Both the position numbers and the translations under genes were made by a program. 64,000 nt of DNA from a virus (lineage: Duplodnaviria > Heunggongvirae > Uroviricota > Caudoviricetes), in the IMG/VR virus record IMGVR_UViG_3300028832_000119, positions 8,924 through 72,923 of that record. One strand, given 5' to 3'. Positions within the stretch are counted from its first letter, which is position 1. Each line of letters begins with the position of its first letter. Positions 1 through 64,000 of this stretch are shown here, one piece after another. The notes below the pieces were generated by a model. That model ran no database searches and had not been told where the DNA came from. It worked only from the letters and a program-made list of their open reading frames with translations.

Positions 1-1914
1 TTGTGTAAGTTGCTATATCTAATTATTTTCTGCTTTCTATTTCTTAATGGATTTTTTAACCATTGACTTCATTTCAGTCAAACTCTTTGCCGTCATAATA
101 TCCATTAAAATATCTGGAGATACAATTCCTCCTTTTATAAATTCTGGAACAACTGCTCTTATTTGTTCCATCTCCTTCAATAATTCTGAAGAAGTAATTA
201 TATGTATATCGAAATCAGTAACTGTAAAATACTTAGGAAGAGCAGTAAAAATCTTTTGTAACTTATTACCTAATATTAATGTTCCTGTTAATCCATCTTT
301 ATAAACTATTTTAGCACAATTTAATGCATCTAATAAAATTTCTCTTGTTATTAAATCCATTTGGTAATGCCATTGCTTAGTAACTATAAATGAATTATTA
401 ATTCCAGTTTGAACATTAGTTACCGCATCTCTCTATTGGATTCCATTTAATCTTTCTCTGAATACTCCAGTAATTGAAGATGTAGTTTGTTCTACAGAGT
501 CAATAGCTAATTGAATAGCCTGGATAGCTTGTACTTTAACAGTATCATCAAATCCATTGAACATGGTATTTAAAGGAGCCTGTCCAGTATTTACTTGACC
601 TTCTTGAGAAGTATCAATTAATGCAAGTCCAGCTTTTTTATAAGCCTTCCATTTCATTAATCTTTCAGATAAATCATCACCAAGAATTGCAGGAAGAGTT
701 GGAAGATTTACAAAATCACCAACAGAACCAGATTGTGCTATTAAATTATCTCTGTAGAAATGTAAAAGGTCATAACGATCTTGAAGAACCATACATTTTT
801 GAACCATAGAGAAAGGTTCTCCTCCCCTATTATTAAACCATACTCCGTTTACACTAAGAGTAGCTTTATTAGGTTCATCTTTAGTTCTTACAACTTCTTT
901 ATCTAAACCTTTTAATACATAAATTTCTGAACCAATTCTTACTGTAGAATATCTCTATTCAACAAAGTTTTTATCAGTTTCTATCCATTCAACTTCATAT
1001 ACAGGAATTAAATCCTTATTATACCAATGTTGTTCTGGATATCCTGGAGTAACTTCCTCTCCAGCTCTTATTCCATCAGTTGCAGGAGTTCCATCCTAAT
1101 TGTAACTTCTGACAAAATAAGAACCAGTAGTTTCTAAAGCATCTGTCCACATTTCTTCAATCTTGGCCAGATCGTTTTTAGATAAATCTTTTCCATATTT
1201 ACTAAGAATCTAGTTTCTAGTTAGATAAGTTCTAACTACAACTCTATAAGATTCATTAATATATGGAGAATCATAGTTTAAGTCTGGAAACACATTAAGT
1301 GGATTTAAACATTCAATGTGTATATTTTTACCAGAAGAAGAAGGAAGAACTCTATAAAAAGTGAATCCAGAAACCAATAAATCTATAAATAACTACTTTA
1401 ATTTAGTTACTAGATCAACATTTCTAGACTAAATGATGTATTCAACAACATTTTGTCCAGCTATTTCGTATTCAGAAATAAAGTTTTCATTAATATCTTC
1501 TATCAATTTGTCCAACTATTCTTTTATATTTAGATCTTGCATATCCTTGCTTCCTAGTATTCGTAAGAGATTATTTTTGAGATTCATTTGTAGGAGATTT
1601 GCACATTCAGAAGCAATTTGTATTTGTCTTTCTCTAAATATATTATTAATAGTTACAGTATCTTTACAAGAAACCTTTGGTAGAATTGGAACATCTAAAT
1701 ATTCTCCTACTAAAGCATCAATATGTTTCCTAATTAAAGGAATAAACTCAACCGCTGTTGGCTACCCAATGCCAAAGTTTTCTTCTAAGTATTTAAACTA
1801 TTCCTTATCTCGTTTACAGTTATAATAATTATAAGCTTTCTTTATAGCTGTTTTTTCCTAAACAAGTTCGGCAATAGCTAAATCAGTTTTGCTAACAAGT
1901 TCTTCTTTCTTCAT
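1..1914 (-). CDS. large virion structural protein, portal-like; 5' partial (runs off window start); TAG-recoded
   Basis: One frame (ORF fragments 37..360, 433..807 plus the unlisted 808-1914 stretch) translates continuously with only in-frame TAG (positions 37, 433, 955, 1096, 1762, 1798, 1858) and no TAA/TGA. Candidate start Met at 1912-1914 (MKKEELVSKTDLAIAELV...). Lies downstream of TerL as expected for a portal gene. Confidence 0.45.
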
Positions 1915-2179
1915 CTTCTGGATAAATTTTAACTCCTCTAAAGAATTTTACTCTATGTAACTGTCTAGAGACGAGTTCTTGTTCAACAAATTTTAAAAAA
2001 TCTTCTGCAGTTAAATCTGCAGACATTTGTATTACGGGTTTATCTAGATTATCAAAGTCTAATTCAACTTTATAACCTGTCCCACCCTTCCCTAATTTAG
2101 TCACCTTAACATGTCCAGTGTATTTACATTTATATTTACACTCAATCATATTAACAATGGCTTCTTCCATTTCGTTCAT
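1883..2179 (-). CDS. small hypothetical protein
   Basis: ORF 1892..2179 ends at a TAG. If the TAG is read through, three more codons follow before TGA at 1883-1885. Its ATG overlaps the TGA stop of the upstream TerL gene (ATGA). Confidence 0.45.
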
Positions 2180-4449
2180 CTATATCTAGGATTACTTGTT
2201 ATATTAGATCCTGGAATATATCCAGTATTAATTTCTCCTTTAACTTCAAATTTATTTTGAGAAGGAATTATTCCATATCTCTTAACTCCTTTCTCATCAA
2301 TATAATAACCAATATCTCTAAGTCCTTGTCCAACAGGTTTATACTCTCTTGGAATAACATCATTTAATTCTTCATCTCCGACTTCCGCCATTTGACAGGC
2401 TGCCACCATATCAAATTTTCCTTTGTTTTCGTCAGTATAAAGATTTAACTATTCTAAGAATTCTATAAACCAAATATTGTGGCAATAATCTTCTACATAA
2501 GAAGCAACTAAGTCAGTACCATGTTCAATCATAGCTGTAGTAGCTGTAGTACCATACTAGTTATTATTTCTTCTTCTTTCATCTCCTCCATAACAAGCTC
2601 TTGGACGTCTCATAAAGAAATGTGCAAACTTATTATCACGAGCATAAGTTAAAACAGATAAACGTGTAGCCTCTATATTTGCCTTTGCTTGATAATACCA
2701 AAGCATTGCCATAGTTTGTTTATAAGCATCTCTAATATCATCAGGTCTATCAAGATAATAAGCTACATAGGTAGGCTCTTTCATTCCATGTACTCTTCTT
2801 TTTATCATAGTACAGAATTTAGATGGGTCTCTAGTCTAAGTAGAGGTTTCAGCCTAACCTATATCAATACCGTCTATTCCAGCTACATATAAATTCTAAA
2901 TTATAGGACTACCATCTTCCCATAAAGGATGTTCTAGTATCCTAACTGGCCCATTTGGATTAGGTTTAAATCTAACTCCAGTAATAAACTCTCGTTTTCT
3001 TTCAGGACCAGAATAAATAAATTCCATATATCCTCTCTAAATAGGTGGAGCCTATTTTTTAATTCTAATGGAAATTATTTGTTCAGCTATTTTAAGTTTG
3101 TTAAATTTATTAACACCTTCAGCTGCAAAGGCTTCTTCTGCTGTAAAACATTGCTCTGCTTTATGTTCAAGAAGTGTTTGTGGGTCAGTAATATCTGCTC
3201 TTCTCTACTCATAATGTTCTCTTTGTTTCTTCATCAAGTATTCTCCTCGACTTCCAACAAATTTAGAGTTATTCATTGATATATAAGCAGGAATAAAGTA
3301 AGCAGTTTCTACCCAATCCCCATCTTCTGTATAGTTGTGTTTAAAAGGGAGTACCTGGAACATTTTAGGATTATAATAAACCTTTCTAAGTCCTTCAAGG
3401 TTAGGTCCAGCATCTCCACCAGTTCCTACTGCCGCAATAATACCTATTTTATTACCACCAACAGTAACAAGTTCTTCTGCTTTTATAAAAGATCTTTCTA
3501 ATATAGGATTAGAACCAGACTCCTCAAGAAATAGGAAACCTACACGGTCACCACGCATTTTTCTATCTTTGTCTACAACTATACCTTCAATCTAAGACAT
3601 AAAACCTGTTTCAATTTTTTGTCCATTTACTACCTTATAGTGAGAGGCTCTTTTCTTAGTAGCAGTATTAATTACCTATCTAAGTTTAAGCATACCTCCC
3701 TAAGTATTATCATCAGTAAATGTTATTCCAGCATTAATTTTATCAAGAGTTTTCTTAACATAGTTATCATCAAATGCTGTTAACAAACATATACTATTTT
3801 TAAAACAGTTAAAAAAGTTATCAAATATAGAAGCATGTATCTCAGAAAATCCACAACCACGGTTTTTCATTACCGTCATATTCTTTCTTAATTTTCTACA
3901 TAATTCAAAATAATGAAAGAATTCATACTAATAAACAAAGAATCTTGGGAAGATAATAGAACGGCTATCACCTGCAACCTCTTGTTCAGTATTAGGTAAT
4001 TGATAATAGTTTAGGAAGTAATAGTTAAATCCTGTAATCGTATAGCCGTTAACTGTCATTCCTTCTTTACATCTTCTATATTCTTCGTTCCAGAAATCTC
4101 TATAAAGTTTTGAACCAGGATAGTATGAACAATACTATTCTGTATCTAAAAATGTTTCACGAGCTTCAGTAAACCATGAAGGATCAAAATCTAATCCTTC
4201 TGTTTCTGTTATAGGTTTATAACCAGTTAATTCGTAAGAAAGTCTTTTATCGAAATAAGGTACAGGGTCGCCTATTTTAACATCCCATTCACCTTCTCGA
4301 TGTTCTACAGTAGTCTCTGGTTTAATCTCTTCTATTTGCTGTTGAAGTTCTTCTTGTTTTTGTTTAACCTCTTCAACTATAGATTTGACTTCCTCAGGAA
4401 TTTCTGGCATTTTACGTGGGCGGCCTCTTTTCTTTTTGACCTCTTCCAT
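2176..4449 (-). CDS. terL: terminase large subunit (TAG-recoded, ~757 aa)
   Basis: Frame carrying ORFs 4135..4449, 3205..3558, 2557..2808 and 2176..2409 is continuous and broken only by TAG. Walker-A-like segment MKNRGCGFSE (3868-3840) resembles the lambda gpA KSARVGYS motif. N-terminal KRGRPRK motif. Ends at TGA 2176-2178 overlapping the next ATG. The ATG at 4447-4449 overlaps the TAA of the upstream gene (TAATG). Confidence 0.6.
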
Positions 4450-5024
4450 TAATCAGGCATAAATCCTTCAACAGCTCCACCACGTATTTGACTTTGCTCC
4501 ATAACTTCTTTCTTAACAAGAGATTCAATTTGTTTAAGAGTTTCAATCTAATCAGCAGCTTCTTTCATTGAAGCTTGAACATCTTTAACTTTAATAAGGT
4601 ATTTACCCTATTCATCTTGTTCTTGTAAGTCTACATTATGGAAATAGTCTATAATCTTATCAGTTACTTCCTAAGCAGCTTGAAGTAATCTAACATATCT
4701 ATTGGAATCCTATAGTGCTACATACTTTCTACAAGCGGCACGAAATTCTGGATTATTCCATTCTTCCTCAGTAATATGAGCGTCTTTTAGAGCAGCTTCA
4801 TGTCTTTCCTAATTACTATAATTAGCATAAGGTGATTTCCAATCAATAGCTAAATATATATAGGTAAATTCTCTATCAGCTCTAACATGGTCTAATCCTG
4901 AAGGATCCTCTTTACATTTATTTCTGGAAGGTTCTAATAATTTCTTAAATTCATCAATTAGAACTAAATCAGCAGTTACTAATTGAGCTCTTCCAGTTTT
5001 CTAATTATAATCCCATATATTCAT
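4449..5024 (-). CDS. hypothetical protein (possible small terminase subunit); 7 in-frame TAG
   Basis: ATG at 5022-5024 (MNIWDYN...) to TAA at 4449-4451. Coherent ~191-aa translation when TAG is read as sense. Position immediately upstream of terL. Confidence 0.4.
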
Positions 5025-5085
5025 ATTTACATTAACATTTATAAATTAATTAATATTTATTAGTGGTTCTTTTGAATCCAGCAGT

Positions 5086-5529
5086 TTTAGATGTAGCATC
5101 ATCAAATTTCTAGAAAATTCCTGTTCCCATATTTGGACGAGTCTAATCTAAACTTTTTACTCGCAAAGGAGTATACTCTCCAGGAAGTCTTCTTCTAATA
5201 TTTGTTATAGATGAAGCTGCTCTTTGCGGAGTTATATTACCTACCCATCTTCCTAAATATTTATCAGGATCATACATCATTACTTTCATAACATTAGCTC
5301 TTTCTTCTGGAGAAAGTTTATCAAGAATGTTATTAATATTTAATCTTGAGGCTTTTGTCATTTTATATGCATCAAATAATTCCTAATAATTTGGAAGATC
5401 TGGAACTTCAATTTGTGCAGAATAACCGTTACCCTATTTAATTGTCTTAGGTCCTGTTGCTATAGATTTTGGTTTAACTACTTTAGAAACAGTTTTTGCA
5501 GCTTTCTATGCTTTCATAGCTTTAACCAT
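5086..5529 (-). CDS. hypothetical virion protein (start uncertain; may extend to ~5778); in-frame TAGs
   Basis: Frame of ORF 5143..5361 continues through TAG 5143 and TAG 5110 to TAA 5086-5088. Coherent translation also upstream of 5361 through TAGs 5383, 5434, 5506. Confidence 0.3.
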
Positions 5530-5732
5530 TTGCAAAGCTTCCCAAGCATTTTTAGCTTTTACAGGTCCAGGAGCAGTTCCAGTATATAAATAGGGATTGT
5601 TAGAAGTTTTACTTTTTTCTTCAATAAAATTATAAAGATCTGTTAAAGGAAAGTTTGAATAATTTCCTGCTCCTTGAGGAATAGGATTATAATAATATTC
5701 TCCGTTTATACCTCTACCATTTATTCCTCCCC

Positions 5733-6398
5733 TTATAGTACCTTCTTGATAAAAGGGATTCCGTTTAAACTACCTCCCTTACGATGCATTTTAAATTGAG
5801 CAATAACAGAACCTTCTTGGTGTTTCTTTATTTTAGAACCACATTTATTTTTTCCAATTCCTTTATTATCTTTTAAAGCTTGGTCTGTTTGGGTTTTAGC
5901 TTTTGGTCCAGAATTTTCTTGTCCTTTCTGAATATCTTTTCCAACTACTATTTGTCCTTTTCTCCATTTATCTTCTCTCTTTTTCTTTTCTTCCTCAGCT
6001 TTTTTTCTATTTTTATTAGCTTCAGCAAGTTGCATCATTTTATTTCCATATTGCATTTTAAATTTGGCAACTGCAGAACCTCCACAATCTTTTTTTACTT
6101 GACCGCCATCTTCTTTCTTCTTGCAGCCACAACCAACAGAACCGCCTTTCTTATAATAAACTACTTCTTCATCTTCAGCACATTGATTCTTCAAAGATTT
6201 GAAGTAATTTAATTTAGCACCATGAGCGGCTTTTTGAGCTTGTGCTTTAGAAGCTTGGGCCTTTTCTTTTTGGTATTCAGCATAATATTTTTTTACTTCA
6301 TCCTAATTCTTTGGGCTATATTTCTTAGCTTCTAGCCATTTCTTAAAATTTGCTAATTCCTTCTATTCTTCTGGAGAAAGTTTTTTGTTATTATCCAT
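5733..6398 (-). CDS. Lys/Glu-rich hypothetical protein, ~221 aa, 2 in-frame TAG
   Basis: ATG 6396-6398 (MDNNKKLSPEE-TAG-KELANFKK...) continues into ORF 5733..6194 and ends at TAA 5733-5735. Confidence 0.45.
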
Positions 6399-6400
6399 AA

Positions 6401-6619
6401 TTAATCGACTAAGATTAAATCTTTTGTAGAGAATACTGCTTCTTGTAAAAAGCCGTTCTCTGTAAACCATCTTACCTTTACTCCTTTAAGTAAGGCATTT
6501 TTATCGTCACTTCTAATTATAGAGCGTTCAACTCTATATACCAACATAATAGGTTTATTTGGTATGTCCTGGCGAAGGGTTACCTTCTAGCCAGGAACAA
6601 AATAAATCTTTTCATCCAT
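6401..6619 (-). CDS. small hypothetical protein (72 aa, one in-frame TAG)
   Basis: ATG 6617-6619 (MDEKIYFVPG-TAG-KVTLRQ...) to TAA 6401-6403. Not in the ORF track because of the TAG. Confidence 0.35.
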
Positions 6620-6621
6620 CA

Positions 6622-7206
6622 TTATTTATTCTTATTAAATCTTTCTGTTAAACCTTCATTTACAACTGCAAGAACTCTATTTTCACATACAAGGTGTAAG
6701 TTCTGCTTATAGAAAGGAACTGGAACTGCTGAGTTCTTAGTAAAGAAAATAGTATCATCAGGTTGACACCATTTACATTCAGGACCAACTTCCTGAATAA
6801 CTCCTACCTTAATAAATTGTTCTTCTTCCTCAATTTGTCCATTATCAGTGTTTTTATACTGAGGAGCCATACCTCCCATATCAAGAATAAGTCCAGATTT
6901 AGAATCACGAACAATTCTTTGGAAAGGATTGTCTTCAAATTGTTTTACAAGAACATAATTACCAATAGGCATGATTTCGATGTTAGCCATATTTTCATTT
7001 ACTTTCTTAGCAAATTCTTCTACATTAGTAAATTGTTTGTCAATTTTTTCTGTAAACTTATCAACTTCTTCATTGAAGTTTTTTACATTGCGTTGTTCAA
7101 TAACGTCATCTGCTGTAGTTCCATCTAAAGTCATAACTCTACTTGTACTTTCACCTGCTACATGCATAGCAATTTTTTCATTCTCGCTTAAAATTGGATG
7201 TTCCAT
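6622..7206 (-). CDS. hypothetical protein (194 aa, no TAG)
   Basis: Intact ORF ending at TAA. In-frame TGA lies 5 codons upstream of the Met. Confidence 0.55.
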   Translation of the reverse strand: MEHPILSENEKIAMHVAGESTSRVMTLDGTTADDVIEQRNVKNFNEEVDKFTEKIDKQFTNVEEFAKKVNENMANIEIMPIGNYVLVKQFEDNPFQRIVRDSKSGLILDMGGMAPQYKNTDNGQIEEEEQFIKVGVIQEVGPECKWCQPDDTIFFTKNSAVPVPFYKQNLHLVCENRVLAVVNEGLTERFNKNK

Positions 7207-7207
7207 A

Positions 7208-7480
7208 TTACCATTTATTCATTAAACATTTCTCGGATTCAACGCTTACTTTACTTTTTATTATACAACCGCATTGATCACATATATATGAGCCCATGTA
7301 TTTTATTCTATGCTCACACTTATTACAAATATCTAGTCTTCTTCTTTGTTCATCTGAAGTGTAACCAGTTAAGTTCCTCCAGTTACCTACTATTATATTT
7401 CGTAATTTTAGAAAGAGATTCATAATTTTAAAGATTTCACTTTGTTTCACAAAGTAAAAATTACCACTTACCAGCAACAC
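7208..7480 (-). CDS. Cys-rich zinc-ribbon protein
   Basis: ORF with CNKCEH...CDQCGC motifs. Confidence 0.45.
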   Translation of the reverse strand: MLLVSGNFYFVKQSEIFKIMNLFLKLRNIIVGNWRNLTGYTSDEQRRRLDICNKCEHRIKYMGSYICDQCGCIIKSKVSVESEKCLMNKW

Positions 7481-7656
7481 AGTGGTTACTAAGATTTCTC
7501 ATCTTTATTAATATATGACAACCACAACCTCTGATATATCCTGCTTTTGCGGAAGTTGAAACTTCATTAGTGTCAGGATTTAACCAGAGTTTGGGGTTGC
7601 AAAGACCTAAAGCAGGACTATATATTGGACATTTTTTACATATCTCTTTACGTTCT

Positions 7657-8568
7657 TCAATACTCTATTCGTGCATACTTAGCCTTTTGTTTTTCAAGTT
7701 TGTTTTGTTTAGCATAATGCTTAAGCATCTTTTCCACATCATCTTTTAAATAAGAACAGTGGTATAACGTATTCTTTCCAGAGTGGTCATAGTGATTTAA
7801 AATCAAATCTTTAATAACAAATTCTGGATTTAGTTTTTGAAGCATCCAAGCATAGGTGGATAATTGCAACTGATAATGATTAAAGTTACATTCATCTAAA
7901 TGTCCTAAAGGATACTTCATTTTATCAGCACAACGATTTGCACTATTATAAAATCCTTTTAAGTCTATTTTAGCGTTAGTCTTATGGTCTATGATATAAA
8001 TATCATTTCCATTTTTTACTATAAGGTCTATCTGTCCTGCTAGGTGTAAATCAATTTTAGGATTGTCATAATATATTAAGTATTCAGGATACACTCCATA
8101 ATCTAAGTTTAAATCAGTATAGTCTTTTTTACATACAAACTTTCCACCAATTCCAAACTTTTTTAAAGTAATATTAGAACCTGCATCATAGAATGAATGT
8201 TCTAATTGAGCATGAATCTTAGTTCCTCTTTCACAAGCAATTCTATTTGTTTCAGTCCATTCATCGAGTATATCTTGTTGAACCTTATTTAAATCCTCTT
8301 GAGTTATATTATATACTTCTAAAAAATCTTTAGGTATTTTATGATTCTTCCAAATACCTCCTTTTTCTTTCTTCCAGTCTTCTGGATTCATTATTCTTTC
8401 TAATGCTTTATAAGCACTAACGAATTCCTTATCAAATTCTTTTCCATACTTTTCAATCAAAGTAGTTACTGAAATATATTTGATAGTAGGATCATTCAAA
8501 TTTCCATAATAATGGTCTGCTTCTCTAAATCCCACAGAACCATTAATTTTATCATACTGCATTTCCAT
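7657..8568 (-). CDS. PD-(D/E)XK superfamily nuclease (RecB/Cas4/YqaJ-like exonuclease)
   Basis: 303-aa intact ORF. Motifs GTKIHAQLEH, IDLIV...IIDHKT (D...D/ExK) and QLQLSTYAWM (QxxxY) are typical of the RecB-family nuclease fold. Confidence 0.55.
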   Translation of the reverse strand: MEMQYDKINGSVGFREADHYYGNLNDPTIKYISVTTLIEKYGKEFDKEFVSAYKALERIMNPEDWKKEKGGIWKNHKIPKDFLEVYNITQEDLNKVQQDILDEWTETNRIACERGTKIHAQLEHSFYDAGSNITLKKFGIGGKFVCKKDYTDLNLDYGVYPEYLIYYDNPKIDLHLAGQIDLIVKNGNDIYIIDHKTNAKIDLKGFYNSANRCADKMKYPLGHLDECNFNHYQLQLSTYAWMLQKLNPEFVIKDLILNHYDHSGKNTLYHCSYLKDDVEKMLKHYAKQNKLEKQKAKYARIEY

Positions 8569-8587
8569 TAAACATATAAATTTTTCA

Positions 8588-9199
8588 TTACTTAGAATTA
8601 TCTTTTATATACTATAAAATTCCTTCAACGTGAAGTCTTACAATAGCATGAAAGCCTTCATCACTGAGTAAATAATCTACATCTTTTTTATTATCCTAAA
8701 AAAAGTTTTCCGTTAGTACCGCAGGACAATTAGTATTTTTAAGAACATATAAATGAGCTTCTTTATCTGGATCTCCATCCGAAAAATCAGTTCTCATTTT
8801 AGCGTCCTTTAGATTTGTTTTTGCTGCATTATATAAACAGGTTGCAAGCTCATCAGCTTTAGTTTTACCAACTGATGTAAAAACTTCCCAACCTGTTCCC
8901 TCATGCCATTTACCGTCAGAACCGGAGGCATTTACATGTATAGAAACATAAATACAGTTTTTGTACTGTTTTACTAATTCATTAACAACTTTACATCTTA
9001 AACATAATTCTTTTGATTGAGATACTCCTAAGTCATCATCTTCTACATCAATAAAGACTTTATATCCCATATCTTTAAGAATCGCTGCAGCAGCTTTACA
9101 AACTTCTCTAGAATATTTATATTCTCTAAATTTTCCATCTGGAGAACCTTTTCCTAAGATGCTTTTCTAATGAGCTGTGCCAAAAACAACTGTAATCAT
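8588..9199 (-). CDS. N-acetylmuramoyl-L-alanine amidase (Amidase_3) endolysin; 3 in-frame TAG
   Basis: Core ORF 8696..9070 has SIHVNA and NCPAVLTENFF motifs. Reading through TAG 8696 gives the canonical Amidase_3 C-terminus (DNKKDVDYLLSDEGFHAIVRLHVEGIL-TAG-YIKDNSK) ending at TAA 8588. N-terminus MITVVFGTAH-TAG-KSILGKGSPDGK starts at ATG 9197-9199, which overlaps the upstream TGA (ATGA). Confidence 0.65.
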
Positions 9200-9870
9200 T
9201 TCTTATTGTTATAATCTAATAGTAAAGCTAACTTCTAAATATGTGGTAAAACTTTTCCTGTATAAATGTATCCATATTTCTTAGGAGCTTTATACAACAA
9301 AACAATCATTCCTATTTGTGAATCAGTACCTTCAATAGTAAAGAAAGTAACAGATTCTGCATCACTTGCTTTTACAAGTCGATATAATTTTGGAAGGCTT
9401 GTTTTCATTTCCTCAATATCTAGAAATTTCACATAACTTTGATTATGGATTTTAAATAATTCATCTGCATAATAAATATAATCTAATTTATTCCACTACT
9501 ATCTTAAAGTAGGAACATCTACTGATCTTGGAGCTTCCGTGAGACAAGATAAATACAAATATTTATAACCTTGCAAACTTTGAGTATTATTATGATAATT
9601 CAAAAGTAATACATCAAAAGCATCCTTATCTATTTCTGCTATTGCTTGGATTTGACGGTTTATTTCAACGGCGGTTTCTTTAGAGTACTATTCTGCCTTT
9701 TTATTGGCAATAATTTCCTATTCGAACTTTTGTTGAATCTGATGACCAGTTTCTCCAATTATCTGAGAATATAAAATCCATCCAAATAGAAAAATAATAA
9801 TTACATTTCTAGTTTCAGGCTTAATTTTATTTAATATTCCCCACAAATACTTAATCCAATTTAAATTCAT
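9196..9870 (-). CDS. membrane protein directly upstream of endolysin (holin-like?); 5 in-frame TAG
   Basis: ATG 9868-9870 (MNLNWIKYLWGILNKIKPETRNVIIIFLFGWILYSQII = N-terminal TM helix). Same frame continues through TAGs into ORF 9235..9432 and ends at TGA 9196-9198. Confidence 0.4.
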
Positions 9871-9999
9871 CTTTTTGTTTGTTATAAAATAAAAATATTT
9901 GTATTTATCCAAATGTATTAGTATATTTAGTAATGTCAAAATAATTAATATTCGTTTCGTTAAAGAAATTAAATTTAAGCTTAAAAAATATTTTAGATT

Positions 10000-11361
10000 A
10001 TGAACAACGTTGTTAAAAATTTTAAAAAAGGACACAAAATTCGAATCAAGGAGTCTCAAAAAGGTTCTTTTACTAAATGGTGTGGAGGGGATGTCACAAA
10101 TGAATGTATTTAGAGGGGAAAGAATAGTCCTAACCCTAAGATAAGAAAAAAGGCAACTTTTGCTGCAAATGCTAGAAAGTGGAAACATTAGGAAGGAGGA
10201 AGTATTGAAAGATTTAAGAATCCTTCTGGACCTATCACTGCTAAATAGAAAGCAAGAGCCAACTTAACTAAAAGAAAAACTCCTGATTGGGATAATTTAG
10301 ATAGAGGTTATAGATATTTGACTTAGGATATGAAACTTCCTCATGATTAGGCTATTGCATTAATGGGTAATGTTGTTGAAGAAAGTCAAGGAAATTATAA
10401 GGCTGCTCAAAAGAATGGAAGAGGTAGAGGACTCATTCAATGGGATGGAAGACCTGCTCCTGAAGGTAGATATGGACAATGGGGAAGTATTTGGGCTTCT
10501 GTTGCCAAGAAAGCTAATGTTTACGATCCAGATACTGATACAGTTAAAAATTATTGGGCCCCTTGGAATGGGTTAAAAGGAGAATAGGTTAGACAAAAGT
10601 TTATATCTGCTCCTTTAAAATAGAAAGCTAGAATATATGCTGAATCATACCTTCGTCCTGGAAAACCTAGAATTGCTGATAGACAATTAAGTGCTATGCA
10701 ATTAGATTCTATTTATAATCCTAAAATAAAAAATATTGTAGTACAATAGAAAGTGGGAGGTAAAATAGATTTTCTTAGTTTAGGAGGAAATTTCTCTAAT
10801 ATTCTAAAAAATGTAGGTTCTTGGGCATAGGATAATAAAGATTTAATTAATGGAGTTGGTGGAGCCCTTGTTTCTGGAATAGGTTTATTTAAAAATTCTA
10901 GTGCTTCTGCAGATTTTCGTGATTCAGATAATAAGAGAATCCAAGAAGGCTATAATGCAATAGTTAATGATCTTGGCGATGGAATTGATGAAGAAGTAAA
11001 CTCTCTTATTGCACAAATGAAAGAACAAAATCCAGATTAGAATTTTGGAGAGATTGATTATTAGATGTTACGATAGAAAGTGGAACAATAGCGTAGATAG
11101 AAAAATATGTAGAAAGCTGATATGTATAAATAGTAGGAACTTGAAAAACAAGGAAAAGTTTTAAGTTCTATGGAAGAATCTAATACATCTTTATTAGGAG
11201 GACTTCTAAGTAAATTAGGAGGAATTGGTACTGATGTTTTAAATAGTAAATCTGCTTCTGCAACTAAAGGAACAGCTACAGGTTCTACTGTTGGAACTGG
11301 AGAAACGACTACTTATGTTGGAAGTAATGGAAGTTTAAAATTAAATAACATGTTAGCATAA
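10000..11361 (+). CDS. SLT-domain lytic transglycosylase (virion or lysis peptidoglycan hydrolase); TAG-recoded; C-terminal extent uncertain
   Basis: Frame from ATG 10000 includes ORFs 10363..10587 and 11170..11361 with only TAG interruptions. SLT motif EESQGNYKAAQKNGRGRGLIQW (E-S...G-L-I-Q). TAG density rises sharply at 11040-11170, so the true end could be earlier. Confidence 0.45.
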
Positions 11362-11371
11362 CACAAAGAAA

Positions 11372-11405
11372 CCCCGATAGGATTAATTTCCTACCGGGGT
11401 TTTTA
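11372..11405 (+). terminator. rho-independent terminator-like hairpin
   Basis: aaccccgatagg...cctaccgggg stem followed by TTTTT. Confidence 0.4.
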
Positions 11406-11574
11406 CTCAAGTACAAGTATGAAAAAGAATTATCTATCAATATCGATTGATAGTTTATTAAGTTCATCTTTCCAATGAAGGTAATAACCATTATCTAACA
11501 TATTATGGTCTATAGATAATTGTTCTATTGCCTTAATCTCGTCTATATTTGCTTGATATAAATCTCTAAAAATT

Positions 11575-11994
11575 TCAGTTCTCATAATACAATGTCATTA
11601 AATATTCTTCTGTTATTTCTTTAATTCCAGTTTTAGTAGTTGGGTTCCATATATGATTCTTAAAGAGTTCTCTCATTGTAGGACGAGGTTCATCTTTTTT
11701 AATAAAGCATACTCTTCTAGTATCATCTATGTTCGAACGAACTATTACTTTTGTTACATCTTTCATATAATCCTCTAGCTCATTGCTAGGGGATTTTTCT
11801 TTTTTAATAGGATTATCTATAATTTCTATATCATCTATAGATAATTTCATCCTTTTTAATTTCTTCTCCAGATTTGGAGTAGTGATTATTGTTCCTTTAT
11901 ATTTAAATGTTGTTTCCATAGTTGTCCCACTAGGATTCGAACCCAGGCTAAAGGATTTAGAGTCCCCTGTACTGACCATTATACTATAGGACAA
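11575..11994 (-). CDS. hypothetical protein (139 aa)
   Basis: Intact ORF, standard code. Confidence 0.45.
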   Translation of the reverse strand: MSYSIMVSTGDSKSFSLGSNPSGTTMETTFKYKGTIITTPNLEKKLKRMKLSIDDIEIIDNPIKKEKSPSNELEDYMKDVTKVIVRSNIDDTRRVCFIKKDEPRPTMRELFKNHIWNPTTKTGIKEITEEYLMTLYYEN

Positions 11995-12005
11995 TAAAGG
12001 CTGCT

Positions 12006-12371
12006 TTAAGCTAGCAGTCTTTTTAAAGCTTTAACTTTACGAGCAGCAATCTCTTTAGTTTTAGCTTTAACTTTGTCTATAGCCTTCTTATAATCTGGAG
12101 ACTTGTACAAAGCTTCAATATCCATTATTCCCTCTTTTTCTGCAAGTTCACTAAGAACTTCTGAGAATAATTCATCATCTACTAGCTTTAACCAATTTTC
12201 AAATTCTTTCTTATCTTCATTGTCTAAAAGTTGTACCTTAATGGTTAAGGTATTCCCTTCTTTTGTCGAATCTATTACAAAATGAGTATCATTGTCTTGA
12301 TATTCTTGATGTAATTCGTCCAGTCCCATCAGCTCCGCTACGAGAGCTTTTAATATTTCTTCTTTTTTCAT
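12006..12371 (-). CDS. acidic hypothetical protein (121 aa)
   Basis: Intact ORF. Confidence 0.5.
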   Translation of the reverse strand: MKKEEILKALVAELMGLDELHQEYQDNDTHFVIDSTKEGNTLTIKVQLLDNEDKKEFENWLKLVDDELFSEVLSELAEKEGIMDIEALYKSPDYKKAIDKVKAKTKEIAARKVKALKRLLA

Positions 12372-12419
12372 ATCACTACTAATATATTGGTTATTTATAA
12401 AAACAAAATATAAAAAATG

Positions 12420-13112
12420 TTAAATTATTATTTCGTCTGTATATTGATTCTTTTTAAGTTCTTTTACTTCTTTAGTTAAAGCTTGTATTTGTGCTTTCAA
12501 TTCAGAAATATCCTCCTCGTTATTTTCTATTCTTTGTTCGTGGTTAAGTAATACTTTAACAATTCCTTGATGATATTTTTCTAATGCAAATTCCATTTGT
12601 TGTTTACCAGATGGAAGTTTTGTAGTATTGATAATATTTTTATTAGCCAATTCTCTAGTAGCTTTTACTAAAGTAGAATATGGCATATTTATTAATTCTG
12701 CCAATTCCATCTTAGAATATTTTATTATTCCTTTTCCTGTTTCTTTGTCTTTCATATATTGTTGAGAAGAGGCAAGGAGAGCTCTTTGAGTAAAGGTAAT
12801 ATTTCTATCTTCTAAAAATTCATAAGAAAAAGGTTCGAATTGTTTTAATTTATTAAACTTGTAAATTTGTTTTCTTCCTTCTTTTTCTATTTCTATATAC
12901 TCTTTATCCACTAAATTTTGAATGCATTTTCTCACAGTTTTCTCACAGCATCCAACTCTATCTGCAATAGATTTCTGTGAAGGAAAAGCTTTCATAGTAT
13001 CTTTATTCATATAGGATCTTATTCCAAGATAAATTAATTGATCCTGGGGTGTTAAATCATTTATTCCTTCAGTCGAAGGTAACTCAATATGTCTTTTTGT
13101 TTCATTTTCCAT
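12420..13112 (-). CDS. double winged-helix DNA-binding protein, replication-initiator/regulator-like
   Basis: 230 aa with two HTH-like segments (FPSQKSIADRVGCCEKTVRKCIQNLV; YSKMELAELINMPYSTLVKATRELA) and a C-terminal coiled coil. Adjacent to iterons. Confidence 0.5.
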   Translation of the reverse strand: MENETKRHIELPSTEGINDLTPQDQLIYLGIRSYMNKDTMKAFPSQKSIADRVGCCEKTVRKCIQNLVDKEYIEIEKEGRKQIYKFNKLKQFEPFSYEFLEDRNITFTQRALLASSQQYMKDKETGKGIIKYSKMELAELINMPYSTLVKATRELANKNIINTTKLPSGKQQMEFALEKYHQGIVKVLLNHEQRIENNEEDISELKAQIQALTKEVKELKKNQYTDEIII

Positions 13113-13170
13113 AGTATAAATATATTAGTTCCTATATAATTCCCAAATAATTCCTATGTTAATTTTTGTT

Positions 13171-13256
13171 AAAAATCTTAAATGCCGCAATTAAAATCTT
13201 AAATTCCGTTTTTAAAATCTTAAATGCCGTAATCAAAATCTTAAGTGCCGTCTAAC
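13171..13256. repeat. four direct ~21-bp iterons AAAATCTTAAATGCCG(N5)
   Basis: aaaaatcttaaatgccgcaatt / aaaatcttaaattccgttttt / aaaatcttaaatgccgtaatc / aaaatcttaagtgccgtctaac, spaced ~21 bp apart. Confidence 0.55.
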
Positions 13257-13299
13257 TATACTTATTACTATACTTAATGAAACTATACTTAGGGCCGTC

Positions 13300-13440
13300 C
13301 GGCTTTTATTTTTTGGATAGAGTTTAACACTTGTATAAAAATTTTTTCTAAAATTTTATTTTTTGAAATTTTTTTTATTTTTCTAAAATTTTTCTGAAAA
13401 TTTTTTTGGAATTTTTAAAATTTTTTTTAGTTGTGGGAGA
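13300..13440. promoter_or_regulatory. AT-rich DNA-unwinding-element-like tract (putative origin)
   Basis: Near-pure A/T with repeated AAAATTTT units, directly next to the iterons. Confidence 0.4.
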
Positions 13441-13535
13441 GAGGGTGCACTACCGCTCGACTCCCCCAGGGGTGAGCGCTGGGAAAATGAAAAACTTAAG
13501 CCACTGTCTAAAGCATTATACAAATTTGAACAAAT

Positions 13536-13847
13536 TTGTTTATCCCTATGAAACAAGAAAGGATTAATTCAATCTGGGCTTCGATAGAAGCTCAGAGTGA
13601 CGTACAGGCTACGAAACAGCCTTGCTTCCCAACACCTTACACACTGATGATGGTTCATCGTCCAGCAGCTGGAGGAAAGAAGGGAATTGTTCCTTGTGTT
13701 GAACTCAAGACTCTTGCAGGAGGCTATCGGATTCGTCGTTGTGACGAAATTCTGACACCAGCTCCTAATGAGCCTATTGACCTCTATCTCAAGAGATTTC
13801 AATGGGAGCTTGACCGTAAGAACATTTTAGGTGAAACTATTCTTTAA
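13536..13847 (+). CDS. hypothetical protein (GC-richer, host-like codon usage)
   Basis: 103-aa ORF with ~50% GC in a ~30% GC background. Followed by a hairpin terminator. Confidence 0.5.
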   Translation: MFIPMKQERINSIWASIEAQSDVQATKQPCFPTPYTLMMVHRPAAGGKKGIVPCVELKTLAGGYRIRRCDEILTPAPNEPIDLYLKRFQWELDRKNILGETIL

Positions 13848-13863
13848 CATTATACAGAGTTGT

Positions 13864-13900
13864 GCCTCCTCACTCTTCCCAAAGTAGGAGGCATTATTTT
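13864..13900 (+). terminator. rho-independent terminator
   Basis: gcctcct...aggaggc stem then ATTATTTT. Confidence 0.4.
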
Positions 13901-13915
13901 AAATAACTTAACAAT

Positions 13916-14395
13916 ATGACACTTAAAGAAGCTATAGCACAGAGTAGAGACATGATTAATCTAATTTACATAATTAAAGATTCACATATCCATAAGTACA
14001 CTACAAAAGATGGAAAAACTTACAAAATACAATCAAAAGAGTGCATAGGAGTTCTTATGCCTAAAAGTGAGTTTAAAAAGAAAAAGCTTAAGGCTCGCCA
14101 TCATTCTGGTAATATTTACTTTTCTACCAGAAAAATTGTGGTAAATTGCAATTCTAACATTAAAGCTGACTTATGCAGACAGGGGTTCATTAGGTTAGGA
14201 CTTATTCCTGAACCAGATTTAATGATTAAAATATCCATGACTCCTGAAGTTACTCTTAATATTCCAGTAATAGAATCTAATCATAAAAGATTAACTTTCC
14301 TTAATGATGATAGAGATAAAAAGATTCTTTTAGCACTGGTAGGAAAGACTTTAGTCTGCACTGGACATAATACATTTAAAATCTTGGAGAAATAA
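13916..14395 (+). CDS. hypothetical protein (159 aa)
   Basis: ORF with AACTTAACAATATG start context. Confidence 0.5.
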   Translation: MTLKEAIAQSRDMINLIYIIKDSHIHKYTTKDGKTYKIQSKECIGVLMPKSEFKKKKLKARHHSGNIYFSTRKIVVNCNSNIKADLCRQGFIRLGLIPEPDLMIKISMTPEVTLNIPVIESNHKRLTFLNDDRDKKILLALVGKTLVCTGHNTFKILEK

Positions 14396-14545
14396 TCCAA
14401 GATTTTAAATTTTAAACTTAAGCCTATATAAAATACTATATATATTTAGTGGTTAGAAATAATCGAAGAACATAGGAGTCTTCGACCTTCTATTCCATCG
14501 TGGTTACGGCTTGCACTTCGCCGAGTTTGCCTAATCCCTATAATA

Positions 14546-15073
14546 ATGGCAGACATTAAAAACATCACCTTCGTTGAAGGTGCTGCGGACTCTAATAAGG
14601 GTTTCCGCATCGGACATGCTCAGAGCATGTTCCAAAATAACGTGACCTACAAAGTCACAGGTTACAAACTTGGCTCTTACCAGATTGAGCACAGCAACGG
14701 TGAGGTCTCTAAGACCAAATACGCTGACTCTGCTCAGTCCATCGTCTTCACCACTTCGGTGGATGAGGACCTGCCACTGAACCGCCTCTTGCACAAGAAG
14801 ACTGTCCTTTACAATGCTAAGGGCGAGGCCAAAATCATCTATGGCTCCGACTTTGGTGCACAGCTGATGAAGCATTTGCTTCAACTTGGCCGTCGTGACG
14901 ATGACCCCTCAATGCTGAAAGGCAGTGCTGAGGACGTTGCTAAGCACGCTCTCAAGTTCTTCGATGGCAAGGAGATGATTTGCAAGGCCAATGAGGGCTT
15001 CTTTGCCAAAGATGACAAAGGAGTGCTGCAGAGCTTGATTAGCCCGAGCATTACCCATTGCATCAAAGGGTAG
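14546..15073 (+). CDS. hypothetical protein (175 aa; GC-richer island)
   Basis: ORF followed by a GC-rich hairpin (15091-15126) and a T tract. Confidence 0.55.
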   Translation: MADIKNITFVEGAADSNKGFRIGHAQSMFQNNVTYKVTGYKLGSYQIEHSNGEVSKTKYADSAQSIVFTTSVDEDLPLNRLLHKKTVLYNAKGEAKIIYGSDFGAQLMKHLLQLGRRDDDPSMLKGSAEDVAKHALKFFDGKEMICKANEGFFAKDDKGVLQSLISPSITHCIKG

Positions 15074-15147
15074 TCCTCTTCCCTTTAACTGGCTGGCTCA
15101 CCTTCGGGTGGGCTGGCCTTTTATTAACATTTTAAAGTTTGTAACAT

Positions 15148-15480
15148 ATGACAATACGAGAATTAATGAATTCTAATCTGACTGATAAGCAGATTCTGAA
15201 TAAACTATTAGGATTACACGTTGGTGTTCACGTTGGTTATTATATCTGGGACAGATATATTAGTGGTTCAATGTGGACTATTAGCAGCAATATTCCTACA
15301 TTAAAATGGGTAAAAGAAGTTCGTAAATCCATTAATGATATAGATAGTCTAATTAAATTAGGTTCTTATCCAGAAGATAATTGGTTAGATAGACCTTTGC
15401 ATCAACAACATAATTGGATGAAATCTAAGGCTATGTGTGGTTTAGTTACTACAATGTTTAAAAAAGGTGCTTTCTATTAA
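15148..15480 (+). CDS. hypothetical protein (110 aa)
   Basis: ORF followed by the agaggac...tcctct TTTTTT terminator at 15481-15510. Confidence 0.5.
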   Translation: MTIRELMNSNLTDKQILNKLLGLHVGVHVGYYIWDRYISGSMWTISSNIPTLKWVKEVRKSINDIDSLIKLGSYPEDNWLDRPLHQQHNWMKSKAMCGLVTTMFKKGAFY

Positions 15481-15767
15481 AGAGGACTAACAATCCTCTT
15501 TTTTATTATTAAAACCTAAGCCAACTTTCTAAAGGGTTATGTAACTTTAGAGAGAAGTAATTCGGTGAATGAACCGTAAGTACACTTTTGTGTCCCGTAA
15601 GGTTCTCTCTTCTCTACTAAAACTTAAGCCAAATGTATAAAGGGCTATGTAGCTGTAGGCATACAACCAATAACTTGCTGCTACTATTTTGTAAATGTAT
15701 TGGCATTATATGTGTTATGTGCACAAGTAAAAATATTAATTAACAATTTAAAAAATTTTAAAGCCGT

Positions 15768-16331
15768 ATGACAATTAAAGAGGCTATTGCTGCTGACTTG
15801 GGTCGTAGCAATGTTCAGAAAGTTGACAAGTTCAGCAAGGCATTCCGTGTTGACGAGCTGAGTAACATTGAATCTGGTGAAGAATTCACCATTCCTACTG
15901 GTGAGGACTATGTGATTCTGTCTCAGCGTATGATGCGTGGTGGTCAGCCTGTTCTGGATCGTGATGGTAATCCTGTTACTGCTGAGTACATTAAGTGCTT
16001 GACTACCGCAGGTCGTACTGTAAACTTCTTCCCATCTTCTCTGACAAAGGTTGCATTCCGTGTAAACCCAGAGACTGGTAAGGATGTAGAAGAGAATCGT
16101 ATCGTTCGTACTAAGGGTGATGTAGTTGCTTATGTCAAGAAGCATCCTGATATGAATGCTACGATGGAAATGTTGAAGGGTTGTACTCTGAAGCTGGAGT
16201 CTGTTGAAAAGATTCCTGTTCGTGCTTTCGGCGTACCCAACGACAAGGCTACCAAGAAGGATGTTGAAAACAGCAACATTGGTACCTGGAATCTGGTTGG
16301 TGAGAAGAAGCCTGAGAACTGGACTGTCTAA
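15768..16331 (+). CDS. hypothetical protein (187 aa; GC-richer, host-like codon usage)
   Basis: ORF rich in cgt/ctg/gac codons, unlike the AT-rich majority. Confidence 0.55.
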   Translation: MTIKEAIAADLGRSNVQKVDKFSKAFRVDELSNIESGEEFTIPTGEDYVILSQRMMRGGQPVLDRDGNPVTAEYIKCLTTAGRTVNFFPSSLTKVAFRVNPETGKDVEENRIVRTKGDVVAYVKKHPDMNATMEMLKGCTLKLESVEKIPVRAFGVPNDKATKKDVENSNIGTWNLVGEKKPENWTV

Positions 16332-16898
16332 TGGATGGTTTAGTATGTCTACGTGGGAGATTATTGTCTTCCACTAGACTACTCTCAGATGAGGGAGAAT
16401 TTCAAGTTGCTTCAGAAACTTTCTATAAAGTAGGGCAAAGGTATGTATTCCTCATCAATACCAGAGAATTCCCATGGAGAATTTGGAGAGCAGTTTCACT
16501 TAAATTTTAGGGGATTTAGGTGAAACACTCTCTTTCTCAATTTTGGGGGTTGAGTGTATAAAATTGTGAAATGTGATAGTGGTTTTGAAAAAATTCTTGT
16601 GTTCGAGATATGCTCGAAGGCACTGTCACCAACGCCCACTTCAACACAACTTTCACAACAAACTCAATCTCAAAGTTGGCTGCTTTCCGTTAGTAAATGA
16701 AAAGTAGCTATTCAATCTTCAAAAAATCTCAAATTTTCAATAATCAGAGATTTTTTAAAAAATATTAGTTGAGAATTATCTATAGGAAATAATAAATCCT
16801 AAAAAATTCCCGTCATTCTGGAAGACGTTAAAAAGGTTTGCTGATGAGGCCAGAACGAAATACAAAAATGTATACAAACAAACAAAATTAATAGCAAT

Positions 16899-17387
16899 AT
16901 GAAAGAAAAAATGACAATTGATCAGTTCAACACCATACTGATTGACTTAGAGTCTGGGAAGGATACTCCTCATGCTCACATGGGTGTACGTATAGTCGCT
17001 GGAAATTCTTTGGATTTAGACTATTTGTCTGAAATTCCAAGTTATATGAAAGCCAGCCTTTGTAGAAAAGTTCTTCGCTATGTGGCGAAAACTGCTCTTA
17101 AAGGAACAATGGAAATTGATGGCTTAGCATCTTCATGCAGTTTCTGTGCTATGGAAGATGGTCATGCAGTTTCTTTTGGCTCTAACGTTGAGTGGTCATT
17201 CAACCATAAAGGTGAACTCATCAATGTTACAATAGATTCTAAGGGTAAAGAAGTATATTACTACGACAAATACTCTAAAGAATTGTATCATTGTGAGATT
17301 CCTTATGGAGTTCATTGGACACAATCCATTGGTCGTATTGATCTTATAGGTATTTTTGAACATTGGGATTTAGTAGCTAGAAGATAA
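16899..17387 (+). CDS. hypothetical protein (162 aa)
   Basis: ORF preceded by ACAAACAAACAAAATTAATAGCAATATG. Confidence 0.5.
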   Translation: MKEKMTIDQFNTILIDLESGKDTPHAHMGVRIVAGNSLDLDYLSEIPSYMKASLCRKVLRYVAKTALKGTMEIDGLASSCSFCAMEDGHAVSFGSNVEWSFNHKGELINVTIDSKGKEVYYYDKYSKELYHCEIPYGVHWTQSIGRIDLIGIFEHWDLVARR

Positions 17388-17388
17388 T

Positions 17389-17646
17389 ATGACTTGGCAA
17401 GAGGTACTACAATCAAACCATGAGACTGTCACAGTACAGTCTTATGGTTATGAAGAGAGGTCATTTATTGGAAGACATTTTGAACCTTTTAAAACTAAAC
17501 GTTCTTTTAAGTTTAGAATTGATAGGAATTTTAAAATGTTAGATCATAATTGGCTTTTCTTAGATGATCCAGAAGAAGAACTCTTTTTCGAAGAAAAGGA
17601 TGGAGAGATTATTCTTGATGATCCAGATCTTTGGGCAAGACCATAA
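17389..17646 (+). CDS. hypothetical protein (85 aa)
   Basis: ORF with a TAATATG junction to the previous gene. Confidence 0.45.
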   Translation: MTWQEVLQSNHETVTVQSYGYEERSFIGRHFEPFKTKRSFKFRIDRNFKMLDHNWLFLDDPEEELFFEEKDGEIILDDPDLWARP

Positions 17647-17708
17647 AAGCTTATGCTCCCTCAGCTTATCCAAAGTAGGGAGCACAAACAAACAAACAAT
17701 TTGAAATT

Positions 17709-17942
17709 ATGTATTCAATTAGGATTGATAAAGAAATTATTGCAGTTTCTGAAAGTATGTTAACTGCAATGAATAGCGTGAGAAAATTGGTTGCAGATTA
17801 TATAGGAGTAAGAAATGAAAATGTTATTGAGTTTAAAACTCACGGTATTGAATATCTTCCTTGGGCAGATTCAGCTACTGCTGTTCTTAAACATGATGAT
17901 GAACTATTTACAGTCTTTATTACTTCAGTTAAATCAATATAA
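17709..17942 (+). CDS. hypothetical protein (77 aa)
   Basis: ORF with ACAAACAAACAAACAATTTGAAATTATG context. Confidence 0.45.
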   Translation: MYSIRIDKEIIAVSESMLTAMNSVRKLVADYIGVRNENVIEFKTHGIEYLPWADSATAVLKHDDELFTVFITSVKSI

Positions 17943-17958
17943 ACAAACAACTAACAAT

Positions 17959-18114
17959 ATGGACAAGAAAACATTCGATCTCTTGGACTCATTTTTTCCA
18001 AAGATGACTCCAACACAGCAAAAGAAAATGCTTCGTCAGCTTGTAAAAGAAGCTAATGAGGATAGTCGCAAACAAGCTCTCTTGGATCCTTTAGCAAGGA
18101 TTCCGAGAGCGTAA
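17959..18114 (+). CDS. small hypothetical protein (51 aa)
   Basis: ATG at 17959 after AAACAAACAACTAACAAT. Track ORF 17815..18114 is in the same frame, but its N-terminal part overlaps the previous gene. Confidence 0.4.
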   Translation: MDKKTFDLLDSFFPKMTPTQQKKMLRQLVKEANEDSRKQALLDPLARIPRA

Positions 18115-18356
18115 ATTTATTCCGTTATGAAATTACTCTAAGTGTGGGTTGGCCTCAACCTTCATGCAGCAGTGTATGTAAATTAAGTGGCAATACATTA
18201 CTTATGGTTTATTAGTTAAAAAACTCAATATAAAATATCTCTTGTATCGCTTTTTAGAGAGATTTCCAAGATGTTGAGGACGCCAGTTTCTTATTTTAAC
18301 GGTTCATGACAGTTTAATAAGTTTTAGGTGTAAAACACAAATAAATAATTAACAAT

Positions 18357-18629
18357 ATGAAAACAGTAATATTAATAATCTCTCCTACTTCTAAAGCTGG
18401 AGAAATTGAGGACATTAAAGATAAAATAATTAAATATCTTGGTTCTCGAATGATTGAACAAGTTCCTGATGATGTTCCAGGATTAGTTCTAAATTGTTTA
18501 CTTGATTCTACAGATAAAAATGCTATTGTCAATGTCGTAACAAGTAGAGATGATAGAAGTTGTGTTCTATTTTTGGAAACAGAAAAAGAAACATTGCCAA
18601 GTAACGACTATTATGTATTCGAAATTTGA
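18357..18629 (+). CDS. hypothetical protein (90 aa)
   Basis: ORF with A-rich start context. Confidence 0.45.
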   Translation: MKTVILIISPTSKAGEIEDIKDKIIKYLGSRMIEQVPDDVPGLVLNCLLDSTDKNAIVNVVTSRDDRSCVLFLETEKETLPSNDYYVFEI

Positions 18630-19158
18630 AACGTTAAGTCTTCCGACGTATAAGTGGAGGACATAATAAAAATTCTTATCGATATTTCACAACTCCTATA
18701 ACCAAGAGGGGAGGTTAAATAAGAAGCTTGGTTGGAGAAAAATTGAATGTGCATATCTCTGTAGAAAAAGAACATTACAAAGCGACATAAGGTTCACAGT
18801 CGTATAGTGGGGTGACGGACTATTCCCCATTTCTCGAATGCCAGTCTGATCAGCTGACCGAGATATCCTCAAAAATGATAGGGAGAAGAAGACATTATCT
18901 GTTCTATTAACATTGCAGTGTTGATAGTTCCGTATCGCAGTAGTCTGCAAGCTACTGTTTGACGTATGCTGACTAACTACTTATACCTAGTCTTTTAGAA
19001 TGTTAGCAGTGGGATTCTAATGAAGTGAAGAGTCCCAAAATTTTTAAAGATCTGGATACTAATGAAAGAGTTTTCTCTTATCAAGTCCCAATGCCAGACA
19101 AACGTCCCAATAGTGGTGAGGGATATTTTATAATCATTTGTTTTATTAAAAGTGGTTA

Positions 19159-19231
19159 GGTTTCATAGCTCAGCAGGTAGAGCAGTAGATTTTTAATCTA
19201 CGTGTCCAGAGTTCGAATCTCTGTGGAGCCA
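19159..19231 (+). tRNA. tRNA-Lys (anticodon TTT)
   Basis: Canonical cloverleaf: GGTTTCA/TGGAGCC acceptor, GCTC-AGCAGGTA-GAGC D-arm, GTAGA-TTTTTAA-TCTAC anticodon arm, CAGAG-TTCGAAT-CTCTG T-arm. Confidence 0.6.
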
Positions 19232-19855
19232 CTGTTTAATTTGTGCGATGATAAAGAAATGTTTAATTCAAAGAACTTTGTTGTGATAATAAGGTTCTTT
19301 TCTTAAGGCTGTAAGTATCCATAATATATAAACTCGAAAATTCACTGATGATTACTGGGGATTAATGCCCAGATTCACTGTAAGTGTTATAGTGCACTAT
19401 GAGTGGGGATAAACGAGTATAAAGAAATCCCGAAATTGTTAAAGTTTGTTTGCTCTCCACATCAATATAGGTGTGGAGAGTTTTTATTAACTTACAATCT
19501 GAAATTACATCAAGATAAAGATGACACCAAAGTCTTTATGTGGATAGGGAAACAGGCGGTGCTGTCCTTGATAGAAAAAGATGTGAGACAGCTAGGGAGT
19601 CTATAAAATCCTCACTGATGAGACCTAGACGAAAGTAGGATACTCCAGTGAATAATAGTAGCTGGAGTTTTTTTAATGACTAACTTAATAATAATAATAA
19701 TGAAAACAAGAGAAAAAGAAATTAATGACTTTCTTAAAAGTCGTCGGGGTCTTGCATACCTTGGTATGAAGTATCCCAAACTCTCAGTACAGGATGCAAT
19801 CAATGAGTATAAACTTGCAGCATCTAAGTAATAACCTATATAAACAAACAGCAAT

Positions 19856-20293
19856 ATGAAAAGGAATGAAATTGACGGATTAATCCGTAAGCTGAATGAA
19901 TTTAGAATGGCTAATTTAAACAAGTCATTCACTGGTGCAGAACTTAATGAAGCTCTTGTAGCTCTTGGATTTAAGAGTTATGATGCCTCCCGAATTGCAC
20001 AGAAGTGTTTTCCATTTGAATATATGGGAAAGAATAGACTTTATGAAGTTCCCAAAGAACCAATACATAAGAGTATTCTTATTTCCATTAACAATAAGGC
20101 TACTGAAAGTGTAAAGAAATGCCAGGCTTTTCATAAAGCTAAAGTTCAAATGGAACTCACTGAAGAAGCTGCTCTCGCTGCTCTCCAAGCAAAAGGTTAT
20201 CAAATCCGCAAATGTGTAGGATTTGATCTAGAACGTTTTGCTAAGGAGAATCCGGTGTTGTATAAGAAATACTTGAAGTATGAAATCATATAA
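19856..20293 (+). CDS. hypothetical protein (145 aa)
   Basis: ORF with ACAAACAGCAATATG context. Confidence 0.5.
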   Translation: MKRNEIDGLIRKLNEFRMANLNKSFTGAELNEALVALGFKSYDASRIAQKCFPFEYMGKNRLYEVPKEPIHKSILISINNKATESVKKCQAFHKAKVQMELTEEAALAALQAKGYQIRKCVGFDLERFAKENPVLYKKYLKYEII

Positions 20294-20879
20294 TAATTGT
20301 CCTCTAAAAAGAGATATACAATTATGTATGTGGATTACGGAACCACATCATAGAACTATCTTAGGACTATCTAGTCCTGAGGTAGTTCAAGATTATCTCC
20401 AGGTACTTCCTAAACATGATAATTTGATTTTAGTAAATTTTGAGCCAATAGATGAAGTAATTAATTGTAATTCTTTAATAGGAATGTTTGATATTCTATT
20501 ATATAGAAATATTATTCCAACTTTTATTGATGCAGATTTTTGTAAGTCTATTAAAAGTTGTGGAGATGATTTAATATATATCTATAATAAGTGTAAAAAA
20601 CTTAATAAAGATATTACTATTTCATTTACATTTTCTATTAGAGGTGTCGGATTAAATTCTACAATTGATTGGCTTAGAAATAATTTTTATGAAATTTGTG
20701 TTAGTAATCAATGTTTTAGAAGAAATCCTAAAGAAGTTCTTGGAAAAAGACAATTCTCTTTTTATTGTGGAAGAGATTGTATTTATTATCGAGAAACAGG
20801 AGATCAAATGATTACTGGACTAATTAGAATTAAAAAAGATGACAAACAAGGATGCAATCATGATAGCCAGGAAGTATAA
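20280..20879 (+). CDS. hypothetical Cys-rich protein (199 aa)
   Basis: ORF overlapping the previous stop. Confidence 0.5.
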   Translation: MKSYNNCPLKRDIQLCMWITEPHHRTILGLSSPEVVQDYLQVLPKHDNLILVNFEPIDEVINCNSLIGMFDILLYRNIIPTFIDADFCKSIKSCGDDLIYIYNKCKKLNKDITISFTFSIRGVGLNSTIDWLRNNFYEICVSNQCFRRNPKEVLGKRQFSFYCGRDCIYYRETGDQMITGLIRIKKDDKQGCNHDSQEV

Positions 20880-20942
20880 TCTTGAAGCCGAAATTCGTCA
20901 AGAATTGGCTTCAGGATTAACTCCTGAAGAGGCTCTTCAAGA

Positions 20943-21404
20943 ATGGGATATATTATGATAACAAATTTTGTTTATAATGATATTGTCCTTTATTGCAAAG
21001 GCTGGTATCAGACTCCTGAAGGAGATACAATGCTGGATGATTTAGGATATCTATTAAGTAAAATATATGCTTGGACTCCAAAAACTGAATCAGAAATAGC
21101 ACATTTCATGATAATAATTTTAGATAAATTATATTCTGAAATGAAATTAGAGCATAATAATGATTTTTCTAAGTTGTTTGAAGAAATAAATAGAAATACT
21201 CGTTTATATAAGTGTTCTTTTAATATGGCTATAATTTTATATGTTCATTCAGTTCTTCAAGGTCTTCCAGTAGATAAAATCAAACTAAATGCTCCTCATT
21301 ATGGTAAAAAAGAACATTTTAGATTAGGAATGTTATTAGGAAAATATCCTATTTCGCAGACTTATACTGAAATGAATCATATAGCACAAAAAGCATTTTG
21401 TTAA
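20943..21404 (+). CDS. hypothetical protein (153 aa)
   Basis: ORF. Confidence 0.5.
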   Translation: MGYIMITNFVYNDIVLYCKGWYQTPEGDTMLDDLGYLLSKIYAWTPKTESEIAHFMIIILDKLYSEMKLEHNNDFSKLFEEINRNTRLYKCSFNMAIILYVHSVLQGLPVDKIKLNAPHYGKKEHFRLGMLLGKYPISQTYTEMNHIAQKAFC

Positions 21405-21764
21405 TGAAAAAAGATATTCTAAAAGAAATTGAGAAACTAGATAAGTCTCTTCTTGAATCTATAGAAGAATTAACTGCAGAACAAGAAGAGGCTTTGTTTT
21501 ATACACCTTAAAGTAACAGAAGATGAGGTCGTCCAGTAGCATAAGTTGGCTATAAATATTGGAAAGTCAAATGAGGAGAATCCAATAATGCGTCTGTTAT
21601 TTTTAAAATTTTTAAAATATGGATCATACAATTTTAATATCTATTCCATTACAGAGCCCATTAACTGAATCTGAATTCATGGCACTAAAAAGAAGTATTG
21701 CTGAAACTCTTTATAATATGGAACAATATATTAATATTTCAGATATTGAATGTTTTGTAAAAAG

Positions 21765-22094
21765 ATGAAGAAATACTTAATAATTCTTTTAGTAGTATTA
21801 GCAGGAGTTTCTATTGTTATCAATTATCAGCAAGCTGATAAAATAATAGCTACTGTTAATTCTCTCTCTGTTCAACAAAGTATTAATGGAAGTGATGGTT
21901 CTATATCTACTTCTTATTCATACTTGGTGAATACTGATAAAGGTGTATTTGAAATATCTCCTGATGGAATATATTCATCTGTATCTTTTGGATCGTTAAA
22001 AGAGGGAAATACCTATGAACTTTATACTAGAGGATTTTCTTATCCTCTATTAGGTATATACCCTCATATAATAAAAGCTACAAAGAAAGATTAG
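21765..22094 (+). CDS. membrane-anchored or secreted hypothetical protein
   Basis: ATG at 21765 gives MKKYLIILLVVLAGVSIVINY, a signal/TM segment. Track ORF 21750 starts at an upstream non-ATG start. Confidence 0.45.
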   Translation: MKKYLIILLVVLAGVSIVINYQQADKIIATVNSLSVQQSINGSDGSISTSYSYLVNTDKGVFEISPDGIYSSVSFGSLKEGNTYELYTRGFSYPLLGIYPHIIKATKKD

Positions 22095-22775
22095 CTCTGA
22101 ATTACCCTAAAAAGGACAGGGCATCCTAAGAGCACCCTAAGCTCTCACACACAACCGGTTAGTGGAGTGAGTCTGTGGTGAAATCCAGATATAAGTATGC
22201 GTGCACAATAAAACTGGAGACTAATCTTTTGGTAAACAACTATTCACTTAGCTCTAAACTTTGTAAGAATGGTAGAAGCTTGTTTCAACAAATACTTTTT
22301 AGCTTCATTTTTGAAGTGTTTGCCAAAGAAAAATATGATTGTAATATATCAGGCTCAATCTTAGTCGATAAAGTTCGAAAGATAAGACTGCTTGTCCAAA
22401 GTAACACTTCATTTTACTCAGATAGCTCAGATAATATAAGAGCGTTTCTGCTAACAAGCACATCATATGACTTGCACAATGTTCGGACAAACCATGAGGT
22501 ATAACCCCGATTAGCATATAGAAAAGGTCGTTGGTGTAAATCCAACTCTGAGTACTAAAATAATTAATGAGGGCGGATGATGAAGTAAACTTTTACAGTA
22601 AAGTTAGGCTATATTAGGATATAAGTCATGCGTTAATCTGTATAATACGCATGGAAGGGAATCTTTCATAAGTACATTGAAGAGATTCGTGTAATTAATT
22701 ATTTTAAAAATAAACTCTACAATCGGCCGTGATAATAGAAGAAGAGAAATCGATAGCTATTTATAATGTAGAGTT

Positions 22776-22855
22776 TCGGAGATAGTTCTAATTGGTAAAA
22801 CAGCGCTCAACACATAGTGCCAATCTAGGTTCGAGTCCTAGTCTCCTTCAAATAA
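22776..22855 (+). ncRNA. tRNA-like element with degenerate acceptor stem (pseudo-tRNA or Y-RNA-like?)
   Basis: GGAGA...CTAGG-TTCGAGT-CCTAG-TCTCC has a T-arm and a short 5-bp acceptor, but the D-arm and anticodon arm are non-canonical. Confidence 0.25.
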
Positions 22856-23195
22856 AATTCCTATAGCTAGCTTTAAAGAATATGGTAGAATTCTTTATTA
22901 TCTAATTATAGGTATTCTAGGTCGCTCCTAGAATTAAGCGGGTTGGTGTATAGACGGAGGAATCCGATAGTCTACCACTATTAACATATTTCCTAAGGAA
23001 AAGTAGGAGGTTTGAGTCCTTCGCCCGTTATAAATAAAAATAATTATCATGACAAGATATCTTATTCCTCTATAGCCAAGAGAGTCATTTAAGATCTGGG
23101 GTGAACAAATCGATTTTCATCATTGTTATACTAGTTACATGTGATGAATGGAATAATTGAGAGTGGCTTCTCACACGATAATTGTTTTTAAATAT

Positions 23196-23325
23196 GAAGA
23201 AGAAACCACTCATGGTGGAGCACGATACATTAGTATCAAAGATCCTGTCTACTTGGGTAGCTCCCAAGTCCTGTCTCGCTAACAGTATAAGACAGAAAGG
23301 TGGTTCGATTCCGCGCTTCTTCACT
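23196..23325 (+). ncRNA. tRNA-like RNA with ~60-nt internal insertion (GAAGAAG...CTTCTTC closing stem, T-arm GGTGG-TTCGATT-CCGCG)
   Basis: 7-bp complementary ends 130 nt apart enclosing a T-arm-like hairpin and two internal hairpins (CTTGGG/CCCAAG, CTGTCT/AGACAG). Confidence 0.25.
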
Positions 23326-23589
23326 ACCTTCCATACTAGGTAAAGTATGGTGACGTATGGCTTGGTGACCCATACAATATCCGAACCAAATTTTAATAAA
23401 AGAACTACACTTTAATATTGGACCGGTATGTCCGGATAAGCATGTTTGATTGCATTGTAGTTATATAGAAGTTCTCTATGATTGAATGCCTAAAACCTAA
23501 TACGAACACTGAGAATGAAACTATATAGAAGACCTCTTCACTGAGATACTCCAATATTTATTTTTAATAATTTTAAAACAAACAGCAAT

Positions 23590-24024
23590 ATGAAATGTCC
23601 AACTTGTGGTAAAGAATTAGGAACGAATAGTCTGTATAGTTCAGATGAACGTTCTATGAAAGAAAAAGGAGAATGTTTTGAATGTTCTATTTGGCGTGAT
23701 AGATTACTTCTTGTAGGTAAACCTAATATTGCTATCATCGATGGTACATTCTATACTATTGATGATGAAGATAGTCCATCTCCTTTCCGTGGATTTGGTG
23801 GTGATAAATTTGTTATCCGTTTTAAGAATGGTAGACAAATTACTACTACAAATCTCTGGTGTGGTGGTAATATCTCTAATGCTTGGAAATCTAAGTTTCC
23901 TAATAATGCCGACTTTGATTGGCAATGGAAGAAAATAGGTAATTGTAATTATCTTATTCCAAAGAAAATTGAAGAAATTCCTGATGAATTAATAGCTCAA
24001 GCTGAAACTAACGCTGGAATGTAA
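23590..24024 (+). CDS. zinc-ribbon hypothetical protein (144 aa)
   Basis: ORF with CPTCG...CFEC motif and AAACAAACAGCAATATG start context. Confidence 0.5.
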   Translation: MKCPTCGKELGTNSLYSSDERSMKEKGECFECSIWRDRLLLVGKPNIAIIDGTFYTIDDEDSPSPFRGFGGDKFVIRFKNGRQITTTNLWCGGNISNAWKSKFPNNADFDWQWKKIGNCNYLIPKKIEEIPDELIAQAETNAGM

Positions 24025-24147
24025 TGAAAAAGATAGATTTAAGCCACGATGCACAAATTGCTGTATCGTGGTTCTTTTGTGGATTTTCATTTATGCTCCT
24101 ACTTTTTGTATTAGGAGTTATGTCTAACCATATAAAAGTAATCTAAA

Positions 24148-24339
24148 ATGACTAAGCAAGAACAAAAATTTGCATGTGAGTTAATCTCACTAGTAGGTGA
24201 TGCTGTAGCAACTGGAACTATTCCAGAAGCTGAAGACTATTTAGTAGGAAGGTATGCAGGAGTGGATGATCCAGTTCTTGAACATACTTATAACGTATTA
24301 TCAAACATTAACAGAAAGCTGGTAGGAGCAGCAAGATGA
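24148..24339 (+). CDS. small hypothetical protein (63 aa)
   Basis: ORF. Confidence 0.4.
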   Translation: MTKQEQKFACELISLVGDAVATGTIPEAEDYLVGRYAGVDDPVLEHTYNVLSNINRKLVGAAR

Positions 24340-24449
24340 AAACAAACTGAACGATATGAATGACGTTGTTATTCTGGAATGGTCAATCATTCCATCTGGT
24401 AAATAATCCAGGCTTGCAAGTGGTGCTCTAGCAGAGAGGAGTGACCTAA

Positions 24450-24701
24450 ATGGAATTCTCTGAAAAACACATTGGATGGGAGTATAAGGATCGCTACCTT
24501 AGAAATCTATGTGGAACAGGTTTTGGACCAAGGAGGGTTTACTGTTCATTTTTAACAAATTTTTACACTTTTTCACAACTTTTTAATATGGAAGAAGAAA
24601 TTAAATCATATATTAGTCGTAGTATTTCTGATATAGCAAGAAAATGCCATGTCTATAATGATGAAGTAGTAAAAATTATAAAACAAATGTTAGCAATATG
24701 A
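24450..24701 (+). CDS. hypothetical protein (83 aa)
   Basis: ORF. Confidence 0.4.
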   Translation: MEFSEKHIGWEYKDRYLRNLCGTGFGPRRVYCSFLTNFYTFSQLFNMEEEIKSYISRSISDIARKCHVYNDEVVKIIKQMLAI

Positions 24702-24955
24702 GTGGAACACGTAGTCGAATTAAAAAGGCTATTAAGATAGCTGAATCAACAGATTACTTTGGCTATCGAATCTCTAGAATAGAAGAACTTAGAAAAAATC
24801 ATGAGGAGAACAAAGAATTTTTACAAGAAGTTCTTAATCGTCCTGTAAAAGTTAAAGTTACTTCTAATTGTATAGTGTCAATTTTGGGAACATTACTTAA
24901 AGTTCCTACAGAAATGGCTGAAAAAGCTAAATATGTGATACTTAGATATGTATAG
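24698..24955 (+). CDS. hypothetical protein (85 aa)
   Basis: ORF overlapping the previous stop (ATGA). Confidence 0.45.
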   Translation: MSGTRSRIKKAIKIAESTDYFGYRISRIEELRKNHEENKEFLQEVLNRPVKVKVTSNCIVSILGTLLKVPTEMAEKAKYVILRYV

Positions 24956-25085
24956 AATTTTAACAAAGAACAAAATCGTAAAATTCAACAGTCTCACAAA
25001 GGCTTTAGAATTTCGTCATCAATGTGGAGGAACCCTTTATCAATGGGTTTGCTCTAGTAATTAACAAACAAAACATTTAAACAAA

Positions 25086-25514
25086 ATGGCAAAAATTAAT
25101 TTCACAAAGGAACATGAAGCTAAGCTAGATGCTTTGGCAGTAAAGATGCTTAAAGAGAATGGTATTGTTCGTACATCAATGGGACAACCCCTTAATATAG
25201 TTGAATTGATGCATACCACATCAATCACTACCCTTAATACTATAAAGGCGAATCTGGCTAAACAGATTCAGAAGAAAGAAGAAGGTGACGAATGGGTTGA
25301 GACTGATTCTTCTGCTCTCGATAAGATGAAGGAAATCAAGGATTTGGTTAACCTGATTATCGGTTGGAAGCGTTACAACATGGAAGTTGCCGAGAATAAG
25401 GCTAAGAAAGCTGAGCTGACTAAGAAACTTGCTGAGCTTAAGGAATCTACTAAGACTCCTCAAGATCGTATCAAGGAGATGGAGGATGCTCTGGCTGAAC
25501 TTGAAGAGTTTTAA
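25086..25514 (+). CDS. coiled-coil hypothetical protein (142 aa, host-like codon usage)
   Basis: ORF with GC-richer codons. Confidence 0.5.
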   Translation: MAKINFTKEHEAKLDALAVKMLKENGIVRTSMGQPLNIVELMHTTSITTLNTIKANLAKQIQKKEEGDEWVETDSSALDKMKEIKDLVNLIIGWKRYNMEVAENKAKKAELTKKLAELKESTKTPQDRIKEMEDALAELEEF

Positions 25515-25914
25515 ATTATAAAGACTGAAGCCGATACCGGGGATGCAGCTGAGGTGAGCATTATGAAGTAGGTATATAACCGACCGAAGCCAGTCTTTTA
25601 ATTAATAAAGAAAGAAGATTCGTAGAAGGGAATCCAGGAGTGTGGTTCGATGCGTGGTTACTAGTGAAGGCACTCTAATCCTAAAGATAAATCCACGTGA
25701 ATCCCTTCCTTTCTTTTAAAAAAAATTTATCTAACGCCTTATAGGCTAAGTCTATAAGTTTTATAATTATCCGAGGCTAAACAAATCGCCAGTATTAAAG
25801 AAACAAAGAAGGTAGTAGATAAGTTAAATGGTGTGGTGGAGGTACTAATAATTCGATCGTAAAAAGTACCGGGTAGGATAATTATCTTTTTACTTACAAA
25901 CAAAATAAATTAAA

Positions 25915-27747
25915 ATGATACAAGTAGAATTTAATAAGAAGAATGAAAACCAGTTTTATGGTTTGAGAAACTGTCTGAAGTTGCTTCAAGCCTCAACTGA
26001 TGGTTCAATTAGTATGTATCTAGTAGATGATGCATGGAATGAAGTTAAGAACTCTAAGGAAAATAGAGAACTTTTCTATTCATTGCTGTTCTCTATTGGC
26101 GACATTACTAATAGACAACACAATATTTTCAAGGGTAAGAAGAAAGATAGTGGTGGTGCTGCTAATCGTGAATTCTTCTATGAAATTGTTCATTGGCTTT
26201 GGAAGAACAACAAGGAGCAGTTCATTAAGTTCCTGAATGCCCAACTCTTTAATGAGTATGCTTGTTTCGATGTTCTGTTAAAGAACAGAGTACAAACTAA
26301 GGGTAATAAAGTACTTCATGTGTTTAAGGCATTTGAAGACAAAGAGTATCGTAAGGCTCTGTTAGATTATGTATATGCTGTTGTAAATGGAACTAATCCA
26401 TTCAATAAGCTTCTGATTGCTAAGTTCCTGACTATTCCTCGTACTTCTAAGCGTAAGGGACACAAGAAGATGTTGCCTGAAACTAAGGAGATTATGAAGG
26501 AGAAGTTGAGTTTCTTGACTGATCTTTCTAAGATGATGGGCTGGGAAACAGAATACTTGAAGGGTTATCGTGAGTGGCGTAAGCAGTACAATGGTGACCT
26601 GGAAAGTGTGATGTTTACTACTGGAAAGATTAATGATTTCACTAAGGATGAATTCATTGATTGGTTCGGCAAACTTCCAGCACAAGCTCGTTTCCGTGTA
26701 AAGAATAGAATTCTCTATTCTGAGCAGGAGATAGAACATCCTAATGGAGGTAAGTGCACTGTATATAAGTGGGCTAATTTCCAGCCTTGGATTAAAGAGT
26801 GGGAAACTTATAAGGAACAGAAGCAGCAAGAGCAACGTAATCTTGAGGAAAAGGTTCGTCAAGGTCAAGCTTCTGAGGAAGATAAGGTTAAGCTCCAGAA
26901 GGTTAAGAAGGAGGCCAAGGTAACAGTTGGTGCTACTAACTTTAAGGAGATTTATGATCAGATTGGTACTGGACGACTGGATAAGTTGAAGGTAGAATCT
27001 TTCATGAATAAGGTTAACCTGCCTTATAACTCTTTGGTAATTATTGATAGCTCTGGTTCTATGTCTGGCAAGCCATTCCTATATGCAGCATTTATTGCAG
27101 CAGTATGTTTGTGCAAGAATCCAGATGATGACGGTCGTAACCTGATTGGTATGTTTGATACAAACTCTAAGTGGTTTGCACATATTGATTCACAGGCTTA
27201 TGCTAAGAATTCCATCTTGAGAACTAAGGTTGCTAAGACTAAGGCTCAGCCATTGGTTGATCCTACTAAGAGTTTCTTGGATAACTATGCAGCTATTGCT
27301 AATTTCCTGAGAGATAAGTTCCATGGAGGTTCAACACGTATTGACTCTATTGCTGAAGGTCTGAAGGTAGCTTGTGATGAAGCTCCAGAGATTCTGGATG
27401 CTCTTCGTAACTATCCTGTATGGACTATCATCAGTGATGGTGAGTTCAATAGTATGTACTCTCCAGAAGCTTCAATGGCTGACTTCTTCCGTAAGTGTGA
27501 GAAGTACTTTGGATTCCGTCCTTATGTAGTTCTTATGGACATTTGTGTTGGTTGGAGAAGTCCAGAATCTCTCAAGGCTGACAGATTTAGTGGAATTGAC
27601 AACATGTTGTACATTCCTTCTAATCCTGCTATGATTGAGATGTTCTTGACTAACTTCAAGGATATGGAGACATTTGATGTATATACTCCTCTGTTGAGTA
27701 TGTATCGTTCAAATCGTTATCAACTCGTGCGTGAGAATACTCTTTGA
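25915..27747 (+). CDS. von Willebrand factor A (MIDAS) domain protein, 610 aa; possible TROVE/Ro60-like architecture (unverified)
   Basis: Complete MIDAS: VIIDSSGSMSG (DxSxS) ... T ... TIISDGE. The ~370-aa N-terminal helical region before the vWA domain matches Ro60/Rsr domain order. Host-like codon usage. Confidence 0.55.
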   Translation: MIQVEFNKKNENQFYGLRNCLKLLQASTDGSISMYLVDDAWNEVKNSKENRELFYSLLFSIGDITNRQHNIFKGKKKDSGGAANREFFYEIVHWLWKNNKEQFIKFLNAQLFNEYACFDVLLKNRVQTKGNKVLHVFKAFEDKEYRKALLDYVYAVVNGTNPFNKLLIAKFLTIPRTSKRKGHKKMLPETKEIMKEKLSFLTDLSKMMGWETEYLKGYREWRKQYNGDLESVMFTTGKINDFTKDEFIDWFGKLPAQARFRVKNRILYSEQEIEHPNGGKCTVYKWANFQPWIKEWETYKEQKQQEQRNLEEKVRQGQASEEDKVKLQKVKKEAKVTVGATNFKEIYDQIGTGRLDKLKVESFMNKVNLPYNSLVIIDSSGSMSGKPFLYAAFIAAVCLCKNPDDDGRNLIGMFDTNSKWFAHIDSQAYAKNSILRTKVAKTKAQPLVDPTKSFLDNYAAIANFLRDKFHGGSTRIDSIAEGLKVACDEAPEILDALRNYPVWTIISDGEFNSMYSPEASMADFFRKCEKYFGFRPYVVLMDICVGWRSPESLKADRFSGIDNMLYIPSNPAMIEMFLTNFKDMETFDVYTPLLSMYRSNRYQLVRENTL

Positions 27748-27839
27748 TTGAGTAATTATGCATATTCTTAAGTTTACTAGAAGAGGGATTTAATTCTCTC
27801 TTCTAGTTTTAAATTAGATAATTAAATAAATTTAATAAT

Positions 27840-28217
27840 ATGAGTGAATTATATTGGATTACTAGATGTGATCCTATTGGAACTGCTGCATTGGTATTTC
27901 TTATTATAAGTTCCGTTCTTCTTGGATTATTAATAATAGGATATGCTGCTTGTTCATCTGATAAAGATGAATCTGGAATTAGCTTGGCTAAAAAATTATT
28001 AAAAATAGTTGTTCCAGTATTTACAGTTAGTTTATTAGTAGAGGTATTTATTCCTACTACTAAAGAAGCTCTAGTAATATATGGAGTAGGTGGAACAGTA
28101 GATTATCTTAAATCTAATCCAACTGCAAAGAAACTTCCAGATAAGTGTATCAATGCTTTGGATAAATGGGTAGACAGTTTCACCTCCGAGAAAAATGATT
28201 CAACTAAAAAGAAATGA
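27840..28217 (+). CDS. small membrane protein (125 aa)
   Basis: Two hydrophobic helices (AALVFLIISSVLLGLLIIGYAA; IVVPVFTVSLLVEVFI). Confidence 0.5.
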   Translation: MSELYWITRCDPIGTAALVFLIISSVLLGLLIIGYAACSSDKDESGISLAKKLLKIVVPVFTVSLLVEVFIPTTKEALVIYGVGGTVDYLKSNPTAKKLPDKCINALDKWVDSFTSEKNDSTKKK

Positions 28218-28252
28218 TGTTGTCATAGTTAGGATACTTACAAAATGGTAAA

Positions 28253-28329
28253 TATATATTAGTTCATTAGGTTAGAACGTTAGCTTGTCATGCTGAAAGT
28301 AGGAGGTTCAATCCCTTCATATATAACCA
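28253..28329 (+). tRNA. tRNA-Asp (GTC), CCA encoded; acceptor stem all A/T
   Basis: TATATAT-TA-GTTC-ATTAGGTTA-GAAC-G-TTAGC-TTGTCAT-GCTGA-AAGTA-GGAGG-TTCAATC-CCTTC-ATATATA-A-CCA. The TTACTTACAA motif ends ~10 nt upstream. Confidence 0.55.
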
Positions 28330-28393
28330 TAGTATCCTTTATTTTGACTGCTGTTTGTTTTTAATATAAATTTTAGGTACTTACAATCACATA

Positions 28394-28466
28394 ATTACAT
28401 TAGCTCATTAGGTAGAGCATCCGATTTTTAATCAGAGTGTAGCTGGTTCGATTCCAGTATGTAGAG
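28394..28466 (+). tRNA. tRNA-Lys (TTT)
   Basis: D-arm GCTC-ATTAGGTA-GAGC, anticodon loop TTTTTAA, T-arm GCTGG-TTCGATT-CCAGT. The TACTTACAA motif ends 7 nt upstream. Confidence 0.5.
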
Positions 28467-28602
28467 AAATTAGTACCTATTTTTAAATAGTACATAGTTA
28501 TTTTCATTTTTATAATGAATTTGTCGTTTCAATAGAAACAGTGGGTTTAGGCAGTAAAGTTAGGATAGGAATAAGAGCACCCCTAACCTATGTACTATAA
28601 TT

Positions 28603-28745
28603 TGGGGAGTTTGGGCATTGGTTAGGCCCGTTGTGATATGTGTAACTTAGGACAATCTTATGATTTAGAGTTACATACAAGCTCACTTATTAACACAATT
28701 TCTGGGACACAATCCAGAAGTGGAAGTTCGAACCTTTCACTCCCC
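28603..28745 (+). tRNA. tRNA with ~70-nt insertion (putative intron) in the anticodon region; isotype undetermined
   Basis: GGGGAGT/ACTCCCC acceptor, GGGC-ATTGGTTAG-GCCC D-arm, GGAAG-TTCGAAC-CTTTC T-arm. TTGTG...CACAA stems flank a 72-nt insert holding a GTAACT...AGTTAC hairpin plus ATACAA (motif variant). Confidence 0.4.
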
Positions 28746-28995
28746 GCTAATCCAAACTATAACAAGAAGTATAGACGGAACTGTGATACTGATAGGAACA
28801 AACGTAGGTGTGACTAATCGAGTATCTGAAGGTTAGGATAATAGCAGTACTAATCCTACGGAATGAATTGTTATTCTGTACAGAGTTTGGATTAAATTAT
28901 TAGACTAGACAAAAGGCAAATAGAATGGCCATTCTAAATATAATTGTGAAAAATATTCTAAACGTAAGTGCCTAGGATATTTCTAGTCTAAATCT

Positions 28996-29109
28996 GGCGG
29001 AGTAGTTAAACGGAAAATGAGTATCTGTTTAGTTACTTACAATATCGTATTTATTAACGCAAATTTGTCACATTTGAAAATAGGGGTTCGACTCCCCTCT
29101 CCGCCGCCA
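28996..29109 (+). tRNA. tRNA-Asp-like (GTC) with ~40-nt insertion in the D-loop; CCA encoded
   Basis: GGCGGAG...CTCCGCC-G-CCA acceptor, D-stem GTTA/TAAC enclosing AACGG + insertion (contains TTACTTACAA), canonical CAAAT-TTGTCAC-ATTTG anticodon arm, AGGGG-TTCGACT-CCCCT T-arm. Confidence 0.45.
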
Positions 29110-29172
29110 AGGTACAGAGAACTTGGGTACTGAGTCAAGGGTGCTGAGACTTTAAATAATGCACCATATCAA

Positions 29173-29297
29173 GGGGGAGTAGCTAAGTTAGAGAATTTTC
29201 TAGTAACTTAAGTTACTTACAATCTAATAATAAAAAATTACAGGTAAAGCATTTGTGTGAAAACAAAAGTACGTTGGTTCGATTCCAACCTCCCCCA
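29173..29297 (+). tRNA. tRNA with ~45-nt D-loop insertion (palindrome AGTAACTTAAGTTACT + TACAA); anticodon arm atypical (possible GAA in a 6-nt loop)
   Basis: GGGGGAG/CTCCCCC acceptor, GCTA D-stem, GTTGG-TTCGATT-CCAAC T-arm. TTTGT-GTGAAA-ACAAA stem-loop. Confidence 0.35.
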
Positions 29298-29457
29298 CAC
29301 TTGTCCACGGGTCCGTCTAGTAATAGACAATGGGACATTGTAGTATCACACCGCCTCTGATGCTACACGCAACCTAATAGTGTGTGTTCTATTTCAGCCT
29401 ATCTTGAAATATAAATTATTAGGAACAATAGGTGACAACTCGGAAAGACGAGTAACT

Positions 29458-29581
29458 GCCCAGGTAACTTAGTAATAAATTTTTTAGTAGCTAAAGTTAC
29501 TTACAATATCATAATTAAATTTTCGGTAAAAGTATTTGTCTGTTAAACAAAGTATCGCTGGTTCGAGTCCAGCCCTGGGCG
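29458..29581 (+). tRNA. tRNA-Asn (GTT) with ~45-nt D-loop insertion carrying AGTAGCTAAAGTTACTTACAA
   Basis: GCCCAGG/CCTGGGC acceptor, D-stem ACTT/AAGT around the insertion, TTTGT-CTGTTAA-ACAAA anticodon arm, GCTGG-TTCGAGT-CCAGC T-arm. Confidence 0.45.
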
Positions 29582-29694
29582 CTTTTTGATTGTTTGATTA
29601 TTTATTGTTGTGAAACAAAGAATGATTGTTTTAGGTTAGTCAAATTTTAAGGTTAGTAATTTAGTCCAGAAAGCGTTCTGGACATTTTTAAAAT

Positions 29695-29819
29695 GGGGAA
29701 GTAGTGAAATGGTAATTTCTAGTAGCTACTTTGTTACTTACAATATCATAATATAAATTCAAGGTAAACACGCAAATTTTAGGTATTTGAAACTCCGGGT
29801 TCGAGTCCCGGCTTCCCCA
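29695..29819 (+). tRNA. tRNA with D-loop insertion; anticodon loop TTTAGGT (UAG anticodon, Leu-type loop) but a short variable arm
   Basis: GGGGAAG/CTTCCCC acceptor, CAAAT-TTTAGGT-ATTTG anticodon arm, CCGGG-TTCGAGT-CCCGG T-arm. Insertion contains GTTACTTACAA. Confidence 0.4.
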
Positions 29820-30002
29820 CTTCCCAGTTTCCTAAACTTTTACTGTGAAAAGTTTTAGAGAAAATAGAGATTATCTGCTTAAGTGATAACTCCACTTATC
29901 CTACGGGTGAAAGTAAGCGTAGGTAGGTCTTTTAGTATAATATATAGGACGCTATATATTGAATAAAGATAACAGATGTGGAATGGAATCCCACATCTAT
30001 TC

Positions 30003-30079
30003 GAAGGGTTCGTCCAGTGGTAAGACTGCAGTTATGGTTATGTCAGCTGTAGAACAGGGGTTCGATTCCTCTACCCTTC
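30003..30079 (+). tRNA. tRNA-like gene with enlarged (15-nt) anticodon-region loop; isotype undetermined
   Basis: GAAGGGT/ACCCTTC acceptor, GGGG-TTCGATT-CCTCT T-arm, TGCAG...CTGTA stem around TTATGGTTATGTCAG. Confidence 0.3.
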
Positions 30080-30186
30080 TCAATTATCTATGGAACTTGA
30101 CGAAATAGGGGTCGCGCAGGAAGCAGCTTATAAATCATGACCCGCTGCTAAGATCAATAAAGTAGATAATTTGTCCGACGGGACAG

Positions 30187-30251
30187 TGTCAATAGCTTAG
30201 TGGAAAGAGCTCCTGCAAAGGACGACGGTGGTTCGAATCCATCTTGACACA
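30187..30251 (+). tRNA. tRNA-like gene (clear acceptor/D/T arms, irregular anticodon arm)
   Basis: GTGTCAA/TTGACAC acceptor, GCTT-AGTGGAAA-GAGC D-arm, GGTGG-TTCGAAT-CCATC T-arm. Confidence 0.3.
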
Positions 30252-30261
30252 CAATTATAGG

Positions 30262-30300
30262 TTACTTACAAAAACAATTATCGTTGGTTCGATTCCTCTA
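30262..30300 (+). other. TTACTTACAA motif followed by a duplicated tRNA 3' half (copy of 30059-30086)
   Basis: ggttcgattcctctacccttc is repeated verbatim downstream of the motif. No 5' half present. Confidence 0.4.
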
Positions 30301-30439
30301 CCCTTCACTATGAAAAATTTAGATGTAAATACAATGTATCAACATGATACAGAAATAAGTCCTGCTTTAAGATATTGTCAACCAGGATTATTAATTAATT
30401 TAAAAAAGTTTTTAAAATTATTAAACAAAGATTAACAAT

Positions 30440-30955
30440 ATGGAACAAATTATTTATGGAATTACAGCAGTAATCTATGCCGTATTCATTATTCGATTTA
30501 TCCTTAGTTGGGTAGGTGGAGATTTTGATTTTGACATAGATGACATTGATTTGGATTTAAGTGATGTAGTTTCCTTTAAAGGTGCTACTCATTTTCTAAT
30601 GGGATTCTTTAGTTGGTTATCAACTACATTATTAACTACTCATACTATAGAATGGTATGATTATATTTTAGCATTTATATTAGGTGTAATATTCGTAGTG
30701 ATATTATTTTATACCTATAAATTAATGTTAAATTTAGAAAGTAATCCAACTATATTAAAAGAAAGGGATTTAATTGGAACACCTGCAAAAATATATCTAT
30801 CTTCTAAAAAGAAAAGAGATGATGATTACCATTATTTAATTACAGTAGAAAATAGTACTGGAACATTCGAAGTTCCTGCTAAATCTGTTGATCTTTATAG
30901 TATTGGTGATATGGTGCAAATTAAAGACTTCAGTGGATCTTATTACATTATTTAA
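30440..30955 (+). CDS. NfeD-like membrane protein (partner of flotillin)
   Basis: N-terminal TM helices plus a C-terminal beta-rich domain (GTPAKIY...VENSTGTFEVPAKS...GDMVQIKDFSGSYYII), typical of short NfeD/YuaF-type proteins. Directly precedes the flotillin gene. Confidence 0.5.
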   Translation: MEQIIYGITAVIYAVFIIRFILSWVGGDFDFDIDDIDLDLSDVVSFKGATHFLMGFFSWLSTTLLTTHTIEWYDYILAFILGVIFVVILFYTYKLMLNLESNPTILKERDLIGTPAKIYLSSKKKRDDDYHYLITVENSTGTFEVPAKSVDLYSIGDMVQIKDFSGSYYII

Positions 30956-30971
30956 ATAACAAACAAACATT

Positions 30972-33044
30972 ATGACATTAACAACTATTATTGTTGCAGG
31001 AGTAATTGTTCTCCTAGTGATTTTAACAATTATCGGGCTTTTGTCTCGTTATCGTAGATGTCCCAGTGATAAACTGTTAGTTGTATTTGGTCGAAATAAG
31101 ACCAAAACAGTTGAGGAAACCTACAAAGATGTAGATGGTAAAGAGAAAACTCGTAAAGTAACTCTTCATCTCCCTGCTAAGATTATTCAAGGTGGTGGTA
31201 CATTTGTATGGCCTATTGTCCAGGATTATCGTGAGATGTCTCTCAGACCTATTCTTCTTAGTAAGAAGATTGAGGGTGTATCATCTCAGATGATTAAGAC
31301 CTTTGTATCAATTGAATTGTCAGTAGCTATTGGTAATGAAGAAGAGCTTCGTATGAATGCAGCTTCTCGTTTCTTGAGTGCTAATGAGAGTGAAATTAAG
31401 AACTCTATTGAGGCTATCTATGTAGGTGAGGTAAGATCTCTGATGGCTCGTATGACCATTGAGGAACTGAACTCTGATAGAGAGGCATTCTTGACTGATG
31501 CTAAGAGAAATATTGAAATTGAGCTGCAAAAGGTTGGTTTCGTTATTCTTAACATTAACATTTCAGACCTGGATGATGATGCAGATTATATCACCAACTT
31601 AGGTCAGAAAGCTGCTACTCAGGCTAAGGCAACAGCTGAGGCTGATATTGCTGAGCAGGAGAAGATTGGAGAGGTTAAGATTGCGAATACTCGTAAGGAG
31701 AAATCTATCCAGTTAGCAGAAGCACAGAAAGAAGAGGAAATCCAGGTAGCTGCACAGAATAAAGATCGAGAGACTACTGTTGCTCAAACTAAACAGGAAC
31801 AAGAAGTTCGTGTTGCAGAGATTGAGAAAGAAAAGCAGACTAAGATTGCTGATACTCAGAAGGCTAAGGAAGTACAGCTTGCTGAGATTAAGAAGGATAA
31901 GGAATCTGGTATTGCTAGTCAGAAGGCTCTTGAGATTGCTGCTGTGGCAGAGGCTGATGCAAATGCTGAATCAAGTAAGGCTGAAGCTGAAGCACGTAAG
32001 GTTGCTGCAGTTGCTGCTCAGAAAGCAAAGGCAGAGTCTTCTAAGGCAGAATCTGAGTCTAATCAGCGTAAGGCTGTAGCTGCTGCACAGGCAGATGCAG
32101 AGGCAACTGAGAATGAGAAGGAAGCTCTTAAGCAGACTCGTATTGCTCAAGCTAATCAGAAGAAGGAAGCTGATATTATCCAGGCTACTCAGGAGAAGGA
32201 AGCTAAACAGGCTGAGTTCGAATCACAAAAGCAGATTCGTAAGGCTAAGGCTGACCAGGATGCTGGTGTAGCAGAACAGAATGCAAAGATTCTCGTAGCC
32301 CAGGCTCGTGCAAAGGCTGGTCAAGCAGAAGCTGATGCTGATAAGACTGTAAAGGTTGCTAAGATTGAAGCTGACATGAAGGCAGCTAAGACCCAACAGG
32401 AACGTCAGTTAGAGGTAAATGAGGCTGAGGCATTGGCAGTTGAAGCTAAGTTGAATGCTGAGCAGGTTGTACCTGCTGAGCAGGCTAAGAGAAAGACCAT
32501 CATCGAAGCAGAAGCTATTAAGGAACAGGCTATTCTTCAGGCAGAAGCGGAAAAGCAACGTATTCTTAAGAAGGCTGAAGCTGATGCAGAACAGGTTCGT
32601 CTAAAGATGAATGCTGAAGCTGAAGGTATTAAGAATAAGAAGCTTGCTGAGGCTGAAGGTCAGAAGGCTCTGTTGTTTGCAGAAGCAGAGGCTCTCCAGA
32701 AGAGAGAGATGGCTCCTGCACTGGCTCTGCAGAAGATGGTAGAATCATTCGGCGGTAACCCTGATCTTCTTGTTCAGTACAAGATGGTTGATCAGTATAA
32801 GGGCATTGCTGAGGCTCAGGCTCATGTACTTGAACATATTCAGCTTGGTAATGTTACTGTTTATGGTGACTCCAACACTGGTGCTCAAGTTGCTAAGAGT
32901 TTCGTTGAGAACTTCTCACCTGCTCTGGATATTATCAACAAAGGATTTGGTAAGCAATTTGGACAGCTCTTTAATAAAGAGAAGAAAGAAGAGTTGCCAG
33001 CTCCTGAAGAGAAAAAGGATGAAACTTTTGAGGAAGTAAAGTAA
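30972..33044 (+). CDS. flotillin-like SPFH/band-7 protein with long Ala/Glu-rich coiled-coil repeats (690 aa)
   Basis: N-terminal membrane anchor, SPFH-like region, then an extended EA-repeat coiled coil (KAEAEARKVAAVAAQKAKAE...), as in bacterial FloT/YqiK. GC-richer, host-like codon usage. Confidence 0.6.
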   Translation: MTLTTIIVAGVIVLLVILTIIGLLSRYRRCPSDKLLVVFGRNKTKTVEETYKDVDGKEKTRKVTLHLPAKIIQGGGTFVWPIVQDYREMSLRPILLSKKIEGVSSQMIKTFVSIELSVAIGNEEELRMNAASRFLSANESEIKNSIEAIYVGEVRSLMARMTIEELNSDREAFLTDAKRNIEIELQKVGFVILNINISDLDDDADYITNLGQKAATQAKATAEADIAEQEKIGEVKIANTRKEKSIQLAEAQKEEEIQVAAQNKDRETTVAQTKQEQEVRVAEIEKEKQTKIADTQKAKEVQLAEIKKDKESGIASQKALEIAAVAEADANAESSKAEAEARKVAAVAAQKAKAESSKAESESNQRKAVAAAQADAEATENEKEALKQTRIAQANQKKEADIIQATQEKEAKQAEFESQKQIRKAKADQDAGVAEQNAKILVAQARAKAGQAEADADKTVKVAKIEADMKAAKTQQERQLEVNEAEALAVEAKLNAEQVVPAEQAKRKTIIEAEAIKEQAILQAEAEKQRILKKAEADAEQVRLKMNAEAEGIKNKKLAEAEGQKALLFAEAEALQKREMAPALALQKMVESFGGNPDLLVQYKMVDQYKGIAEAQAHVLEHIQLGNVTVYGDSNTGAQVAKSFVENFSPALDIINKGFGKQFGQLFNKEKKEELPAPEEKKDETFEEVK

Positions 33045-33195
33045 ACTTCTTTTCTGTGAATAAAAATAGGATACTTACAATAATATATGCATTACATTGA
33101 TAGTTCGAATCTATCTTTTGGCTCCATGCCTAAATCGCTCAATGGTAGAGCATCAAATTTGTAATTTGACGTAAATTATTAGTATCCTTTTATGT

Positions 33196-33302
33196 GAGGT
33201 CTTAGTTTTTAAGGGGTAGAATGGCTATGCTGTGGTAAAGAGCTTCGGGTTAGAAAGTGTTCCCATATCATAGAAGGTGTTGGTTCAAATCCAACAGACC
33301 TC
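33196..33302 (+). tRNA. tRNA-like gene (~107 nt) with internal insertion; isotype undetermined
   Basis: GAGGTCT/AGACCTC acceptor 107 nt apart, GTTGG-TTCAAAT-CCAAC T-arm. Confidence 0.3.
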
Positions 33303-33308
33303 CCGGCT

Positions 33309-33379
33309 AAGAGAGTGTAAGTTCGATTCTTACAATATAGGTTCGAGTCCTATGCAGGTTCGAATCCTGCAACTCTCTT
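33309..33379 (+). ncRNA. acceptor-like stem enclosing three tandem T-arm hairpins
   Basis: GAGAGTG - TAAG-TTCGATT-CTTA - TAGG-TTCGAGT-CCTA - CAGG-TTCGAAT-CCTG - CAACTCTC. Confidence 0.35.
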
Positions 33380-33386
33380 AAATCTC

Positions 33387-33465
33387 TCTATGGGCAAATT
33401 GGTAAAGTCGTTTGGTTCAAACCCAAAAGTTGTGTAGGTTCGAATCCTACTAGGGAGACTATAAG
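33387..33465 (+). tRNA. tRNA-like gene; anticodon-position hairpin TTTGG-TTCAAAC-CCAAA (CAA, Leu-like?)
   Basis: TCTCTAT/TAGGGAGA ends, GTAGG-TTCGAAT-CCTAC T-arm, D-arm irregular. Confidence 0.3.
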
Positions 33466-33485
33466 TTACTTACAATATTAAATGG

Positions 33486-33530
33486 GCACATTAAATCACG
33501 GGTTCGATTCCCGTAAGAACCGCCATTTTT
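33486..33530 (+). other. motif + tRNA 3' half (T-arm ACGGG-TTCGATT-CCCGT plus AAGAACC-G-CC) with no matching 5' half nearby
   Basis: Preceded by AAGTTACTTACAA. No GGTTCTT partner strand upstream. Confidence 0.3.
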
Positions 33531-33632
33531 GGTTTTTTAGTCTAGTGGTTAGGACAAATGTTTAAGTAACTTTTTTATGAACTTCTTGTAATAAATCCAT
33601 AATTTCAAAGATTAGAGATACTTACAATCTCA

Positions 33633-33690
33633 TTCGTATGAATGAATTGAGGGTTCGAATCCCTTCTTTGCTTATGCAATGTGGCGGAAT
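33633..33690 (+). ncRNA. small cloverleaf-like tRNA mimic with the ACTTACA motif as the loop of the D-arm-position hairpin
   Basis: TCAAAGA-TTA-[GAGAT-ACTTACA-ATCTC]-[CATTC-GTAT-GAATG]-AATT-[GAGGG-TTCGAAT-CCCTT]-CTTTGC. Confidence 0.3.
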
Positions 33691-33756
33691 GGTAAACGCG
33701 AAACACTGAAGATGTTTTTTCGAAACAAATAAATACAAAGTATCTCTACATGGGAG

Positions 33757-33870
33757 GTAGTGTAGTGGTAACACGCAGTAGTTTTTTAGTATTATAATTA
33801 ATACTTACAAATTCTATTTAACGTTGCTTATGGTGCCTGTATCCCAGTGTTCGATTCCTGGCCTCCTGAC
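33757..33870 (+). tRNA. tRNA-like gene with canonical D-arm and ~50-nt insertion (hairpin AGTATT/AATACT + TACAA)
   Basis: GGGAGG...CCTCC acceptor, GTGT-AGTGGTA-ACAC D-arm, TTCGATT T-loop. Confidence 0.3.
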
Positions 33871-33884
33871 TAATTTTTATTATT

Positions 33885-34379
33885 ATGAAAATAGAAGATA
33901 GAATACAGAATATTAAGAAATTACTTAGTTATTGTCCAAAGGCCAGTAATGAAGTAATGATTAATGATGAAACTTGTACAAAATTCTTTGGTAAATTTTT
34001 TTCATCTCAACCAAATAGATTTAAAAAACCTGAATTTGATGAATGTAGAGTTCAGATAGAATTAATTGATATATTAGATAAAGATGTCAGAACAAAACAC
34101 TATACAGTAGGTTTACGATATTGTTATAATTGGGATAGAGAAGGAGAAGCTTGGACTCTTTATTATTTTAATGATCCTGAGTGTTACTTTAGAGAATGGC
34201 AACAGCCTGAATTAGAATATTTTGAAATTCCAAACGATATTTGGGAAAAGATACAAAATATTCTTTATGATAAAGCAACAGAAACTATTAATAAAGAACT
34301 CAAATCTGCCAAAAAATCCGTTGAATATTGGGAAGAAAAATTATTTGAATTTAATTATAATTTAAAATTAAATAAATAA
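33885..34379 (+). CDS. hypothetical protein (164 aa)
   Basis: ORF between tRNA arrays. Confidence 0.5.
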   Translation: MKIEDRIQNIKKLLSYCPKASNEVMINDETCTKFFGKFFSSQPNRFKKPEFDECRVQIELIDILDKDVRTKHYTVGLRYCYNWDREGEAWTLYYFNDPECYFREWQQPELEYFEIPNDIWEKIQNILYDKATETINKELKSAKKSVEYWEEKLFEFNYNLKLNK

Positions 34380-34384
34380 AGTTT

Positions 34385-34612
34385 ATGGGAAAAGGTAAAG
34401 GTACATTAGTAGTTCGTGAAAGAGCAGCTTTAAAAAGATTGGAGGCAGCTTATGAGAAATTTAAGGCTGCTGGTGAAGATAAGAAACCTTGGGATTCAAC
34501 CCGAAATGGTTTTCCTATCCATCACAAAGGTAGAAGTTATAATGAAGAATGTGAAAGAATGAAAAGAGAAATTTCCAATTTAAAGGAGAATATCTCTAAA
34601 AATTCTATTTAA
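34385..34612 (+). CDS. small basic hypothetical protein (75 aa)
   Basis: ORF. Confidence 0.45.
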   Translation: MGKGKGTLVVRERAALKRLEAAYEKFKAAGEDKKPWDSTRNGFPIHHKGRSYNEECERMKREISNLKENISKNSI

Positions 34613-34743
34613 CATTTTTTAACTGTAACATCTAAAAAATAAAAAATAAATTTAATGTCTAAGATACTTACAAATTTTCGTAAAATATTGTGTAAAAATT
34701 AATAATAAATGTTGGTGAAATTCTGGAAATAAGTATCTTAAAG

Positions 34744-34826
34744 TGCCTCAATATTCGAATTGGTATAGAAGGCAGACTTAAAATCTGCTCCGGTTAACGG
34801 GTCGGGGTTCGAGTCCCCGTTGAGGT
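34744..34826 (+). tRNA. tRNA-Leu (TAA), type II
   Basis: GCCTCAA/TTGAGGT acceptor, GCAGA-CTTAAAA-TCTGC anticodon arm, long variable arm CCGGTTAACGGG, CGGGG-TTCGAGT-CCCCG T-arm. Confidence 0.55.
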
Positions 34827-34966
34827 ACAAAACACGTGTTAAAGAGGATGACTTATTGTAATAAAGGACAATCTGTGGTAGAATAACAATATTACAATAT
34901 GGTGAATAAATTCGTTGGGATCTTTTAATGGAATAATCTGTCTAACCAACAGCACCCTCAAAACAT

Positions 34967-35038
34967 TGGACCTTAGTGTAATTGGCAACACATAACTTTT
35001 TGGCAGTTAGGTAATCAGTTCGAGTCTGGTAGGTCCAA
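34967..35038 (+). tRNA. tRNA-Gln (TTG)
   Basis: TGGACCT/AGGTCCA acceptor, GTGT-AATTGGCA-ACAC D-arm, TAACT-TTTTGGC-AGTTA anticodon arm, ATCAG-TTCGAGT-CTGGT T-arm. Confidence 0.5.
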
Positions 35039-35249
35039 CAATAATCCACACTGAGAACAACGATCCTTTATATACATTCCCGGGGCTTCATATGTATATA
35101 TTGTGAGACAGGTCAGTTAGTTTATCTACTTGCGAAAGGGGTAGTGAAGAGTTGGATTATATTTTTAATATCCGGGGGGAGAGAAACAGTTTACTCGTTA
35201 GTCTCATAAGCTAAAGACATCAGGCGCGACTCCTGAACCCCGAACCAAT

Positions 35250-35323
35250 CTCGAAATAGCTTAGTGGCCTAAAGCGCAGCACTCATAATGCTGAGACCGA
35301 TAGTTCAAATCTATCTTTCGAGA
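35250..35323 (+). tRNA. tRNA-Met (CAT; could also be an fMet or Ile-lysidine type)
   Basis: CTCGAAA/TTTCGAG acceptor, GCTT-AGTGGCCTA-AAGC D-arm, CAGCA-CTCATAA-TGCTG anticodon arm, GATAG-TTCAAAT-CTATC T-arm. Confidence 0.55.
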
Positions 35324-35339
35324 CTTAACTAAAAATCTT

Positions 35340-35525
35340 TTGACTATGATAGGAACAACTATATATTTGATAGGAATGATTGTTGCCTTTATAATATGTC
35401 TAAGACTTATTTATAAAGAACCAAATAAAGCTGATTTACAATATGATATAATAGCACCTTGTTGTATAATGTCATGGATTTTTGTAATATTAGCATTATG
35501 GAAATTAAGAGATAAAATATTTTAA
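35340..35525 (+). CDS. small membrane protein (61 aa) embedded in the tRNA array
   Basis: ORF with two hydrophobic helices. Confidence 0.4.
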   Translation: MTMIGTTIYLIGMIVAFIICLRLIYKEPNKADLQYDIIAPCCIMSWIFVILALWKLRDKIF

Positions 35526-35527
35526 AT

Positions 35528-35598
35528 GCGGATGTAGTTTAATGGTAGAACCTCAGATTTTCAGCCTGAAGACGACGGATCGTAACCGTCCTTCCGTA
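35528..35598 (+). tRNA. tRNA-Glu (TTC), atypical T-loop ATCGTAA
   Basis: GCGGATG/CTTCCGT acceptor (6/7 paired), GTTT-AATGGTA-GAAC D-arm, TCAGA-TTTTCAG-CCTGA anticodon arm. Confidence 0.4.
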
Positions 35599-35790
35599 CT
35601 AGTCCCACCAAATCCTGTAGGGTGGTTAAAGATAAATAGGGGCCTGCTCTAGTACAGGCTGGCATTACTAGAAGTAGGGGAGAAACTTTTCCTTGGTACT
35701 GACATCAAAAAAAAGTTCGTCCAGAAATGGAAGTAGAACCCGAAGGTATTAGAATGATGACTATAGGAGGTCTAAGAGAATAGGGTTATG

Positions 35791-35863
35791 GGACGGGTGA
35801 TGTAATTGGCTAACATACCTCCCTTGCAAGGAGGAATTAAGGGTTCGAGTCCCTCTCGCTCCA
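35791..35863 (+). tRNA. tRNA-Ala-like (TGC) with poorly paired acceptor stem (possible pseudogene)
   Basis: ATGT-AATTGGCTA-ACAT D-arm, CCTCC-CTTGCAA-GGAGG anticodon arm, AGGG-TTCGAGT-CCCT T-arm. 5' GGACGGG vs 3' TCGCTCC pairs imperfectly. Confidence 0.35.
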
Positions 35864-35956
35864 CTCGGTTTTAGTTAAACAATTTTGAGATACTTACCAT
35901 ATCAAAGAACTAAATATTGGTAAAAATACAAATTTAAAAAATAGTATCTCTATGAT

Positions 35957-36549
35957 GGCTCCATAGCTCAGCTGGATAGAGCAACTGCCTTCTATTAAAA
36001 TTGGATGCTATGGCAGGAAACTCCATAGTAGAATCTCCCTAAAACGGTGGAAATCCTTTTAGCCCTAATATATTTTAGGAGGATTTTCTGCGCTGAACAA
36101 TTGCAGAACACTAACCAATAATGTGTAAGGATAATACCGTGCTAAATTGAGTATAATATTAATGACTTGGTAACATAGAAACGAGTAGCGCAGTTGATAT
36201 TAAGACTCATAAATGTGTAGAGAGTATAGAGGAGATACCTAAGTTGAAATTTTAGATTTGTGAAGTTAGTCTAAGTATTTTCAGGTGAAATAAACTGCGC
36301 TCCCTTATGGTGAATACGTTAAGCTGTAAGACAAGTTGCGGAAAAATAAAAGAAAGGACTATATAAGCAAATTTAATCTTGCAAGAGTTTCAATATGGTA
36401 AAGATGTATTCCAGACTACAACAAACAACACAATTGTCCTTACGAGGGCATGAAACTGTGAATTAACACTGGTCTGTGAAAATGTTTGGCTATGGTAACA
36501 TAGAGTAGCAGGAAGCAGTAGGTCCTTGGTTCGAATCCAAGTGGAGTCA
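35957..36549 (+). tRNA. tRNA gene (probably Arg, TCT) split by a ~500-nt putative group I intron in the anticodon loop
   Basis: 5' half GGCTCCA-TA-GCTC-AGCTGGATA-GAGC-A-ACTGC-CTTCT... at 35957-36004. Matching 3' half ...GCAGT-AGGTC-CTTGG-TTCGAAT-CCAAG-TGGAGTC-A at ~36509-36549. The intervening sequence is structured and contains a group-I R-like element (CCAGACTACA, ~36412) and a candidate P7 partner (ACTGGTCTG). No alternative 5' acceptor strand lies near the 3' half. Confidence 0.45.
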
Positions 36550-36652
36550 CAAATTCTTATACTAGATACAGAATGTTTTTTTTCTTTCATGATAAAATTA
36601 AATTTTTCCATTTGATTATAGATAGGAGGAAATTCTAGTTAATCCTCCAATC

Positions 36653-36727
36653 GGTCTATTCGTATAATGGTTATTATGCTTGACTGTCTATCATGAGAAA
36701 AGGGTTCGATTCCCTTATAGACCGCCG
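36653..36727 (+). tRNA. tRNA-like gene (clean acceptor GGTCTAT/ATAGACC and T-arm; anticodon arm irregular, possibly GTC)
   Basis: AAGGG-TTCGATT-CCCTT T-arm. Loop CTGTCTA. Confidence 0.35.
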
Positions 36728-37393
36728 CCTATCTTTAATGCATAGATATAAAACAGCATTAGTGGTACTATTCCTTCTCAAAGTTAATAGCGTAAGTTAA
36801 TGTCTTTTACGATAGTAAAGCATCGATTTTCTCCTTAAAGTTAGAAAGTGAGACGTTTGGTTTTGTTAGTTTTACAGCGTGAAGTAAAAACTAATAGGAT
36901 TATCGGAACGATAGGTCGCTCCTATGGGTAGATAATTAACAATAATGGAGTTTGGCAGATTCCATTATTAATTGGGCCTTACAGGATTAGACGGCTGTTG
37001 AAGGTAATAAGAACAAGCAAAGACGGATGGAAAGACATCAAATAATTAAATGGCAATAAAGCTAAAACTGTAACCATCGGTAGCAGAAGCTTCCGTATGG
37101 CTGCCTAAGTTGGTAACTTACTTAGTCGTCAGAAAGTTACAATAATAGAAATTATTAAACTTAAGTCATTAAACAAGGGAGCCTTGGTCCTTCTAATTGA
37201 CTGATTAGTAAATTATAGGCTGGTGGAACTGATGACTATCCAGTCATCCCCTTGGAGAAGAATAACTCCTTAAAAAATTGAAAAGCTTGTATAATTCTTA
37301 TAGAATAAGCAGTTCGGACGAGGTTTCGACTACCTCAAGGTCCACTTTATTACGTTATTTATTAACGAGATACTTTACAAAATCATATTTTAT

Positions 37394-37467
37394 GAATTTT
37401 TAGCTCATTTGGATAGAGCAATATCCTGCTAAGATGTGTGTAGTCGGTTCGATTCCGGCAAAATTTA
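37394..37467 (+). tRNA. tRNA with anticodon GCT but a short variable arm (type I)
   Basis: GAATTTT/AAAATTT acceptor, GCTC-ATTTGGATA-GAGC D-arm, ATATC-CTGCTAA-GATGT anticodon arm, GTCGG-TTCGATT-CCGGC T-arm. The GATACTTTACAA motif ends 9 nt upstream. Confidence 0.45.
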
Positions 37468-37485
37468 TTTTTAGTATCTCCTTAT

Positions 37486-37559
37486 AGTTCCATGGTGTAG
37501 TGGTCAAACATGTCACTCTTACAAAGTGAAGATCCTCAGTTCAAATCTGAGTGGAACTA
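37486..37559 (+). tRNA. tRNA-Val (TAC)
   Basis: AGTTCCA/TGGAACT acceptor, GTGT-AGTGGTCAA-ACAT D-arm, TCACT-CTTACAA-AGTGA anticodon arm, CTCAG-TTCAAAT-CTGAG T-arm. Its anticodon loop CTTACAA resembles the array-wide ACTTACAA motif. Confidence 0.55.
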
Positions 37560-37816
37560 CTACTTTTTTCATCGTTATATGAAAATTTGTTAGTTTTGTG
37601 CGGCAAGGGGAGCTTCAACTATTATTAGTTGAGGTTCCCCTAATTTTTTTATTGAGTTTATGGAAAAATTAACTAAACAACAACAACTTATTATAGAAGA
37701 ATTAAAATTATTAATAGCTCTTCATATAAATAGACTTCAGCAACTCGGAATGACTGAAGAAGATGCTACTGAACAAACTTATAGAGAGATTAATTATCTA
37801 TTAAAGGAATAGAGTT

Positions 37817-38113
37817 ATGAAAGAAATAAATTATAAAGTAGAAGGAAATATATTATACCCTGATAAAGAAATGCTTACTTGGGGTCCATATTATTATCAT
37901 TCAATAGATAAAGCAAAAGAAAGAATGCCTAATATTTTGGATGATATTGTTGCTTGGGTCAACTCAAAAGATCCTACTCTTTATATTAAGCCTGAAAATG
38001 TAATAAATATGAGTAGTCTAATTACATTCCATATTAAGGCTTGGAAAGATGATAATACATTACAAAATTGTAGTGGAATTGTTGATATAGAAATATTTGA
38101 ATTTGAAGATTAA
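37817..38113 (+). CDS. hypothetical protein (98 aa)
   Basis: ORF. Confidence 0.45.
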   Translation: MKEINYKVEGNILYPDKEMLTWGPYYYHSIDKAKERMPNILDDIVAWVNSKDPTLYIKPENVINMSSLITFHIKAWKDDNTLQNCSGIVDIEIFEFED

Positions 38114-38182
38114 ATATGCAAGTACCAGAAAAAGTATATTTGCAACAATAAAATATTCACTTGAAAATTTAATTTAATTAAT

Positions 38183-38581
38183 ATGACACAAGAAGAAAAA
38201 TCACTATTACTCCAAGACCTTTCTGCAAGATTACCTTACAAAATTATGGTAAAGGTTAATGACACACAAGGTATAATGGATGAAATAGATATTCCTAATG
38301 AAAGAATTTTCGTTAGTAGTTTAAATCCTTTTCTATATGGTGGGGCAAAGGCTAGTTGGTTTACTGTCAATGGTGATAAAATTTATCCATATCTTCGTCC
38401 AATGTCTTCAATGACTGAGGAAGAAAAGAGAACATTTAAAAGACTTAAAGGGGAAATTAAACTATATAACAGTATAGGAACAAAATTACATGATTGGCTC
38501 AACACGCATCATTTTGATTATAGAGGACTTATTCCTATGGGTCTTGCACTTGAAGCACCTGAAGGAATGTATAATGTATAA
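38183..38581 (+). CDS. hypothetical protein (132 aa)
   Basis: ORF. Confidence 0.45.
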   Translation: MTQEEKSLLLQDLSARLPYKIMVKVNDTQGIMDEIDIPNERIFVSSLNPFLYGGAKASWFTVNGDKIYPYLRPMSSMTEEEKRTFKRLKGEIKLYNSIGTKLHDWLNTHHFDYRGLIPMGLALEAPEGMYNV

Positions 38582-38593
38582 AGCTATACAAAT

Positions 38594-38911
38594 ATGATAG
38601 ATAAATTCGAAACATTACGCCCAGAATTTTTAACTGCAACAAACTTATGGTACAATGATGAACCTTATGCTTATTGGTTGTCTGCTCCAGAGTATAATGT
38701 ATATGAATGGGTATTATATAAAGAATACAACGACTATGAGTCAGTTGTTGGTAACAGCGGATTAAAAGGCGTGTCTTATGAAGAATTAATGAATAGTTTT
38801 AGAACGTATACCTTTTATGATAATATAGACAGAGAAATGTTATGTAGAACATTTAGACAACGTTCTTTGTACGATGATTCCTATGATTTTGAAGATTTTA
38901 TAGACGAATAA
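38594..38911 (+). CDS. hypothetical protein (105 aa)
   Basis: ORF. Confidence 0.45.
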   Translation: MIDKFETLRPEFLTATNLWYNDEPYAYWLSAPEYNVYEWVLYKEYNDYESVVGNSGLKGVSYEELMNSFRTYTFYDNIDREMLCRTFRQRSLYDDSYDFEDFIDE

Positions 38912-38923
38912 GATTATAAAACT

Positions 38924-39370
38924 ATGATTACAGAAGATTACGTTAGTTTTGAAACAGCAAAGCTATTGAAGGAGAAAGGATTTGATGAAAGATGTTTTGC
39001 TTTCTATTACATCATGCCTCATAAGACTGCAATCACTTACAATACTGATTTCCCAACTAATAGTGATTTGGAGTTAATATACAAATACAAGGAGTTTGGT
39101 TCATTGCCTACTCTCCAGATGGCAATGAAGTGGTTGAGAGAAGTGCATAAGTGTTATATTACATTTACGTGGGAATTTAAAGAATATGATAATAATTATA
39201 AACCTATATATAAAGATATTACTTGGTCTTTTAATATAGCTATTCCAAAGTATAATAGCGCAAGAAAAGGTGATGGTAGTTATTTTGATTTAGATTCTGA
39301 TAAAGAATATGATTCTTATGAACAAGCCTGTGAAGTAGCATTAAAGTATTGTCTTGAAAATTTAATTTAA
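38924..39370 (+). CDS. hypothetical protein (148 aa)
   Basis: ORF. Confidence 0.45.
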   Translation: MITEDYVSFETAKLLKEKGFDERCFAFYYIMPHKTAITYNTDFPTNSDLELIYKYKEFGSLPTLQMAMKWLREVHKCYITFTWEFKEYDNNYKPIYKDITWSFNIAIPKYNSARKGDGSYFDLDSDKEYDSYEQACEVALKYCLENLI

Positions 39371-39376
39371 ATAACT

Positions 39377-39745
39377 ATGGCAACAATTAAAAGTTATACT
39401 ACTGTGGAGCAAAGTCGTAAGCTGGCAGAGATACTGCCGCTTGAAAGCGCAGATATGAAGTGGTATTTTTGGAAATCTGAAATAGACGCACCTAAACTCC
39501 CTACTTTTGGATATAGTAAAGATGCTGCTGAAAATTATAAATCTACAGAGGCTGTTTATCTGCCTTGTTGGAGTCTTGCAGCATTGCTTGGTGTTTTGCC
39601 AAAAGGATATTCTCTTGGTGCTAGAACAAATAGAAAATATTATGTTTGTATGACTCACATAAACCATAATGTATCCGAATTTGACAATCCAGTTGATGCT
39701 TGCTACGAAATGATACTGAAGTTACATGAACTTAAAATGTTGTAA
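39377..39745 (+). CDS. hypothetical protein (122 aa)
   Basis: ORF. Confidence 0.45.
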   Translation: MATIKSYTTVEQSRKLAEILPLESADMKWYFWKSEIDAPKLPTFGYSKDAAENYKSTEAVYLPCWSLAALLGVLPKGYSLGARTNRKYYVCMTHINHNVSEFDNPVDACYEMILKLHELKML

Positions 39746-39877
39746 TTATGACCAAAAAACAACTCGTAGAACTATGGAATAGTCTTGATGATGATACAGA
39801 GATAGAATTTCCTTGTGCGTCGTATAAGAAAGATGGGAAATTTAAAAAGATTATTATAATTACAGATTGTTAGAATT

Positions 39878-40660
39878 ATGAAAGAATTATCAATAGAAGA
39901 AAAAGCTAAAGCGTATGATGAAGCTTTGGAAAAAGCAAAAAATTATCATTCTCCAGAAACTGCATGTAATGTAAGAATTGCTATGGAGAATCTTTTCCCC
40001 GAACTCAAAGAGTCCGAGGATGAGAGGATAAGGAGAGAGATTATTGATTTTCTAAGAATCTCAGCAAATACATTCAATGCCGATTATGATAATTGGATTG
40101 CTTGGCTTGAAAAGCAAGGTGAGTGTCACATTAGTCATGACGATAAAATTATGATTAAGCAACTTACTGAATATTTTACCACAGGTCATGGATTACAGAA
40201 TACTAATGGAACTGTTGTAGAATGGCTTAATGATGTTAAGGAAAAGCTTGAAAAGCAAGGGGAGCAGAAGCCTGCAACGATGTCTCTTGATGAAGCCATT
40301 AAACATTGTAAGGAAAAATCTTGCGGTAATAATGCTTGTGCTTTAGAACACAAGCAACTTGAAAAGTGGCTGATTGAACTAAAGGAACTAAAAGAGCAGA
40401 AACCTGCTGAGTGGAGCGAAGAGGATAGAGAAATGAGGTTAAAGATACTCAGATATCTTTCTACTCGTTGTAACGTGAATGAGTATGAAGAAGCTGAAGA
40501 GTGGCTCAAATCTCTCAGACCCCAGAAACGTTGGAAGCCGAGTGACCGAGAACTTGGTGCAATACTTACGGCGATAGGTGATGAAAGACAAAAAGGCAGT
40601 GATGTAGCAAAAGAACTGCTAAATATTTATCAACATTTAAAGAAACTAAGGGAGAAATAA
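39878..40660 (+). CDS. hypothetical coiled-coil protein (260 aa)
   Basis: ORF. Confidence 0.5.
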   Translation: MKELSIEEKAKAYDEALEKAKNYHSPETACNVRIAMENLFPELKESEDERIRREIIDFLRISANTFNADYDNWIAWLEKQGECHISHDDKIMIKQLTEYFTTGHGLQNTNGTVVEWLNDVKEKLEKQGEQKPATMSLDEAIKHCKEKSCGNNACALEHKQLEKWLIELKELKEQKPAEWSEEDREMRLKILRYLSTRCNVNEYEEAEEWLKSLRPQKRWKPSDRELGAILTAIGDERQKGSDVAKELLNIYQHLKKLREK

Positions 40661-40663
40661 ATT

Positions 40664-40930
40664 ATGAAAGTAGACAAAGCGCCAGAAAAGATTATATTGT
40701 CAGCAGATAGAGATACAAAAGAATTGTATACTGAATGGGTTACAAGAGATTTAACTGATAATATAAAAATTGAGTACACTCGTACTGATGCCTTTATTGA
40801 AAAGGCGCAGTTGTTCTTAATTGATAAACTTAAGGAGATACCTATGGGTAGTGGCAAAATGAAAATCAAGGCCGAATGTTCACTTGACAAGTTTATCGAG
40901 GACTTCAAAAACTATATGGAAGGAGAGTAA
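40664..40930 (+). CDS. hypothetical protein (88 aa); N-terminal paralog of the next gene
   Basis: Shares MK(V/A)(D/N)(K/E)APEKI...EYTRT(D/N)AFIEKA with 40934..41398. Confidence 0.45.
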   Translation: MKVDKAPEKIILSADRDTKELYTEWVTRDLTDNIKIEYTRTDAFIEKAQLFLIDKLKEIPMGSGKMKIKAECSLDKFIEDFKNYMEGE

Positions 40931-40933
40931 GTT

Positions 40934-41398
40934 ATGAAAGCAAACGAAGCGCCAGAGAAGATTTATCTCTTTGAAAATTCTATAAATAATATACTTAGCT
41001 ATAGGGGATTATCATTATCTAAAAGGAGTGACGAGAATGATATTGAATATACCCGCACTAATGCTTTTATTGAGAAAGCATTGAAGTGGTACTGCCTTGA
41101 TTGCGAATGTAATGACAACTGTAAAGATACTAAATGTTTTTTCCATAATGCATATAAACGTTTTCTTGAAGGGGACAAAAATGCTTGTCCTCCAAAGTTC
41201 GTATGTACAATATTAAATCCAGACGGTAGTACATCTGACAACTGGCGTTATAGGCATTTTATAAGAAAAATGCAAGATGCCTTTATAAAGAAAGCGGTTG
41301 AATGGTTTGAACAAAACCAGCACATGTATAACACCTCTGAATGTTTAGGTGATAGGAAGGAGTTTATTGAAGACTTTAAAAAAGCAATGAAGCTATGA
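40934..41398 (+). CDS. hypothetical Cys-rich protein (154 aa)
   Basis: ORF with an N-terminus similar to the previous gene. Confidence 0.45.
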   Translation: MKANEAPEKIYLFENSINNILSYRGLSLSKRSDENDIEYTRTNAFIEKALKWYCLDCECNDNCKDTKCFFHNAYKRFLEGDKNACPPKFVCTILNPDGSTSDNWRYRHFIRKMQDAFIKKAVEWFEQNQHMYNTSECLGDRKEFIEDFKKAMKL

Positions 41399-41721
41399 CA
41401 AAATATCAGTTAGAACATACTCCAGGAGTCGATAAAGTGTTGACTTTTGGAAAATTTAAAGGTAAAACTATCTTGCAGGTCATTAATGAAAAACCTGCTT
41501 ATATAATATGGTGTATCAGAAATGTTGCAGGATTCTCTATTGACCCCATCTTAAGTAAAGAGCTATGTAAACAGTATGATGAACACTTCAGGAGATATAA
41601 TCTTGCCCAAGCTAATGGATATACTTCTGCTGATGTTAGAAGACTTATGGAGAAGCCTTACTGTATGCATGCTACTGAAGCTATGGATTATTTAGAGTAT
41701 GATGTACCCGAATGTTATTAA
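41395..41721 (+). CDS. hypothetical protein (108 aa)
   Basis: ORF with ATGA overlap. Confidence 0.45.
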   Translation: MTKYQLEHTPGVDKVLTFGKFKGKTILQVINEKPAYIIWCIRNVAGFSIDPILSKELCKQYDEHFRRYNLAQANGYTSADVRRLMEKPYCMHATEAMDYLEYDVPECY

Positions 41722-42080
41722 AAGAGTTTATAATTATGAAACTGATAGACAAAGACGCTTTAATAGCGGCGATAGAGAGATTAAAATCTATTCAACTATC
41801 TATATTTAGTAAAGGGGAAACCAAAGAGAGTTGTTGTGATTCTCTCACTTGTATATCGGTCTATAATGAAATCCTTTCTTTCCTTGACACCCTCGAAGTG
41901 AAAGAGGTGGACTTGGAAACAAGTATTGACGACTATATCAATTCGCACTTTACAGAAGGATGTGATGGCGGGATGAATAGCGATTGGTATAAAGTCATTG
42001 GAGGTGTTCATTATAAAGATTTGAAAGACATCGCCAAACATTTCTTTGAACTTGGACTTAAAGCACAGAAAGGAGAATAA
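41712..42080 (+). CDS. hypothetical protein (122 aa)
   Basis: ORF. Confidence 0.45.
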   Translation: MLLKEFIIMKLIDKDALIAAIERLKSIQLSIFSKGETKESCCDSLTCISVYNEILSFLDTLEVKEVDLETSIDDYINSHFTEGCDGGMNSDWYKVIGGVHYKDLKDIAKHFFELGLKAQKGE

Positions 42081-42082
42081 AT

Positions 42083-42391
42083 ATGAAAACAGGTATTGAA
42101 CTAATTGCTGAAGAAAGGCAGAGACAAATTGAGGTTGAGGGTTGGACAAAAGAGCATGATGCCGAACATAAAAATGACGAATTAGCAAAAGCAGCAATTT
42201 GCTATATTGACCCAAATGTTTATTATCATCAAGTTAATAGAACAGTAAGTTTTAGGATTCCAAACGAATTTTGGCCAGAACAGTGGGATATACGTTGGTT
42301 TAAACCAACAAATAGAATACGGGATCTTGTTAAAGCTGGAGCTCTTATTGCTGCTGAAATTGATAGACTACAAACACAAAAAGAAGAATAA
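42083..42391 (+). CDS. hypothetical protein (102 aa)
   Basis: ORF. Confidence 0.45.
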   Translation: MKTGIELIAEERQRQIEVEGWTKEHDAEHKNDELAKAAICYIDPNVYYHQVNRTVSFRIPNEFWPEQWDIRWFKPTNRIRDLVKAGALIAAEIDRLQTQKEE

Positions 42392-42393
42392 AT

Positions 42394-42606
42394 ATGGTAG
42401 AAGTAATTGAAGAGAAAAAGGTACCTAAGGCTAGAATAACTTGTAGTAATTGTAAAAGTGTTTTGAGGTATGGTAATGCAGATTTACATAAAGATTATGA
42501 AGCAGATAAATCTAATATAACTGCTTGGACTACATTACATGGTCCAATGTGTTTTACATGTCCTGTATGTGGATGTAAAGTAAGTGCAGGCTGGATAATT
42601 AAATAA
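42394..42606 (+). CDS. zinc-ribbon protein (70 aa)
   Basis: CSNCKS...CPVCGC motifs. Confidence 0.45.
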   Translation: MVEVIEEKKVPKARITCSNCKSVLRYGNADLHKDYEADKSNITAWTTLHGPMCFTCPVCGCKVSAGWIIK

Positions 42607-42710
42607 ACTTAACAATATGATTATATTAGGAACAATTTTAGGTTTATTATTCTTATTAGGACTTATATTATTCATATACGGAATAGTTGTAGCTCCTATT
42701 ATTCCAGATG

Positions 42711-42857
42711 ATGACTTATAAACGTTATGAGTATTGGACTAATGAGGGAAAGAAATGGACTGAATGGTTTGAATGGGATTCAGATTTAAGACCAGAACTT
42801 CAACTCACAGATAGAAGAATAATTAGCAGATTAAAAAATGAATATAGAGAATTATGA
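42711..42857 (+). CDS. small Trp-rich hypothetical protein (48 aa)
   Basis: ATG 42711, MTYKRYEYWTNEGKKWTEWFEWDSD..., ends at TGA. Not in the ORF track. Confidence 0.3.
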   Translation: MTYKRYEYWTNEGKKWTEWFEWDSDLRPELQLTDRRIISRLKNEYREL

Positions 42858-43072
42858 TTAGAAGATTTGGAGTAGTATTCATCCTTTATCCTATTTTTAT
42901 ATTATGTTATTTACTGCATATTGTATTTGTAATAACATGTGCTGTATGGGGTCCAATATACTACATAATTACTGGACTTGATCCTCTAGAACAAGATATT
43001 ATATTCTTTTTTGTGAATTGTGCTTCAGATTTTTATGACTGGTATATAGATAAATTAGGACCAAATGGATAA
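42854..43072 (+). CDS. small membrane protein (72 aa)
   Basis: ORF with two hydrophobic helices. Confidence 0.4.
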   Translation: MIRRFGVVFILYPIFILCYLLHIVFVITCAVWGPIYYIITGLDPLEQDIIFFFVNCASDFYDWYIDKLGPNG

Positions 43073-43232
43073 AGATTATATTGAAGATGAAGAACAGTTT
43101 GAAACATTTTGTTCTGAACATAGAATTGGAAAAGATATAGAAAATCCTCCTTATGAGTATCCTTGTATTATAGTATATAGAGAGATAATGGGATGGTATG
43201 ACTATACTTTTGTATATTTAAGTGATTTTTAA

Positions 43233-43481
43233 ATGAACGCTAGAAAATATTTTTTAAATGAACATATTCTTCCACAAGCAGTAATTGGCTCCTATAATAT
43301 GGAAGCTAGTTTATATCCAGAACCATTTATTAGTCATAATGATTTAATTTATGGTTTACAGCTTAAAGTAAATGAAGCTGCTTGTGCAATACTTAATGCT
43401 CCTGATGAAAATGAAAAACATGAGTGTGAAGTTACTTGGAGAGTATTGTATAATTTGTTAACAGAAATTCAAAAGATATGA
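43233..43481 (+). CDS. hypothetical protein (82 aa)
   Basis: ORF. Confidence 0.4.
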   Translation: MNARKYFLNEHILPQAVIGSYNMEASLYPEPFISHNDLIYGLQLKVNEAACAILNAPDENEKHECEVTWRVLYNLLTEIQKI

Positions 43482-43593
43482 TTAATAATTTATTAATGGA
43501 ATTACCTACTGTTTCTGATTGGCCTTCTGCTATTGTAGGAGCTGCTTTAATTATAGCAGGAGCTTGGGTAATAGTAACATTTATTAAAAGATT

Positions 43594-43815
43594 ATGAAGA
43601 AAGTATTTGTTCAGATAGTTGATACCAAAACTGGTGGCTATCAATTTGAAATGATTCAAGAATCCGTTAAAAACGGAATGGAAGTGTTGAATGCGTTAAA
43701 GTATTTTGGTATCGGTGATGTAAACTGGACAAATACTAATGCTAATGATCTCTGGGAAGCCAAGTTTGGAATTATAGAAGGAACCAATAAAGTAATAACT
43801 ATTATTATTATTTAA
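43594..43815 (+). CDS. hypothetical protein (73 aa)
   Basis: ORF. Confidence 0.4.
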   Translation: MKKVFVQIVDTKTGGYQFEMIQESVKNGMEVLNALKYFGIGDVNWTNTNANDLWEAKFGIIEGTNKVITIIII

Positions 43816-43818
43816 TTC

Positions 43819-44049
43819 ATGAGAATAATAGAAAATCCAAATCCACTTGATGAAGAAATTATTGTATGCTCAGAATGTAAATGTAAATATGCATACAATA
43901 AAAATGATATTCATACAAAAAGTGGTAATAATGGAATATTAGGTCCAGGATTTATGAGTTGGTGTGATAGATGGGTTAATTGCCCTAATTGTGGAAAAAG
44001 ATATACAATTAAAAGTGATTACGGATTCGGATGTGAGAACTTGTATTGA
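43819..44049 (+). CDS. zinc-ribbon protein (76 aa)
   Basis: CSECKC...CPNCG motifs. Confidence 0.45.
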   Translation: MRIIENPNPLDEEIIVCSECKCKYAYNKNDIHTKSGNNGILGPGFMSWCDRWVNCPNCGKRYTIKSDYGFGCENLY

Positions 44050-44373
44050 TAAATCCTGGGAAGCTGGAAGGCAATCAATGCTTGATGATATTTGTAAATG
44101 TCTAGAAAATAATATTCCAGTTATTATCAAACAACTTAAAGAAAATCTCAATAATACATTTATTGTTGAGCAATCTGATTATTCTAAAGATAAAGAAATA
44201 ATTGAGGGTATTATTGAATATCTTGAATGCTGGAATGACTTCGATTCTGGAGATGAACCTTTTGAAGAATATTGTGCAAGATTCGAAAGATATATTAAGT
44301 TTATGAAAGAACTTTTAAATAGATTATATTCAAATGGAAAATAATGAATATTTAATTATTATTATAAATAATT

Positions 44374-45099
44374 ATGAAAGATTTTGAAAAAATTCCTGCA
44401 GAATGTTGTTATTATGTAAGAAGTAATCCTGGATTTCAATTTCTTGAAGGAAATAGAGATCCTATTAATCCCCATATAAGAGAAATTGCAAGGGCATTAA
44501 AGAAACATGAACATATTCCTGCTATTATGGTAGCAAGATATGAAGGGGAACTTTATATTGTAGATGGACAACATCGGTATCTTGCAGCATGTTCTTTATG
44601 GGATGAGGGTGAACCATATAAACTTCTTGTAGAAGAATATGATTCAGTTAATCCTTTTATGGATGCCATTAAATTCAATAACACAGCAATGGATTGGGAT
44701 ATGTCTACTTATCTAAGAGCTTTTGCTGCATGGAATTATCCTAATTTTAGAGAATTTTTAGAATGGATTAGTTCTAAAGAATGGAATCGTGATAAACTTC
44801 CATATACTTTAGGATTGGCTATGTTAGGGGTTAGAGGAAGAGATAAAATTAAACAAGGAGTACTTCAATTAGGTTCTTCTTTTAGAGAAGGGGATCGTCT
44901 TTATAATGAAATTAAAAACAGTTCTTGTTTTAATATTGTTCTCACAAATGAAGCCTCTGTAAAAGCTTTCTATAGGTTATATAATGGAAGTACTATAGGA
45001 CTCCATAGATTTATTGAAAGTTTTGAGGATAGAGAACATATCTATCCTCCAACAACTTCTAAAATTAAGGATTGGGTAGAATTTTTTGAAACTGTCTAA
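44374..45099 (+). CDS. ParB-like nuclease / DUF262-family protein (DGQHR motif)
   Basis: YIVDGQHRYLAA matches the ParB N-terminal/DUF262 signature. 241 aa. Confidence 0.5.
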   Translation: MKDFEKIPAECCYYVRSNPGFQFLEGNRDPINPHIREIARALKKHEHIPAIMVARYEGELYIVDGQHRYLAACSLWDEGEPYKLLVEEYDSVNPFMDAIKFNNTAMDWDMSTYLRAFAAWNYPNFREFLEWISSKEWNRDKLPYTLGLAMLGVRGRDKIKQGVLQLGSSFREGDRLYNEIKNSSCFNIVLTNEASVKAFYRLYNGSTIGLHRFIESFEDREHIYPPTTSKIKDWVEFFETV

Positions 45100-45107
45100 T
45101 ATTAGAT

Positions 45108-45278
45108 CAGGTTGTGTCCGACCAACCTTCTGAGGCGGTACGATTGGGTCAGCCGAAGCTAAGTTATCAGTAAACCGATCGGTGATTGGGGCAACCCTTA
45201 ACAAAATTGGGAAGAGTCAAAGGCATGACTGGAAATTATGCACAAGATTTGAGTGAGAGACTACCTCTCACTTATTTT
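45108..45278 (+). ncRNA. GC-rich structured noncoding segment ending in a rho-independent terminator
   Basis: ~55% GC island (aggttgtgtccgaccaacct hairpin etc.) in an AT-rich genome. Terminator gtgagagactacctctcac + TTATTTTT at 45252-45278. Confidence 0.3.
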
Positions 45279-45654
45279 TAAAACTTAATAATATGAAACT
45301 AAGAGTATTAAAAAAGAAGCATCCATCTAAATTAGAAAGGATATGGATTGAACACTATTTAGTATGGAAATCCTTAAAATGGTTAAATGAGGATTATCAA
45401 TCAATAAGACTTTATTATATGGAGTCTTGTAAAAAACATATTGGACTATGATAATAGATTTTAGTAAATATGATTGCTTTATAGCAGAATGTTATGAAGC
45501 AGAAGATGAATTTTGGAAAGGAATTTATGAAGATATTGAGTCTGATTATTGGATAAATGAAAATAAAAATAATTTTTGATTTTTTAACAACTATTAATAG
45601 TATTAACTGTTAATAGTAGATAGTTCAATTTTTTAACGTTAAAAATCAAAATTT

Positions 45655-47979
45655 ATGAATAAATTAGTTTCTAAAAACCCTATTTAGAGGTTTAAAGAGG
45701 GTAGAAAAATTGAAAAGTTTGAAACCGGAGGTTTTACATATAATGGAAAACATTATGTTGGTGGAGGAACTAAAATTGTTAATTGGCTAAAAAAATAGAT
45801 GATGCCGTTTGGAGCAATTCCTGTAAAATAGCAATCTTAGAAAACAAAAAGAACTGTTTATCCTTTATATAATTCAACTACTGGAGAAACAACTTATTAT
45901 AATTCTTTAGAAGAAAGGGAAGCTGCTAAACAAAATATAATTAATTCAAAAAATAATATTACAATAAATAATTCTGGAGTAATTCCTGGAGTTAATGATA
46001 TTGATACTCAAATGAGAATTAATCAATTACCTTCTGCAAAATTAAAAAAGCCTCTTAAGACTCAAGAATAGTGGAATACAGAGTTTCAAAATAACTTTAT
46101 TAATAATTTAACCCAGGATTAGAGATAGTATTTAGATTCTCAAGGAGTTAATTTTAATGATGTTAAAGCGGTACAAAAATTTATAGGTACCAATGATGAT
46201 GGAAAATGGGGAAGAAATTCTATAAATGCTTGGAATAAATTTATTTCTACAATTCCTTAGAACTTTTCTTAGACAAGAGAAGAACAATCTATGATGCAAG
46301 GAACAACTCCATATGTAGAAACCCCAATAACTCCTACTAAATATACTACAAATAATACTTATATGGATAAAACTCAATTTAGAGACAATATCAGAGGATT
46401 GGGTATTTAGAGTAATGCAGATTTAATTAATTGGATGCATTAGACTGGAGCTGAAGGATATGATTTTGGAGGAAATCAATGGGCTAAACAATTTAGAAAC
46501 GACGTTGATAGAGTTCTTGGAGGAGACTATTCTGATGCTAATATTAGAAAAACATTTAATACTGCTGGAAATTGGGGTAGAGGTTTTTTAGGTGGAGGAG
46601 ATTTAAGTGATTTCCAAAATGCAATGGCAACTAATGCTGGAGTATGGAATGGAATAGCTGATGCTGGAAAGTAGCCTACAATTCAATTTGATCGCTCAGC
46701 TACAAGAGAATGGTTAAGAAATAATGCTGGAGGCTCAGCATATGCATTTACTGGTGATTAGAGAAAAGCAGTAAGAAATATATTAAATGGCTAGGGAACA
46801 GACCAAGATAAAGAATTAATTAAAGGAAATGCTGATTTAGTAAAAGCATTAACAGGTTATTTTAAAACAGGAGGAAATATGATATTACCATCAAGAAATA
46901 TTGTTGAAAGATTTAAACAAGGAAAGAAAATAGAATATTTTTAGAATGGAGGAGTAAAAAGATTTAAAGTAAGTTATAAAACTAGAACTGGAGGAGATTG
47001 GCTTGAAAAATAGTTTAATACTTAGGAAGAAGTAAATGCTTTTAGAAAAAGACTTAGCCATGTTCCAGTTTTTAAAGTTGATGATATGAAAGGAGCTTCT
47101 AGGGGTTCTGTAGTAAAAGCTGATAGAACTAAAGGAAAAGATGCTGCTACAACTGCCTATGATAGATAGGAAGCTGAAAAAAATAACATGATGTCTTTTA
47201 AACAAGCTTATTCTCAAGCTAGAAAATCTGGAAATAAATATTTTGCTTATAAAGGAAAAGTATATAAATCTGATTTAGAAAATGGAAAAGATAATATGAC
47301 TGAAATGCAATAGCTTTATGGAACTCATTTAGGTTATTCATCCAATCCAAAATTACAAAATAAACAATCAAGAACAGCTAGAGAATAGTATAGAAAAGAT
47401 ACTAAAGCTACTAATACTAATAGAAATGCTAATTTCAAGGGAGAAACAAATTCTCAAGCAAATGCTAGGGCTGACAAAAATTTTGATAGAAAATTGGGAG
47501 TAAGTACATTAGCTCCAGATTTTATTGATGCAGTATCTCCTCAAACAGCTATTGGGAACTTTATGAATATGGCAGGCTCTGCTATAACCGGAGAACATTT
47601 TACTCCAAAAATTTATTAGAATGGATTTAATATCCCAGGATATGCTTCAGATTTAACTTAGAGTAAATATAAAGATTTAGCATTTAGAGGATTAGACGCT
47701 TATTTATCTTTGGGAGCTCCTGGTGCTAGAGTAAATATGACTCCTGGAGGTACTAATGTAACTGAAGGTGCTACAATATTACCTAATGGAACAAGAGAAT
47801 TTTCTAAATGGCATTTAAGATCTTTAGGACCTAATGCTACTAGACCTATGGAAGGAGTATTAAGAAGTTCTAGAGGCACTACTTATTATATTGATAATGG
47901 ACAATTTATGAAAAATTTAACTATTCCAGCATTAGTATCTAATCCAATTATTCAATAGATATAGAATTTAGAAAAATAA
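45655..47979 (+). CDS. large TAG-recoded protein (~775 aa, ~30 in-frame TAG) with a peptidoglycan-binding domain; probable virion/tail-associated protein
   Basis: ATG 45655 after an in-frame TAA. Single frame to TAA 47977-47979 with only TAG interruptions (e.g. caa TAG ctt tat gga at 47311). PG_binding_1-like motif VKAVQKFIGTNDDGKWGRNSINAWNKF. The TAA overlaps the next ATG (TAATG). Confidence 0.5.
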
Positions 47980-48206
47980 TGAAATATATTAAAGGAATAA
48001 TCTTATTCTTAACATTATTTATTTGTTGCAGTTGTTCCGATTTACAAGTAACAAATCCTGAGTATAGAATTCATTATACTTATGTAACAACTGTAGATTA
48101 TCATTATAATAGAAGATATATTCCTTATAGACATCATCGATTTCACGATGTTCCAAGGTATAGAACTCACTTGGAACATCGTGAATATCGATTTAACAAA
48201 TATTAA
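47979..48206 (+). CDS. His/Tyr/Arg-rich secreted or lipo-protein (75 aa)
   Basis: Signal-peptide-like MKYIKGIILFLTLFICCSCS. Confidence 0.4.
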   Translation: MKYIKGIILFLTLFICCSCSDLQVTNPEYRIHYTYVTTVDYHYNRRYIPYRHHRFHDVPRYRTHLEHREYRFNKY

Positions 48207-48390
48207 CTTTTGAATTTTAAAATTCATTAGTAAATTTATAATCCAATTTCAGTTGGAGATAATTGTTTTAATTTTAAAAATTTATGCTTATGAAACGTAT
48301 ATGAACACGTAACAAAGGTCCAGATTACAATCATTAATTAAAGAGTTTTTAGTAGATAGTTAAAAATAAATTAATTAAAATGATTGTATT

Positions 48391-48663
48391 ATGAAACCTA
48401 ATGTATTAAAATTTAAAGACGATATTAAAATTCAAGTAGCTCAACAAAAAGAGAAAGATTATTGTGATTGGTGGATGCATCCTGCATATTGTGCTTATTA
48501 CATTTTAAAACATGGAATAACAGACTTTGATAAATGTATTGAAGAAGATGTTAAACGTTCTTATAAAGCATTACCCGATGAATGGAGTAAAGATCACTTT
48601 AGAGAAAAAGTAATGAAATATCTTGCACAATATGAAGAACAACCTGTATGTACTGATAAGTAA
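48391..48663 (+). CDS. hypothetical protein (90 aa)
   Basis: ORF. Confidence 0.45.
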   Translation: MKPNVLKFKDDIKIQVAQQKEKDYCDWWMHPAYCAYYILKHGITDFDKCIEEDVKRSYKALPDEWSKDHFREKVMKYLAQYEEQPVCTDK

Positions 48664-48973
48664 TAAATTAGATCCAATTTATGGTGCAGTACAGGGAGGT
48701 CATGCAGTTGCTGAATGGTTATTAGTAAATGCTAATCTTAATAGAGAAAGTATAAAATGGGATTGGACTAATGACTATCTAATCTATCTGTCTGTAGATG
48801 TTGAACAATGGAAAAAAGATTTATGGAGATTTTCTCCTAATAAATATCAATGGACTTGGTTTGATGAACCAGATTTAAACAACCAAACCACTGCTATTGC
48901 AATTTATGAAAAAGATTTTCCCGGATTTATTCGTCGAAAATTAAAACAAGAAAAACTACTAACTGGGTTGTAA
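48623..48973 (+). CDS. hypothetical protein (116 aa; start uncertain)
   Basis: ORF overlapping the previous one. Confidence 0.35.
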   Translation: MHNMKNNLYVLISNKLDPIYGAVQGGHAVAEWLLVNANLNRESIKWDWTNDYLIYLSVDVEQWKKDLWRFSPNKYQWTWFDEPDLNNQTTAIAIYEKDFPGFIRRKLKQEKLLTGL

Positions 48974-48990
48974 TATACCCAGTTTTTTAA

Positions 48991-49063
48991 GCTCGTATAG
49001 TTCAATTGGCAGAACGGTGGTCCTCAAAACCAAATGTTGAGAGTTCGATCCTCTCTATGAGCA
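48991..49063 (+). tRNA. tRNA-Trp-like with apparent UCA anticodon (candidate opal/UGA-reading suppressor); C at position 33
   Basis: GCTCGTA/TATGAGC acceptor, GTTC-AATTGGCA-GAAC D-arm, TGGT-CCTCAAA-ACCA anticodon stem-loop (anticodon TCA at 49024-49026), ATGTT variable loop, GAGAG-TTCGATC-CTCTC T-arm. The body closely parallels the CCA-anticodon tRNA-Trp at 51545 and E. coli tRNA-Trp, except loop CCTCAAA versus CTCCAAA. Confidence 0.4.
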
Positions 49064-49171
49064 CTAAATAATAAATTGTTAATTTTTATTAAATTCATAA
49101 GTTTGAGTTTGAATTTTCAAACTTAAAAATATATTTATAGTACGAAGATTAAAACCCCTTCGTCTATTAAT

Positions 49172-49759
49172 ATGTCAAAATGGGAATCTGAAAAAGAAGA
49201 ATTAGAAAGACTTATAAATGTAGAAAAAGTTAGTTATGAAGAAATAGGTAGAAGATATGGTTGTTCTGGAACTAATATTAAAAAAGTTGCAAAACAATTA
49301 GGAATAGAACTTCCCCAACGTAGAAAAATAAACCCTTGTGAAACTTTTGATAGAAGTTCTAGAAAAATAATATATTATTGTTTAAATTGTGGAAAAGAAT
49401 TAAATCAAGGTTCTAGTAGTTCTCATAGATTTTGTGATAGTAAATGTCATAATGAATATAAATATAAAGAATTTATAGAAAAATGGAAAAATGGAGAAGA
49501 AAATGGAATTAGAGGAGCTTCTGCAATTTCTATGTATATAAAAAGATATTTATTTAAAAAATTTCATAATAGATGTCAAAAATGTGGTTGGGGAGAGGAA
49601 AATCCCTATTCTCATACTATCCCTTTAGAAATTCATCATATTGATGGAGATTGTACTAACAATAAAGAAGAAAATCTTCAATTGCTTTGTCCAAATTGCC
49701 ATTCATTAACTGATAATTTTAGGTCTTTAAATAAAAATACTACTAGATTTAGATATTAA
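49172..49759 (+). CDS. HNH endonuclease (standard code) inside the tRNA array
   Basis: EIHHIDGDCTNNKEENLQLLCPNCHS HNH motif. Zinc-finger Cys pairs. Confidence 0.6.
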   Translation: MSKWESEKEELERLINVEKVSYEEIGRRYGCSGTNIKKVAKQLGIELPQRRKINPCETFDRSSRKIIYYCLNCGKELNQGSSSSHRFCDSKCHNEYKYKEFIEKWKNGEENGIRGASAISMYIKRYLFKKFHNRCQKCGWGEENPYSHTIPLEIHHIDGDCTNNKEENLQLLCPNCHSLTDNFRSLNKNTTRFRY

Positions 49760-49958
49760 AATATTATAATCCTTTTCGGGTAAGGTAAAGCAGAACCTGT
49801 GAGTTTGCCGACTGGTAAGTGAATCAAAGCCTGGGGTAAGAAGCACCTATTGCTTTAGTATAGGTAAACCTTCTAAGAGACGACGCTACCCACAAATATT
49901 TTTTAGCGGTTAGTCTAAAGAAAATCTGCAAAGCTAGGTAAAGGAAGTCCTAGCAAAT

Positions 49959-50032
49959 TCTGATGTAGCATAGTTGGTTAATGCACTTGACTGATAATCA
50001 AGAGATCTCTGGTTCAAGTCCAGACGTCAGAA
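49959..50032 (+). tRNA. tRNA-Ile (GAT)
   Basis: TCTGATG/CGTCAGA acceptor, GCAT-AGTTGGTTA-ATGC D-arm, CTTGA-CTGATAA-TCAAG anticodon arm, TCTGG-TTCAAGT-CCAGA T-arm. Confidence 0.55.
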
Positions 50033-50035
50033 CTA

Positions 50036-50110
50036 TAGTGGCGAAGCTTAACTGGTATAAGCACCAGCCTTATAAGCTGGAGATAGTGGGTTCAACTCCC
50101 ACGGCCACCA
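50036..50110 (+). tRNA. tRNA-like gene with anticodon TAT (Ile-AUA-type?), acceptor imperfect
   Basis: GCTT-AACTGGTAT-AAGC D-arm, CCAGC-CTTATAA-GCTGG anticodon arm, GTGGG-TTCAACT-CCCAC T-arm. Confidence 0.35.
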
Positions 50111-50198
50111 CATATCTCGGTATGGGTGAAAGATTAAGCCAACAGTCTGCAAAACTGTGTGTGGAAGTTTGAGTCTTCCTACCGAGTCAATTTTATTT

Positions 50199-50272
50199 AG
50201 GGGAGTGGCCTAATGGGTTAAGGCTCTTGGTTTGGGACCAAGTGATTGTCGGTTCGAGTCCGGTCTTCCCTA
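50199..50272 (+). tRNA. tRNA-Pro (TGG)
   Basis: AGGGGAG/CTTCCCT acceptor, GCCT-AATGGGTTA-AGGC D-arm, CTTGG-TTTGGGA-CCAAG anticodon arm, TTCGAGT T-loop. Confidence 0.5.
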
Positions 50273-50310
50273 CTAATAGTAGATAGTTCTTTTAACTTAA
50301 TTAATGTAAA

Positions 50311-50499
50311 ATGAAAAAAATTTTAGTATTTTTGATGACTGTGATGATGTTTGTAGCTTGTAATGGCTGTCACCAATCACAACAAGAAAGTTTAGGAGCA
50401 ACTGACTCTACTGAAATTGTAGTTAAGGACTCAGTCATTGACACAATTGATGTAGACCATACAATTGCTACAGATAGACAGACAATGCACATGAACTAA
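50311..50499 (+). CDS. small lipoprotein-like protein (62 aa)
   Basis: MKKILVFLMTVMMFVACNGC has a lipobox-like signal peptide. Confidence 0.4.
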   Translation: MKKILVFLMTVMMFVACNGCHQSQQESLGATDSTEIVVKDSVIDTIDVDHTIATDRQTMHMN

Positions 50500-50620
50500 T
50501 CATGCATTTCCAGAGGAAAAGGAATTCAAAATGCCTCTAGGAGAGTGGCCCTAAGAAAAATTGATTTGATAGAACCTTGAATACAATAGTATTCATTCTG
50601 TGAATAAAAATTAAAATTAC

Positions 50621-50646
50621 GGAGCTACGAGTTAGCTCCTTTTTAT
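50621..50646 (+). terminator. rho-independent terminator
   Basis: ggagctacgagttagctcc + TTTTTAT. Confidence 0.45.
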
Positions 50647-50718
50647 TCCCCATTAGTATAAAGGTTATTACACTCGATTTGTAATCCTGTGATGGCCGTT
50701 CGATTCGACCATGGGGAT
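50647..50718 (+). tRNA. tRNA-like gene (TGT-type loop TTTGTAA) with degenerate anticodon stem
   Basis: TCCCCAT/ATGGGGA acceptor (7 bp), TTCGATT T-loop, weak anticodon stem. Confidence 0.3.
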
Positions 50719-50983
50719 CCATTTGGCTATATAGTAGTTGCAAATGCTATATAGACGTAAGGCTCTTAGTTACGGCTAGGAGGGGAATCGTAAGTCCACT
50801 ATCTTGTACGACGGGAGATAGTCTGTAGTTCAGTAAAAACTTCATTAATGCCGAGGAGTACACAAATACGAGCTGTCGTGTTTTCAGTAAAACTGAATAT
50901 CCGTACTAATCAATCAGGAGAAAGGTGGTAGATTAATGAGTATTTTAGCAAGGTTTAGCACTGTACCTTAAACAGTGCAAATT

Positions 50984-51072
50984 GGGAAGACTGCAATGAT
51001 GGTGGTATTGCGCAGCACTGTAAATGCTGTCCTGTATGGTAAACAACGGGAGTTCGAATCTCTCTCTTCCCA
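50984..51072 (+). tRNA. tRNA-Tyr (GTA), type II
   Basis: GGGAAGA/TCTTCCC acceptor, CAGCA-CTGTAAA-TGCTG anticodon arm, long variable arm, GGGAG-TTCGAAT-CTCTC T-arm. Confidence 0.5.
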
Positions 51073-51321
51073 CTATAGCAACTGCCTTAGATACGAGGGT
51101 ACCAGTCTAAGGTCATAAGAACTAGTAAGCAGGCATAGATGATTTAGGTTCTTTTTAATTAGTATAAAAATCGTTAGACAATAAGAACCGAGAGCGGCGG
51201 AGTGGTTAAACGGCAATAGCGTTAAGGTGAAATTCCTTTGGATAAGATGCCTCTGCTTAAGACCACATTCAAGATTAAAACGTTAAATCAGCGCGGTGTC
51301 ATAATTTATACTAATTAATAT

Positions 51322-51394
51322 TGGGTAGTGGCAGAGGTGGTCAATGCGGAGGTCTGAAAAACCTTAGATATTCGTTCAATTCGAATCTATCCAA
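51322..51394 (+). tRNA. tRNA-Phe (GAA)
   Basis: TGGGTAG/CTATCCA acceptor, GAGGT-CTGAAAA-ACCTT anticodon arm, ATTCG-TTCAATT-CGAAT T-arm. Confidence 0.4.
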
Positions 51395-51544
51395 CTATAA
51401 TTACACTGGTCAACGGACTGAACACTGCAGAGAGCAACTTTTCGTAAGTCTCATAAAAAGATGCCTCAATGGCGGATAAGCGAGTTATCGTAGGTAGAAG
51501 TAAGGTATAGGAAAGCTATACACGATGGAAGGTGTAATTATTAT

Positions 51545-51616
51545 GCAGACTTAGTTCAGGGGTAGAACGTTGCTCTCCAAAAGCAAATGTCGGGGGTTCA
51601 AATCCTTCAGTCTGTG
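51545..51616 (+). tRNA. tRNA-Trp (CCA)
   Basis: GCAGACT/AGTCTGT acceptor, GTTC-AGGGGTA-GAAC D-arm, TTGCT-CTCCAAA-AGCAA anticodon arm, TTCAAAT T-loop. Confidence 0.55.
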
Positions 51617-51621
51617 CAAAT

Positions 51622-51694
51622 GCCCTGGTAGTTCAATGGATTAGAATACATCACTACGGATGATATGATGAGGGTTCGATTCCTTCTCGGGGTA
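51622..51694 (+). tRNA. tRNA-Arg (ACG)
   Basis: GTTC-AATGGATTA-GAAT D-arm, CATCA-CTACGGA-TGATA anticodon arm, GAGGG-TTCGATT-CCTTC T-arm. Acceptor has several G-U pairs. Confidence 0.45.
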
Positions 51695-51829
51695 CAAAGT
51701 CAACACATTTCTTTATTAGTTTCTAATGTAAAAACGAAACTGATTGATACTCTACTATTCAATGACATAGGACAGGAAGTTGTTGATACCTGTTAAAAAA
51801 GGAAATCCTATTGAGAATAGTAGAAAAAT

Positions 51830-51916
51830 AGTGGTATGGCTGAGTGGCCGAAAGCACTTGTCTTGAAAACAAGAGAACGGTAACACGTTCCGTGGGTTCG
51901 AATCCTACTGCCACTA
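51830..51916 (+). tRNA. tRNA-Ser (TGA), type II
   Basis: AGTGGTA/TGCCACT acceptor, CTTGT-CTTGAAA-ACAAG anticodon arm, long variable arm, GTGGG-TTCGAAT-CCTAC T-arm. Confidence 0.55.
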
Positions 51917-51918
51917 CT

Positions 51919-52050
51919 ATGAGTACATTTGAATTAAAAGATGGACAGATTGTCTGTAAAAAGTGTGGAAGTAAAAATGTTTCTATCAAAGCTGGAATGA
52001 TGGTTGATAGAGCATGGTGTAGAGAGTGTAATAATGAAGATTATTTATAA
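51919..52050 (+). CDS. small zinc-ribbon protein (43 aa)
   Basis: MSTFELKDGQIVCKKCGS...CRECNNEDYL. Track ORF 51844 starts inside the tRNA. Confidence 0.4.
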   Translation: MSTFELKDGQIVCKKCGSKNVSIKAGMMVDRAWCRECNNEDYL

Positions 52051-52138
52051 AGAGGGTTGCGTGAGTGGTTTAAACGACTGACCTGCTAAGTCAGCAACCG
52101 CCAAAAGTGGTTCATTGGTTCAAATCCAATACCCTCTA
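52051..52138 (+). tRNA. tRNA-Ser (GCT), type II
   Basis: AGAGGGT/ACCCTCT acceptor, CTGAC-CTGCTAA-GTCAG anticodon arm, long variable arm, ATTGG-TTCAAAT-CCAAT T-arm. Confidence 0.55.
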
Positions 52139-52260
52139 CTAAATTTTATGTATTATGAAAGAAAAAATATTTTCTTATGGGAAATTTTATAATGAAGAGG
52201 ATATGATCAATTTTGTTAATAGTAGAGAATCAGTAACTCCTGTTTCTATAATAAAAGAAG

Positions 52261-52548
52261 ATGGAGTATATAAATTGTTTTATTTATGGTAATATGGGAA
52301 AATATTTTGGACAACAATGCCAGAATGATACTTTAAATCAGAAATTTAGAGAACTTCATGGCAGATTAGTAAATGATATTATTTCTTTTTGTAAAGATAA
52401 TAATATTGAAGCCGAAGAAGTAATATTAAAGGTTGATGGATTGAAAGGTTCTATTCCTTATGAAGAATGGCAACCTTGTACTGACTCTTGTTTAGAAATA
52501 TATAAAGAAGATTCTAGATATGAATTACCAATTTTAATATCATTATGA
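52261..52548 (+). CDS. hypothetical protein (95 aa)
   Basis: ORF. Confidence 0.45.
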   Translation: MEYINCFIYGNMGKYFGQQCQNDTLNQKFRELHGRLVNDIISFCKDNNIEAEEVILKVDGLKGSIPYEEWQPCTDSCLEIYKEDSRYELPILISL

Positions 52549-52772
52549 TAATTGCTAAATGTTTAAATAATGTCAATCCTTGGGGAGGAAATAAATACCC
52601 TCTTGAAATAGGAAAAAACTATGAAGTAGAAGATATTGATATGGGACAATCTTATACTACTATTAAATTGGCTGGCATAAAAGAACCCATTAATTCAGTT
52701 TGTTTAGAATTTTTTATTGATGGAGCTCCTATCAATATTTATTCTGATAAACGATTTAATCCTTATTTATAA
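52545..52772 (+). CDS. hypothetical protein (75 aa)
   Basis: ORF with ATGA overlap. Confidence 0.45.
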   Translation: MIIAKCLNNVNPWGGNKYPLEIGKNYEVEDIDMGQSYTTIKLAGIKEPINSVCLEFFIDGAPINIYSDKRFNPYL

Positions 52773-52774
52773 TT

Positions 52775-53053
52775 ATGGAATATACATTAGAAACAAGATT
52801 TGATATCGGAGATTCTGTCTTTGGATTTGTTGATGGAGAAATTCATAATTTGGTTATAGATAGAATAGAAATAAGTTTTGAACGATTTAGTAAAACTGAT
52901 AAATATACTAGATATAAAGTAGTGTATTTGGCTACTACAACAGATTGTGAAAAATTTAATTGTCAACATAGATTTAAAGAAGGAACATTATTTACTAAAG
53001 AAGAATTGAAAAATCATGTTAATGAATATTTTGAAAATAGAGAAAATTCTTAA
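52775..53053 (+). CDS. hypothetical protein (92 aa)
   Basis: ORF. Confidence 0.45.
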   Translation: MEYTLETRFDIGDSVFGFVDGEIHNLVIDRIEISFERFSKTDKYTRYKVVYLATTTDCEKFNCQHRFKEGTLFTKEELKNHVNEYFENRENS

Positions 53054-53486
53054 TCATCAACAGCATTTATATTTTAATTGTAAACGGCCTGAAGATTATG
53101 ATTATGAAGCTGGAAGAAATGCTGGAATAGCACAAATTACTAAAGATTTGTGGAATATTCCAATTCAAACAGAACTAGGAGAGAAATTTCCTTTTACTGG
53201 ATTTGTAGAAATTGATGGAACAATTCATAAATGTAATTCTTGTGAACATGAGGATTTAGTTCGCAGTATTGTTTATGATAATCCAGAATACTTTAAAAAG
53301 TATAGAAATGTTCCTGCAGTATTCTATGACCACAAGCCTCAAGGTATGTTACAAGAGGAATATTTCTTAATGAAATATCTTGGATTTGTTAAAGTATCTT
53401 CTTTTAAAGATGCTCCTACTAAGAAGATATTATTTAGGTATGAGAATTTAACTTGGAAACAATCTGATATAATTTATCCACAATGA
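53016..53486 (+). CDS. hypothetical protein (156 aa)
   Basis: ORF. Confidence 0.45.
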   Translation: MLMNILKIEKILNHQQHLYFNCKRPEDYDYEAGRNAGIAQITKDLWNIPIQTELGEKFPFTGFVEIDGTIHKCNSCEHEDLVRSIVYDNPEYFKKYRNVPAVFYDHKPQGMLQEEYFLMKYLGFVKVSSFKDAPTKKILFRYENLTWKQSDIIYPQ

Positions 53487-53923
53487 AAATAGTTAAGCAA
53501 ATAGATGAGACACATTTTGAAGTAGAAATGGAACCTTGGGATAAAGATAAAGAAATTAAAGTTTCTATAGCTCATGATTATTTAGCTATAGGAGCTCCCA
53601 ATAGTTTCTGTACTTCTATTGATATTAAGGGAGAATACAATAGTGGTCCCATAAATGGGCTTCTTAATTATAATACTCTTCAAATTCCTATTAGAGCTAC
53701 TCAAGAAATATTAAGACTTATTAAAGATTATAAGTATTTAAAACCAGAACATCTTATTTGTAGAGATGGAAAACTAAACTATCTTTGGAATAATTATCCA
53801 ATAAAATTTAAAGATGAAGATGGTGTTTGGAGAGTAGCAGTTAGAGGAGATAATGAAGAAAAGTATTCAATTCTCTCACTTGCTGTTTATAATAAATTAA
53901 CTAAAGGTTTAGAAAATGACTAA
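53483..53923 (+). CDS. hypothetical protein (146 aa)
   Basis: ORF with ATGA overlap. Confidence 0.45.
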   Translation: MKIVKQIDETHFEVEMEPWDKDKEIKVSIAHDYLAIGAPNSFCTSIDIKGEYNSGPINGLLNYNTLQIPIRATQEILRLIKDYKYLKPEHLICRDGKLNYLWNNYPIKFKDEDGVWRVAVRGDNEEKYSILSLAVYNKLTKGLEND

Positions 53924-54128
53924 AGGTGAACTATTAGATTTTCTTACTGCAAGAGCTAAGGAATTTAGAAATGATACTACAGCTATTTGTAGGAATAAGC
54001 ATTTAACAGGAGTTAATGAACAAGAAATGCCTAGAGCTTTTCAAATAGATGGAACATTAGTTGCATTTATTAATTATGTTGGAATGCATCAAGGTATTGA
54101 TTATGCTTTAAGTGTTAAAGATTTATGA
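53916..54128 (+). CDS. hypothetical protein (70 aa)
   Basis: ORF. Confidence 0.4.
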   Translation: MTKGELLDFLTARAKEFRNDTTAICRNKHLTGVNEQEMPRAFQIDGTLVAFINYVGMHQGIDYALSVKDL

Positions 54129-54460
54129 GTTATACAGAAACACATTTTGGTAAATTTAAAGTTCTTGCCAAAGGAGAAGAAAATATTAGACAATATATTA
54201 AAGAACATAATATAGAAACTGATAAGTATGAAGATACTTGGCCTTCTGATACAGATAAATATTGTGTAACATATCCTTATGAAAAGGATGGAGATAAATA
54301 TCTTATAGAATTTATTGAACACGAAGAACTTGATGAAGGAGATGACTTTGAAAAATTTCGACAGAATGAAGATGGTACTATAAGTTTTGGAGTACAATTT
54401 TATAATGGAGGATGTGGTTTATTTGAAGCTCTTGGAGGTTTCTATAAATGTTTAAAATAA
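54125..54460 (+). CDS. acidic hypothetical protein (111 aa)
   Basis: ORF. Confidence 0.45.
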   Translation: MSYTETHFGKFKVLAKGEENIRQYIKEHNIETDKYEDTWPSDTDKYCVTYPYEKDGDKYLIEFIEHEELDEGDDFEKFRQNEDGTISFGVQFYNGGCGLFEALGGFYKCLK

Positions 54461-54469
54461 TTTTAGGTT

Positions 54470-54553
54470 GGGATAGTGGTGGAACTGGTGAGACACGCTA
54501 GTCTTAGGAACTAGTACATTGATACATTGTAGGTTCGAATCCTACCTGTCCTA
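54470..54553 (+). tRNA. tRNA-Leu (TAG), type II
   Basis: GGGATAG/CTGTCCT acceptor, CTAGT-CTTAGGA-ACTAG anticodon arm, long variable region, GTAGG-TTCGAAT-CCTAC T-arm. Confidence 0.45.
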
Positions 54554-54677
54554 CATCAAAAGAGATTTGAGACTCAACGTAACGTCAATAGTCCCTGAAG
54601 AAATTCAAACTATTGCTTCATCGTAAGTGGAAGAAGTTTTTTAGCTCAGTTTTACGGTTATAAAAACTGAGATCTTT

Positions 54678-54755
54678 GCGGGTATGGTGTAGTTGCAGGC
54701 GCACACCTGACTTCCAATCAGGAGGCATGCGTGGGTTGGATCCCCACTATCCGCA
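54678..54755 (+). tRNA. tRNA-Gly (TCC)
   Basis: GCGGGTA/TATCCGC acceptor, CCTGA-CTTCCAA-TCAGG anticodon arm, GTGGG-TTGGATC-CCCAC T-arm. Variable region longer than usual. Confidence 0.45.
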
Positions 54756-54761
54756 CAATTT

Positions 54762-54839
54762 GCAGTGTTAGTGTAGTTGGAGGTGCATATCTGCTTGCCA
54801 TGCAGAAGGCTTACGCTGGTTCGATTCCAGTACACTGCT
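54762..54839 (+). tRNA. tRNA-Gly (GCC)
   Basis: GCAGTGT/ACACTGC acceptor, TCTGC-TTGCCAT-GCAGA anticodon arm, GCTGG-TTCGATT-CCAGT T-arm. Confidence 0.45.
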
Positions 54840-54859
54840 CAATTAAATGTAAATGTGGT

Positions 54860-55585
54860 ATGTATAGAAAATTTAAAGAACTTACAAAGGAAGAATTAAT
54901 ACAAACTATAGAAGAAGTTGAATATCTTGGATAGGTATTAAAAAACTTAGGTTGTGTAGATAATAGTTATAATAGAAACAAGTTAAAAGAATTTATAGAA
55001 TTAAACAATATTTCTACTTCTCATATTAAAACTAAATTAACTAGAGAAACATATGAATAGAATCCAAAACATTGTAAATGTTGTAATAAAGTAATTCCTT
55101 ATGAAAAAAGAGAAAATGATTTTTGTGATCATTCTTGTGCAGCTAGTTATAATAATCGTGGAATATGTAGAAATGGTACTCCACTTCCAGAACATTCATA
55201 TTGCTTAAATTGTGGTAAAGAAATTACCAGAGGAAATAAATTTTGTGATAATACTTGTGCTGCTAAGTATAGAGAAAAACAATATATTGAACGTTGGAAA
55301 AATGGAGAAGAGGATGGATTAAGTGGTAAATATGGAATAATAACTGCAGTTAGAAATTATATATTTGAAAAGAATAATAATGAATGTGAATGTTGTCATA
55401 AAAATTATATAAATCCTTATACTGGTTTATCTATATTACAAATCCATCATATAGATGGTGATTGTACTAATAATTCTGAAGAAAATTTAAAATTATTATG
55501 TCCAAATTGTCATGCAATGACTGAAAATTATGGTTCTTTAAACAAAGGAAAAGCAACTAGAGTAGATAATAGAATGAGATATTAA
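54860..55585 (+). CDS. HNH endonuclease paralog, TAG-recoded (2 in-frame TAG)
   Basis: ATG 54860 (MYRKFKELTKEEL...EYLG-TAG-VLKNLG...RETYE-TAG-NPKHCKCCNK...ILQIHHIDGDCTNNSEENLKLLCPNCHAM...). Same frame to TAA 55583-55585. Homologous to 49172..49759. Confidence 0.5.
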
Positions 55586-55596
55586 ATATCTCTAAT

Positions 55597-55668
55597 GCTT
55601 CTATGGCAGAAGGGATTATGCACCAGACTCTTAATCTGGCTATCAAGGTTCGAGTCCTTGTAGGAGTA
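55597..55668 (+). tRNA. tRNA-Lys (CTT)
   Basis: GCTTCTA/TAGGAGT acceptor, CCAGA-CTCTTAA-TCTGG anticodon arm, CAAGG-TTCGAGT-CCTTG T-arm. Confidence 0.45.
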
Positions 55669-55678
55669 CTAAATCATT

Positions 55679-55748
55679 GGGTTTGTAGCTCGAAGGTCGA
55701 GCAGGTGGCTGTTAACCACTCGGTGGGGGTTCGATTCCCTCCATTCCC
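55679..55748 (+). tRNA. tRNA-Asn-like (GTT), weakly paired acceptor
   Basis: CTCG-AAGGT-CGAG D-arm, GGTGG-CTGTTAA-CCACT anticodon arm, GGGGG-TTCGATT-CCCTC T-arm. Confidence 0.3.
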
Positions 55749-55764
55749 GCCCTTATTTTTTAAT

Positions 55765-55838
55765 GGGACAGTTGGCCGAGAGACTTAGGCACAAGTTTGT
55801 GGCACTTGGATACGTGGGTTTGAATCCCTCACTGCCCC
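55765..55838 (+). tRNA. tRNA-His (GTG) with extra 5' G(-1)
   Basis: G-1 + GGACAGT/ACTGCCC + C73, CAAGT-TTGTGGC-ACTTG anticodon arm, GTGGG-TTTGAAT-CCCTC T-arm. Confidence 0.45.
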
Positions 55839-56116
55839 CAATAACTAAAACTCTTATAAAATAAAGTCATAAATAAATTTTGATTTTTTATCCTTGATTT
55901 ATGATAAGAAAGTATGTGCAGTATTTGATTATTCTAAATTGAGGATATATTTATTTTGTGATTAGATAATTATTTATAAACTTTAAATTTGTAAAGAGTT
56001 ATGAAAAAAGTAAAAAGTGTTTTTAAGAAAATTGGTCAAATTTACATGAATAGTGTAATAGAATATTACAGACCATTGATTGATGCAAAAGTCAATCCTT
56101 TAATTTAATAGTTTTT

Positions 56117-56187
56117 ACACTCATAGCTTAGTGGTAAAGCCTCGGACTTTTAATCCGGTGACCTGGGTCCGATTCCCAGTGGGTGTA
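56117..56187 (+). tRNA. tRNA-Lys (TTT), third copy; T-loop TCCGATT
   Basis: ACACTCA/TGGGTGT acceptor, GCTT-AGTGGTA-AAGC D-arm, TCGGA-CTTTTAA-TCCGG anticodon arm. Confidence 0.45.
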
Positions 56188-56695
56188 CCTCTAAGGAGGA
56201 AATTAATTTAATTAGTATTAGTTATGAAAAATAAATTAAAAATATTTGCAATATGTGCCACAACTATTGCAGCTTCTATATATTCCTTTTATTTAGTAAA
56301 AAGTGGTTATATGCTATGACATTAGATTAGTTAAAACCTATTTTAAGGAATGGAAAATATTATAATTGGGGAATAATTCCAGGATGGATTGGATTTATAA
56401 AATATAATTATTTCTTAGATGAAGTATTTTTTGTAAATGGGGATTATAGATTATGTGAAAAAGAATTAAGAGATAAATTAAAAGATAGAAATGACTTATA
56501 CTATATAATATGATAACATTAAGTGTAATATTAATAATATTAGTAATTATAGGTATTTACGATCCTTATATTGATTGTTTTTACGATTATAGAGGAAAAT
56601 ATCATATTATATTATGGTATAATGATTCTAAAGGACAACGTAAATATATAAATATTATAGGCAATCAAGATAGATGATTGCCTTTTTTTGTGCTT

Positions 56696-57217
56696 ATGAA
56701 AAAGTTTGAATGTGATTTTTTTAAAGATTGGATATTTATTAACATATTTAATATGATATCCTTTTCCTCAGATAAACTAGAATTATTAAGAGCAACTAAA
56801 GGAATCTTTGTTTCTTTGCAATGTAAGTTTATATTTTCACGTCATTGTCCATTTATATATAATTTACATAGAGGTAAATTATTATCTATATGTATTCAAG
56901 ATGTTCAGTGGAAAGATAAATGGCAAAGCCCAAGACATGAAGAAGATCCTTTTATAAGTATTGGATTATTTAATAAATTCTATTTTAACTGGACATGGAA
57001 ACTGCCTGCTCATTTAAGAACAGATAAAATAGATGAATTAGATTATTGGGAGCAATTCATTTGGTATAAACATTACTATTATGAATATTCTAATGGAACT
57101 CTAGGTGAACCAAATCTTAAAATGGCTAAAGAAAAATGGCCCTGGCAAGATATGGAAAATAATAGTACTTGGAATGATAGATTTTTAACTAATAAAGCAT
57201 TAAATGAAATACGTTAA
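56696..57217 (+). CDS. hypothetical Trp-rich protein
   Basis: ATG at 56696 inside track ORF 56678..57217 (which starts at a TTG). Confidence 0.45.
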   Translation: MKKFECDFFKDWIFINIFNMISFSSDKLELLRATKGIFVSLQCKFIFSRHCPFIYNLHRGKLLSICIQDVQWKDKWQSPRHEEDPFISIGLFNKFYFNWTWKLPAHLRTDKIDELDYWEQFIWYKHYYYEYSNGTLGEPNLKMAKEKWPWQDMENNSTWNDRFLTNKALNEIR

Positions 57218-57364
57218 AGTTGAATGGCCCGAAATCCAGGACTATATGTGTCTTAGTGATTTCCAAGAAGAAAGTTTTTATGACCCACAGAAAGATGTTT
57301 GGTTTATTCCAGATTGGTGGGAAACTGAAAGAGATTTAGAAGAAGATAATAAATCAATTTAATT

Positions 57365-57748
57365 ATGTGTTTAATATCAAAATTAAGATTTCCTAGAAAA
57401 GCTTTAAGAGATATAGAATGTTTTAAAGTATTATATAAAAATGGAGATGAATATTTTACTCCATATATGGATACTGTTGTAAATGTTAATGAACCTCTAA
57501 AAGCGAAAGGATGGAGTATTTCAATAATTCCATATGAAAAAGCCCGAGGATATATTCATACATATTCTTCTTTAAATGTGGCAAGAGCAAGTATTATGGT
57601 ATTAGATGATCCCTCTGTAGTTATATTTAAATGTATTATTCCAAAAGGAACTAAGTATCATATATCTGCATATTACACAGAATATTGTTCTAAACAAATT
57701 AAATTTATTTCTCAAATTCCTTCCTATGAAATACACAATATACACTGA
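57365..57748 (+). CDS. hypothetical protein (127 aa)
   Basis: ORF. Confidence 0.45.
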   Translation: MCLISKLRFPRKALRDIECFKVLYKNGDEYFTPYMDTVVNVNEPLKAKGWSISIIPYEKARGYIHTYSSLNVARASIMVLDDPSVVIFKCIIPKGTKYHISAYYTEYCSKQIKFISQIPSYEIHNIH

Positions 57749-58157
57749 TGGTTCTTGTAGAGGTAATGGTAATGGAGGATTAGGGGTAGTTTGGTTAAAG
57801 AATGGAAAGAAAGTTTTAGAATTTTCTAAAGGATTTAAGAATACTACTAATAATCAAATGGAATTGTTTGCAATTTTTATTGGAATAAAAGCTATTACTA
57901 AACCAATAGATTCTTTAGAAATTGTGTCTGATTCTGAATATGCTTTAGGATGCATATTTAATCCTAAATGGAATCCAAAAAAGAACCAAAAATTAATTGT
58001 TAGAATTAAAAAGCAATTAGAGGTTACTCAAAAACTTGTTAAAGAGCCAATTAAATATCGTCATGTTTATGGTCATCAGAAAGAAGGTAATGAGGATATG
58101 ATTTGGAATAATTATTGTGATAAATTAGCTGCTAATGAATCAAGTATAATAATATGA
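57726..58157 (+). CDS. rnhA: ribonuclease H (RNase HI-like)
   Basis: YTDGSCRGNGNGGLGVVW ... TNNQMELFAI ... DSEYA motifs of the RNase H fold. Confidence 0.55.
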   Translation: MKYTIYTDGSCRGNGNGGLGVVWLKNGKKVLEFSKGFKNTTNNQMELFAIFIGIKAITKPIDSLEIVSDSEYALGCIFNPKWNPKKNQKLIVRIKKQLEVTQKLVKEPIKYRHVYGHQKEGNEDMIWNNYCDKLAANESSIII

Positions 58158-58345
58158 AAGATGTAGAAAGAGAAGTTAGAGAAGGGATTGCTTTAGAAAA
58201 TCAATGCCTTAAAAAACTTGATTTTATTAGAAATGAATTATTACCTATTTATGGTAATGTTACATTAAAAGAAATAGAAGAAAGTTTATGGAATCAATAT
58301 CTAAAATTTCATGATAGAGTAACTAATTATTTCAAAGATGAATAA
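58154..58345 (+). CDS. hypothetical protein (63 aa)
   Basis: ORF. Confidence 0.4.
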   Translation: MKDVEREVREGIALENQCLKKLDFIRNELLPIYGNVTLKEIEESLWNQYLKFHDRVTNYFKDE

Positions 58346-58718
58346 AGAACAATTAAAGAAAGGGGACTATATTCAATCTAATTCTGGAGTTCCTGCATTT
58401 GTTGATAAAATTCTTCCATCTAGAATAAGAGTATGGATAGGAAATAAAAAAGAATATATTCCAGATGATGAATTACAAAGTTGGTCTTACGGAAATCCTA
58501 TTAAAGATAACCGAATAGTAGGAAGTAAAACTTTCGCTGTCCGATTTAAACACTTCTTAGATTGGATTCCTAAGGAATTTTATATGTTTGGTCCACATAT
58601 ACTTGAAGAATATGAGTATATGCAAATAGTAGCTAATGATCTTCTTAAATATCAGATTCAAACAGCTACAGATGAGGAAGAAATTAACTATTTAAAACGA
58701 CTCAACTTATATGAATGA
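58338..58718 (+). CDS. hypothetical protein (126 aa)
   Basis: ORF. Confidence 0.45.
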   Translation: MNKEQLKKGDYIQSNSGVPAFVDKILPSRIRVWIGNKKEYIPDDELQSWSYGNPIKDNRIVGSKTFAVRFKHFLDWIPKEFYMFGPHILEEYEYMQIVANDLLKYQIQTATDEEEINYLKRLNLYE

Positions 58719-58875
58719 AAAAGACGTCCTTGACGAATTTTTTGTATTAATTGGAAAAATTGCTTTACTTTCTGCTAATTGACCTAATAATTCTGCTTTT
58801 TGGGATGAAATTAGTGAAGATGTTCAGAAAGTATTAGGTAAAGTAACTAAAGATAAAATGATTTATGGTTGGTAA
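58711..58875 (+). CDS. small ORF with one in-frame TGA (candidate opal read-through)
   Basis: ATG 58711 MNEKDVLDEFFVLIGKIALLSAN-TGA(58780)-PNNSAFWDEISEDVQKVLGKVTKDKMIYGW-TAA. The 30 stop-free codons after the TGA have no start codon of their own. Confidence 0.25.
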
Positions 58876-59119
58876 ATCTGATTGTATTACCATATTTAAT
58901 GAAATGATTAGAGGTGCTCCTTTTGATAAACTAATTTTGATTTTTTCAGATTATTTAACAGAAATTAAGTGTGGAAAATCTGATAAGATGATAAATTTAG
59001 TTGTACAAAATCCTCAATTAATAAATGTGGCAATGCCTAAAATTGTGGAATATTTTTGTAGAAAATACTGTATTTTAAGTATTATATTTAACAATAAAAC
59101 AATTTTGTATTATGAGTAA
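58865..59119 (+). CDS. hypothetical protein (84 aa)
   Basis: ORF. Confidence 0.4.
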   Translation: MVGKSDCITIFNEMIRGAPFDKLILIFSDYLTEIKCGKSDKMINLVVQNPQLINVAMPKIVEYFCRKYCILSIIFNNKTILYYE

Positions 59120-59597
59120 TGAAAATGTAACTGGAGGTCCAATCCAGACCATTAGAGAAGGTAACAAAATTACCAAGATTTGTGTAGAAGATTACTACAA
59201 GATGATTAACCGTATTGCTGCTGCTGAAGATCGTAGTGCAGAAAAGTGGAATGAGATTTGGGAGTCTATGGGTGAAGATGATACTTGTGTTATCGTTGGA
59301 ACTGGTATTTCTCAGCCTTGTTTAACTGATGCTTTCGATGAAGAAATTGGCAACAATATTGCTTTCATGAAGGCTAAGTTAAATGCCAATATGAAAAAGA
59401 GAAATGTTCTTCGTAAACTGTGGGAAGCTGCAATGATTACTATCGATGCCATTGATGAGGAATGGAGTAAAATTGATAATATGATTGCATTTGACTTAAA
59501 TGGTCTACGTAAGTATAATACTGAGTATCTTAATCATTTAGACGAATTTGGCTATGAAATACAAGAAGAGACTGAAGAACCTAGAAGCGAGGATTAA
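59112..59597 (+). CDS. acidic hypothetical protein (161 aa)
   Basis: ORF with host-like codon usage. Confidence 0.5.
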   Translation: MSNENVTGGPIQTIREGNKITKICVEDYYKMINRIAAAEDRSAEKWNEIWESMGEDDTCVIVGTGISQPCLTDAFDEEIGNNIAFMKAKLNANMKKRNVLRKLWEAAMITIDAIDEEWSKIDNMIAFDLNGLRKYNTEYLNHLDEFGYEIQEETEEPRSED

Positions 59598-59669
59598 AGC
59601 TTGGGAAGCTCGTGGCGGTCAAAATAAAGAGAGTGGACATCTTCATAAAAGACCTGGAAGTAAGAATAA

Positions 59670-60047
59670 ATGAGTAGAAAAGAACTATTTAAACAATTAA
59701 ATAGACTTTGTGAAGAACTTAACTATAAGTATAGTATAAATTGTGGTGGCTGTTGTTATGTAGCTGCTGTTCTTGCTGAACAGTTTGAGTTACATAACAT
59801 TCCATTCACTGTTATTCATTACAATGAATGTGGTTGTCATTATGCTATTAAAGTATCTGATAGATATATTAATAGAGATGACTATAGAAAAAGAGAAATA
59901 TCTGAATACTTAGATTGGAGTTCTTCTGACTTATTTGAGGTCTATAATGATGGAGATTGGAATAAATGTTATAGTACAATACATAATTCCACTGTAAGAA
60001 AAGCCATCGTGAAAGTATTTAGTAAATATGAAAATCGTAGAGCCTGA
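59670..60047 (+). CDS. hypothetical Cys-rich protein (125 aa)
   Basis: ORF. Confidence 0.45.
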   Translation: MSRKELFKQLNRLCEELNYKYSINCGGCCYVAAVLAEQFELHNIPFTVIHYNECGCHYAIKVSDRYINRDDYRKREISEYLDWSSSDLFEVYNDGDWNKCYSTIHNSTVRKAIVKVFSKYENRRA

Positions 60048-60333
60048 TTTTATCATGGAGCCTTCTGGTAGTGGTTCATGTTATGATTTAACTTTTATGA
60101 AAAAAGTTAAAAAACGTGAAACAGGAAAATTTGAAATAGAACCAGGACCTCCTTTATATGGATTAACTCTTACCCATGCTCTTAGTAAGATAGCTCATAA
60201 TAGAACTGCTAGAAAATGGGAAGAAGATAATGTTACCTTAAAAGAATTTCTGAAGGAATTAGATAAGAATTATAAAGAATTATTAAAACTTTGTAAGGAT
60301 CTTCCTCCAGAGAAATTTGATACTGGAGAATGA
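60028..60333 (+). CDS. hypothetical protein (101 aa)
   Basis: ORF. Confidence 0.45.
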   Translation: MKIVEPDFIMEPSGSGSCYDLTFMKKVKKRETGKFEIEPGPPLYGLTLTHALSKIAHNRTARKWEEDNVTLKEFLKELDKNYKELLKLCKDLPPEKFDTGE

Positions 60334-60662
60334 ACAAATGGTTTTTATTAGGAACAATTCTAGGAGTAGTCCTAGTTGTATTTTTATACTATAAAATGGC
60401 TAATTTTCATCCAATTGATAAGGATGATGAGCTATTAAGAAAAATAAATGAGTTAGAATTAAAGATAGATTCTTTGAATAGTCGAAAAGATAGTATTAGA
60501 TCGGTTATTGATTCAACTCATGTTAAAATAATAACAAATGAAAAACATTATCAAGAAAGGATTAATACTATTCTTGTTCAGTCTGCTAGTGCTGACTCCA
60601 GCTTCATCACAGACTACATTAGACTCTATTCAGAGCAAAACTCTTTGTCTAATTCTAAATGA
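60330..60662 (+). CDS. membrane-anchored coiled-coil protein (110 aa)
   Basis: N-terminal TM helix. ATGA overlap. Confidence 0.45.
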   Translation: MNKWFLLGTILGVVLVVFLYYKMANFHPIDKDDELLRKINELELKIDSLNSRKDSIRSVIDSTHVKIITNEKHYQERINTILVQSASADSSFITDYIRLYSEQNSLSNSK

Positions 60663-60896
60663 ACACAAAAAGTATAGTATAGAAAATCCCTTGTTAAAAC
60701 AACAGGTAGAGTCATTAGAGAAGTTGAATCAACTTTATGTAAAGACAGATTCTATTCAAAAAGAAGAGATTCATCTTTATGAAGAAAAAGTTGCATCTGA
60801 TGACAAAAAAATTCAACGATTAAAATCCGCTCAGAAGAAAACATTAATTGGAGCTTCCGTAGGCGGTATTGTTTTATTTATTTTAGGTTTAATTTT

Positions 60897-61199
60897 ATGA
60901 CGTATAATATTTATTACGGAACTATTGGAAAGACTTTAGGTGTTAAGTATCGTTTTACTAGAAATTGTAATCGTGGAGAGCAAGAGGCTCTTAAGATTGC
61001 TAAAAATGCTGCTACTTCATTCTATTATAAGAATGAGGGAAAATATGGTCTTCCATCTTTCGATGATATTAATAAAGAGTCAAAGATTACAGGTCGTTCT
61101 ATAGAAGATCTTTATAATGATCACGTAGAAGACATGTGCAGATGGTATGTAATTCCTACTGAATTGGATACTGTCCCAACGAGTAAGCTTCGTTGGTAA
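60897..61199 (+). CDS. hypothetical protein (100 aa)
   Basis: ORF. Confidence 0.45.
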   Translation: MTYNIYYGTIGKTLGVKYRFTRNCNRGEQEALKIAKNAATSFYYKNEGKYGLPSFDDINKESKITGRSIEDLYNDHVEDMCRWYVIPTELDTVPTSKLRW

Positions 61200-61202
61200 T
61201 TA

Positions 61203-61520
61203 ATGTTGACTGTTTATAGTCAATTAGTTGCTTGTGAAAATGATGCATTAGGTTATATAACCTATGTATTCAAATGTCTAGAGCCTAATCCTGGATTTGG
61301 TCATAGTTATATTATGGTAACAAGGTTTCCAAATTGGGATCACAGATCTCTAGATATTGGAGAAATAGGATATTTAACTTATAATGAAGTTGTAGCAGGC
61401 AAAGATAAATGGTTTTGTCCTGAAAATGGACAATTTGTACCATACAACTATACAAATATTTATTTTGTAAAGTTTGTACAAGAAAAAGTAGATAGTTCTA
61501 AAAAAGATATTATAATATGA
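61203..61520 (+). CDS. hypothetical protein (105 aa)
   Basis: ORF. Confidence 0.45.
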   Translation: MLTVYSQLVACENDALGYITYVFKCLEPNPGFGHSYIMVTRFPNWDHRSLDIGEIGYLTYNEVVAGKDKWFCPENGQFVPYNYTNIYFVKFVQEKVDSSKKDIII

Positions 61521-61529
61521 AAGATTTAA

Positions 61530-62393
61530 ATGAATACTGTATTAGGAGATGCCTTACAGAAGGCAATGAACTCTAAGAAAAATGACTTTTCTTCATTTGT
61601 TTGGAAAGGCGAAAAGAGGAAGGAAGGAGATAAATATGTTCAAGATTCTATTAAGATTGTTGACATGACACCAGATCAACTTAAGAAGTGTTATGAGCAT
61701 TGTGAAAAGATGCTTCATAATGACGATCCAAAGAACCTTGGCCGATATAATGTATTAGACGAAGTAACTGAACAAATCAATAAATGTAATGTAGAATTAC
61801 TTTTGAGATTCTTTGAGAATAGTTATTTGAAGGATAACAGAGAGGATATTCGTAGACGTTCTCTTTGGGTAAGTCTTAGACAATTTAAGGCAAACAACCC
61901 AGAAATAACTGATTTATCTTCAGTACCTCTGACTAAAATTAGTTCTAATCTTCCTTCTGAGTTCGATGATGTAAATATTCAAGATACTATGGACGGTTGT
62001 CTTGATTATCTTGGAGCCTTTAATAAACAACACTTGACTATGACCTTTATTACTAAAATGGGCTTGTGGTTTACTAAAGCTGAAGAGAATGAATTGAAGG
62101 GTAATTCTAATGCTGAGAGATTGAAGATTGCTAAGGAGAAACTCCATCTTCCAGAGAAACTTAACCTTAAATTTAGTGAGAAAGGATTGTCTTATCATGA
62201 AATGAGAGCAATTCTTATTCTACCTAAGAAACAGAAATATTCTGATATGACTACTGAACAACTTGTTACTTTGAGAAATAAAGTATTGCTTCGTTTCCAA
62301 AGAGAGGTTGATGGTCATATTTATAGTTGGAGAAAACTCCAGAAGCAAATCGAATTGGTTGCTAAAAGTAAAGGAGTTGACTTAAATGACTAA
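61530..62393 (+). CDS. hypothetical protein (287 aa)
   Basis: ORF. Confidence 0.5.
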   Translation: MNTVLGDALQKAMNSKKNDFSSFVWKGEKRKEGDKYVQDSIKIVDMTPDQLKKCYEHCEKMLHNDDPKNLGRYNVLDEVTEQINKCNVELLLRFFENSYLKDNREDIRRRSLWVSLRQFKANNPEITDLSSVPLTKISSNLPSEFDDVNIQDTMDGCLDYLGAFNKQHLTMTFITKMGLWFTKAEENELKGNSNAERLKIAKEKLHLPEKLNLKFSEKGLSYHEMRAILILPKKQKYSDMTTEQLVTLRNKVLLRFQREVDGHIYSWRKLQKQIELVAKSKGVDLND

Positions 62394-62580
62394 AAAAGAA
62401 TTGATAGAGATGCTTTCTGAAGTTCCTGATGACTCTGAAATACGTACTGTAGAAATTAGACAAGATTTACTTAGTTCAAGTACATATACAAGAGAAGTTA
62501 ATGGATATTATGAAAATAATGGTTATTACGTTTTATGTGGATTAAACGTAAGGCCTTATAAAATAGAAAAGCATGACTAG
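62386..62580 (+). CDS. hypothetical protein (64 aa)
   Basis: ORF. Confidence 0.4.
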   Translation: MTKKELIEMLSEVPDDSEIRTVEIRQDLLSSSTYTREVNGYYENNGYYVLCGLNVRPYKIEKHD

Positions 62581-63835
62581 AACTGAACGACAACAAGAAT
62601 CTGTTAAAAGGTGGTTAGCTCACAAAGGAAAAGGAACTATTGTAGGAGCTACAGGTTATGGTAAAACTCGTTGTGCTTTAATGGCAATTAAAGCTTTACT
62701 AAATAAATATCCACAGTTTAGGATACTTGTTGTCGTTCCTACTGAAGCTCTTCAAAAACAATGGTTAGGTCATATAGATGAATGGGGTTTTCAGTTTAAT
62801 GTAGAAGTAGTAATTATTAATACTTGCATAAAACATAATTGGACTTGTGATTTACTAGTAATTGATGAATGTCATAGATGTGGTGCTGATGAATTTAGTA
62901 AAGTATTTAAATGTGTTAAATATAGAATAATTCTAGGACTTACTGCAACTATAGAACGTCTTGATGGTAAACATCTTTTAATTCAGAAATATTGTCCAGT
63001 TGTAGATGATATTCCTACATTGGAGTGTCTTGTAAATGGTTGGATCTCTGAATATAAAGAATATCAAGTATTAATTGATGTTGATAATATTGATTACTAT
63101 AAATCTTTAAATAAAGAATGGATTCAACATTTTGAATTCTTCCAATATGACTTTAATTTAGCTATGTCAATGGTTAAACCTAAAGTTGGATGGCAAAATA
63201 AATTAAAATTTAGAGATGAATTATATAAAGGCAATGATGAAAATATGAAAAAGCAAGTTCTTGCTAGTATTAATTATCATTCTGCTGGATTTATTAGAAC
63301 AATGACAGCCAGAAAAGCTTTTATATATAATCATCCTAAAAAGATTGAAATTGCCAGAAAAATAATGGAAGCTAAATCTGGTTCTAAAATTATTACTTTT
63401 AGTACTAATGTTGAAATGGCAGAAGCTATCGAAAATGGGCAAAATGTTTATACAGGAAAAACTTCTAAAAAGAAGGGAAGAGTAATGTTAGAGGATTTTA
63501 TATCTGGCAACATTAAAACTCTCCATTCTTGTAAAAAACTTGATGAAGGTTTTGATTGTCCTGATGCTTCTGTAGCTATAATTCTTGGATTTGATAGTTC
63601 AGAAACTAAATCTACTCAAAGAAGAGGACGTGTAGTTCGAAAGTTTGAAGACAAAGTTGCTGAAATATTTTATATAGTAATTAATGATACACAAGAAACT
63701 AAGTGGTTCACTCAATCACATCAGAAAACTAAAAATTATATAACCATTGATGAAATGGGACTTGAAAAAGTTCTTAGAGGAGAAAATCCAGAACCTGTGA
63801 CAAATAAACCTAGAGAATTAATGTTTAGATTTTAA
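62573..63835 (+). CDS. superfamily-2 DNA helicase (DEAD/DEAH-like; DECH box)
   Basis: Walker A GATGYGKT, motif II VIDECHR, helicase C-terminal motifs (TATIERL, HSCKKLDEGFDCP, QRRGRVVR). Confidence 0.6.
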   Translation: MTRTERQQESVKRWLAHKGKGTIVGATGYGKTRCALMAIKALLNKYPQFRILVVVPTEALQKQWLGHIDEWGFQFNVEVVIINTCIKHNWTCDLLVIDECHRCGADEFSKVFKCVKYRIILGLTATIERLDGKHLLIQKYCPVVDDIPTLECLVNGWISEYKEYQVLIDVDNIDYYKSLNKEWIQHFEFFQYDFNLAMSMVKPKVGWQNKLKFRDELYKGNDENMKKQVLASINYHSAGFIRTMTARKAFIYNHPKKIEIARKIMEAKSGSKIITFSTNVEMAEAIENGQNVYTGKTSKKKGRVMLEDFISGNIKTLHSCKKLDEGFDCPDASVAIILGFDSSETKSTQRRGRVVRKFEDKVAEIFYIVINDTQETKWFTQSHQKTKNYITIDEMGLEKVLRGENPEPVTNKPRELMFRF

Positions 63836-64000
63836 TCTTATGGGAGCAAATGATAGACAGGAATTTATTATAATGCTTTTAATAGAGAATAGAAGCTATT
63901 GTTCTGATGATAGAGGAGCTTTCTATAACTTTTTAAAAGATAATTATGATTTAAACAAATTCAATGAGAGATACATGGAATTGTTAGATGAATTTATGAA

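Follow-up and report, generated by a model that had tools for sequence, protein, structure and literature searches.

The group I introns that interrupt the anticodon loop of bacterial tRNA genes are a well known type of element, which has hardly been described in the tRNA genes of phages. The closest described systems are the introns of subgroup IC3 found in the tRNA-Ile(CAU) gene of Azoarcus and in the tRNA-Leu(UAA) genes of Anabaena and other cyanobacteria. The locus reported here lies in a 64-kb stretch of AT-rich (32.5% GC), phage-like DNA, which we call the window, meaning by this the whole stretch analysed. It shares with the Azoarcus/Anabaena type the anticodon-loop host, a short P1 formed with anticodon bases, the absence of an ORF and the core blocks GUGUAGAGACUA.A...ACCUAAG and UA.GGU.AAG..AUAGUCCAGAC.ACAA, as well as a GAAA L2, an 11-nt P8 receptor, a GNRA L9 and a P9.0 just before the omega-G. 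Instead, it differs in its phage gene, in its tRNA species, Arg(UCU), in a G-U in place of a C-G pair in P7, in a J6/7 longer by 2 nt, and in its length, the Azoarcus and Anabaena introns measuring about 200–250 nt against 519 nt, with four arms, in the window. The alphaproteobacterial (Agrobacterium-type) tRNA-Arg(CCU) intron also interrupts a tRNA-Arg at the 36/37 site, immediately behind the anticodon, and is distinguished from the window copy by the isoacceptor (CCU), by a guide of GGG/GGA type, by half the length and by its location in a bacterial chromosome rather than in a phage.

It has been documented that 21 types of bacterial tRNA intron exist (Williams 2020 preprint), and that tRNA-Arg(UCU) is an intron host in Bacteroidota and Campylobacterota (mSystems 2026, PMC13011429). 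The 333 bacterial tRNA group I introns of the latter survey had a mean length of 257 bp; all 12 exceeding 500 bp carried endonuclease genes, those in tRNA-Arg(UCU) being of the PD-(D/E)XK homing type, and none of the 333 was both longer than 500 bp and ORF-less (PMC13011429). The survey likely concerns the same host phylum as that of the gut phages considered below. Compared by description, these introns share their tRNA species with the window copy, which differs in having 519 nt without an ORF.

The classic phage introns, T4 td and Twort, belong to subgroup IA; like the element in the window they are phage-borne, but they lie in protein genes. The phage group I introns known by 2014 were all in protein-coding genes, despite the many tRNA genes of phages (Hausner et al., PMC3984707), and those of crAss-like phages were found through their endonuclease ORFs, again in protein genes (Yutin et al. 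2021, PMC7886860). Introns in the tRNA genes of large gut phages, as in the window, have been reported for the Lak megaphages, where tRNAscan in eukaryote mode revealed only short ones, described as unprecedented and 'enigmatic' and left unclassified (Devoto et al. 2019, PMC6784885); the Lak group I introns observed here appear to be unannotated in that work. In the literature searched, mostly outside subscription journals, we found no description of group I introns in phage tRNA genes.

Exons and boundaries of the split tRNA-Arg(UCU) gene

A previous sequence-only reading of the window had proposed that a group-I-like intron of about 500 nt splits a tRNA-Arg(UCU) gene within its anticodon loop. 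The exons, their boundaries, the homology to validated group I introns and a structure supported by covariation, all demonstrated below, agree with this proposal. ARAGORN in intron mode called a tRNA-Arg(tct) at 35957–36550 with a 519-nt intron, whose boundaries are identical to those given in Table 1. The 5' half of the gene had been recognised correctly in that reading, but its end had been placed at 36004, and the last 11 nt belong to the intron; the 3' half was found where expected, beginning 519 nt after the end of the 5' half. The 5' exon comprises the 5' strand of the acceptor, the D arm, the 5' strand of the anticodon stem, C32, U33 and the anticodon U34 C35 U36. Its last letters are ...ACUGC CUUCU, and the U at its very end (U35993) takes the −1 position of the 5' splice site. 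The 3' exon supplies A37 and A38, the anticodon stem strand GCAGU, the variable loop, the T arm (CUUGG-UUCGAAU-CCAAG), the 3' strand of the acceptor and the discriminator A, with no encoded CCA.

Once joined, the exons were called by ARAGORN as an ordinary 74-nt tRNA-Arg(tct) with the loop CUUCUAA, as had been predicted for the spliced product. Moreover, BLAST matched the 5' half to annotated tRNA-Arg genes in many phages, and a single continuous 71-nt stretch of Synechococcus phage DSL-LC03 matched both halves in two pieces with 91.7% identity. The spliced 25-nt anticodon-arm junction was present, uninterrupted, in at least 120 viral contigs. The split gene is far beyond chance and the observation is confirmed. 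Neither default ARAGORN nor Rfam at gathering threshold on the whole window gave a call at the split gene.

Homology of the insert to bacterial tRNA introns

A cmsearch with the Rfam group I family RF00028 had been suggested by the sequence-only reading as the check on the intron, the lack of a hit speaking against it. The search of 35900–36620, extended to E ≤ 10, returned zero RF00028 matches and likewise no group II or other Rfam family on the insert; the only matches in this interval were two weak partial tRNA matches on the exon halves and a chance-level mascRNA-menRNA (E = 8.2). To judge the insert by RF00028 would have wrongly discarded a true finding. The family recognised bacterial tRNA introns of this type, scoring above its gathering threshold exactly over the core pattern in 9 of 18 bacterial loci and never on the window copy, and is therefore only moderately sensitive to the tRNA-intron class; none of its seeds is bacterial (Williams 2020 preprint), and the four large peripheral insertions of the window copy probably hinder it as well. 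Rfam also failed to find the group I family copy in the crAss and Lak loci, and RF00028 gave nothing at E ≤ 1 on the copy of a compact relative (L013). The latter contig holds, at 5690–5888, another and different group I intron detected by Rfam.

Two covariance models were trained on 43 bacterial tRNA introns only and searched on both strands of the whole window. They represent two halves of the bacterial structure, since the full-length version, of 236 positions, was too long to calibrate. The model R2, which covers the guide, P2, the 5' strand of P3, P4, P5 and P4', had its sole significant match in the window at 35997–36165 on the plus strand, with 27.7 bits, and the model R1 (J6/7, P7, P3', P8 and following elements) at 36206–36324, on the same strand, with 20.6 bits; the E-value is about 2e-4 in both cases, a rough figure from a short calibration. 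The two matches are collinear and fall inside the insert. The R2 alignment needs an insertion of 71 nt in P5, and R1 is mis-threaded past the P8 receptor because of a 145-nt insertion in P8 of the window copy. Run alone on the 3' stretch 36388–36560 with the filters off, R1 gave nothing significant (E = 0.34); the 3' strand of P7, P9.0 and P9 of the window were thus placed by the anchor-based family alignment, since R1 does not recognise the stretch that holds them. The same model threaded the entire 3' half of the intron in L043, a second viral tRNA-Arg(tct) gene carrying a 523-nt relative at the same site and with the same guide (E = 2e-8).

A 45-nt block inside the insert (~36207–36252) was found by BLAST to be conserved in crAss-like phages and Lak megaphages, and an exact-pattern scan yielded 19 more viral copies, located mostly in tRNA anticodon loops (Leu-UAA, Met-CAU, Lys-UUU). 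All 19 and the window have four conserved blocks in common, which resemble the core of the small bacterial tRNA introns: the GAAA-capped P2, GUGUAGAGACUAUA, the ACCUAAG...UAUGG receptor and AUAGUCCAGAC. One Lak member, Lak-B1, has its copy in tRNA-Leu(UAA), with the block upstream of the 3' half of the tRNA. A looser pattern, GAGA[C/G]TA[G/T]A-N8-ACCTAAG, which represents the 5' strand of P7, 8 nt and the P8 receptor, occurred in at least 120 viral contigs and at least 120 bacterial genomes, and 183 of the 257 instances listed fell within intron-containing tRNAs called by ARAGORN in intron mode. The bacterial hosts among the matches listed were mostly the classic ones, Leu-UAA (52), Arg-CCU (9, interrupted at 36/37 like the window, with introns of 228–255 nt and the same core) and Met/Ile-CAU of the Azoarcus type (7); the median intron length, among the same matches, was 240 nt in bacteria and 557 nt in viral contigs. 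Judged by these patterns, contigs of crAss-like, Lak and other phages commonly carry relatives of the intron, which interrupt tRNA genes and the crAss primase gene. The loci carrying the closest introns showed no synteny with the window, and when the 15 kb surrounding the site were compared with GenBank phages by megablast, only tRNA matches were obtained, so that this part of the genome is without a close sequenced relative.

Core structure and covariation

The features assigned in the window are collected in Table 1. In this homology-based assignment, all of the 54 proposed pairs of P1–P9, the P3/P7 pseudoknot included, are standard pairs.

Table 1. Exons, intron and structural elements of the tRNA-Arg(UCU) locus (positions in the window; paired strands separated by a slash).
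Feature	Position	Strand	Description	Basis
5' exon, tRNA-Arg(UCU)	35957–35993	+	GGCTCCATAGCTCAGCTGGATAGAGCAACTGCCTTCT; tRNA positions 1–36	sequence, ARAGORN intron mode, phage tRNA-Arg matches
Insert (intron)	35994–36512	+	519 nt, GC 35%; between tRNA positions 36 and 37	ARAGORN -i and U(−1)/omega-G rule
P1 hairpin	35991–36005: 35991–35994 / 36002–36005	+	guide GGA	homology, guide covariation
P2	36006–36016 / 36021–36030	+	GAAA tetraloop 36017–36020	R2 alignment
P3	36034–36038 / 36231–36235	+	UCUCC / GGAGA	homology, covariation
P4	36044–36049 / 36135–36140	+		R2 alignment, viral alignment
P5	36054–36055 / 36130–36131	+	encloses ~72-nt extension 36057–36128	R2 alignment, arm fold
P6	36148–36152 / 36205–36209	+	52-nt extension	viral alignment, arm fold
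Core block	36213–36243	+	GUGUAGAGAGUAUAGAGGAGAUACCUAAG; J6/7, P7 5', P3 3', P8 5' with CCUAAG	unique match in the window
P7	36220–36226 / 36407–36412	+	3' strand UAUUCC; bulged A36221	homology, covariation
P8	36236–36245 / 36392–36400	+	11-nt receptor: CCUAAG 36238–36243, UAUGG 36394–36398	
P8 extension	36247–36391	+	145 nt; variable between relatives	sequence comparison, arm fold
P9.0	36414–36419 / 36505–36509	+	within the unit 36414–36509; encloses P9a and P9	
P9a arm	~36424–36489	+	holds ACTGGTCTG	arm fold
P9	36490–36494 / 36499–36503	+	GUAA loop 36495–36498	
Omega-G	36512	+	final intron base	sequence, ARAGORN intron mode
3' exon, tRNA-Arg(UCU)	36513–36549	+	AAGCAGTAGGTCCTTGGTTCGAATCCAAGTGGAGTCA	sequence, ARAGORN intron mode, ARAGORN call on joined exons

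In P1, the exon bases U35991, C35992 and U35993 and the intron base A35994 pair with U36002, G36003, G36004 and A36005, and the wobble U35993-G36003, flanked by C-G, U-A and A-U pairs, marks the 5' splice site. The core block is conserved in crAss-like and Lak phages and also in the bacterial introns that pass RF00028. J8/7 falls between the 3' strands of P8 and P7, within 36392–36412. In P7, G36220, the bulged A36221 and G36222 face C36411 and C36412, in agreement with the invariant GAGACUA/UAGUCC of the bacterial introns, and form a putative guanosine site. The core is collinear with those of the Azoarcus- and tRNA-Leu-type introns, but it bears four enlarged arms where the IC3 architecture is compact.

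With respect to these assignments, the two internal elements named by the sequence-only reading were misplaced. The CCAGACTACA taken as the R element (36411–36420) begins with the two final bases of the 3' strand of P7 and continues through J7/9 into the 5' strand of P9.0, the actual R-type element being GTGTAGAGAGTATAGAGGAGATACC at 36213–36239; its supposed P7 partner, ACTGGTCTG (36468–36476), sits in the peripheral P9a arm. The P7 of that reading, formed by CAGAC with GTCTG, is rejected, since these segments correspond to P9.0 and P9a and the conserved P7 is found elsewhere.

Covariation was evaluated in two alignments. The viral one contained 27 non-redundant members and was limited to the core, the peripheral loops having been excised at chosen conserved anchors by hand-set rules; in it, 91.3% of the cells were paired, in comparison to 35–41% with slid partners, and compensatory changes were observed in 32 of 50 pairs. 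Pairing reached 99.3% in P3 and 85% in P6, with all five pairs covarying in both helices, 98.8% in P4, 99.4% in P7, 100% in P8, 100% in P9.0, with U-A/C-G covariation, and 96.3% in P9. The P7 of the window, GAGUA/UAUUC, shows a C-G to G-U switch with respect to the usual GACUA/UAGUC, found in seven viral members including the window. The bacterial alignment, of 43 non-redundant introns, fits the textbook group I structure with its P3/P7 pseudoknot (94.4% paired vs. 29–42% when slid; 38 of 53 pairs compensatory). In the 27 viral members the guide follows the anticodon of the host tRNA (GAG/CUU for Leu, GGA/UCU for Arg in the window and L043, GUG/CAU for Met), and it covaries also in the 43 bacterial members. 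Family members with trusted boundaries, inspected by eye, end in G; the alignments took only the ARAGORN calls ending in G, and the terminal G is therefore not independent evidence there.

The lack of any Rfam family match on the insert might suggest that it is not an intron at all, but a mobile element or a gene for a structured RNA, of unrelated origin, lodged in a tRNA gene, or that each half is a gene of its own and the two are joined in trans. This is effectively refuted by the matches of models trained on bacteria only and by the viral covariation. In addition, validated group I introns align collinearly with the insert from the guide sequence to the omega-G, the insert has no terminal repeats, transposase or ORF, no Rfam group II family was among the matches at E ≤ 10 in 35900–36620, and both halves are encoded on one strand, in the right polarity, with a guide exactly complementary to the anticodon loop. 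We put at roughly 0.88 the probability that the insert belongs to the bacterial tRNA anticodon-loop clade of group I introns (IC3-like) and splices the phage tRNA-Arg(UCU); its splicing, tertiary contacts and mode of spread are predictions from the sequence.

Length, predicted splicing and spread of the intron

The window copy is unusually long for a group I tRNA intron without a protein-coding gene. Its extra ~280 nt form four peripheral arms on P5, P6, P8 and P9, of about 72, 52, 145 and about 65 nt, respectively, which differ even between close relatives; the P8 extension is common only to the window and one relative (L020), with about 70% identity. The arms close back onto core helices, with unremarkable folding energies (z −0.8 to −2.3). 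On the plus strand, allowing any stop-codon recoding (TAG and TGA included), the longest open stretch inside the intron is of 29–43 codons, and a 55-codon one enters it from the upstream flank and the 5' exon. No endonuclease ORF was found inside the intron, and a Pfam scan of the neighbouring ORFs revealed no endonuclease or RNA-processing gene nearby. Among the matches listed, 30 of the 53 viral relatives of at least 400 nt are also without an open stretch of 100 codons, while the remaining ones have HNH endonuclease genes in the P1 loop.

The absence of an endonuclease ORF, a length more than twice that usual in bacteria, reached through AT-rich insertions with statistically unremarkable folds, and the blindness of RF00028 to this copy could be explained if the intron had decayed and no longer spliced, the tRNA-Arg(UCU) being a pseudogene disabled by an old insertion. 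We consider this unlikely. In fact, the 54 core pairs are all intact, P7 having preserved its pairing through a double change, and the U-G wobble, the omega-G, the GAAA of L2 and the exact 11-nt receptor are all kept; the peripheral arms all close onto core helices, long ORF-less relatives are frequent among the viral matches listed, as reported above, and both exons are free of damage and, once joined, make up a normal tRNA. Moreover, default ARAGORN found no further tRNA-Arg(UCU) in the 64-kb window, which has an otherwise near-complete set of more than 34 tRNA genes plus a tmRNA gene, and this tRNA would read AGA, and AGG by wobble, which are probably common arginine codons in such an AT-rich genome.

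For a functional intron, the following pathway, which is the textbook one, can be proposed. The split gene would be transcribed into a precursor of ~590 nt, whose P3–P9 core would fold, braced by docking of the GAAA of L2 on the P8 receptor, by the GUAA of L9 and by the four enlarged arms; we take the L2/P8 receptor and L9 contacts to be those of the Azoarcus structure, after which they were assigned. P1 would arise from pairing of the guide GGA with the anticodon UCU; P7 would bind a free guanosine, which would attack after U35993, and G36512 would next take the guanosine site, so that the exons could be ligated. The predicted product is a 74-nt tRNA with the loop CUUCUAA, matured like other tRNAs.

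Folding of this RNA might depend on a phage or host protein, or splicing might serve as a control point for the supply of tRNA-Arg(UCU). In vivo, many group I introns depend on protein cofactors, e.g., CYT-18; in the window copy P1 has just 4 pairs and P10 at most 2, the arms are large and fast-evolving, and phages with large tRNA sets and recoded stop codons contain many members of the family. On the other hand, no particular cofactor or regulator is indicated, the window copy is predicted to have the tertiary clamps of its bacterial relatives, and the Azoarcus and Anabaena introns self-splice efficiently; we regard both possibilities as very improbable.

Default ARAGORN, Rfam and tRNAscan miss the split gene, which makes the tRNA set of the phage seem to be without tRNA-Arg(UCU), and the same blind spot in annotation probably hides many other phage tRNA genes. 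As the window copy and its relatives demonstrate, tRNA genes of phages commonly contain the classic bacterial tRNA intron, in a version typically about twice as long. The window copy would not drive its own homing, since it encodes no endonuclease; the intron family would have moved among different tRNA genes and the primase gene, with the guide changing to match. We tentatively suggest, with low confidence, that gut phages (crAss-like, Lak and other large ones) harbour a separate radiation of tRNA-type group I introns, doubled in size by ORF-less arms and hopping among tRNA genes and primase by a retuned 3-nt guide, and that the anticodon-loop site may be useful to them, for instance by delaying or gating the tRNA supply or by protecting the gene or its precursor against host defences that target anticodons. 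The phage tRNA host, the doubling in size without an ORF and the retargeting across tRNA genes and primase give the family added interest: it offers a natural series of guide retargeting and size expansion on a well-understood ribozyme core, and material to test the effects of peripheral arms on folding and the regulatory or defensive use of tRNA introns by phages.

In the crAss-like phages cr116_1 and IAS virus, the conserved block lies in a gap of ~500–600 nt that divides the DNA primase gene, and the element there and the intron of the window are members of one RNA family. When the upstream exon was taken to end in ..CUU and the downstream one to begin behind the terminal G, their junction restored one reading frame, and the resulting peptide aligned in one piece to about 50 related phages with an uninterrupted gene. 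The tRNA junction is unambiguous because the 7-nt anticodon loop fixes it, unlike in the primase copies, in which the exon ends in ACT CTT AAA CTT and thus offers two in-frame CUU sites, 6 nt apart and both complementary to the guide. These data support an intron with presence/absence polymorphism, whose 5' splice site in the primase may be either of the two. The predicted primase junction contains two residues (LK) more than the intron-less homologue of crAss001, while the upstream CUU site would give exactly the intron-less protein.

A Lak tRNA-Leu gene with two apparent introns

In the Lak phage locus L003 (Lak-B1), the tRNA-Leu(UAA) gene appears to be interrupted by two group I introns, the first in the D-loop and the second in the anticodon loop (table), separated by a middle exon of 15 nt, AGACACGAGGGACTT. 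Both intron cores were matched by R1, the covariance model of the 3' half built from bacterial tRNA introns only, with E=1e-9 and 1e-7, and the same apparent two-intron layout was observed in the loci L005, L015, L016 and L021. A group I intron in the D-loop was not found among the bacterial tRNA intron types described in the literature searched, and the two-intron gene is seemingly missing from the intron table of the Lak paper (Devoto et al. 2019, PMC6784885).

Features of the Lak tRNA-Leu gene and of the tRNA and tmRNA genes of the window
Feature	Locus	Position	Strand	Length	Remarks
tRNA-Leu(UAA), apparently with two introns	L003 (Lak-B1, MK250020.1 289800-292841)	about 1002-1750			
First intron	L003	about 1024-1334		~311 nt	D-loop, 3' of ...GGAAUUGGU
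Second intron of tRNA-Leu(UAA)	L003			~350 nt	anticodon loop
tmRNA gene, full-length	window	36974-37347			Rfam RF00023, 67 bits
tRNA, anticodon CUA	window	11921-11993	(-)		would read stop codon UAG
tRNA, anticodon UCA	window	48991-49064	(+)		would read stop codon UGA

Further arrangements of the intron family

In the primase gene of crAss phages, the exon 5' of the intron ends with ACT CTT AAA CTT (cr116_1, L001, 1216-1240; also L012 and L014), which offers two candidate 5' splice sites, both in-frame CUU and 6 nt apart. The downstream one is similar to the tRNA-Leu site (ACUU), and the upstream one yields the same protein as the intron-less gene; these paired sites may be the footprint of a transfer out of a tRNA-Leu gene.

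A tRNA-like element (Rfam 34 bits; T arm GGGTTCGAATCCC) was detected at 2078-2182 of the locus L008, inside P9, the 3' peripheral arm, of a tRNA-Leu intron, and similar sequence was present in L009, L017 and L019. This nested element is reminiscent of the Lak phages, for which it has been reported that one tRNA intron may itself encode a tRNA (PMC6784885). Single phage contigs with multiple group I introns were also observed: L013 carries a second one at 5690-5922 (47 bits with the Rfam group I intron model RF00028; 44.8 bits with R1), and two copies of the window's intron family occur in each of L020 and L087.

Contigs L173, L192, L244, L200 and L172 come from Bacteroidales MAGs (Paludibacteraceae, Tannerellaceae and others). 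Inspection of core sequences revealed an AT-rich, phage-like version (AAAUGUGUAGAGACUAUA..., GCUAAG) in at least L173 and L244, from Paludibacteraceae and a related contig, and this hints either that exchange has taken place between such bacteria and the phages infecting them or that the MAGs include binned contigs of phage origin.

The tRNA array of the window

The tmRNA gene of the window is located inside the array of phage tRNA genes; the intron-containing tRNA is about 420 nt upstream of it. Since the CUA and UCA tRNAs would read UAG and UGA, they suggest stop-codon recoding in this phage.

By using ARAGORN in intron mode, nine further tRNA-like genes with inserts of 8-52 nt were predicted between 28604 and 33870; one of them, at 28996-29109, was also recognised as a tRNA by Rfam (111 nt, 53 bits), with ~40 extra nt. 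Default ARAGORN reported a tRNA with a 2-base anticodon at 30003-30081. All these predictions could be false positives or, alternatively, could contain short introns resembling the 'enigmatic' ones of Lak phages.

Follow-up and report, generated by a model that had tools for sequence, protein, structure and literature searches.

The segment 45655-47979 (+ strand) of the window, i.e., of the whole 64,000-nucleotide stretch of phage DNA that was analysed, is a functional protein-coding gene requiring TAG as a sense codon. Its 775 codons end with a TAA at 47977-47979, ahead of which the frame is interrupted by 24 TAGs and by neither TAA nor TGA; read with code 15, in which TAG stands for Gln, it specifies a protein of 774 residues. 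The first-pass annotation had described a single frame, open except for TAG, from the ATG at 45655 to the TAA at 47979. This description was correct, and no TAA or TGA had been overlooked; the count of about 30 TAGs given with it was too high. The ATG at 45655 was the first one past the upstream in-frame stop, and the homologues begin in the same way (MNKLVS...).

Evidence for a Read-Through Gene

In each of the remaining five frames of this segment, 39-91 TAA or TGA codons were counted. At the lowest of these off-frame rates, the probability of encountering a frame of 774 codons free of TAA and TGA was about e^-39, and a chance open frame is therefore untenable. A 774-aa protein identical to the predicted product (P0001) was present in public metagenome gene calls, together with about 140 relatives, so that the lack of protein homology which the first-pass annotation had considered damaging was not observed. 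The dN/dS ratios were 0.147 for unit B (defined below) compared with locus L006, 0.175 for unit A compared with L005, and 0.18 for the N-terminus. Purifying selection acts on the read-through frame.

The alignment of orthologues also indicated how TAG is read. Interchanges between TAG and CAA or CAG were seen five times with L006, twice with L005 and seven times with L001, and Gln was the commonest single counterpart of TAG. Twelve of the 19 aligned TAG positions were common to the gene and to L006. Metaproteomics has validated the reading of TAG as Gln in crAss-like phages (Peters et al. 2022, PMC9523058). Both ARAGORN and Rfam detected the suppressor tRNA needed to read the gene, with anticodon CTA, which heads the recoded late block (11921-11993, minus strand). 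As read from the sequence, it resembles the tRNA-Gln(TTG) of the window in its U1-A72 pair and in A73. A decaying pseudogene or chance frame, in which the TAGs would be true stops and translation would yield nothing longer than short peptides, would agree with the output of standard-code ORF finders, which gave only fragments of at most 82 aa. The longest fragment was 47710-47958 (82 aa); the first-pass annotation had remarked that the ORF track shows only the last 82 codons. The number of stops in the other frames, the dN/dS values of 0.15-0.18, the domain order kept across about 140 relatives, the alignment of TAG with Gln codons and the matching suppressor tRNA carried by the phage all speak against such decay, which has next to no probability left and is effectively refuted already.

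Phage Identity and Distribution of TAG Codons

Named crAss-like terminases were 26-29% identical to the TerL of the window, and those of two unannotated gut phage records 45-48%; the portal matched PHROG 6547 (E = 6.5e-44). Judged by these genes, the window is from a crAss-like phage. It is probably zeta-type, an assignment that is tentative and made without phylogeny. The fit with the zeta group lies in the presence of both Sup-CTA and Sup-TCA tRNAs, in the tRNA-rich forward genes and in the reversed structural genes (PMC12386605). The zeta crAss-like phage Lera similarly possesses both suppressor tRNAs, a large tRNA block among forward-strand genes and structural genes on the opposite strand, and in each phage only one suppressor shows visible use; Lera recodes TGA, whereas the window phage recodes TAG (PMC12386605).

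Within a plus-strand region written in the standard code, the gene stands out as an isolated recoded island. Of the 47 plus-strand ORFs with 100 aa or more beyond 13.4 kb, 38 were without TAG, in agreement with the standard code ascribed to the surroundings by the first-pass annotation. The share of TAG among Gln-type codons was 24/51 (47%) in the gene versus 19/302 (6%) in the other plus-strand ORFs (Fisher p = 4e-12). Other late genes of the window were comparable (42% in TerL, 55% in the lysozyme ORF), and a unique bias is therefore not claimed. Recoded genes do exist outside the minus-strand block, as had been proposed: a second heavily recoded plus-strand gene, at 10000-11361, encodes 453 aa with 17 TAGs and a Phage_lysozyme2 domain (PF18013, E = 3.7e-9), and the HNH gene at 54860-55585, also listed earlier as recoded, contained two in-frame TAGs. 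The orthologues were similarly recoded amid neighbours with few or no TAGs at about 14 loci (L001-L009, L010, L011, L013-L015, L021).

Stop-codon-recoded late and lysis genes, with TAG changed to Gln, were reportedly described in crAss-like phages by Yutin and colleagues in 2021, and the recoding phenomenon itself is already published. The published code-15 genes of late and lysis type, from crAss-like phages and other phages of the gut, share with the present gene the decoding of in-frame TAG by a suppressor tRNA(CUA) of the phage, the retention of the standard code in replication-type genes, and the logic by which the recoded protein cannot be made before the code switch. In crAss-like phages the recoded genes form one contiguous unit (Borges et al. 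2021/2022), whereas the present gene stands alone about 34 kb away, amid standard-code genes and with their upstream motif. For other clades, Borges et al. described recoded modules that are scattered, as well as an early gene that contains a recoded homing endonuclease, and the difference is therefore only one of degree.

Architecture of the Protein and Its Family

The 774-aa protein is very basic (108 K+R, 71 D+E), soluble and cysteine-free. With no Cys and a maximum Kyte-Doolittle hydropathy of 0.72 over 19 residues, it showed no transmembrane segment, signal peptide or lipobox. AF2 models were largely helical with disordered linkers. On the evidence of its motifs and relatives, two units, A and B, of a modular family are fused in the protein. 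Members of this family carry the basic peptide LVSRNPVQRFKQGRKI / GGxLPSRNIVERFKQRNFR at each end. The N-terminal copy, LVSKNPIQRFKEGRKIEKF, occupies residues 4-22 (45664..45720; motif HMM, domain E = 1e-11), and, of the 174 proteins collected, 131 were assigned this motif by the family jackhmmer profile. Confidence for the terminal motif was low in the AF2 models. Unit A continues with the degenerate PG_binding_1-like segment described below, and with a conserved all-alpha core domain at residues 216-345 (46300..46689), without structural match in fold searches. Next comes a helical module, module 5 (residues 340-410, 46672..46884; FDRSATREWLR...YAFTGDQRKAVRNILNGQG), recognised by its recurrence in the family: 121 of the 174 proteins contain it together with the following peptide motif, usually as the last module before the C-terminal motif. 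An internal copy of the peptide, NMILPSRNIVERFKQGKKIEYFQNGG, at residues 407-432 (46873..46950; motif HMM, domain E = 8e-11), marks the joint between the units. The unit-A-only proteins P0003 and P0040 end in ...ERFKQRNFR*, and the unit-B-only protein P0039 starts with MNNLVSRNPVQRFKEGRKI. Unit B itself covers residues 433-774 (46951..47976); its AF2 model was of medium quality (pLDDT 63), and neither fold searches nor the PDB profile search returned a match for it. The terminal motif was also looked for in the lysozyme ORF 10000-11361, where the motif HMM gave a non-significant E = 1.5, and in the gene at 5733-6470, where it returned nothing; the motif is claimed for neither.

The cell-wall-binding segment (residues 162-201, 46138..46257) contains the motif DGKWGRNSINAWNKF at residues 181-195. 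Aligned with canonical PG_binding_1 repeats by HHalign, the family profile matched over query residues 162-201 (probability 97%, E = 8e-11), and AF2 predicted the segment to be helical with a pLDDT above 93. Pfam PG_binding_1 (PF01471) was found at E <= 0.01 in 10 of 136 relatives, and the query's own segment failed the Pfam threshold. The peptidoglycan-binding motif of the first-pass annotation was present and agreed with the profile match, and Pfam was silent on the query. Weak PDB profile matches of unit A were to the peptidoglycan-binding domains of 4nso and 7rum (E about 0.5), and the PHROG endolysin matches of family members were confined to the PG_binding_1 module, through which many of them pass Pfam or PHROG thresholds. 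Compared with the PG_binding_1 domain of KZ144-type endolysins (PDB 7rum), the match extends at the profile level over the helix, DGxxG loop, helix core; the query domain differs in being degenerate, below the Pfam cut-off and free of an attached catalytic domain. No catalytic domain (lysozyme, amidase, transglycosylase or peptidase) appeared in the Pfam, PHROG, PDB-profile and fold searches. These features fit a protein predicted to bind the cell wall (peptidoglycan) through a PG_binding_1-type domain.

The collected homologues numbered 38 plus 140, the relatives being about 140 when counted as cluster representatives. A family jackhmmer profile was applied to 174 collected proteins, and IMG/VR yielded matches to a DNA pattern spanning the conserved amber. 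The read-through protein matched no Pfam family at E <= 1 and no PHROG. Among 50,697 GenBank phage records, no deposited genome matched the gene at the DNA or protein level, by tblastn with the full protein or with the core-domain consensus, or by blastn with the locus. An additional search used a segment that is amber-free in the query, because in-frame TAGs would break tblastn matches in recoded relatives. The closest GenBank relative, MT835470 (117 kb), uses the standard code and was devoid of the family when searched with the module HMMs under codes 15 and 4. The motif-bracketed proteins have so far not been described as a family, being absent as such from Pfam, PHROGs and deposited phage genomes.

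Upstream Signals and Timing

The GTAGATARTT motif of the gene, GTAGATAGTT (45616..45625, + strand), located 29 nt upstream of the ATG, was recognised by its copy count, position and conservation. Six exact copies were present in the window versus 0.8 expected, and none of 100 shuffles reached six. All six were on the plus strand and preceded gene or RNA starts by 24-46 nt, among them those of the tmRNA and of standard-code ORFs, and the motif was kept upstream of orthologues in other loci. It is promoter-like by position alone. A sigma-70 promoter scan of the window was uninformative (29 sites versus 27.7 expected), and Rfam at a permissive threshold gave no match in the GC-rich region upstream. 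Between this motif and the start codon lies a perfect palindrome, TTTTAACGTTAAAA (45631..45644, + strand), with a putative function. It was kept upstream of the orthologues in L001, L005, L006, L008, L013, L014, L015 and L021, and replaced by TTAAACGTTTAA in L003, L007 and L009. The sole other palindromic TTAASSTTAA site in the window, TTTAAGCTTAAAA (9975-9984), was found 15 nt upstream of the recoded lysozyme gene 10000-11361.

The first amber is codon 11 (45685-45687), and a TAG was kept in every copy of the N-terminal motif examined. Since the promoter-like motif is common to standard-code neighbours and the codon-11 amber is conserved, timing control of the gene is probably translational. 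As long as the suppressor tRNA has not built up, ribosomes would halt at codon 11, and the protein would hence be confined to the late phase, irrespective of when its mRNA is made. The interpretation offered with the first-pass annotation, in which TAG usage marks a late-expression class at any location, is supported in part.

Possible Functions

The best reading, which we hold with middling confidence, is that of a late, virion-associated, cell-wall-binding protein, acting in ejection or as cargo. Unit B was 43-44% identical (E = 5e-95 and 5e-63) to genes of L020 and L019 located between the w245 homologue and w191/TerL/portal. The packaging block of these two loci was collinear with the late block of the window (56-59% identity for the portal, 44-49% for TerL), and in L019, P0046 and P0176 unit B was fused to a homologue of the window gene 5733-6470. 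Once made, the protein would join the virion as an internal or ejected (cargo) component, and its wall-binding domain would engage peptidoglycan when the phage crosses the envelope of the next cell infected. The terminal peptide LVSRNPVQRFKQGRKI common to the family would serve as a common docking or packaging tag, as well as the joint for swapping, splitting and fusing units; its role as a tag is a conjecture. The internal proteins of phage T4 carry capsid-targeting sequences. These are likewise short conserved terminal peptides borne by otherwise unrelated proteins in one phage lineage, a resemblance only, and they differ from the present peptide, which is found at both termini and at fusion joints. 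The cargo and ejection proteins of podoviruses (crAss001 gp45 and gp46, T7 gp14-16, P22 gp7/16/20; PMC10172136) are large, mostly helical, partly disordered and basic, as is the 774-aa protein, part of which (unit B) similarly has head and packaging genes as its neighbours in related phages; a module that engages the wall would be of use in crossing the periplasm. The differences are the lack of detectable homology, the location of the gene outside the structural block and the fact that its presence in the virion is a prediction. No sequence or fold similarity to known ejection or cargo proteins was seen by tblastn against the 50,697 phage records or in fold searches, and no homology to crAss001 gp45 or gp46, in a tblastn collection assumed to include crAss001 and in fold searches that were empty.

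Further observations count against a cargo role, besides this lack of similarity and the failure of the query's own PG-binding segment at the Pfam threshold. In the window phage the gene is situated outside the structural block, and in L003, L004, L007 and L009 the short-form unit A genes adjoin an Amidase_3 endolysin, which points to lysis instead. The main rival, itself rather unlikely, is accordingly a lysis accessory, a non-catalytic wall-binding partner of the endolysin or lysis apparatus that would be freed to the periplasm through holin lesions, with amber gating blocking premature lysis. At these four loci the short-form orthologues (PG-binding and core) are convergent to a gene of 198-200 aa encoding only a catalytic Amidase_3. 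The PG_binding_1 module is of the endolysin type and is matched by PHROG endolysin families, and lysis genes are the most strongly TAG-biased in crAss-like phages (Borges et al.). Downstream of the L005 locus come a multi-TM protein and a lipoprotein. In the window, a 75-aa lipoprotein-like ORF without TAG (47979..48206, + strand) begins with an ATG that overlaps the TAA of the gene by one base, and such an ORF was kept directly downstream of the close orthologue in L006; we only infer that it may form one functional unit with the gene. The protein nevertheless shows no catalytic, holin or spanin feature (no TM, lipobox or enzyme domain) and, with 774 aa and many modules, is unlike known lysis accessories. 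The phage's own cluster of amidase, TM protein and lysozyme is 36 kb off (8588-11361), unit B occurs in the packaging block of relatives, and the TAG bias of 47% is similar to the 42% of TerL.

An envelope-directed accessory outside both virion and lysis, involved in superinfection exclusion or wall remodelling and encoded in a variable island with lipoprotein genes, seems a good deal less probable. The content between conserved flanks is indeed variable (window, L001, L005, L008, L021), standard-code lipoprotein genes recur beside the locus, and MT835470 lacks the family. Exclusion or takeover is usually needed early, in conflict with the codon-11 amber; the protein is without export signal, and unit B is linked to the packaging block. 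Least probable among the functions considered, and very unlikely, is an external tail part binding or degrading the cell surface. The late-type recoding, the wall-binding module and a hypervariable, modular locus, as often seen with receptor-binding genes, would agree with it, as would the position of the gene in L010, about 1.5 kb from recoded ORFs that are fibre-like when judged by their N-terminal sequences alone. The tail fibre or tail lysin-like matches expected by the first-pass annotation did not materialise, neither a catalytic nor a tail-fibre domain being returned by Pfam, PHROG, PDB-profile or fold searches. Fibre, collar and beta-helix domains and homology to known fibres were likewise absent (Pfam, PHROG, tblastn and fold searches), and the models are helical.

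Returning to the virion-associated reading, zeta crassviruses possess no homologue of the cargo protein gp46 (PMC10172136). We tentatively propose, as a possibility on the unlikely side, that the motif-bracketed proteins may constitute a polymorphic set of ejectosome cargo peculiar to TAG-recoded zeta-like crassviruses. In this proposal LVSRNPVQRFKQGRKI would be both a capsid-loading or docking tag and a recombination joint, the set would fill the gp46 gap, and the codon-11 amber would tie its synthesis to the code switch.

Biological Significance

The gene provides a clean single-gene example of crAss-like amber recoding applied gene by gene, beyond block by block. Probably gated by its ambers and preceded by the upstream motif of ungated neighbours (e.g., the standard-code ORF at 48391-48663), it constitutes a natural test case for the proposal of recoding-timed translation. 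It also reveals an unannotated family of about 140 cluster representatives, whose genes are shredded by standard-code gene callers. This family, present in gut phages that rank among the most abundant, ties a cell-wall-binding domain to one from the packaging block and, if ejected, the motif-bracketed proteins would bear on how crassviruses cross the Bacteroidota envelope.

An Amber-Recoded Gene among Standard-Code Genes

Translation of the plus strand from 45655 to 47979 gave 775 codons with 24 in-frame TAGs, and neither TAA nor TGA before the terminal TAA. The first-pass annotation had described this TAG-interrupted frame correctly, apart from the number of TAGs: its figure of about 30 was an overcount. 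The five other frames of the stretch contain 39–91 TAA or TGA codons, so the open frame is not due to chance. In-frame stops precede the ATG at 45655, and the MNKLVS start is common to the 774-aa product and its homologues. A standard ORF finder returned fragments only, the longest being 82 aa (47710–47958). The identical 774-aa protein (P0001) was already present among public metagenome gene calls. Homologues of the read-through translation numbered 38 in a word-indexed search and 140 when cluster representatives were scanned exhaustively with HMMER.

The Gln-type codons of the gene are 26 CAA, 1 CAG and 24 TAG. At 19 aligned TAG positions, the orthologue at locus L006 showed TAG in 12 cases and CAA in 2; where only L006 had TAG, the window codon was CAA in three of seven. 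TAG/CAA interchange was also seen with the orthologues of L005, L001, L003, L007 and L009. The dN/dS was 0.147 for the C-terminal part (unit B) against L006 and 0.175 for the part before it (unit A) against L005. The suppressor tRNA(CTA) and the window tRNA-Gln(TTG) have the U1-A72 pair and A73 in common, and in crAss-like phages the reading of TAG as Gln was confirmed by metaproteomics (PMC9523058). This stretch is a live gene of modular build, recoded at amber codons, whose product has a degenerate wall-binding domain; it stands isolated among standard-code genes. A pseudogene is effectively excluded.

Beyond 13.4 kb, 38 of the 47 plus-strand ORFs of at least 100 aa lacked TAG, and several of those containing it lie over tRNA genes and are unlikely to be real genes. 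TAG represented 24 of 51 Gln-type codons in the recoded gene versus 19 of 302 in all other ORFs of this set (Fisher p = 4e-12), which bears out the earlier proposal that recoded genes are not confined to the minus-strand block. The orthologues in L001, L003, L005–L009, L010, L011, L013–L015 and L021 have 8–21 TAGs each, and most of their same-strand flanking genes have none. Synteny with the window extends to L001, L008 and L021, all with the same 52-aa ORF upstream; the adjacent 43-aa ORF is also kept in L006 and L021, and related ORFs follow in L001 and L008. Among deposited genomes the closest is MT835470, which uses the standard code and lacks the family.

The 75-aa ORF at 47979–48206 (+), whose ATG shares one base with the TAA that ends the recoded gene, has no TAG and is kept at the same position in L006. 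It shows a lipoprotein-type N-terminus (MKYIKGIILFLTLFICCSC...) and a mature part rich in Tyr, Arg and His. Standard-code lipoprotein genes directly follow the family gene in L005 (3888–5150), L011 (2598–3794), L013 (2309–3565) and L021 (6580–8259); the first three have a ...PTQTWGF... region in common, and that of L021 gave a weak DUF4842 match. A second lipoprotein family (MKKGFILTLLMGL...) was found a few kilobases from the recoded gene in L001, L008, L013, L014 and L015. Two paralogous genes for HNH/zinc-ribbon endonuclease-like proteins are interspersed with the tRNAs, at 49172–49759 (+), with no in-frame TAG, and at 54860–55585 (+), where the recoding previously reported corresponds to two TAGs (codons 25 and 67). 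Related HNH ORFs adjoining the family locus in L003 and L007 have 1–4 TAGs. A GC-rich non-coding stretch at 45105–45275 (+), between an ORF with a ParB-like look (44374–45099) and the small ORFs upstream of the recoded gene, ends with a terminator-like hairpin (45250–45274) and a T-run. It had no match in Rfam even at E <= 1 and may be an unclassified small RNA.

Gene Content of the Phage

The window has a GC content of 32%. Its minus-strand block at 1–13 kb encodes a portal (PHROG 6547, E = 6.5e-44), a TerL with 26–29% identity to named crAss-like terminases and 45–48% to two unannotated gut phage records, a GroES-like protein, a PD-(D/E)XK nuclease and an Amidase_3 endolysin (PHROG 435, E = 2.3e-40), several of these genes having in-frame TAGs. 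ARAGORN and Rfam identified 34–35 tRNAs and also the suppressor tRNA(CTA) at 11921–11993 (-) and an opal-suppressor type tRNA(TCA) at 48991–49064 (+), labeled SeC by ARAGORN, to which the window tRNA-Trp is the most similar. TGA terminates many window ORFs despite this tRNA, and in-frame TGA was not found in the genes examined. A tmRNA (36974–37347, +; Rfam RF00023, 67 bits) lies within the tRNA-rich region. An apparently unused second suppressor tRNA was reported in zeta crAss-like phages (PMC12386605), which the window resembles by its two suppressor tRNAs, one visibly used, and by its forward gene block rich in tRNAs and its structural genes on the opposite strand. On this analogy, the crAss-like phage is tentatively assigned to the zeta type.

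Atypical tRNA-like calls on the plus strand comprise a 111-nt Rfam tRNA match at 28996–29106, possibly intron-containing, a truncated match at 29512–29573 and, at 30003–30081, an ARAGORN call whose anticodon has two bases. The 690-aa protein encoded at 30972–33044 (+) has an N-terminal TM segment and a long region rich in Ala, Glu, Gln and Lys; its Gln codons (41 CAG, 11 CAA) reverse the CAA-dominated usage seen elsewhere in the window, suggesting that it is foreign or that repeats drive the bias.

Upstream Elements and a Possible Translational Gate

The sequence GTAGATARTT occurs in six exact copies in the window (0.8 expected; none of 100 shuffles reached six). All are on the plus strand and precede the start of a gene or RNA by 24–46 nt: at 30162 (tRNA-like gene), 36928 (tmRNA; GTAGATAATT at 36928–36937, 37 nt upstream), 45616 (recoded gene), 48352 (start 48391), 50279 (start about 50321) and 61488 (start 61530). 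This distribution indicates that the recoded gene and its standard-code neighbours have a promoter-like element in common, which is probably a promoter element of plus-strand genes. It matches neither the sigma-70 consensus nor the Bacteroidota consensus TAnnTTTG.

A perfect palindrome, TTTTAACGTTAAAA (45631–45644), is found between this element and the start codon. It is kept upstream of orthologues despite diverged surroundings and replaced by TTAAACGTTTAA in L003, L007 and L009. The sole other palindromic TTAASSTTAA in the window, TTTAAGCTTAAAA, is located 15 nt upstream of a recoded plus-strand gene, the 453-aa Phage_lysozyme2 ORF at 10000–11361 (PF18013, E = 3.7e-9). This ORF, situated inside the minus-strand late block and adjoining the suppressor tRNA, is missed by standard ORF calling; it has 17 in-frame TAGs and 14 CAA codons, and the minus-strand ORFs over it (11006–11491 and the first ~100 codons of 9196–10188) look spurious. 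Codon 11 was TAG in every copy of the N-terminal motif of the family examined. Together, the promoter-like element, the palindrome and this TAG favour control at translation. Ribosomes would terminate after ten residues until the suppressor tRNA is present, and we infer that translation of the recoded gene is gated by it, a mechanism proposed by Borges et al.

A Modular Family Bracketed by Terminal Motifs

The 774-aa protein had no matches in Pfam or PHROG. It is soluble (maximum 19-residue hydropathy 0.72), basic (K+R 108 vs D+E 71), devoid of cysteine and rich in Asn, Gly, Lys and Thr. From iterative profile searches of the homologue collection, five modules were distinguished: an N-terminal motif (residues 4–22), a PG-binding-like segment (about 128–205), an all-alpha core (216–345), module 5 (340–410, followed by an internal motif copy at 407–432) and unit B (433–774). 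None was found elsewhere in the 64-kb window, the recoded gene being the sole carrier.

Most relatives, of about 260–450 aa, start with MNKLVSRNPVQRFKQGRKI and end with ...GGxLPSRNIVERFKQRNFR, with variable content between. Unit A (PG-binding-like segment, core and module 5) stands alone in P0003 (L005) and P0040, and unit B, with its own N-terminal motif, in P0039 (syntenic locus L021). The internal motif of the window protein, …LPSRNIVERFKQ|GKKIEYFQNGG, reads as the beginning of a C-terminal copy followed by the end of an N-terminal one. This hybrid make-up, with each unit also occurring alone, indicates that the 774-aa protein is a fusion of two units. The locus itself has one fused gene in the window and L001, two genes in L008 and L005, and one unit in L021. 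Many synonymous and non-synonymous differences separate the motif copies, which argues for conservation at the peptide level; the motif could possibly be an address tag.

Unit B in Packaging Blocks and the Function of the Protein

A profile search with unit B retrieved proteins on long contigs, including L019 (93 kb) and L020 (175 kb), where the gene lies inside a block collinear with the window late block. The order is PD-(D/E)XK, GroES-like, w245 homologue, unit B, w191 homologue, TerL, w99 homologue and portal (w designating window late-block genes), with identities to the window of 56–59% for the portal and 44–49% for TerL. In L020, unit B (44% identity to query residues 395–767, E = 5e-95) is the gene next to the homologue of w245 (5733–6470, -); in L019, as in P0046 and P0176, the two are fused. 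The w245 product is a 245-aa protein rich in Lys, Gly and Cys, ending ...RKGGSLNGIPFIKKVL. In the fusions (9627–11525 in L019), its homologue stands in front of unit B and the joint is a stretch similar to this end, GGSLNxIPFYQGG (GGTISFFQPGG in L019), which suggests a second linker or terminal peptide in the same modular use. The presence of half of the protein in the head/packaging neighbourhood of related phages is the strongest functional clue.

We consider that there is about an even chance that the product is a virion-associated, ejected or cargo-type protein engaging peptidoglycan. This view draws on the packaging-block linkage of unit B, on the basic, helical and partly disordered character of the protein and its lack of export signals, and on the remark of Bayfield et al. 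that cargo sets vary among crassviruses and that zeta phages have no gp46 homologue (PMC10172136). A lysis accessory is unlikely, in spite of the short-form unit A genes (PG-binding and core, without terminal motifs) that point toward such a role by their convergent orientation with a catalytic-only Amidase_3 gene in L003, L004, L007 and L009; in the window, the amidase belongs to a cluster at 8588–11361 with a TM protein and the Phage_lysozyme2 ORF. An accessory protein directed to the envelope appears more doubtful still, and a tail fibre or lysin would be the least probable.

Earlier publications already covered late and lysis genes recoded at amber codons, suppressor tRNAs and the hypothesis of gating (PMC9523058, PMC12386605 and Borges et al.). 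The present gene joins this known phenomenon, with a protein family for which no counterpart was found in Pfam, PHROG, PDB or GenBank phages. According to Borges et al., the recoded genes of crAss-like phages form one contiguous unit, scattered recoded modules being found in other clades only, whereas in the window a single recoded gene lies apart from the recoded block, at a distance of about 34 kb. Its position is therefore a modest extension of the known arrangement.

Follow-up and report, generated by a model that had tools for sequence, protein, structure and literature searches.

A putative opal-suppressor tRNA with a tryptophan-like body is maintained in an amber-recoded crAss-like phage that keeps TGA as a stop codon

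The window analysed here, a stretch of 64,000 nucleotides of phage DNA with a GC content of 32%, carries on its plus strand, at 48991..49063, a tRNA gene of the opal-suppressor type, hereafter the UCA tRNA. ARAGORN called it at 48991-49064(+), with anticodon tca and the label 'SeC', and the Rfam model RF00005 matched 48991-49063 over its full length with 60.3 bits, in the upper range among the tRNAs of the window. The MFE fold is a cloverleaf with stems of 7, 4, 5 and 5 bp and a variable loop of 5 nt. Read directly, the anticodon loop is C32-C33-U34-C35-A36-A37-A38 (CCUCAAA), followed by the discriminator A73. The sequence-only reading had placed at 48991 a tRNA with anticodon UCA and C33, and both the ARAGORN call and the direct reading of the loop bear this out. 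The label 'SeC' is due to the anticodon alone. A tRNA-Sec has an acceptor and T-stem of 8+5 bp, a 6-bp D-stem and a long variable arm; with its 7/4/5/5-bp stems, its 5-nt variable loop, its length of 73 nt and RF00005 as the best model in the Rfam tRNA clan, the present gene was rejected as a selenocysteine tRNA. A shifted anticodon, CAA, with U34 acting as the U-turn base, was set aside as structurally implausible.

The body of this tRNA resembles that of tRNA-Trp. When the 74-nt gene was compared by blastn with annotated phage records, approximately 32 of the 40 matches listed were tRNA-Trp, among them a Salmonella tRNA-Trp and one from a crAss-phage. The D-arm of the tRNA-Trp of crAss cr126_1 is nearly identical to that of the UCA tRNA, but its loop is CUCCAAA (U33, anticodon CCA) and its discriminator G73. 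The window also encodes a normal tRNA-Trp(CCA), at 51545..51617 on the plus strand, recognised by ARAGORN, by Rfam and from its sequence, with the loop CUCCAAA (U33; CTCCAAA in the DNA) and the discriminator G73. Both the Trp likeness and this second, canonical gene had been proposed from the letters alone, and both were recovered. The UCA tRNA differs from tRNA-Trp at three functional positions, C33, U34 and A73. It lacks U33, the U-turn nucleotide, and it lacks G73, which is the discriminator recognised by TrpRS in bacteria. The conflict between A73 and the bacterial Trp discriminator makes the amino acid carried by the UCA tRNA uncertain. Within the window, the tRNA most similar to it (72%) is a predicted tRNA-Leu(CAA) at 33384-33459 (plus strand), which is 76 nt long and devoid of the long variable arm expected of a bacterial tRNA-Leu.

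The UCA tRNA heads an array of about 18 tRNAs (49959..56189, plus strand, from ARAGORN and the ORF map) located in a standard-code early/middle region. Directly upstream of it in every carrier lies a gene found here at 48623..48973 (plus strand), the product of which has no Pfam or PDB sequence match. Its AlphaFold model (pLDDT 87.9) gave as best Foldseek matches the PTH2 structures 2zv3, 3erj, 1q7s and 1rlk (TM 0.6-0.7), and on these best structural matches the protein is predicted to have a PTH2-type peptidyl-tRNA hydrolase fold. Since its 144 database homologues include some in relatives without the UCA tRNA, it is not a dedicated partner. A terminator-like hairpin, AACTGGGT...ACCCAGTT, followed by a T-run, occupies 48961..48990 on the plus strand and ends flush with the 5′ end of the tRNA; the terminator scan reports this hairpin on the minus strand. 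An equivalent hairpin and T-run abuts the UCA tRNA in all relatives, ending 0-1 nt before its first base. This leaves no room for a promoter, so that the UCA tRNA may arise only by read-through transcription.

On the other side, in the interval that separates the UCA tRNA from the tRNA-Ile cluster, an ORF at 49172..49759 (plus strand) gave both PHROG and Pfam HNH matches. This HNH homing-endonuclease ORF, inserted in the tRNA array, is absent at the same position in relatives, which have instead a conserved non-coding element of ~120-200 nt between the UCA tRNA and tRNA-Ile(GAT). Among the related loci, designated here by L numbers, the element was located in L093 (2344-2464), L132 (10434-10629) and L134 (10412-10592), as well as in L135, L136, L124 and L115. 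Its middle is variable and rich in hairpins, its 5′ end is TAATCCTTTTCGGGTAAGGTTAAGCAGARCCTGC and its 3′ end AAATCTGCAAAGCTAGGTAGAGGAAGTCCTAGC, and no Rfam match was obtained for it at E<=1.

Altogether ARAGORN found 34 tRNAs in the window, to which several extra Rfam tRNA matches and a tmRNA are to be added. The tmRNA, at 36974-37347 (plus strand), matches the full RF00023 model with 67 bits and was missed by ARAGORN. The plus-strand Rfam tRNA matches that ARAGORN did not call are among 28996-29106, 29512-29573, 30003-30081, 30186-30251 and 33128-33196; one Rfam-only match, 111 nt long, possibly contains an intron. The ARAGORN calls include a 'tRNA-???' whose anticodon has 2 nt. Two large plus-strand ORFs, both in standard code and lacking a family assignment, were inspected by eye: the one at 25909-27747 (610 aa) shows a vWA-like DSSGS motif and has no PHROG or Pfam match, and the one at 30960-33044 (694 aa) shows an N-terminal membrane segment followed by a long Ala/Glu/Lys-rich, coiled-coil-like stretch. 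The idea of a release factor or ArfB-like protein was considered for a GGQ-containing ORF at 15762-16331 and dropped, as it had no Pfam match; nor had nine other ORFs.

To place the phage, its large terminase was used as a query and returned 80 related IMG/VR loci, the nearest lying on a 183-kb contig (97% identity) and on one of 179 kb (92%). Against annotated phages (tblastn), the terminase matched Crassvirales with 25-29% identity, and it is 45-48% identical to those of two unannotated human-gut phages. Both the portal and the large terminase were assigned to PHROG families and are crAss-like. They belong to a block of minus-strand genes at 1-13,100, and each of the two contains 13 in-frame TAG codons. 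This recoded late-gene block is headed by an amber suppressor tRNA(CUA), at 11921..11993 on the minus strand (ARAGORN and Rfam). Among plus-strand genes, one (45,643-47,979) has 24 in-frame TAG, and most have none. In relatives, the residues aligned with the TAG sites of terminase and portal are predominantly Q (489 cases, the next residue being N with 175), and at conserved TAG sites only Q or TAG is seen. The presence of tRNA(CUA) together with late-gene TAG aligned with Gln is what characterises the TAG-recoded code 15, and the amber recoding assumed by the sequence-only reading is confirmed. From the terminase relatives, the 183 and 179 kb contigs and the TAG-Gln alignment, the window is part of a crAss-like phage of ~180 kb, from gut or rumen, the late genes of which are read with TAG as Gln. 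Relatives of 179 and 183 kb (class range 145-192 kb), large tRNA blocks and code switching are all features of the Zeta type, and we label the phage provisionally Zeta-type crAss-like from terminase/portal similarity, tRNA blocks and code switching.

We then asked how widely the UCA tRNA is kept. In the 179-kb relative, an orthologue occupies the same site, ahead of an Ile-Ile-Cys tRNA cluster. A pattern scan of metagenomes added about a dozen relatives of the UCA tRNA. Because the loop was fixed in that pattern, loci were also gathered through the protein encoded upstream; in all 8 of these loci, a tRNA of the same type begins ~15 nt after the gene. The members found independently of the loop (n=6) come from L093, by synteny, and from L132-L139, by the upstream protein. 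Other searches were less productive. An exact pattern of the tRNA body with a free anticodon loop had no match in IMG/VR, and a near-identical DNA search with 44000-56500 had none among annotated phages. The recoded 778-aa gene used as a search anchor returned no match either, probably because all but one of the peptide patterns held Q, possibly encoded by TAG. When the body of the UCA tRNA was sought in IMG/VR with U33 in its loop, there was a single match, the acceptor stem of which is broken and which is not recognised as a tRNA.

The family comprises 14 distinct sequences, in which 98% of the pair cells hold standard pairs. Seven pairs are changed on both sides, that is, in a compensatory manner, and none of 500 shuffles reached the observed values. 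The loop CCUCAAA and A73 are invariant in 14 of 14 sequences, including the 6 loop-independent members. Among carriers the upstream protein is 79-86% identical, and the position of the tRNA beside this gene is fixed in all of them. Homologues of the upstream gene of 60-67% identity are followed by no tRNA, and no UCA tRNA was found within 10 kb of those loci; the tRNA was therefore gained within a sub-clade. In several carriers (L132, L134, L137-L139) the T-loop reads TCCGATT, with C55 in place of the usual T54-T55, and three of the copies with this T-loop are missed by ARAGORN.

Such a record is difficult to reconcile with a non-functional pseudogene or a prediction artefact. C33 and A73 are indeed atypical, and the TCCGATT copies that ARAGORN leaves uncalled in some relatives point the same way, but the Rfam score lies in the upper range for the window, the four stems are kept by compensatory changes through 14 variants, and the position is fixed. 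We regard a pseudogene or artefact as exceedingly improbable. Judged from these alignments, the UCA tRNA is a maintained gene under selection, not a decaying copy.

How unusual are its two diverging positions? In elongator tRNAs U33 is conserved, the exceptions being the eukaryotic initiators (C33) and the code-changing tRNA-Ser of Candida (G33) (PMC5041475). Among the relatives of the present phage, U33 is present in 261 of 277 distinct tRNAs, and outside the UCA family C33 is seen in only four that are credible: a Lys-UUU (L085 2749-2823), an Asn-GUU (L094 4842-4913), and a Ser-UGA and a Gly-UCC, both in the same locus (L102 5715-5802 and L102 6133-6211). These four other isotypes suggest that anticodon loops without U33 recur within the group. 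The 10 other tRNA(UCA) genes of phages found among the matches listed had U33 in 8 cases, A33 in one, G33 in one and C33 in none; in a broader phage sample, again among the matches listed, the background of C33 was ~4.6% of tRNAs. Contigs with a U33-type tRNA(UCA) were also compared with the C33 carriers for TGA recoding, a comparison in which the loci fetched were mostly standard-code tRNA regions. Taken together, C33 is unusual, fixed and lineage-specific among the opal suppressors sampled, yet not exotic for phage tRNAs.

Since C33 also occurs in other tRNAs, it could have a more general cause, for instance the evasion of nucleases or a local system of modification, and not a tuning of suppression. 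According to the former proposal, the UCA tRNA would be an extra member of the Trp family, with a loop (C33, U34) resistant to a host anticodon nuclease or to another defence aimed at tRNAs, reading UGG by wobble, with weak UGA reading as a side effect. Mutated anticodon loops in phage tRNAs have been proposed to serve the evasion of host tRNases (PMC10264068). One of the isoacceptors in which C33 recurs, tRNA-Lys(UUU), has as its E. coli counterpart the target of PrrC, and the UCA tRNA sits in a translation-support setting, with the gene of PTH2 fold, the tRNA array and the tmRNA. The phage, however, already has a canonical tRNA-Trp(CCA) with U33, the change from C34 to U34 is unneeded for evading a nuclease and creates a stop-codon reader, and A73 is not the bacterial Trp discriminator. 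Moreover, we know of no cognate nuclease in the hosts. On balance we find this explanation quite unlikely.

Whether TGA is a sense codon in this phage was examined next. TGA ends 22 of the 82 gene models (27%), 13 of the 22 in ATGA overlaps, and the coding score collapses past it; that TGA terminates genes elsewhere, as had been noted at the outset, is thus confirmed. A screen was made for TGA codons with a coding signal in the same frame on both sides and no restart codon, over the 64-kb window of a genome of ~180 kb. It returned exactly one TGA, at 58780, and the TAA controls yielded back-to-back genes only. The 179 open codons that follow another TGA proved to belong to the next gene, which lies in the same frame. 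Applied to 1.72 Mb of relatives, the same screen gave 2 in-frame TGA versus 590 TAG. One of the two TGA sites is that of the window itself; 12 codons downstream of the other there is a restart, so that it probably precedes a separate gene. No in-frame TGA was found in ~150 kb of contigs carrying the UCA tRNA. In carriers, ORF coverage rises strongly with TAG as sense and not with TGA as sense. Backup stops are not enriched after TGA-terminated genes (p=0.27), a result that neither supports nor excludes leaky termination. A TGA-recoded (code 4) genome would have in-frame TGA codons in conserved genes, matched by Trp in relatives, whereas the 64 kb contain a single one, opposite Arg, Asp or Tyr. 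By these counts, TGA is not a sense codon in the phage or in its relatives.

These figures bear on a scenario in which the lineage is an evolutionary intermediate, the UCA tRNA being either a pre-adaptation to TGA reassignment or a relic of a TGA-recoded ancestor, and 58780 the first in-frame TGA to be tolerated. The Zeta group does switch codes at short phylogenetic distances, with TAG, TGA and standard-code branches and a proposed 'suppressor pre-emergence' (PMC7886860), TGA suppressors are found in standard-code relatives of TGA-recoded phages (Borges et al.), and one carrier, ours, has one in-frame TGA. Still, the tRNA has been kept across carriers with compensatory changes and with 79-86% identity of the neighbouring protein, yet no in-frame TGA has accumulated; TGA is a frequent stop (27% of gene models) and not depleted, as would be expected before reassignment; and Babkin et al. 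argue likewise against an 'incipient' status (PMC12386605). An intermediate of this kind is unlikely.

The single TGA lies in a conserved 54-codon gene at 58711..58875 (plus strand), recognised by its coding score and its orthologues. The TGA, at 58780-58782, is the sole one of its kind in the window, and the translation reads MNEKDVLDEFFVLIGKIALLSAN*PNNSAFWDEISEDVQKVLGKVTKDKMIYGW*, with the residues IALLSAN-X-PNNSAFWDEISEDVQK around the TGA site (X). The gene is arranged in operon style: its ATG is overlapped by the stop of the upstream gene (ATGAATGA), as is its TAA by the start of the downstream gene. In their frame, the 30 codons past the TGA reach 0.75 bits/codon, a score higher than that of 89% of true in-frame windows and of all out-of-frame windows. 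This confirms the description in the sequence-only reading of an ORF with a single in-frame TGA followed by 30 open codons, with the precision that the sole ATG in these 30 codons stands 6 codons before the end.

Orthologues of the gene were found in nine related loci. In the nearest one (L089, 81% identity) the reading frame continues without interruption, with CGT (Arg) at the TGA site; in others, more distant, Asp or Tyr occupies it, and in none does Trp or TGA. With Arg, Asp and Tyr at this site, the TGA is best explained by a strain-specific nonsense change, and not by a conserved read-through programme. Two other assemblies share this TGA. Over 7.9 and 1.4 kb their identity to the window is 100%, which rules out a one-off error of assembly and adds no evolutionary depth. 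Past the TGA, comparison with L089 gave a dN/dS of 0.06 (9 synonymous and 5 non-synonymous changes), meaning that translation of the downstream part either continues or ceased recently. This value fits a very recent nonsense mutation and a continued translation by read-through alike, and the nonsense change is possibly rescued by the UCA tRNA.

From the letters alone, the possibility had been raised of a second, selective opal suppression system layered on the amber recoding, that is, a programmed read-through in which the UCA tRNA decodes particular in-frame TGA codons such as 58780. The strong coding signal on both sides of this TGA, the tight overlaps with both neighbours, the lack of a restart, the low dN/dS downstream and the recurrence of the TGA in two assemblies all speak in its favour. 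But a programmed site is recognised by a stop conserved at the same place in orthologues, and here the site is CGT-Arg, Asp or Tyr, the two other assemblies being identical and without added depth. Neither the rest of the window nor the ~150 kb of carriers yields another case, the other TGA in 1.72 Mb probably precedes a separate gene, and the UCA tRNA is much older than the TGA at 58780. The absence of conserved TGA read-through ORFs had itself been named as the observation that would speak against the claim, and, as far as the available sequence allows, none was found. We hold programmed selective read-through to be very unlikely. What stands of the earlier interpretation is a maintained, opal-reading, Trp-derived tRNA and one in-frame TGA in a coding ORF; what finds no support is the existence of programmed targets.

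The reading that we favour, and that we consider probable, is that the UCA tRNA is a functional tRNA on a Trp scaffold, serving as a second, non-recoding suppressor of an amber-recoded phage. It would decode UGA at a low level or under certain conditions, possibly along with UGG through U34 wobble, and its benefit would lie outside genome-wide recoding. Two candidate benefits have already been proposed for the group: read-through directed at the host, impairing its proteins, or a buffer against TGA nonsense mutations. C33 and A73 may weaken the tRNA or change the way in which it is handled, and the 27% of genes that end with TGA would thereby still terminate; this attenuating role is deduced from general tRNA knowledge. 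As for the TGA at 58780, it would be a recent, strain-specific nonsense substitution in a small accessory gene, of which the suppressor may restore some full-length product.

One may go further, and suppose that C33 and A73 are the marks of a purpose-built opal suppressor, attenuated or re-specified (by weak decoding, or by charging with an enzyme other than TrpRS) and kept so as to coexist with TGA stops while it reads through host mRNAs or rescues TGA nonsense mutations. The gene at 58711-58875, interrupted and yet under purifying selection, would on this view represent the beginning of a second stop-codon reassignment, still in progress. This extended version is speculative, and we judge it rather unlikely.

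Why recoded phages keep a suppressor for a stop codon that they have not recoded is an open question in the literature (PMC12386605, PMC7886860). The present lineage offers a clean test case, with a tRNA under selection, TGA still a stop, and three positions (C33, U34 and A73) that can be swapped. If C33 and A73 do damp suppression, this would explain how a potentially self-damaging suppressor can be carried, and would provide synthetic biology with a natural design of a weak opal suppressor. For annotation, the phage should be translated with TAG as Gln and TGA kept as stop.

Compared with known systems, the TGA at 58780 is reminiscent of the A1 coat extension of Qbeta, in that a single UGA is followed by in-frame coding sequence. 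Leaky UGA sites of the A1 type are conserved, give a functional extension and are read by the normal host tRNA-Trp, whereas the TGA described here cuts a gene of 54 codons in its middle part and is found in no orthologue. Regarding position 33, the tRNA-Ser(CAG) of Candida (cited in PMC5041475) is likewise an elongator tRNA tied to an altered codon meaning that departs from U33; it is eukaryotic, acts from sense to sense and has G33 instead of C33, so that it provides an analogy only. Closer are the suppressors of code 4 phages (Ivanova 2014, Yutin 2021, Borges 2022), which share with the UCA tRNA the Trp-like body, the UCA anticodon, A37-A38 and the location in a standard-code region. Those suppressors read TGA as Trp, while in the present phage TGA is not a sense codon, and the UCA tRNA has C33 instead of U33 and A73 instead of the G73 of bacterial tRNA-Trp. 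Related cases are also found in the Mgcod preprint.

The closest parallel is with the Zeta crAss-like phages, which have genomes of 156-189 kb, ~30-37% GC and up to 34 tRNAs (Babkin et al. 2025, PMC12386605). Several of them bear both CTA and TCA suppressors and use one: ctkor1 (187.6 kb, 32 tRNAs, 31.4% GC) is amber-recoded with 'CTA, TCA' tRNAs, and Lera, with both suppressors, has opal recoding. In the same work the isotype of the TCA tRNA was called 'Trp or Arg', and the persistence of 'non-functioning' suppressors was discussed. Already in an earlier survey of the Zeta group the presence of suppressors and recoding were imperfectly matched, a mismatch for which an incipient code change or an impairment of host protein production was proposed (Yutin et al. 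2021, PMC7886860). Our phage and its relatives resemble those of PMC12386605 in their size (179-183 kb), ~32% GC, more than 30 tRNAs in arrays and crAss-like terminase, as well as in having recoded late genes and standard-code early genes, both suppressor anticodons with TAG alone recoded, and a TCA tRNA of ambiguous isotype. They differ from them in the origin of the lineage, rumen-type metagenomes, and in its distance from every annotated record. C33 and A73, both fixed, may be the only undescribed detail, as far as we found. The arrangement with two suppressors and one recoding, real as it is, is largely a known feature, already published for this phage group, and our main finding is thus a further case of a described phenomenon.
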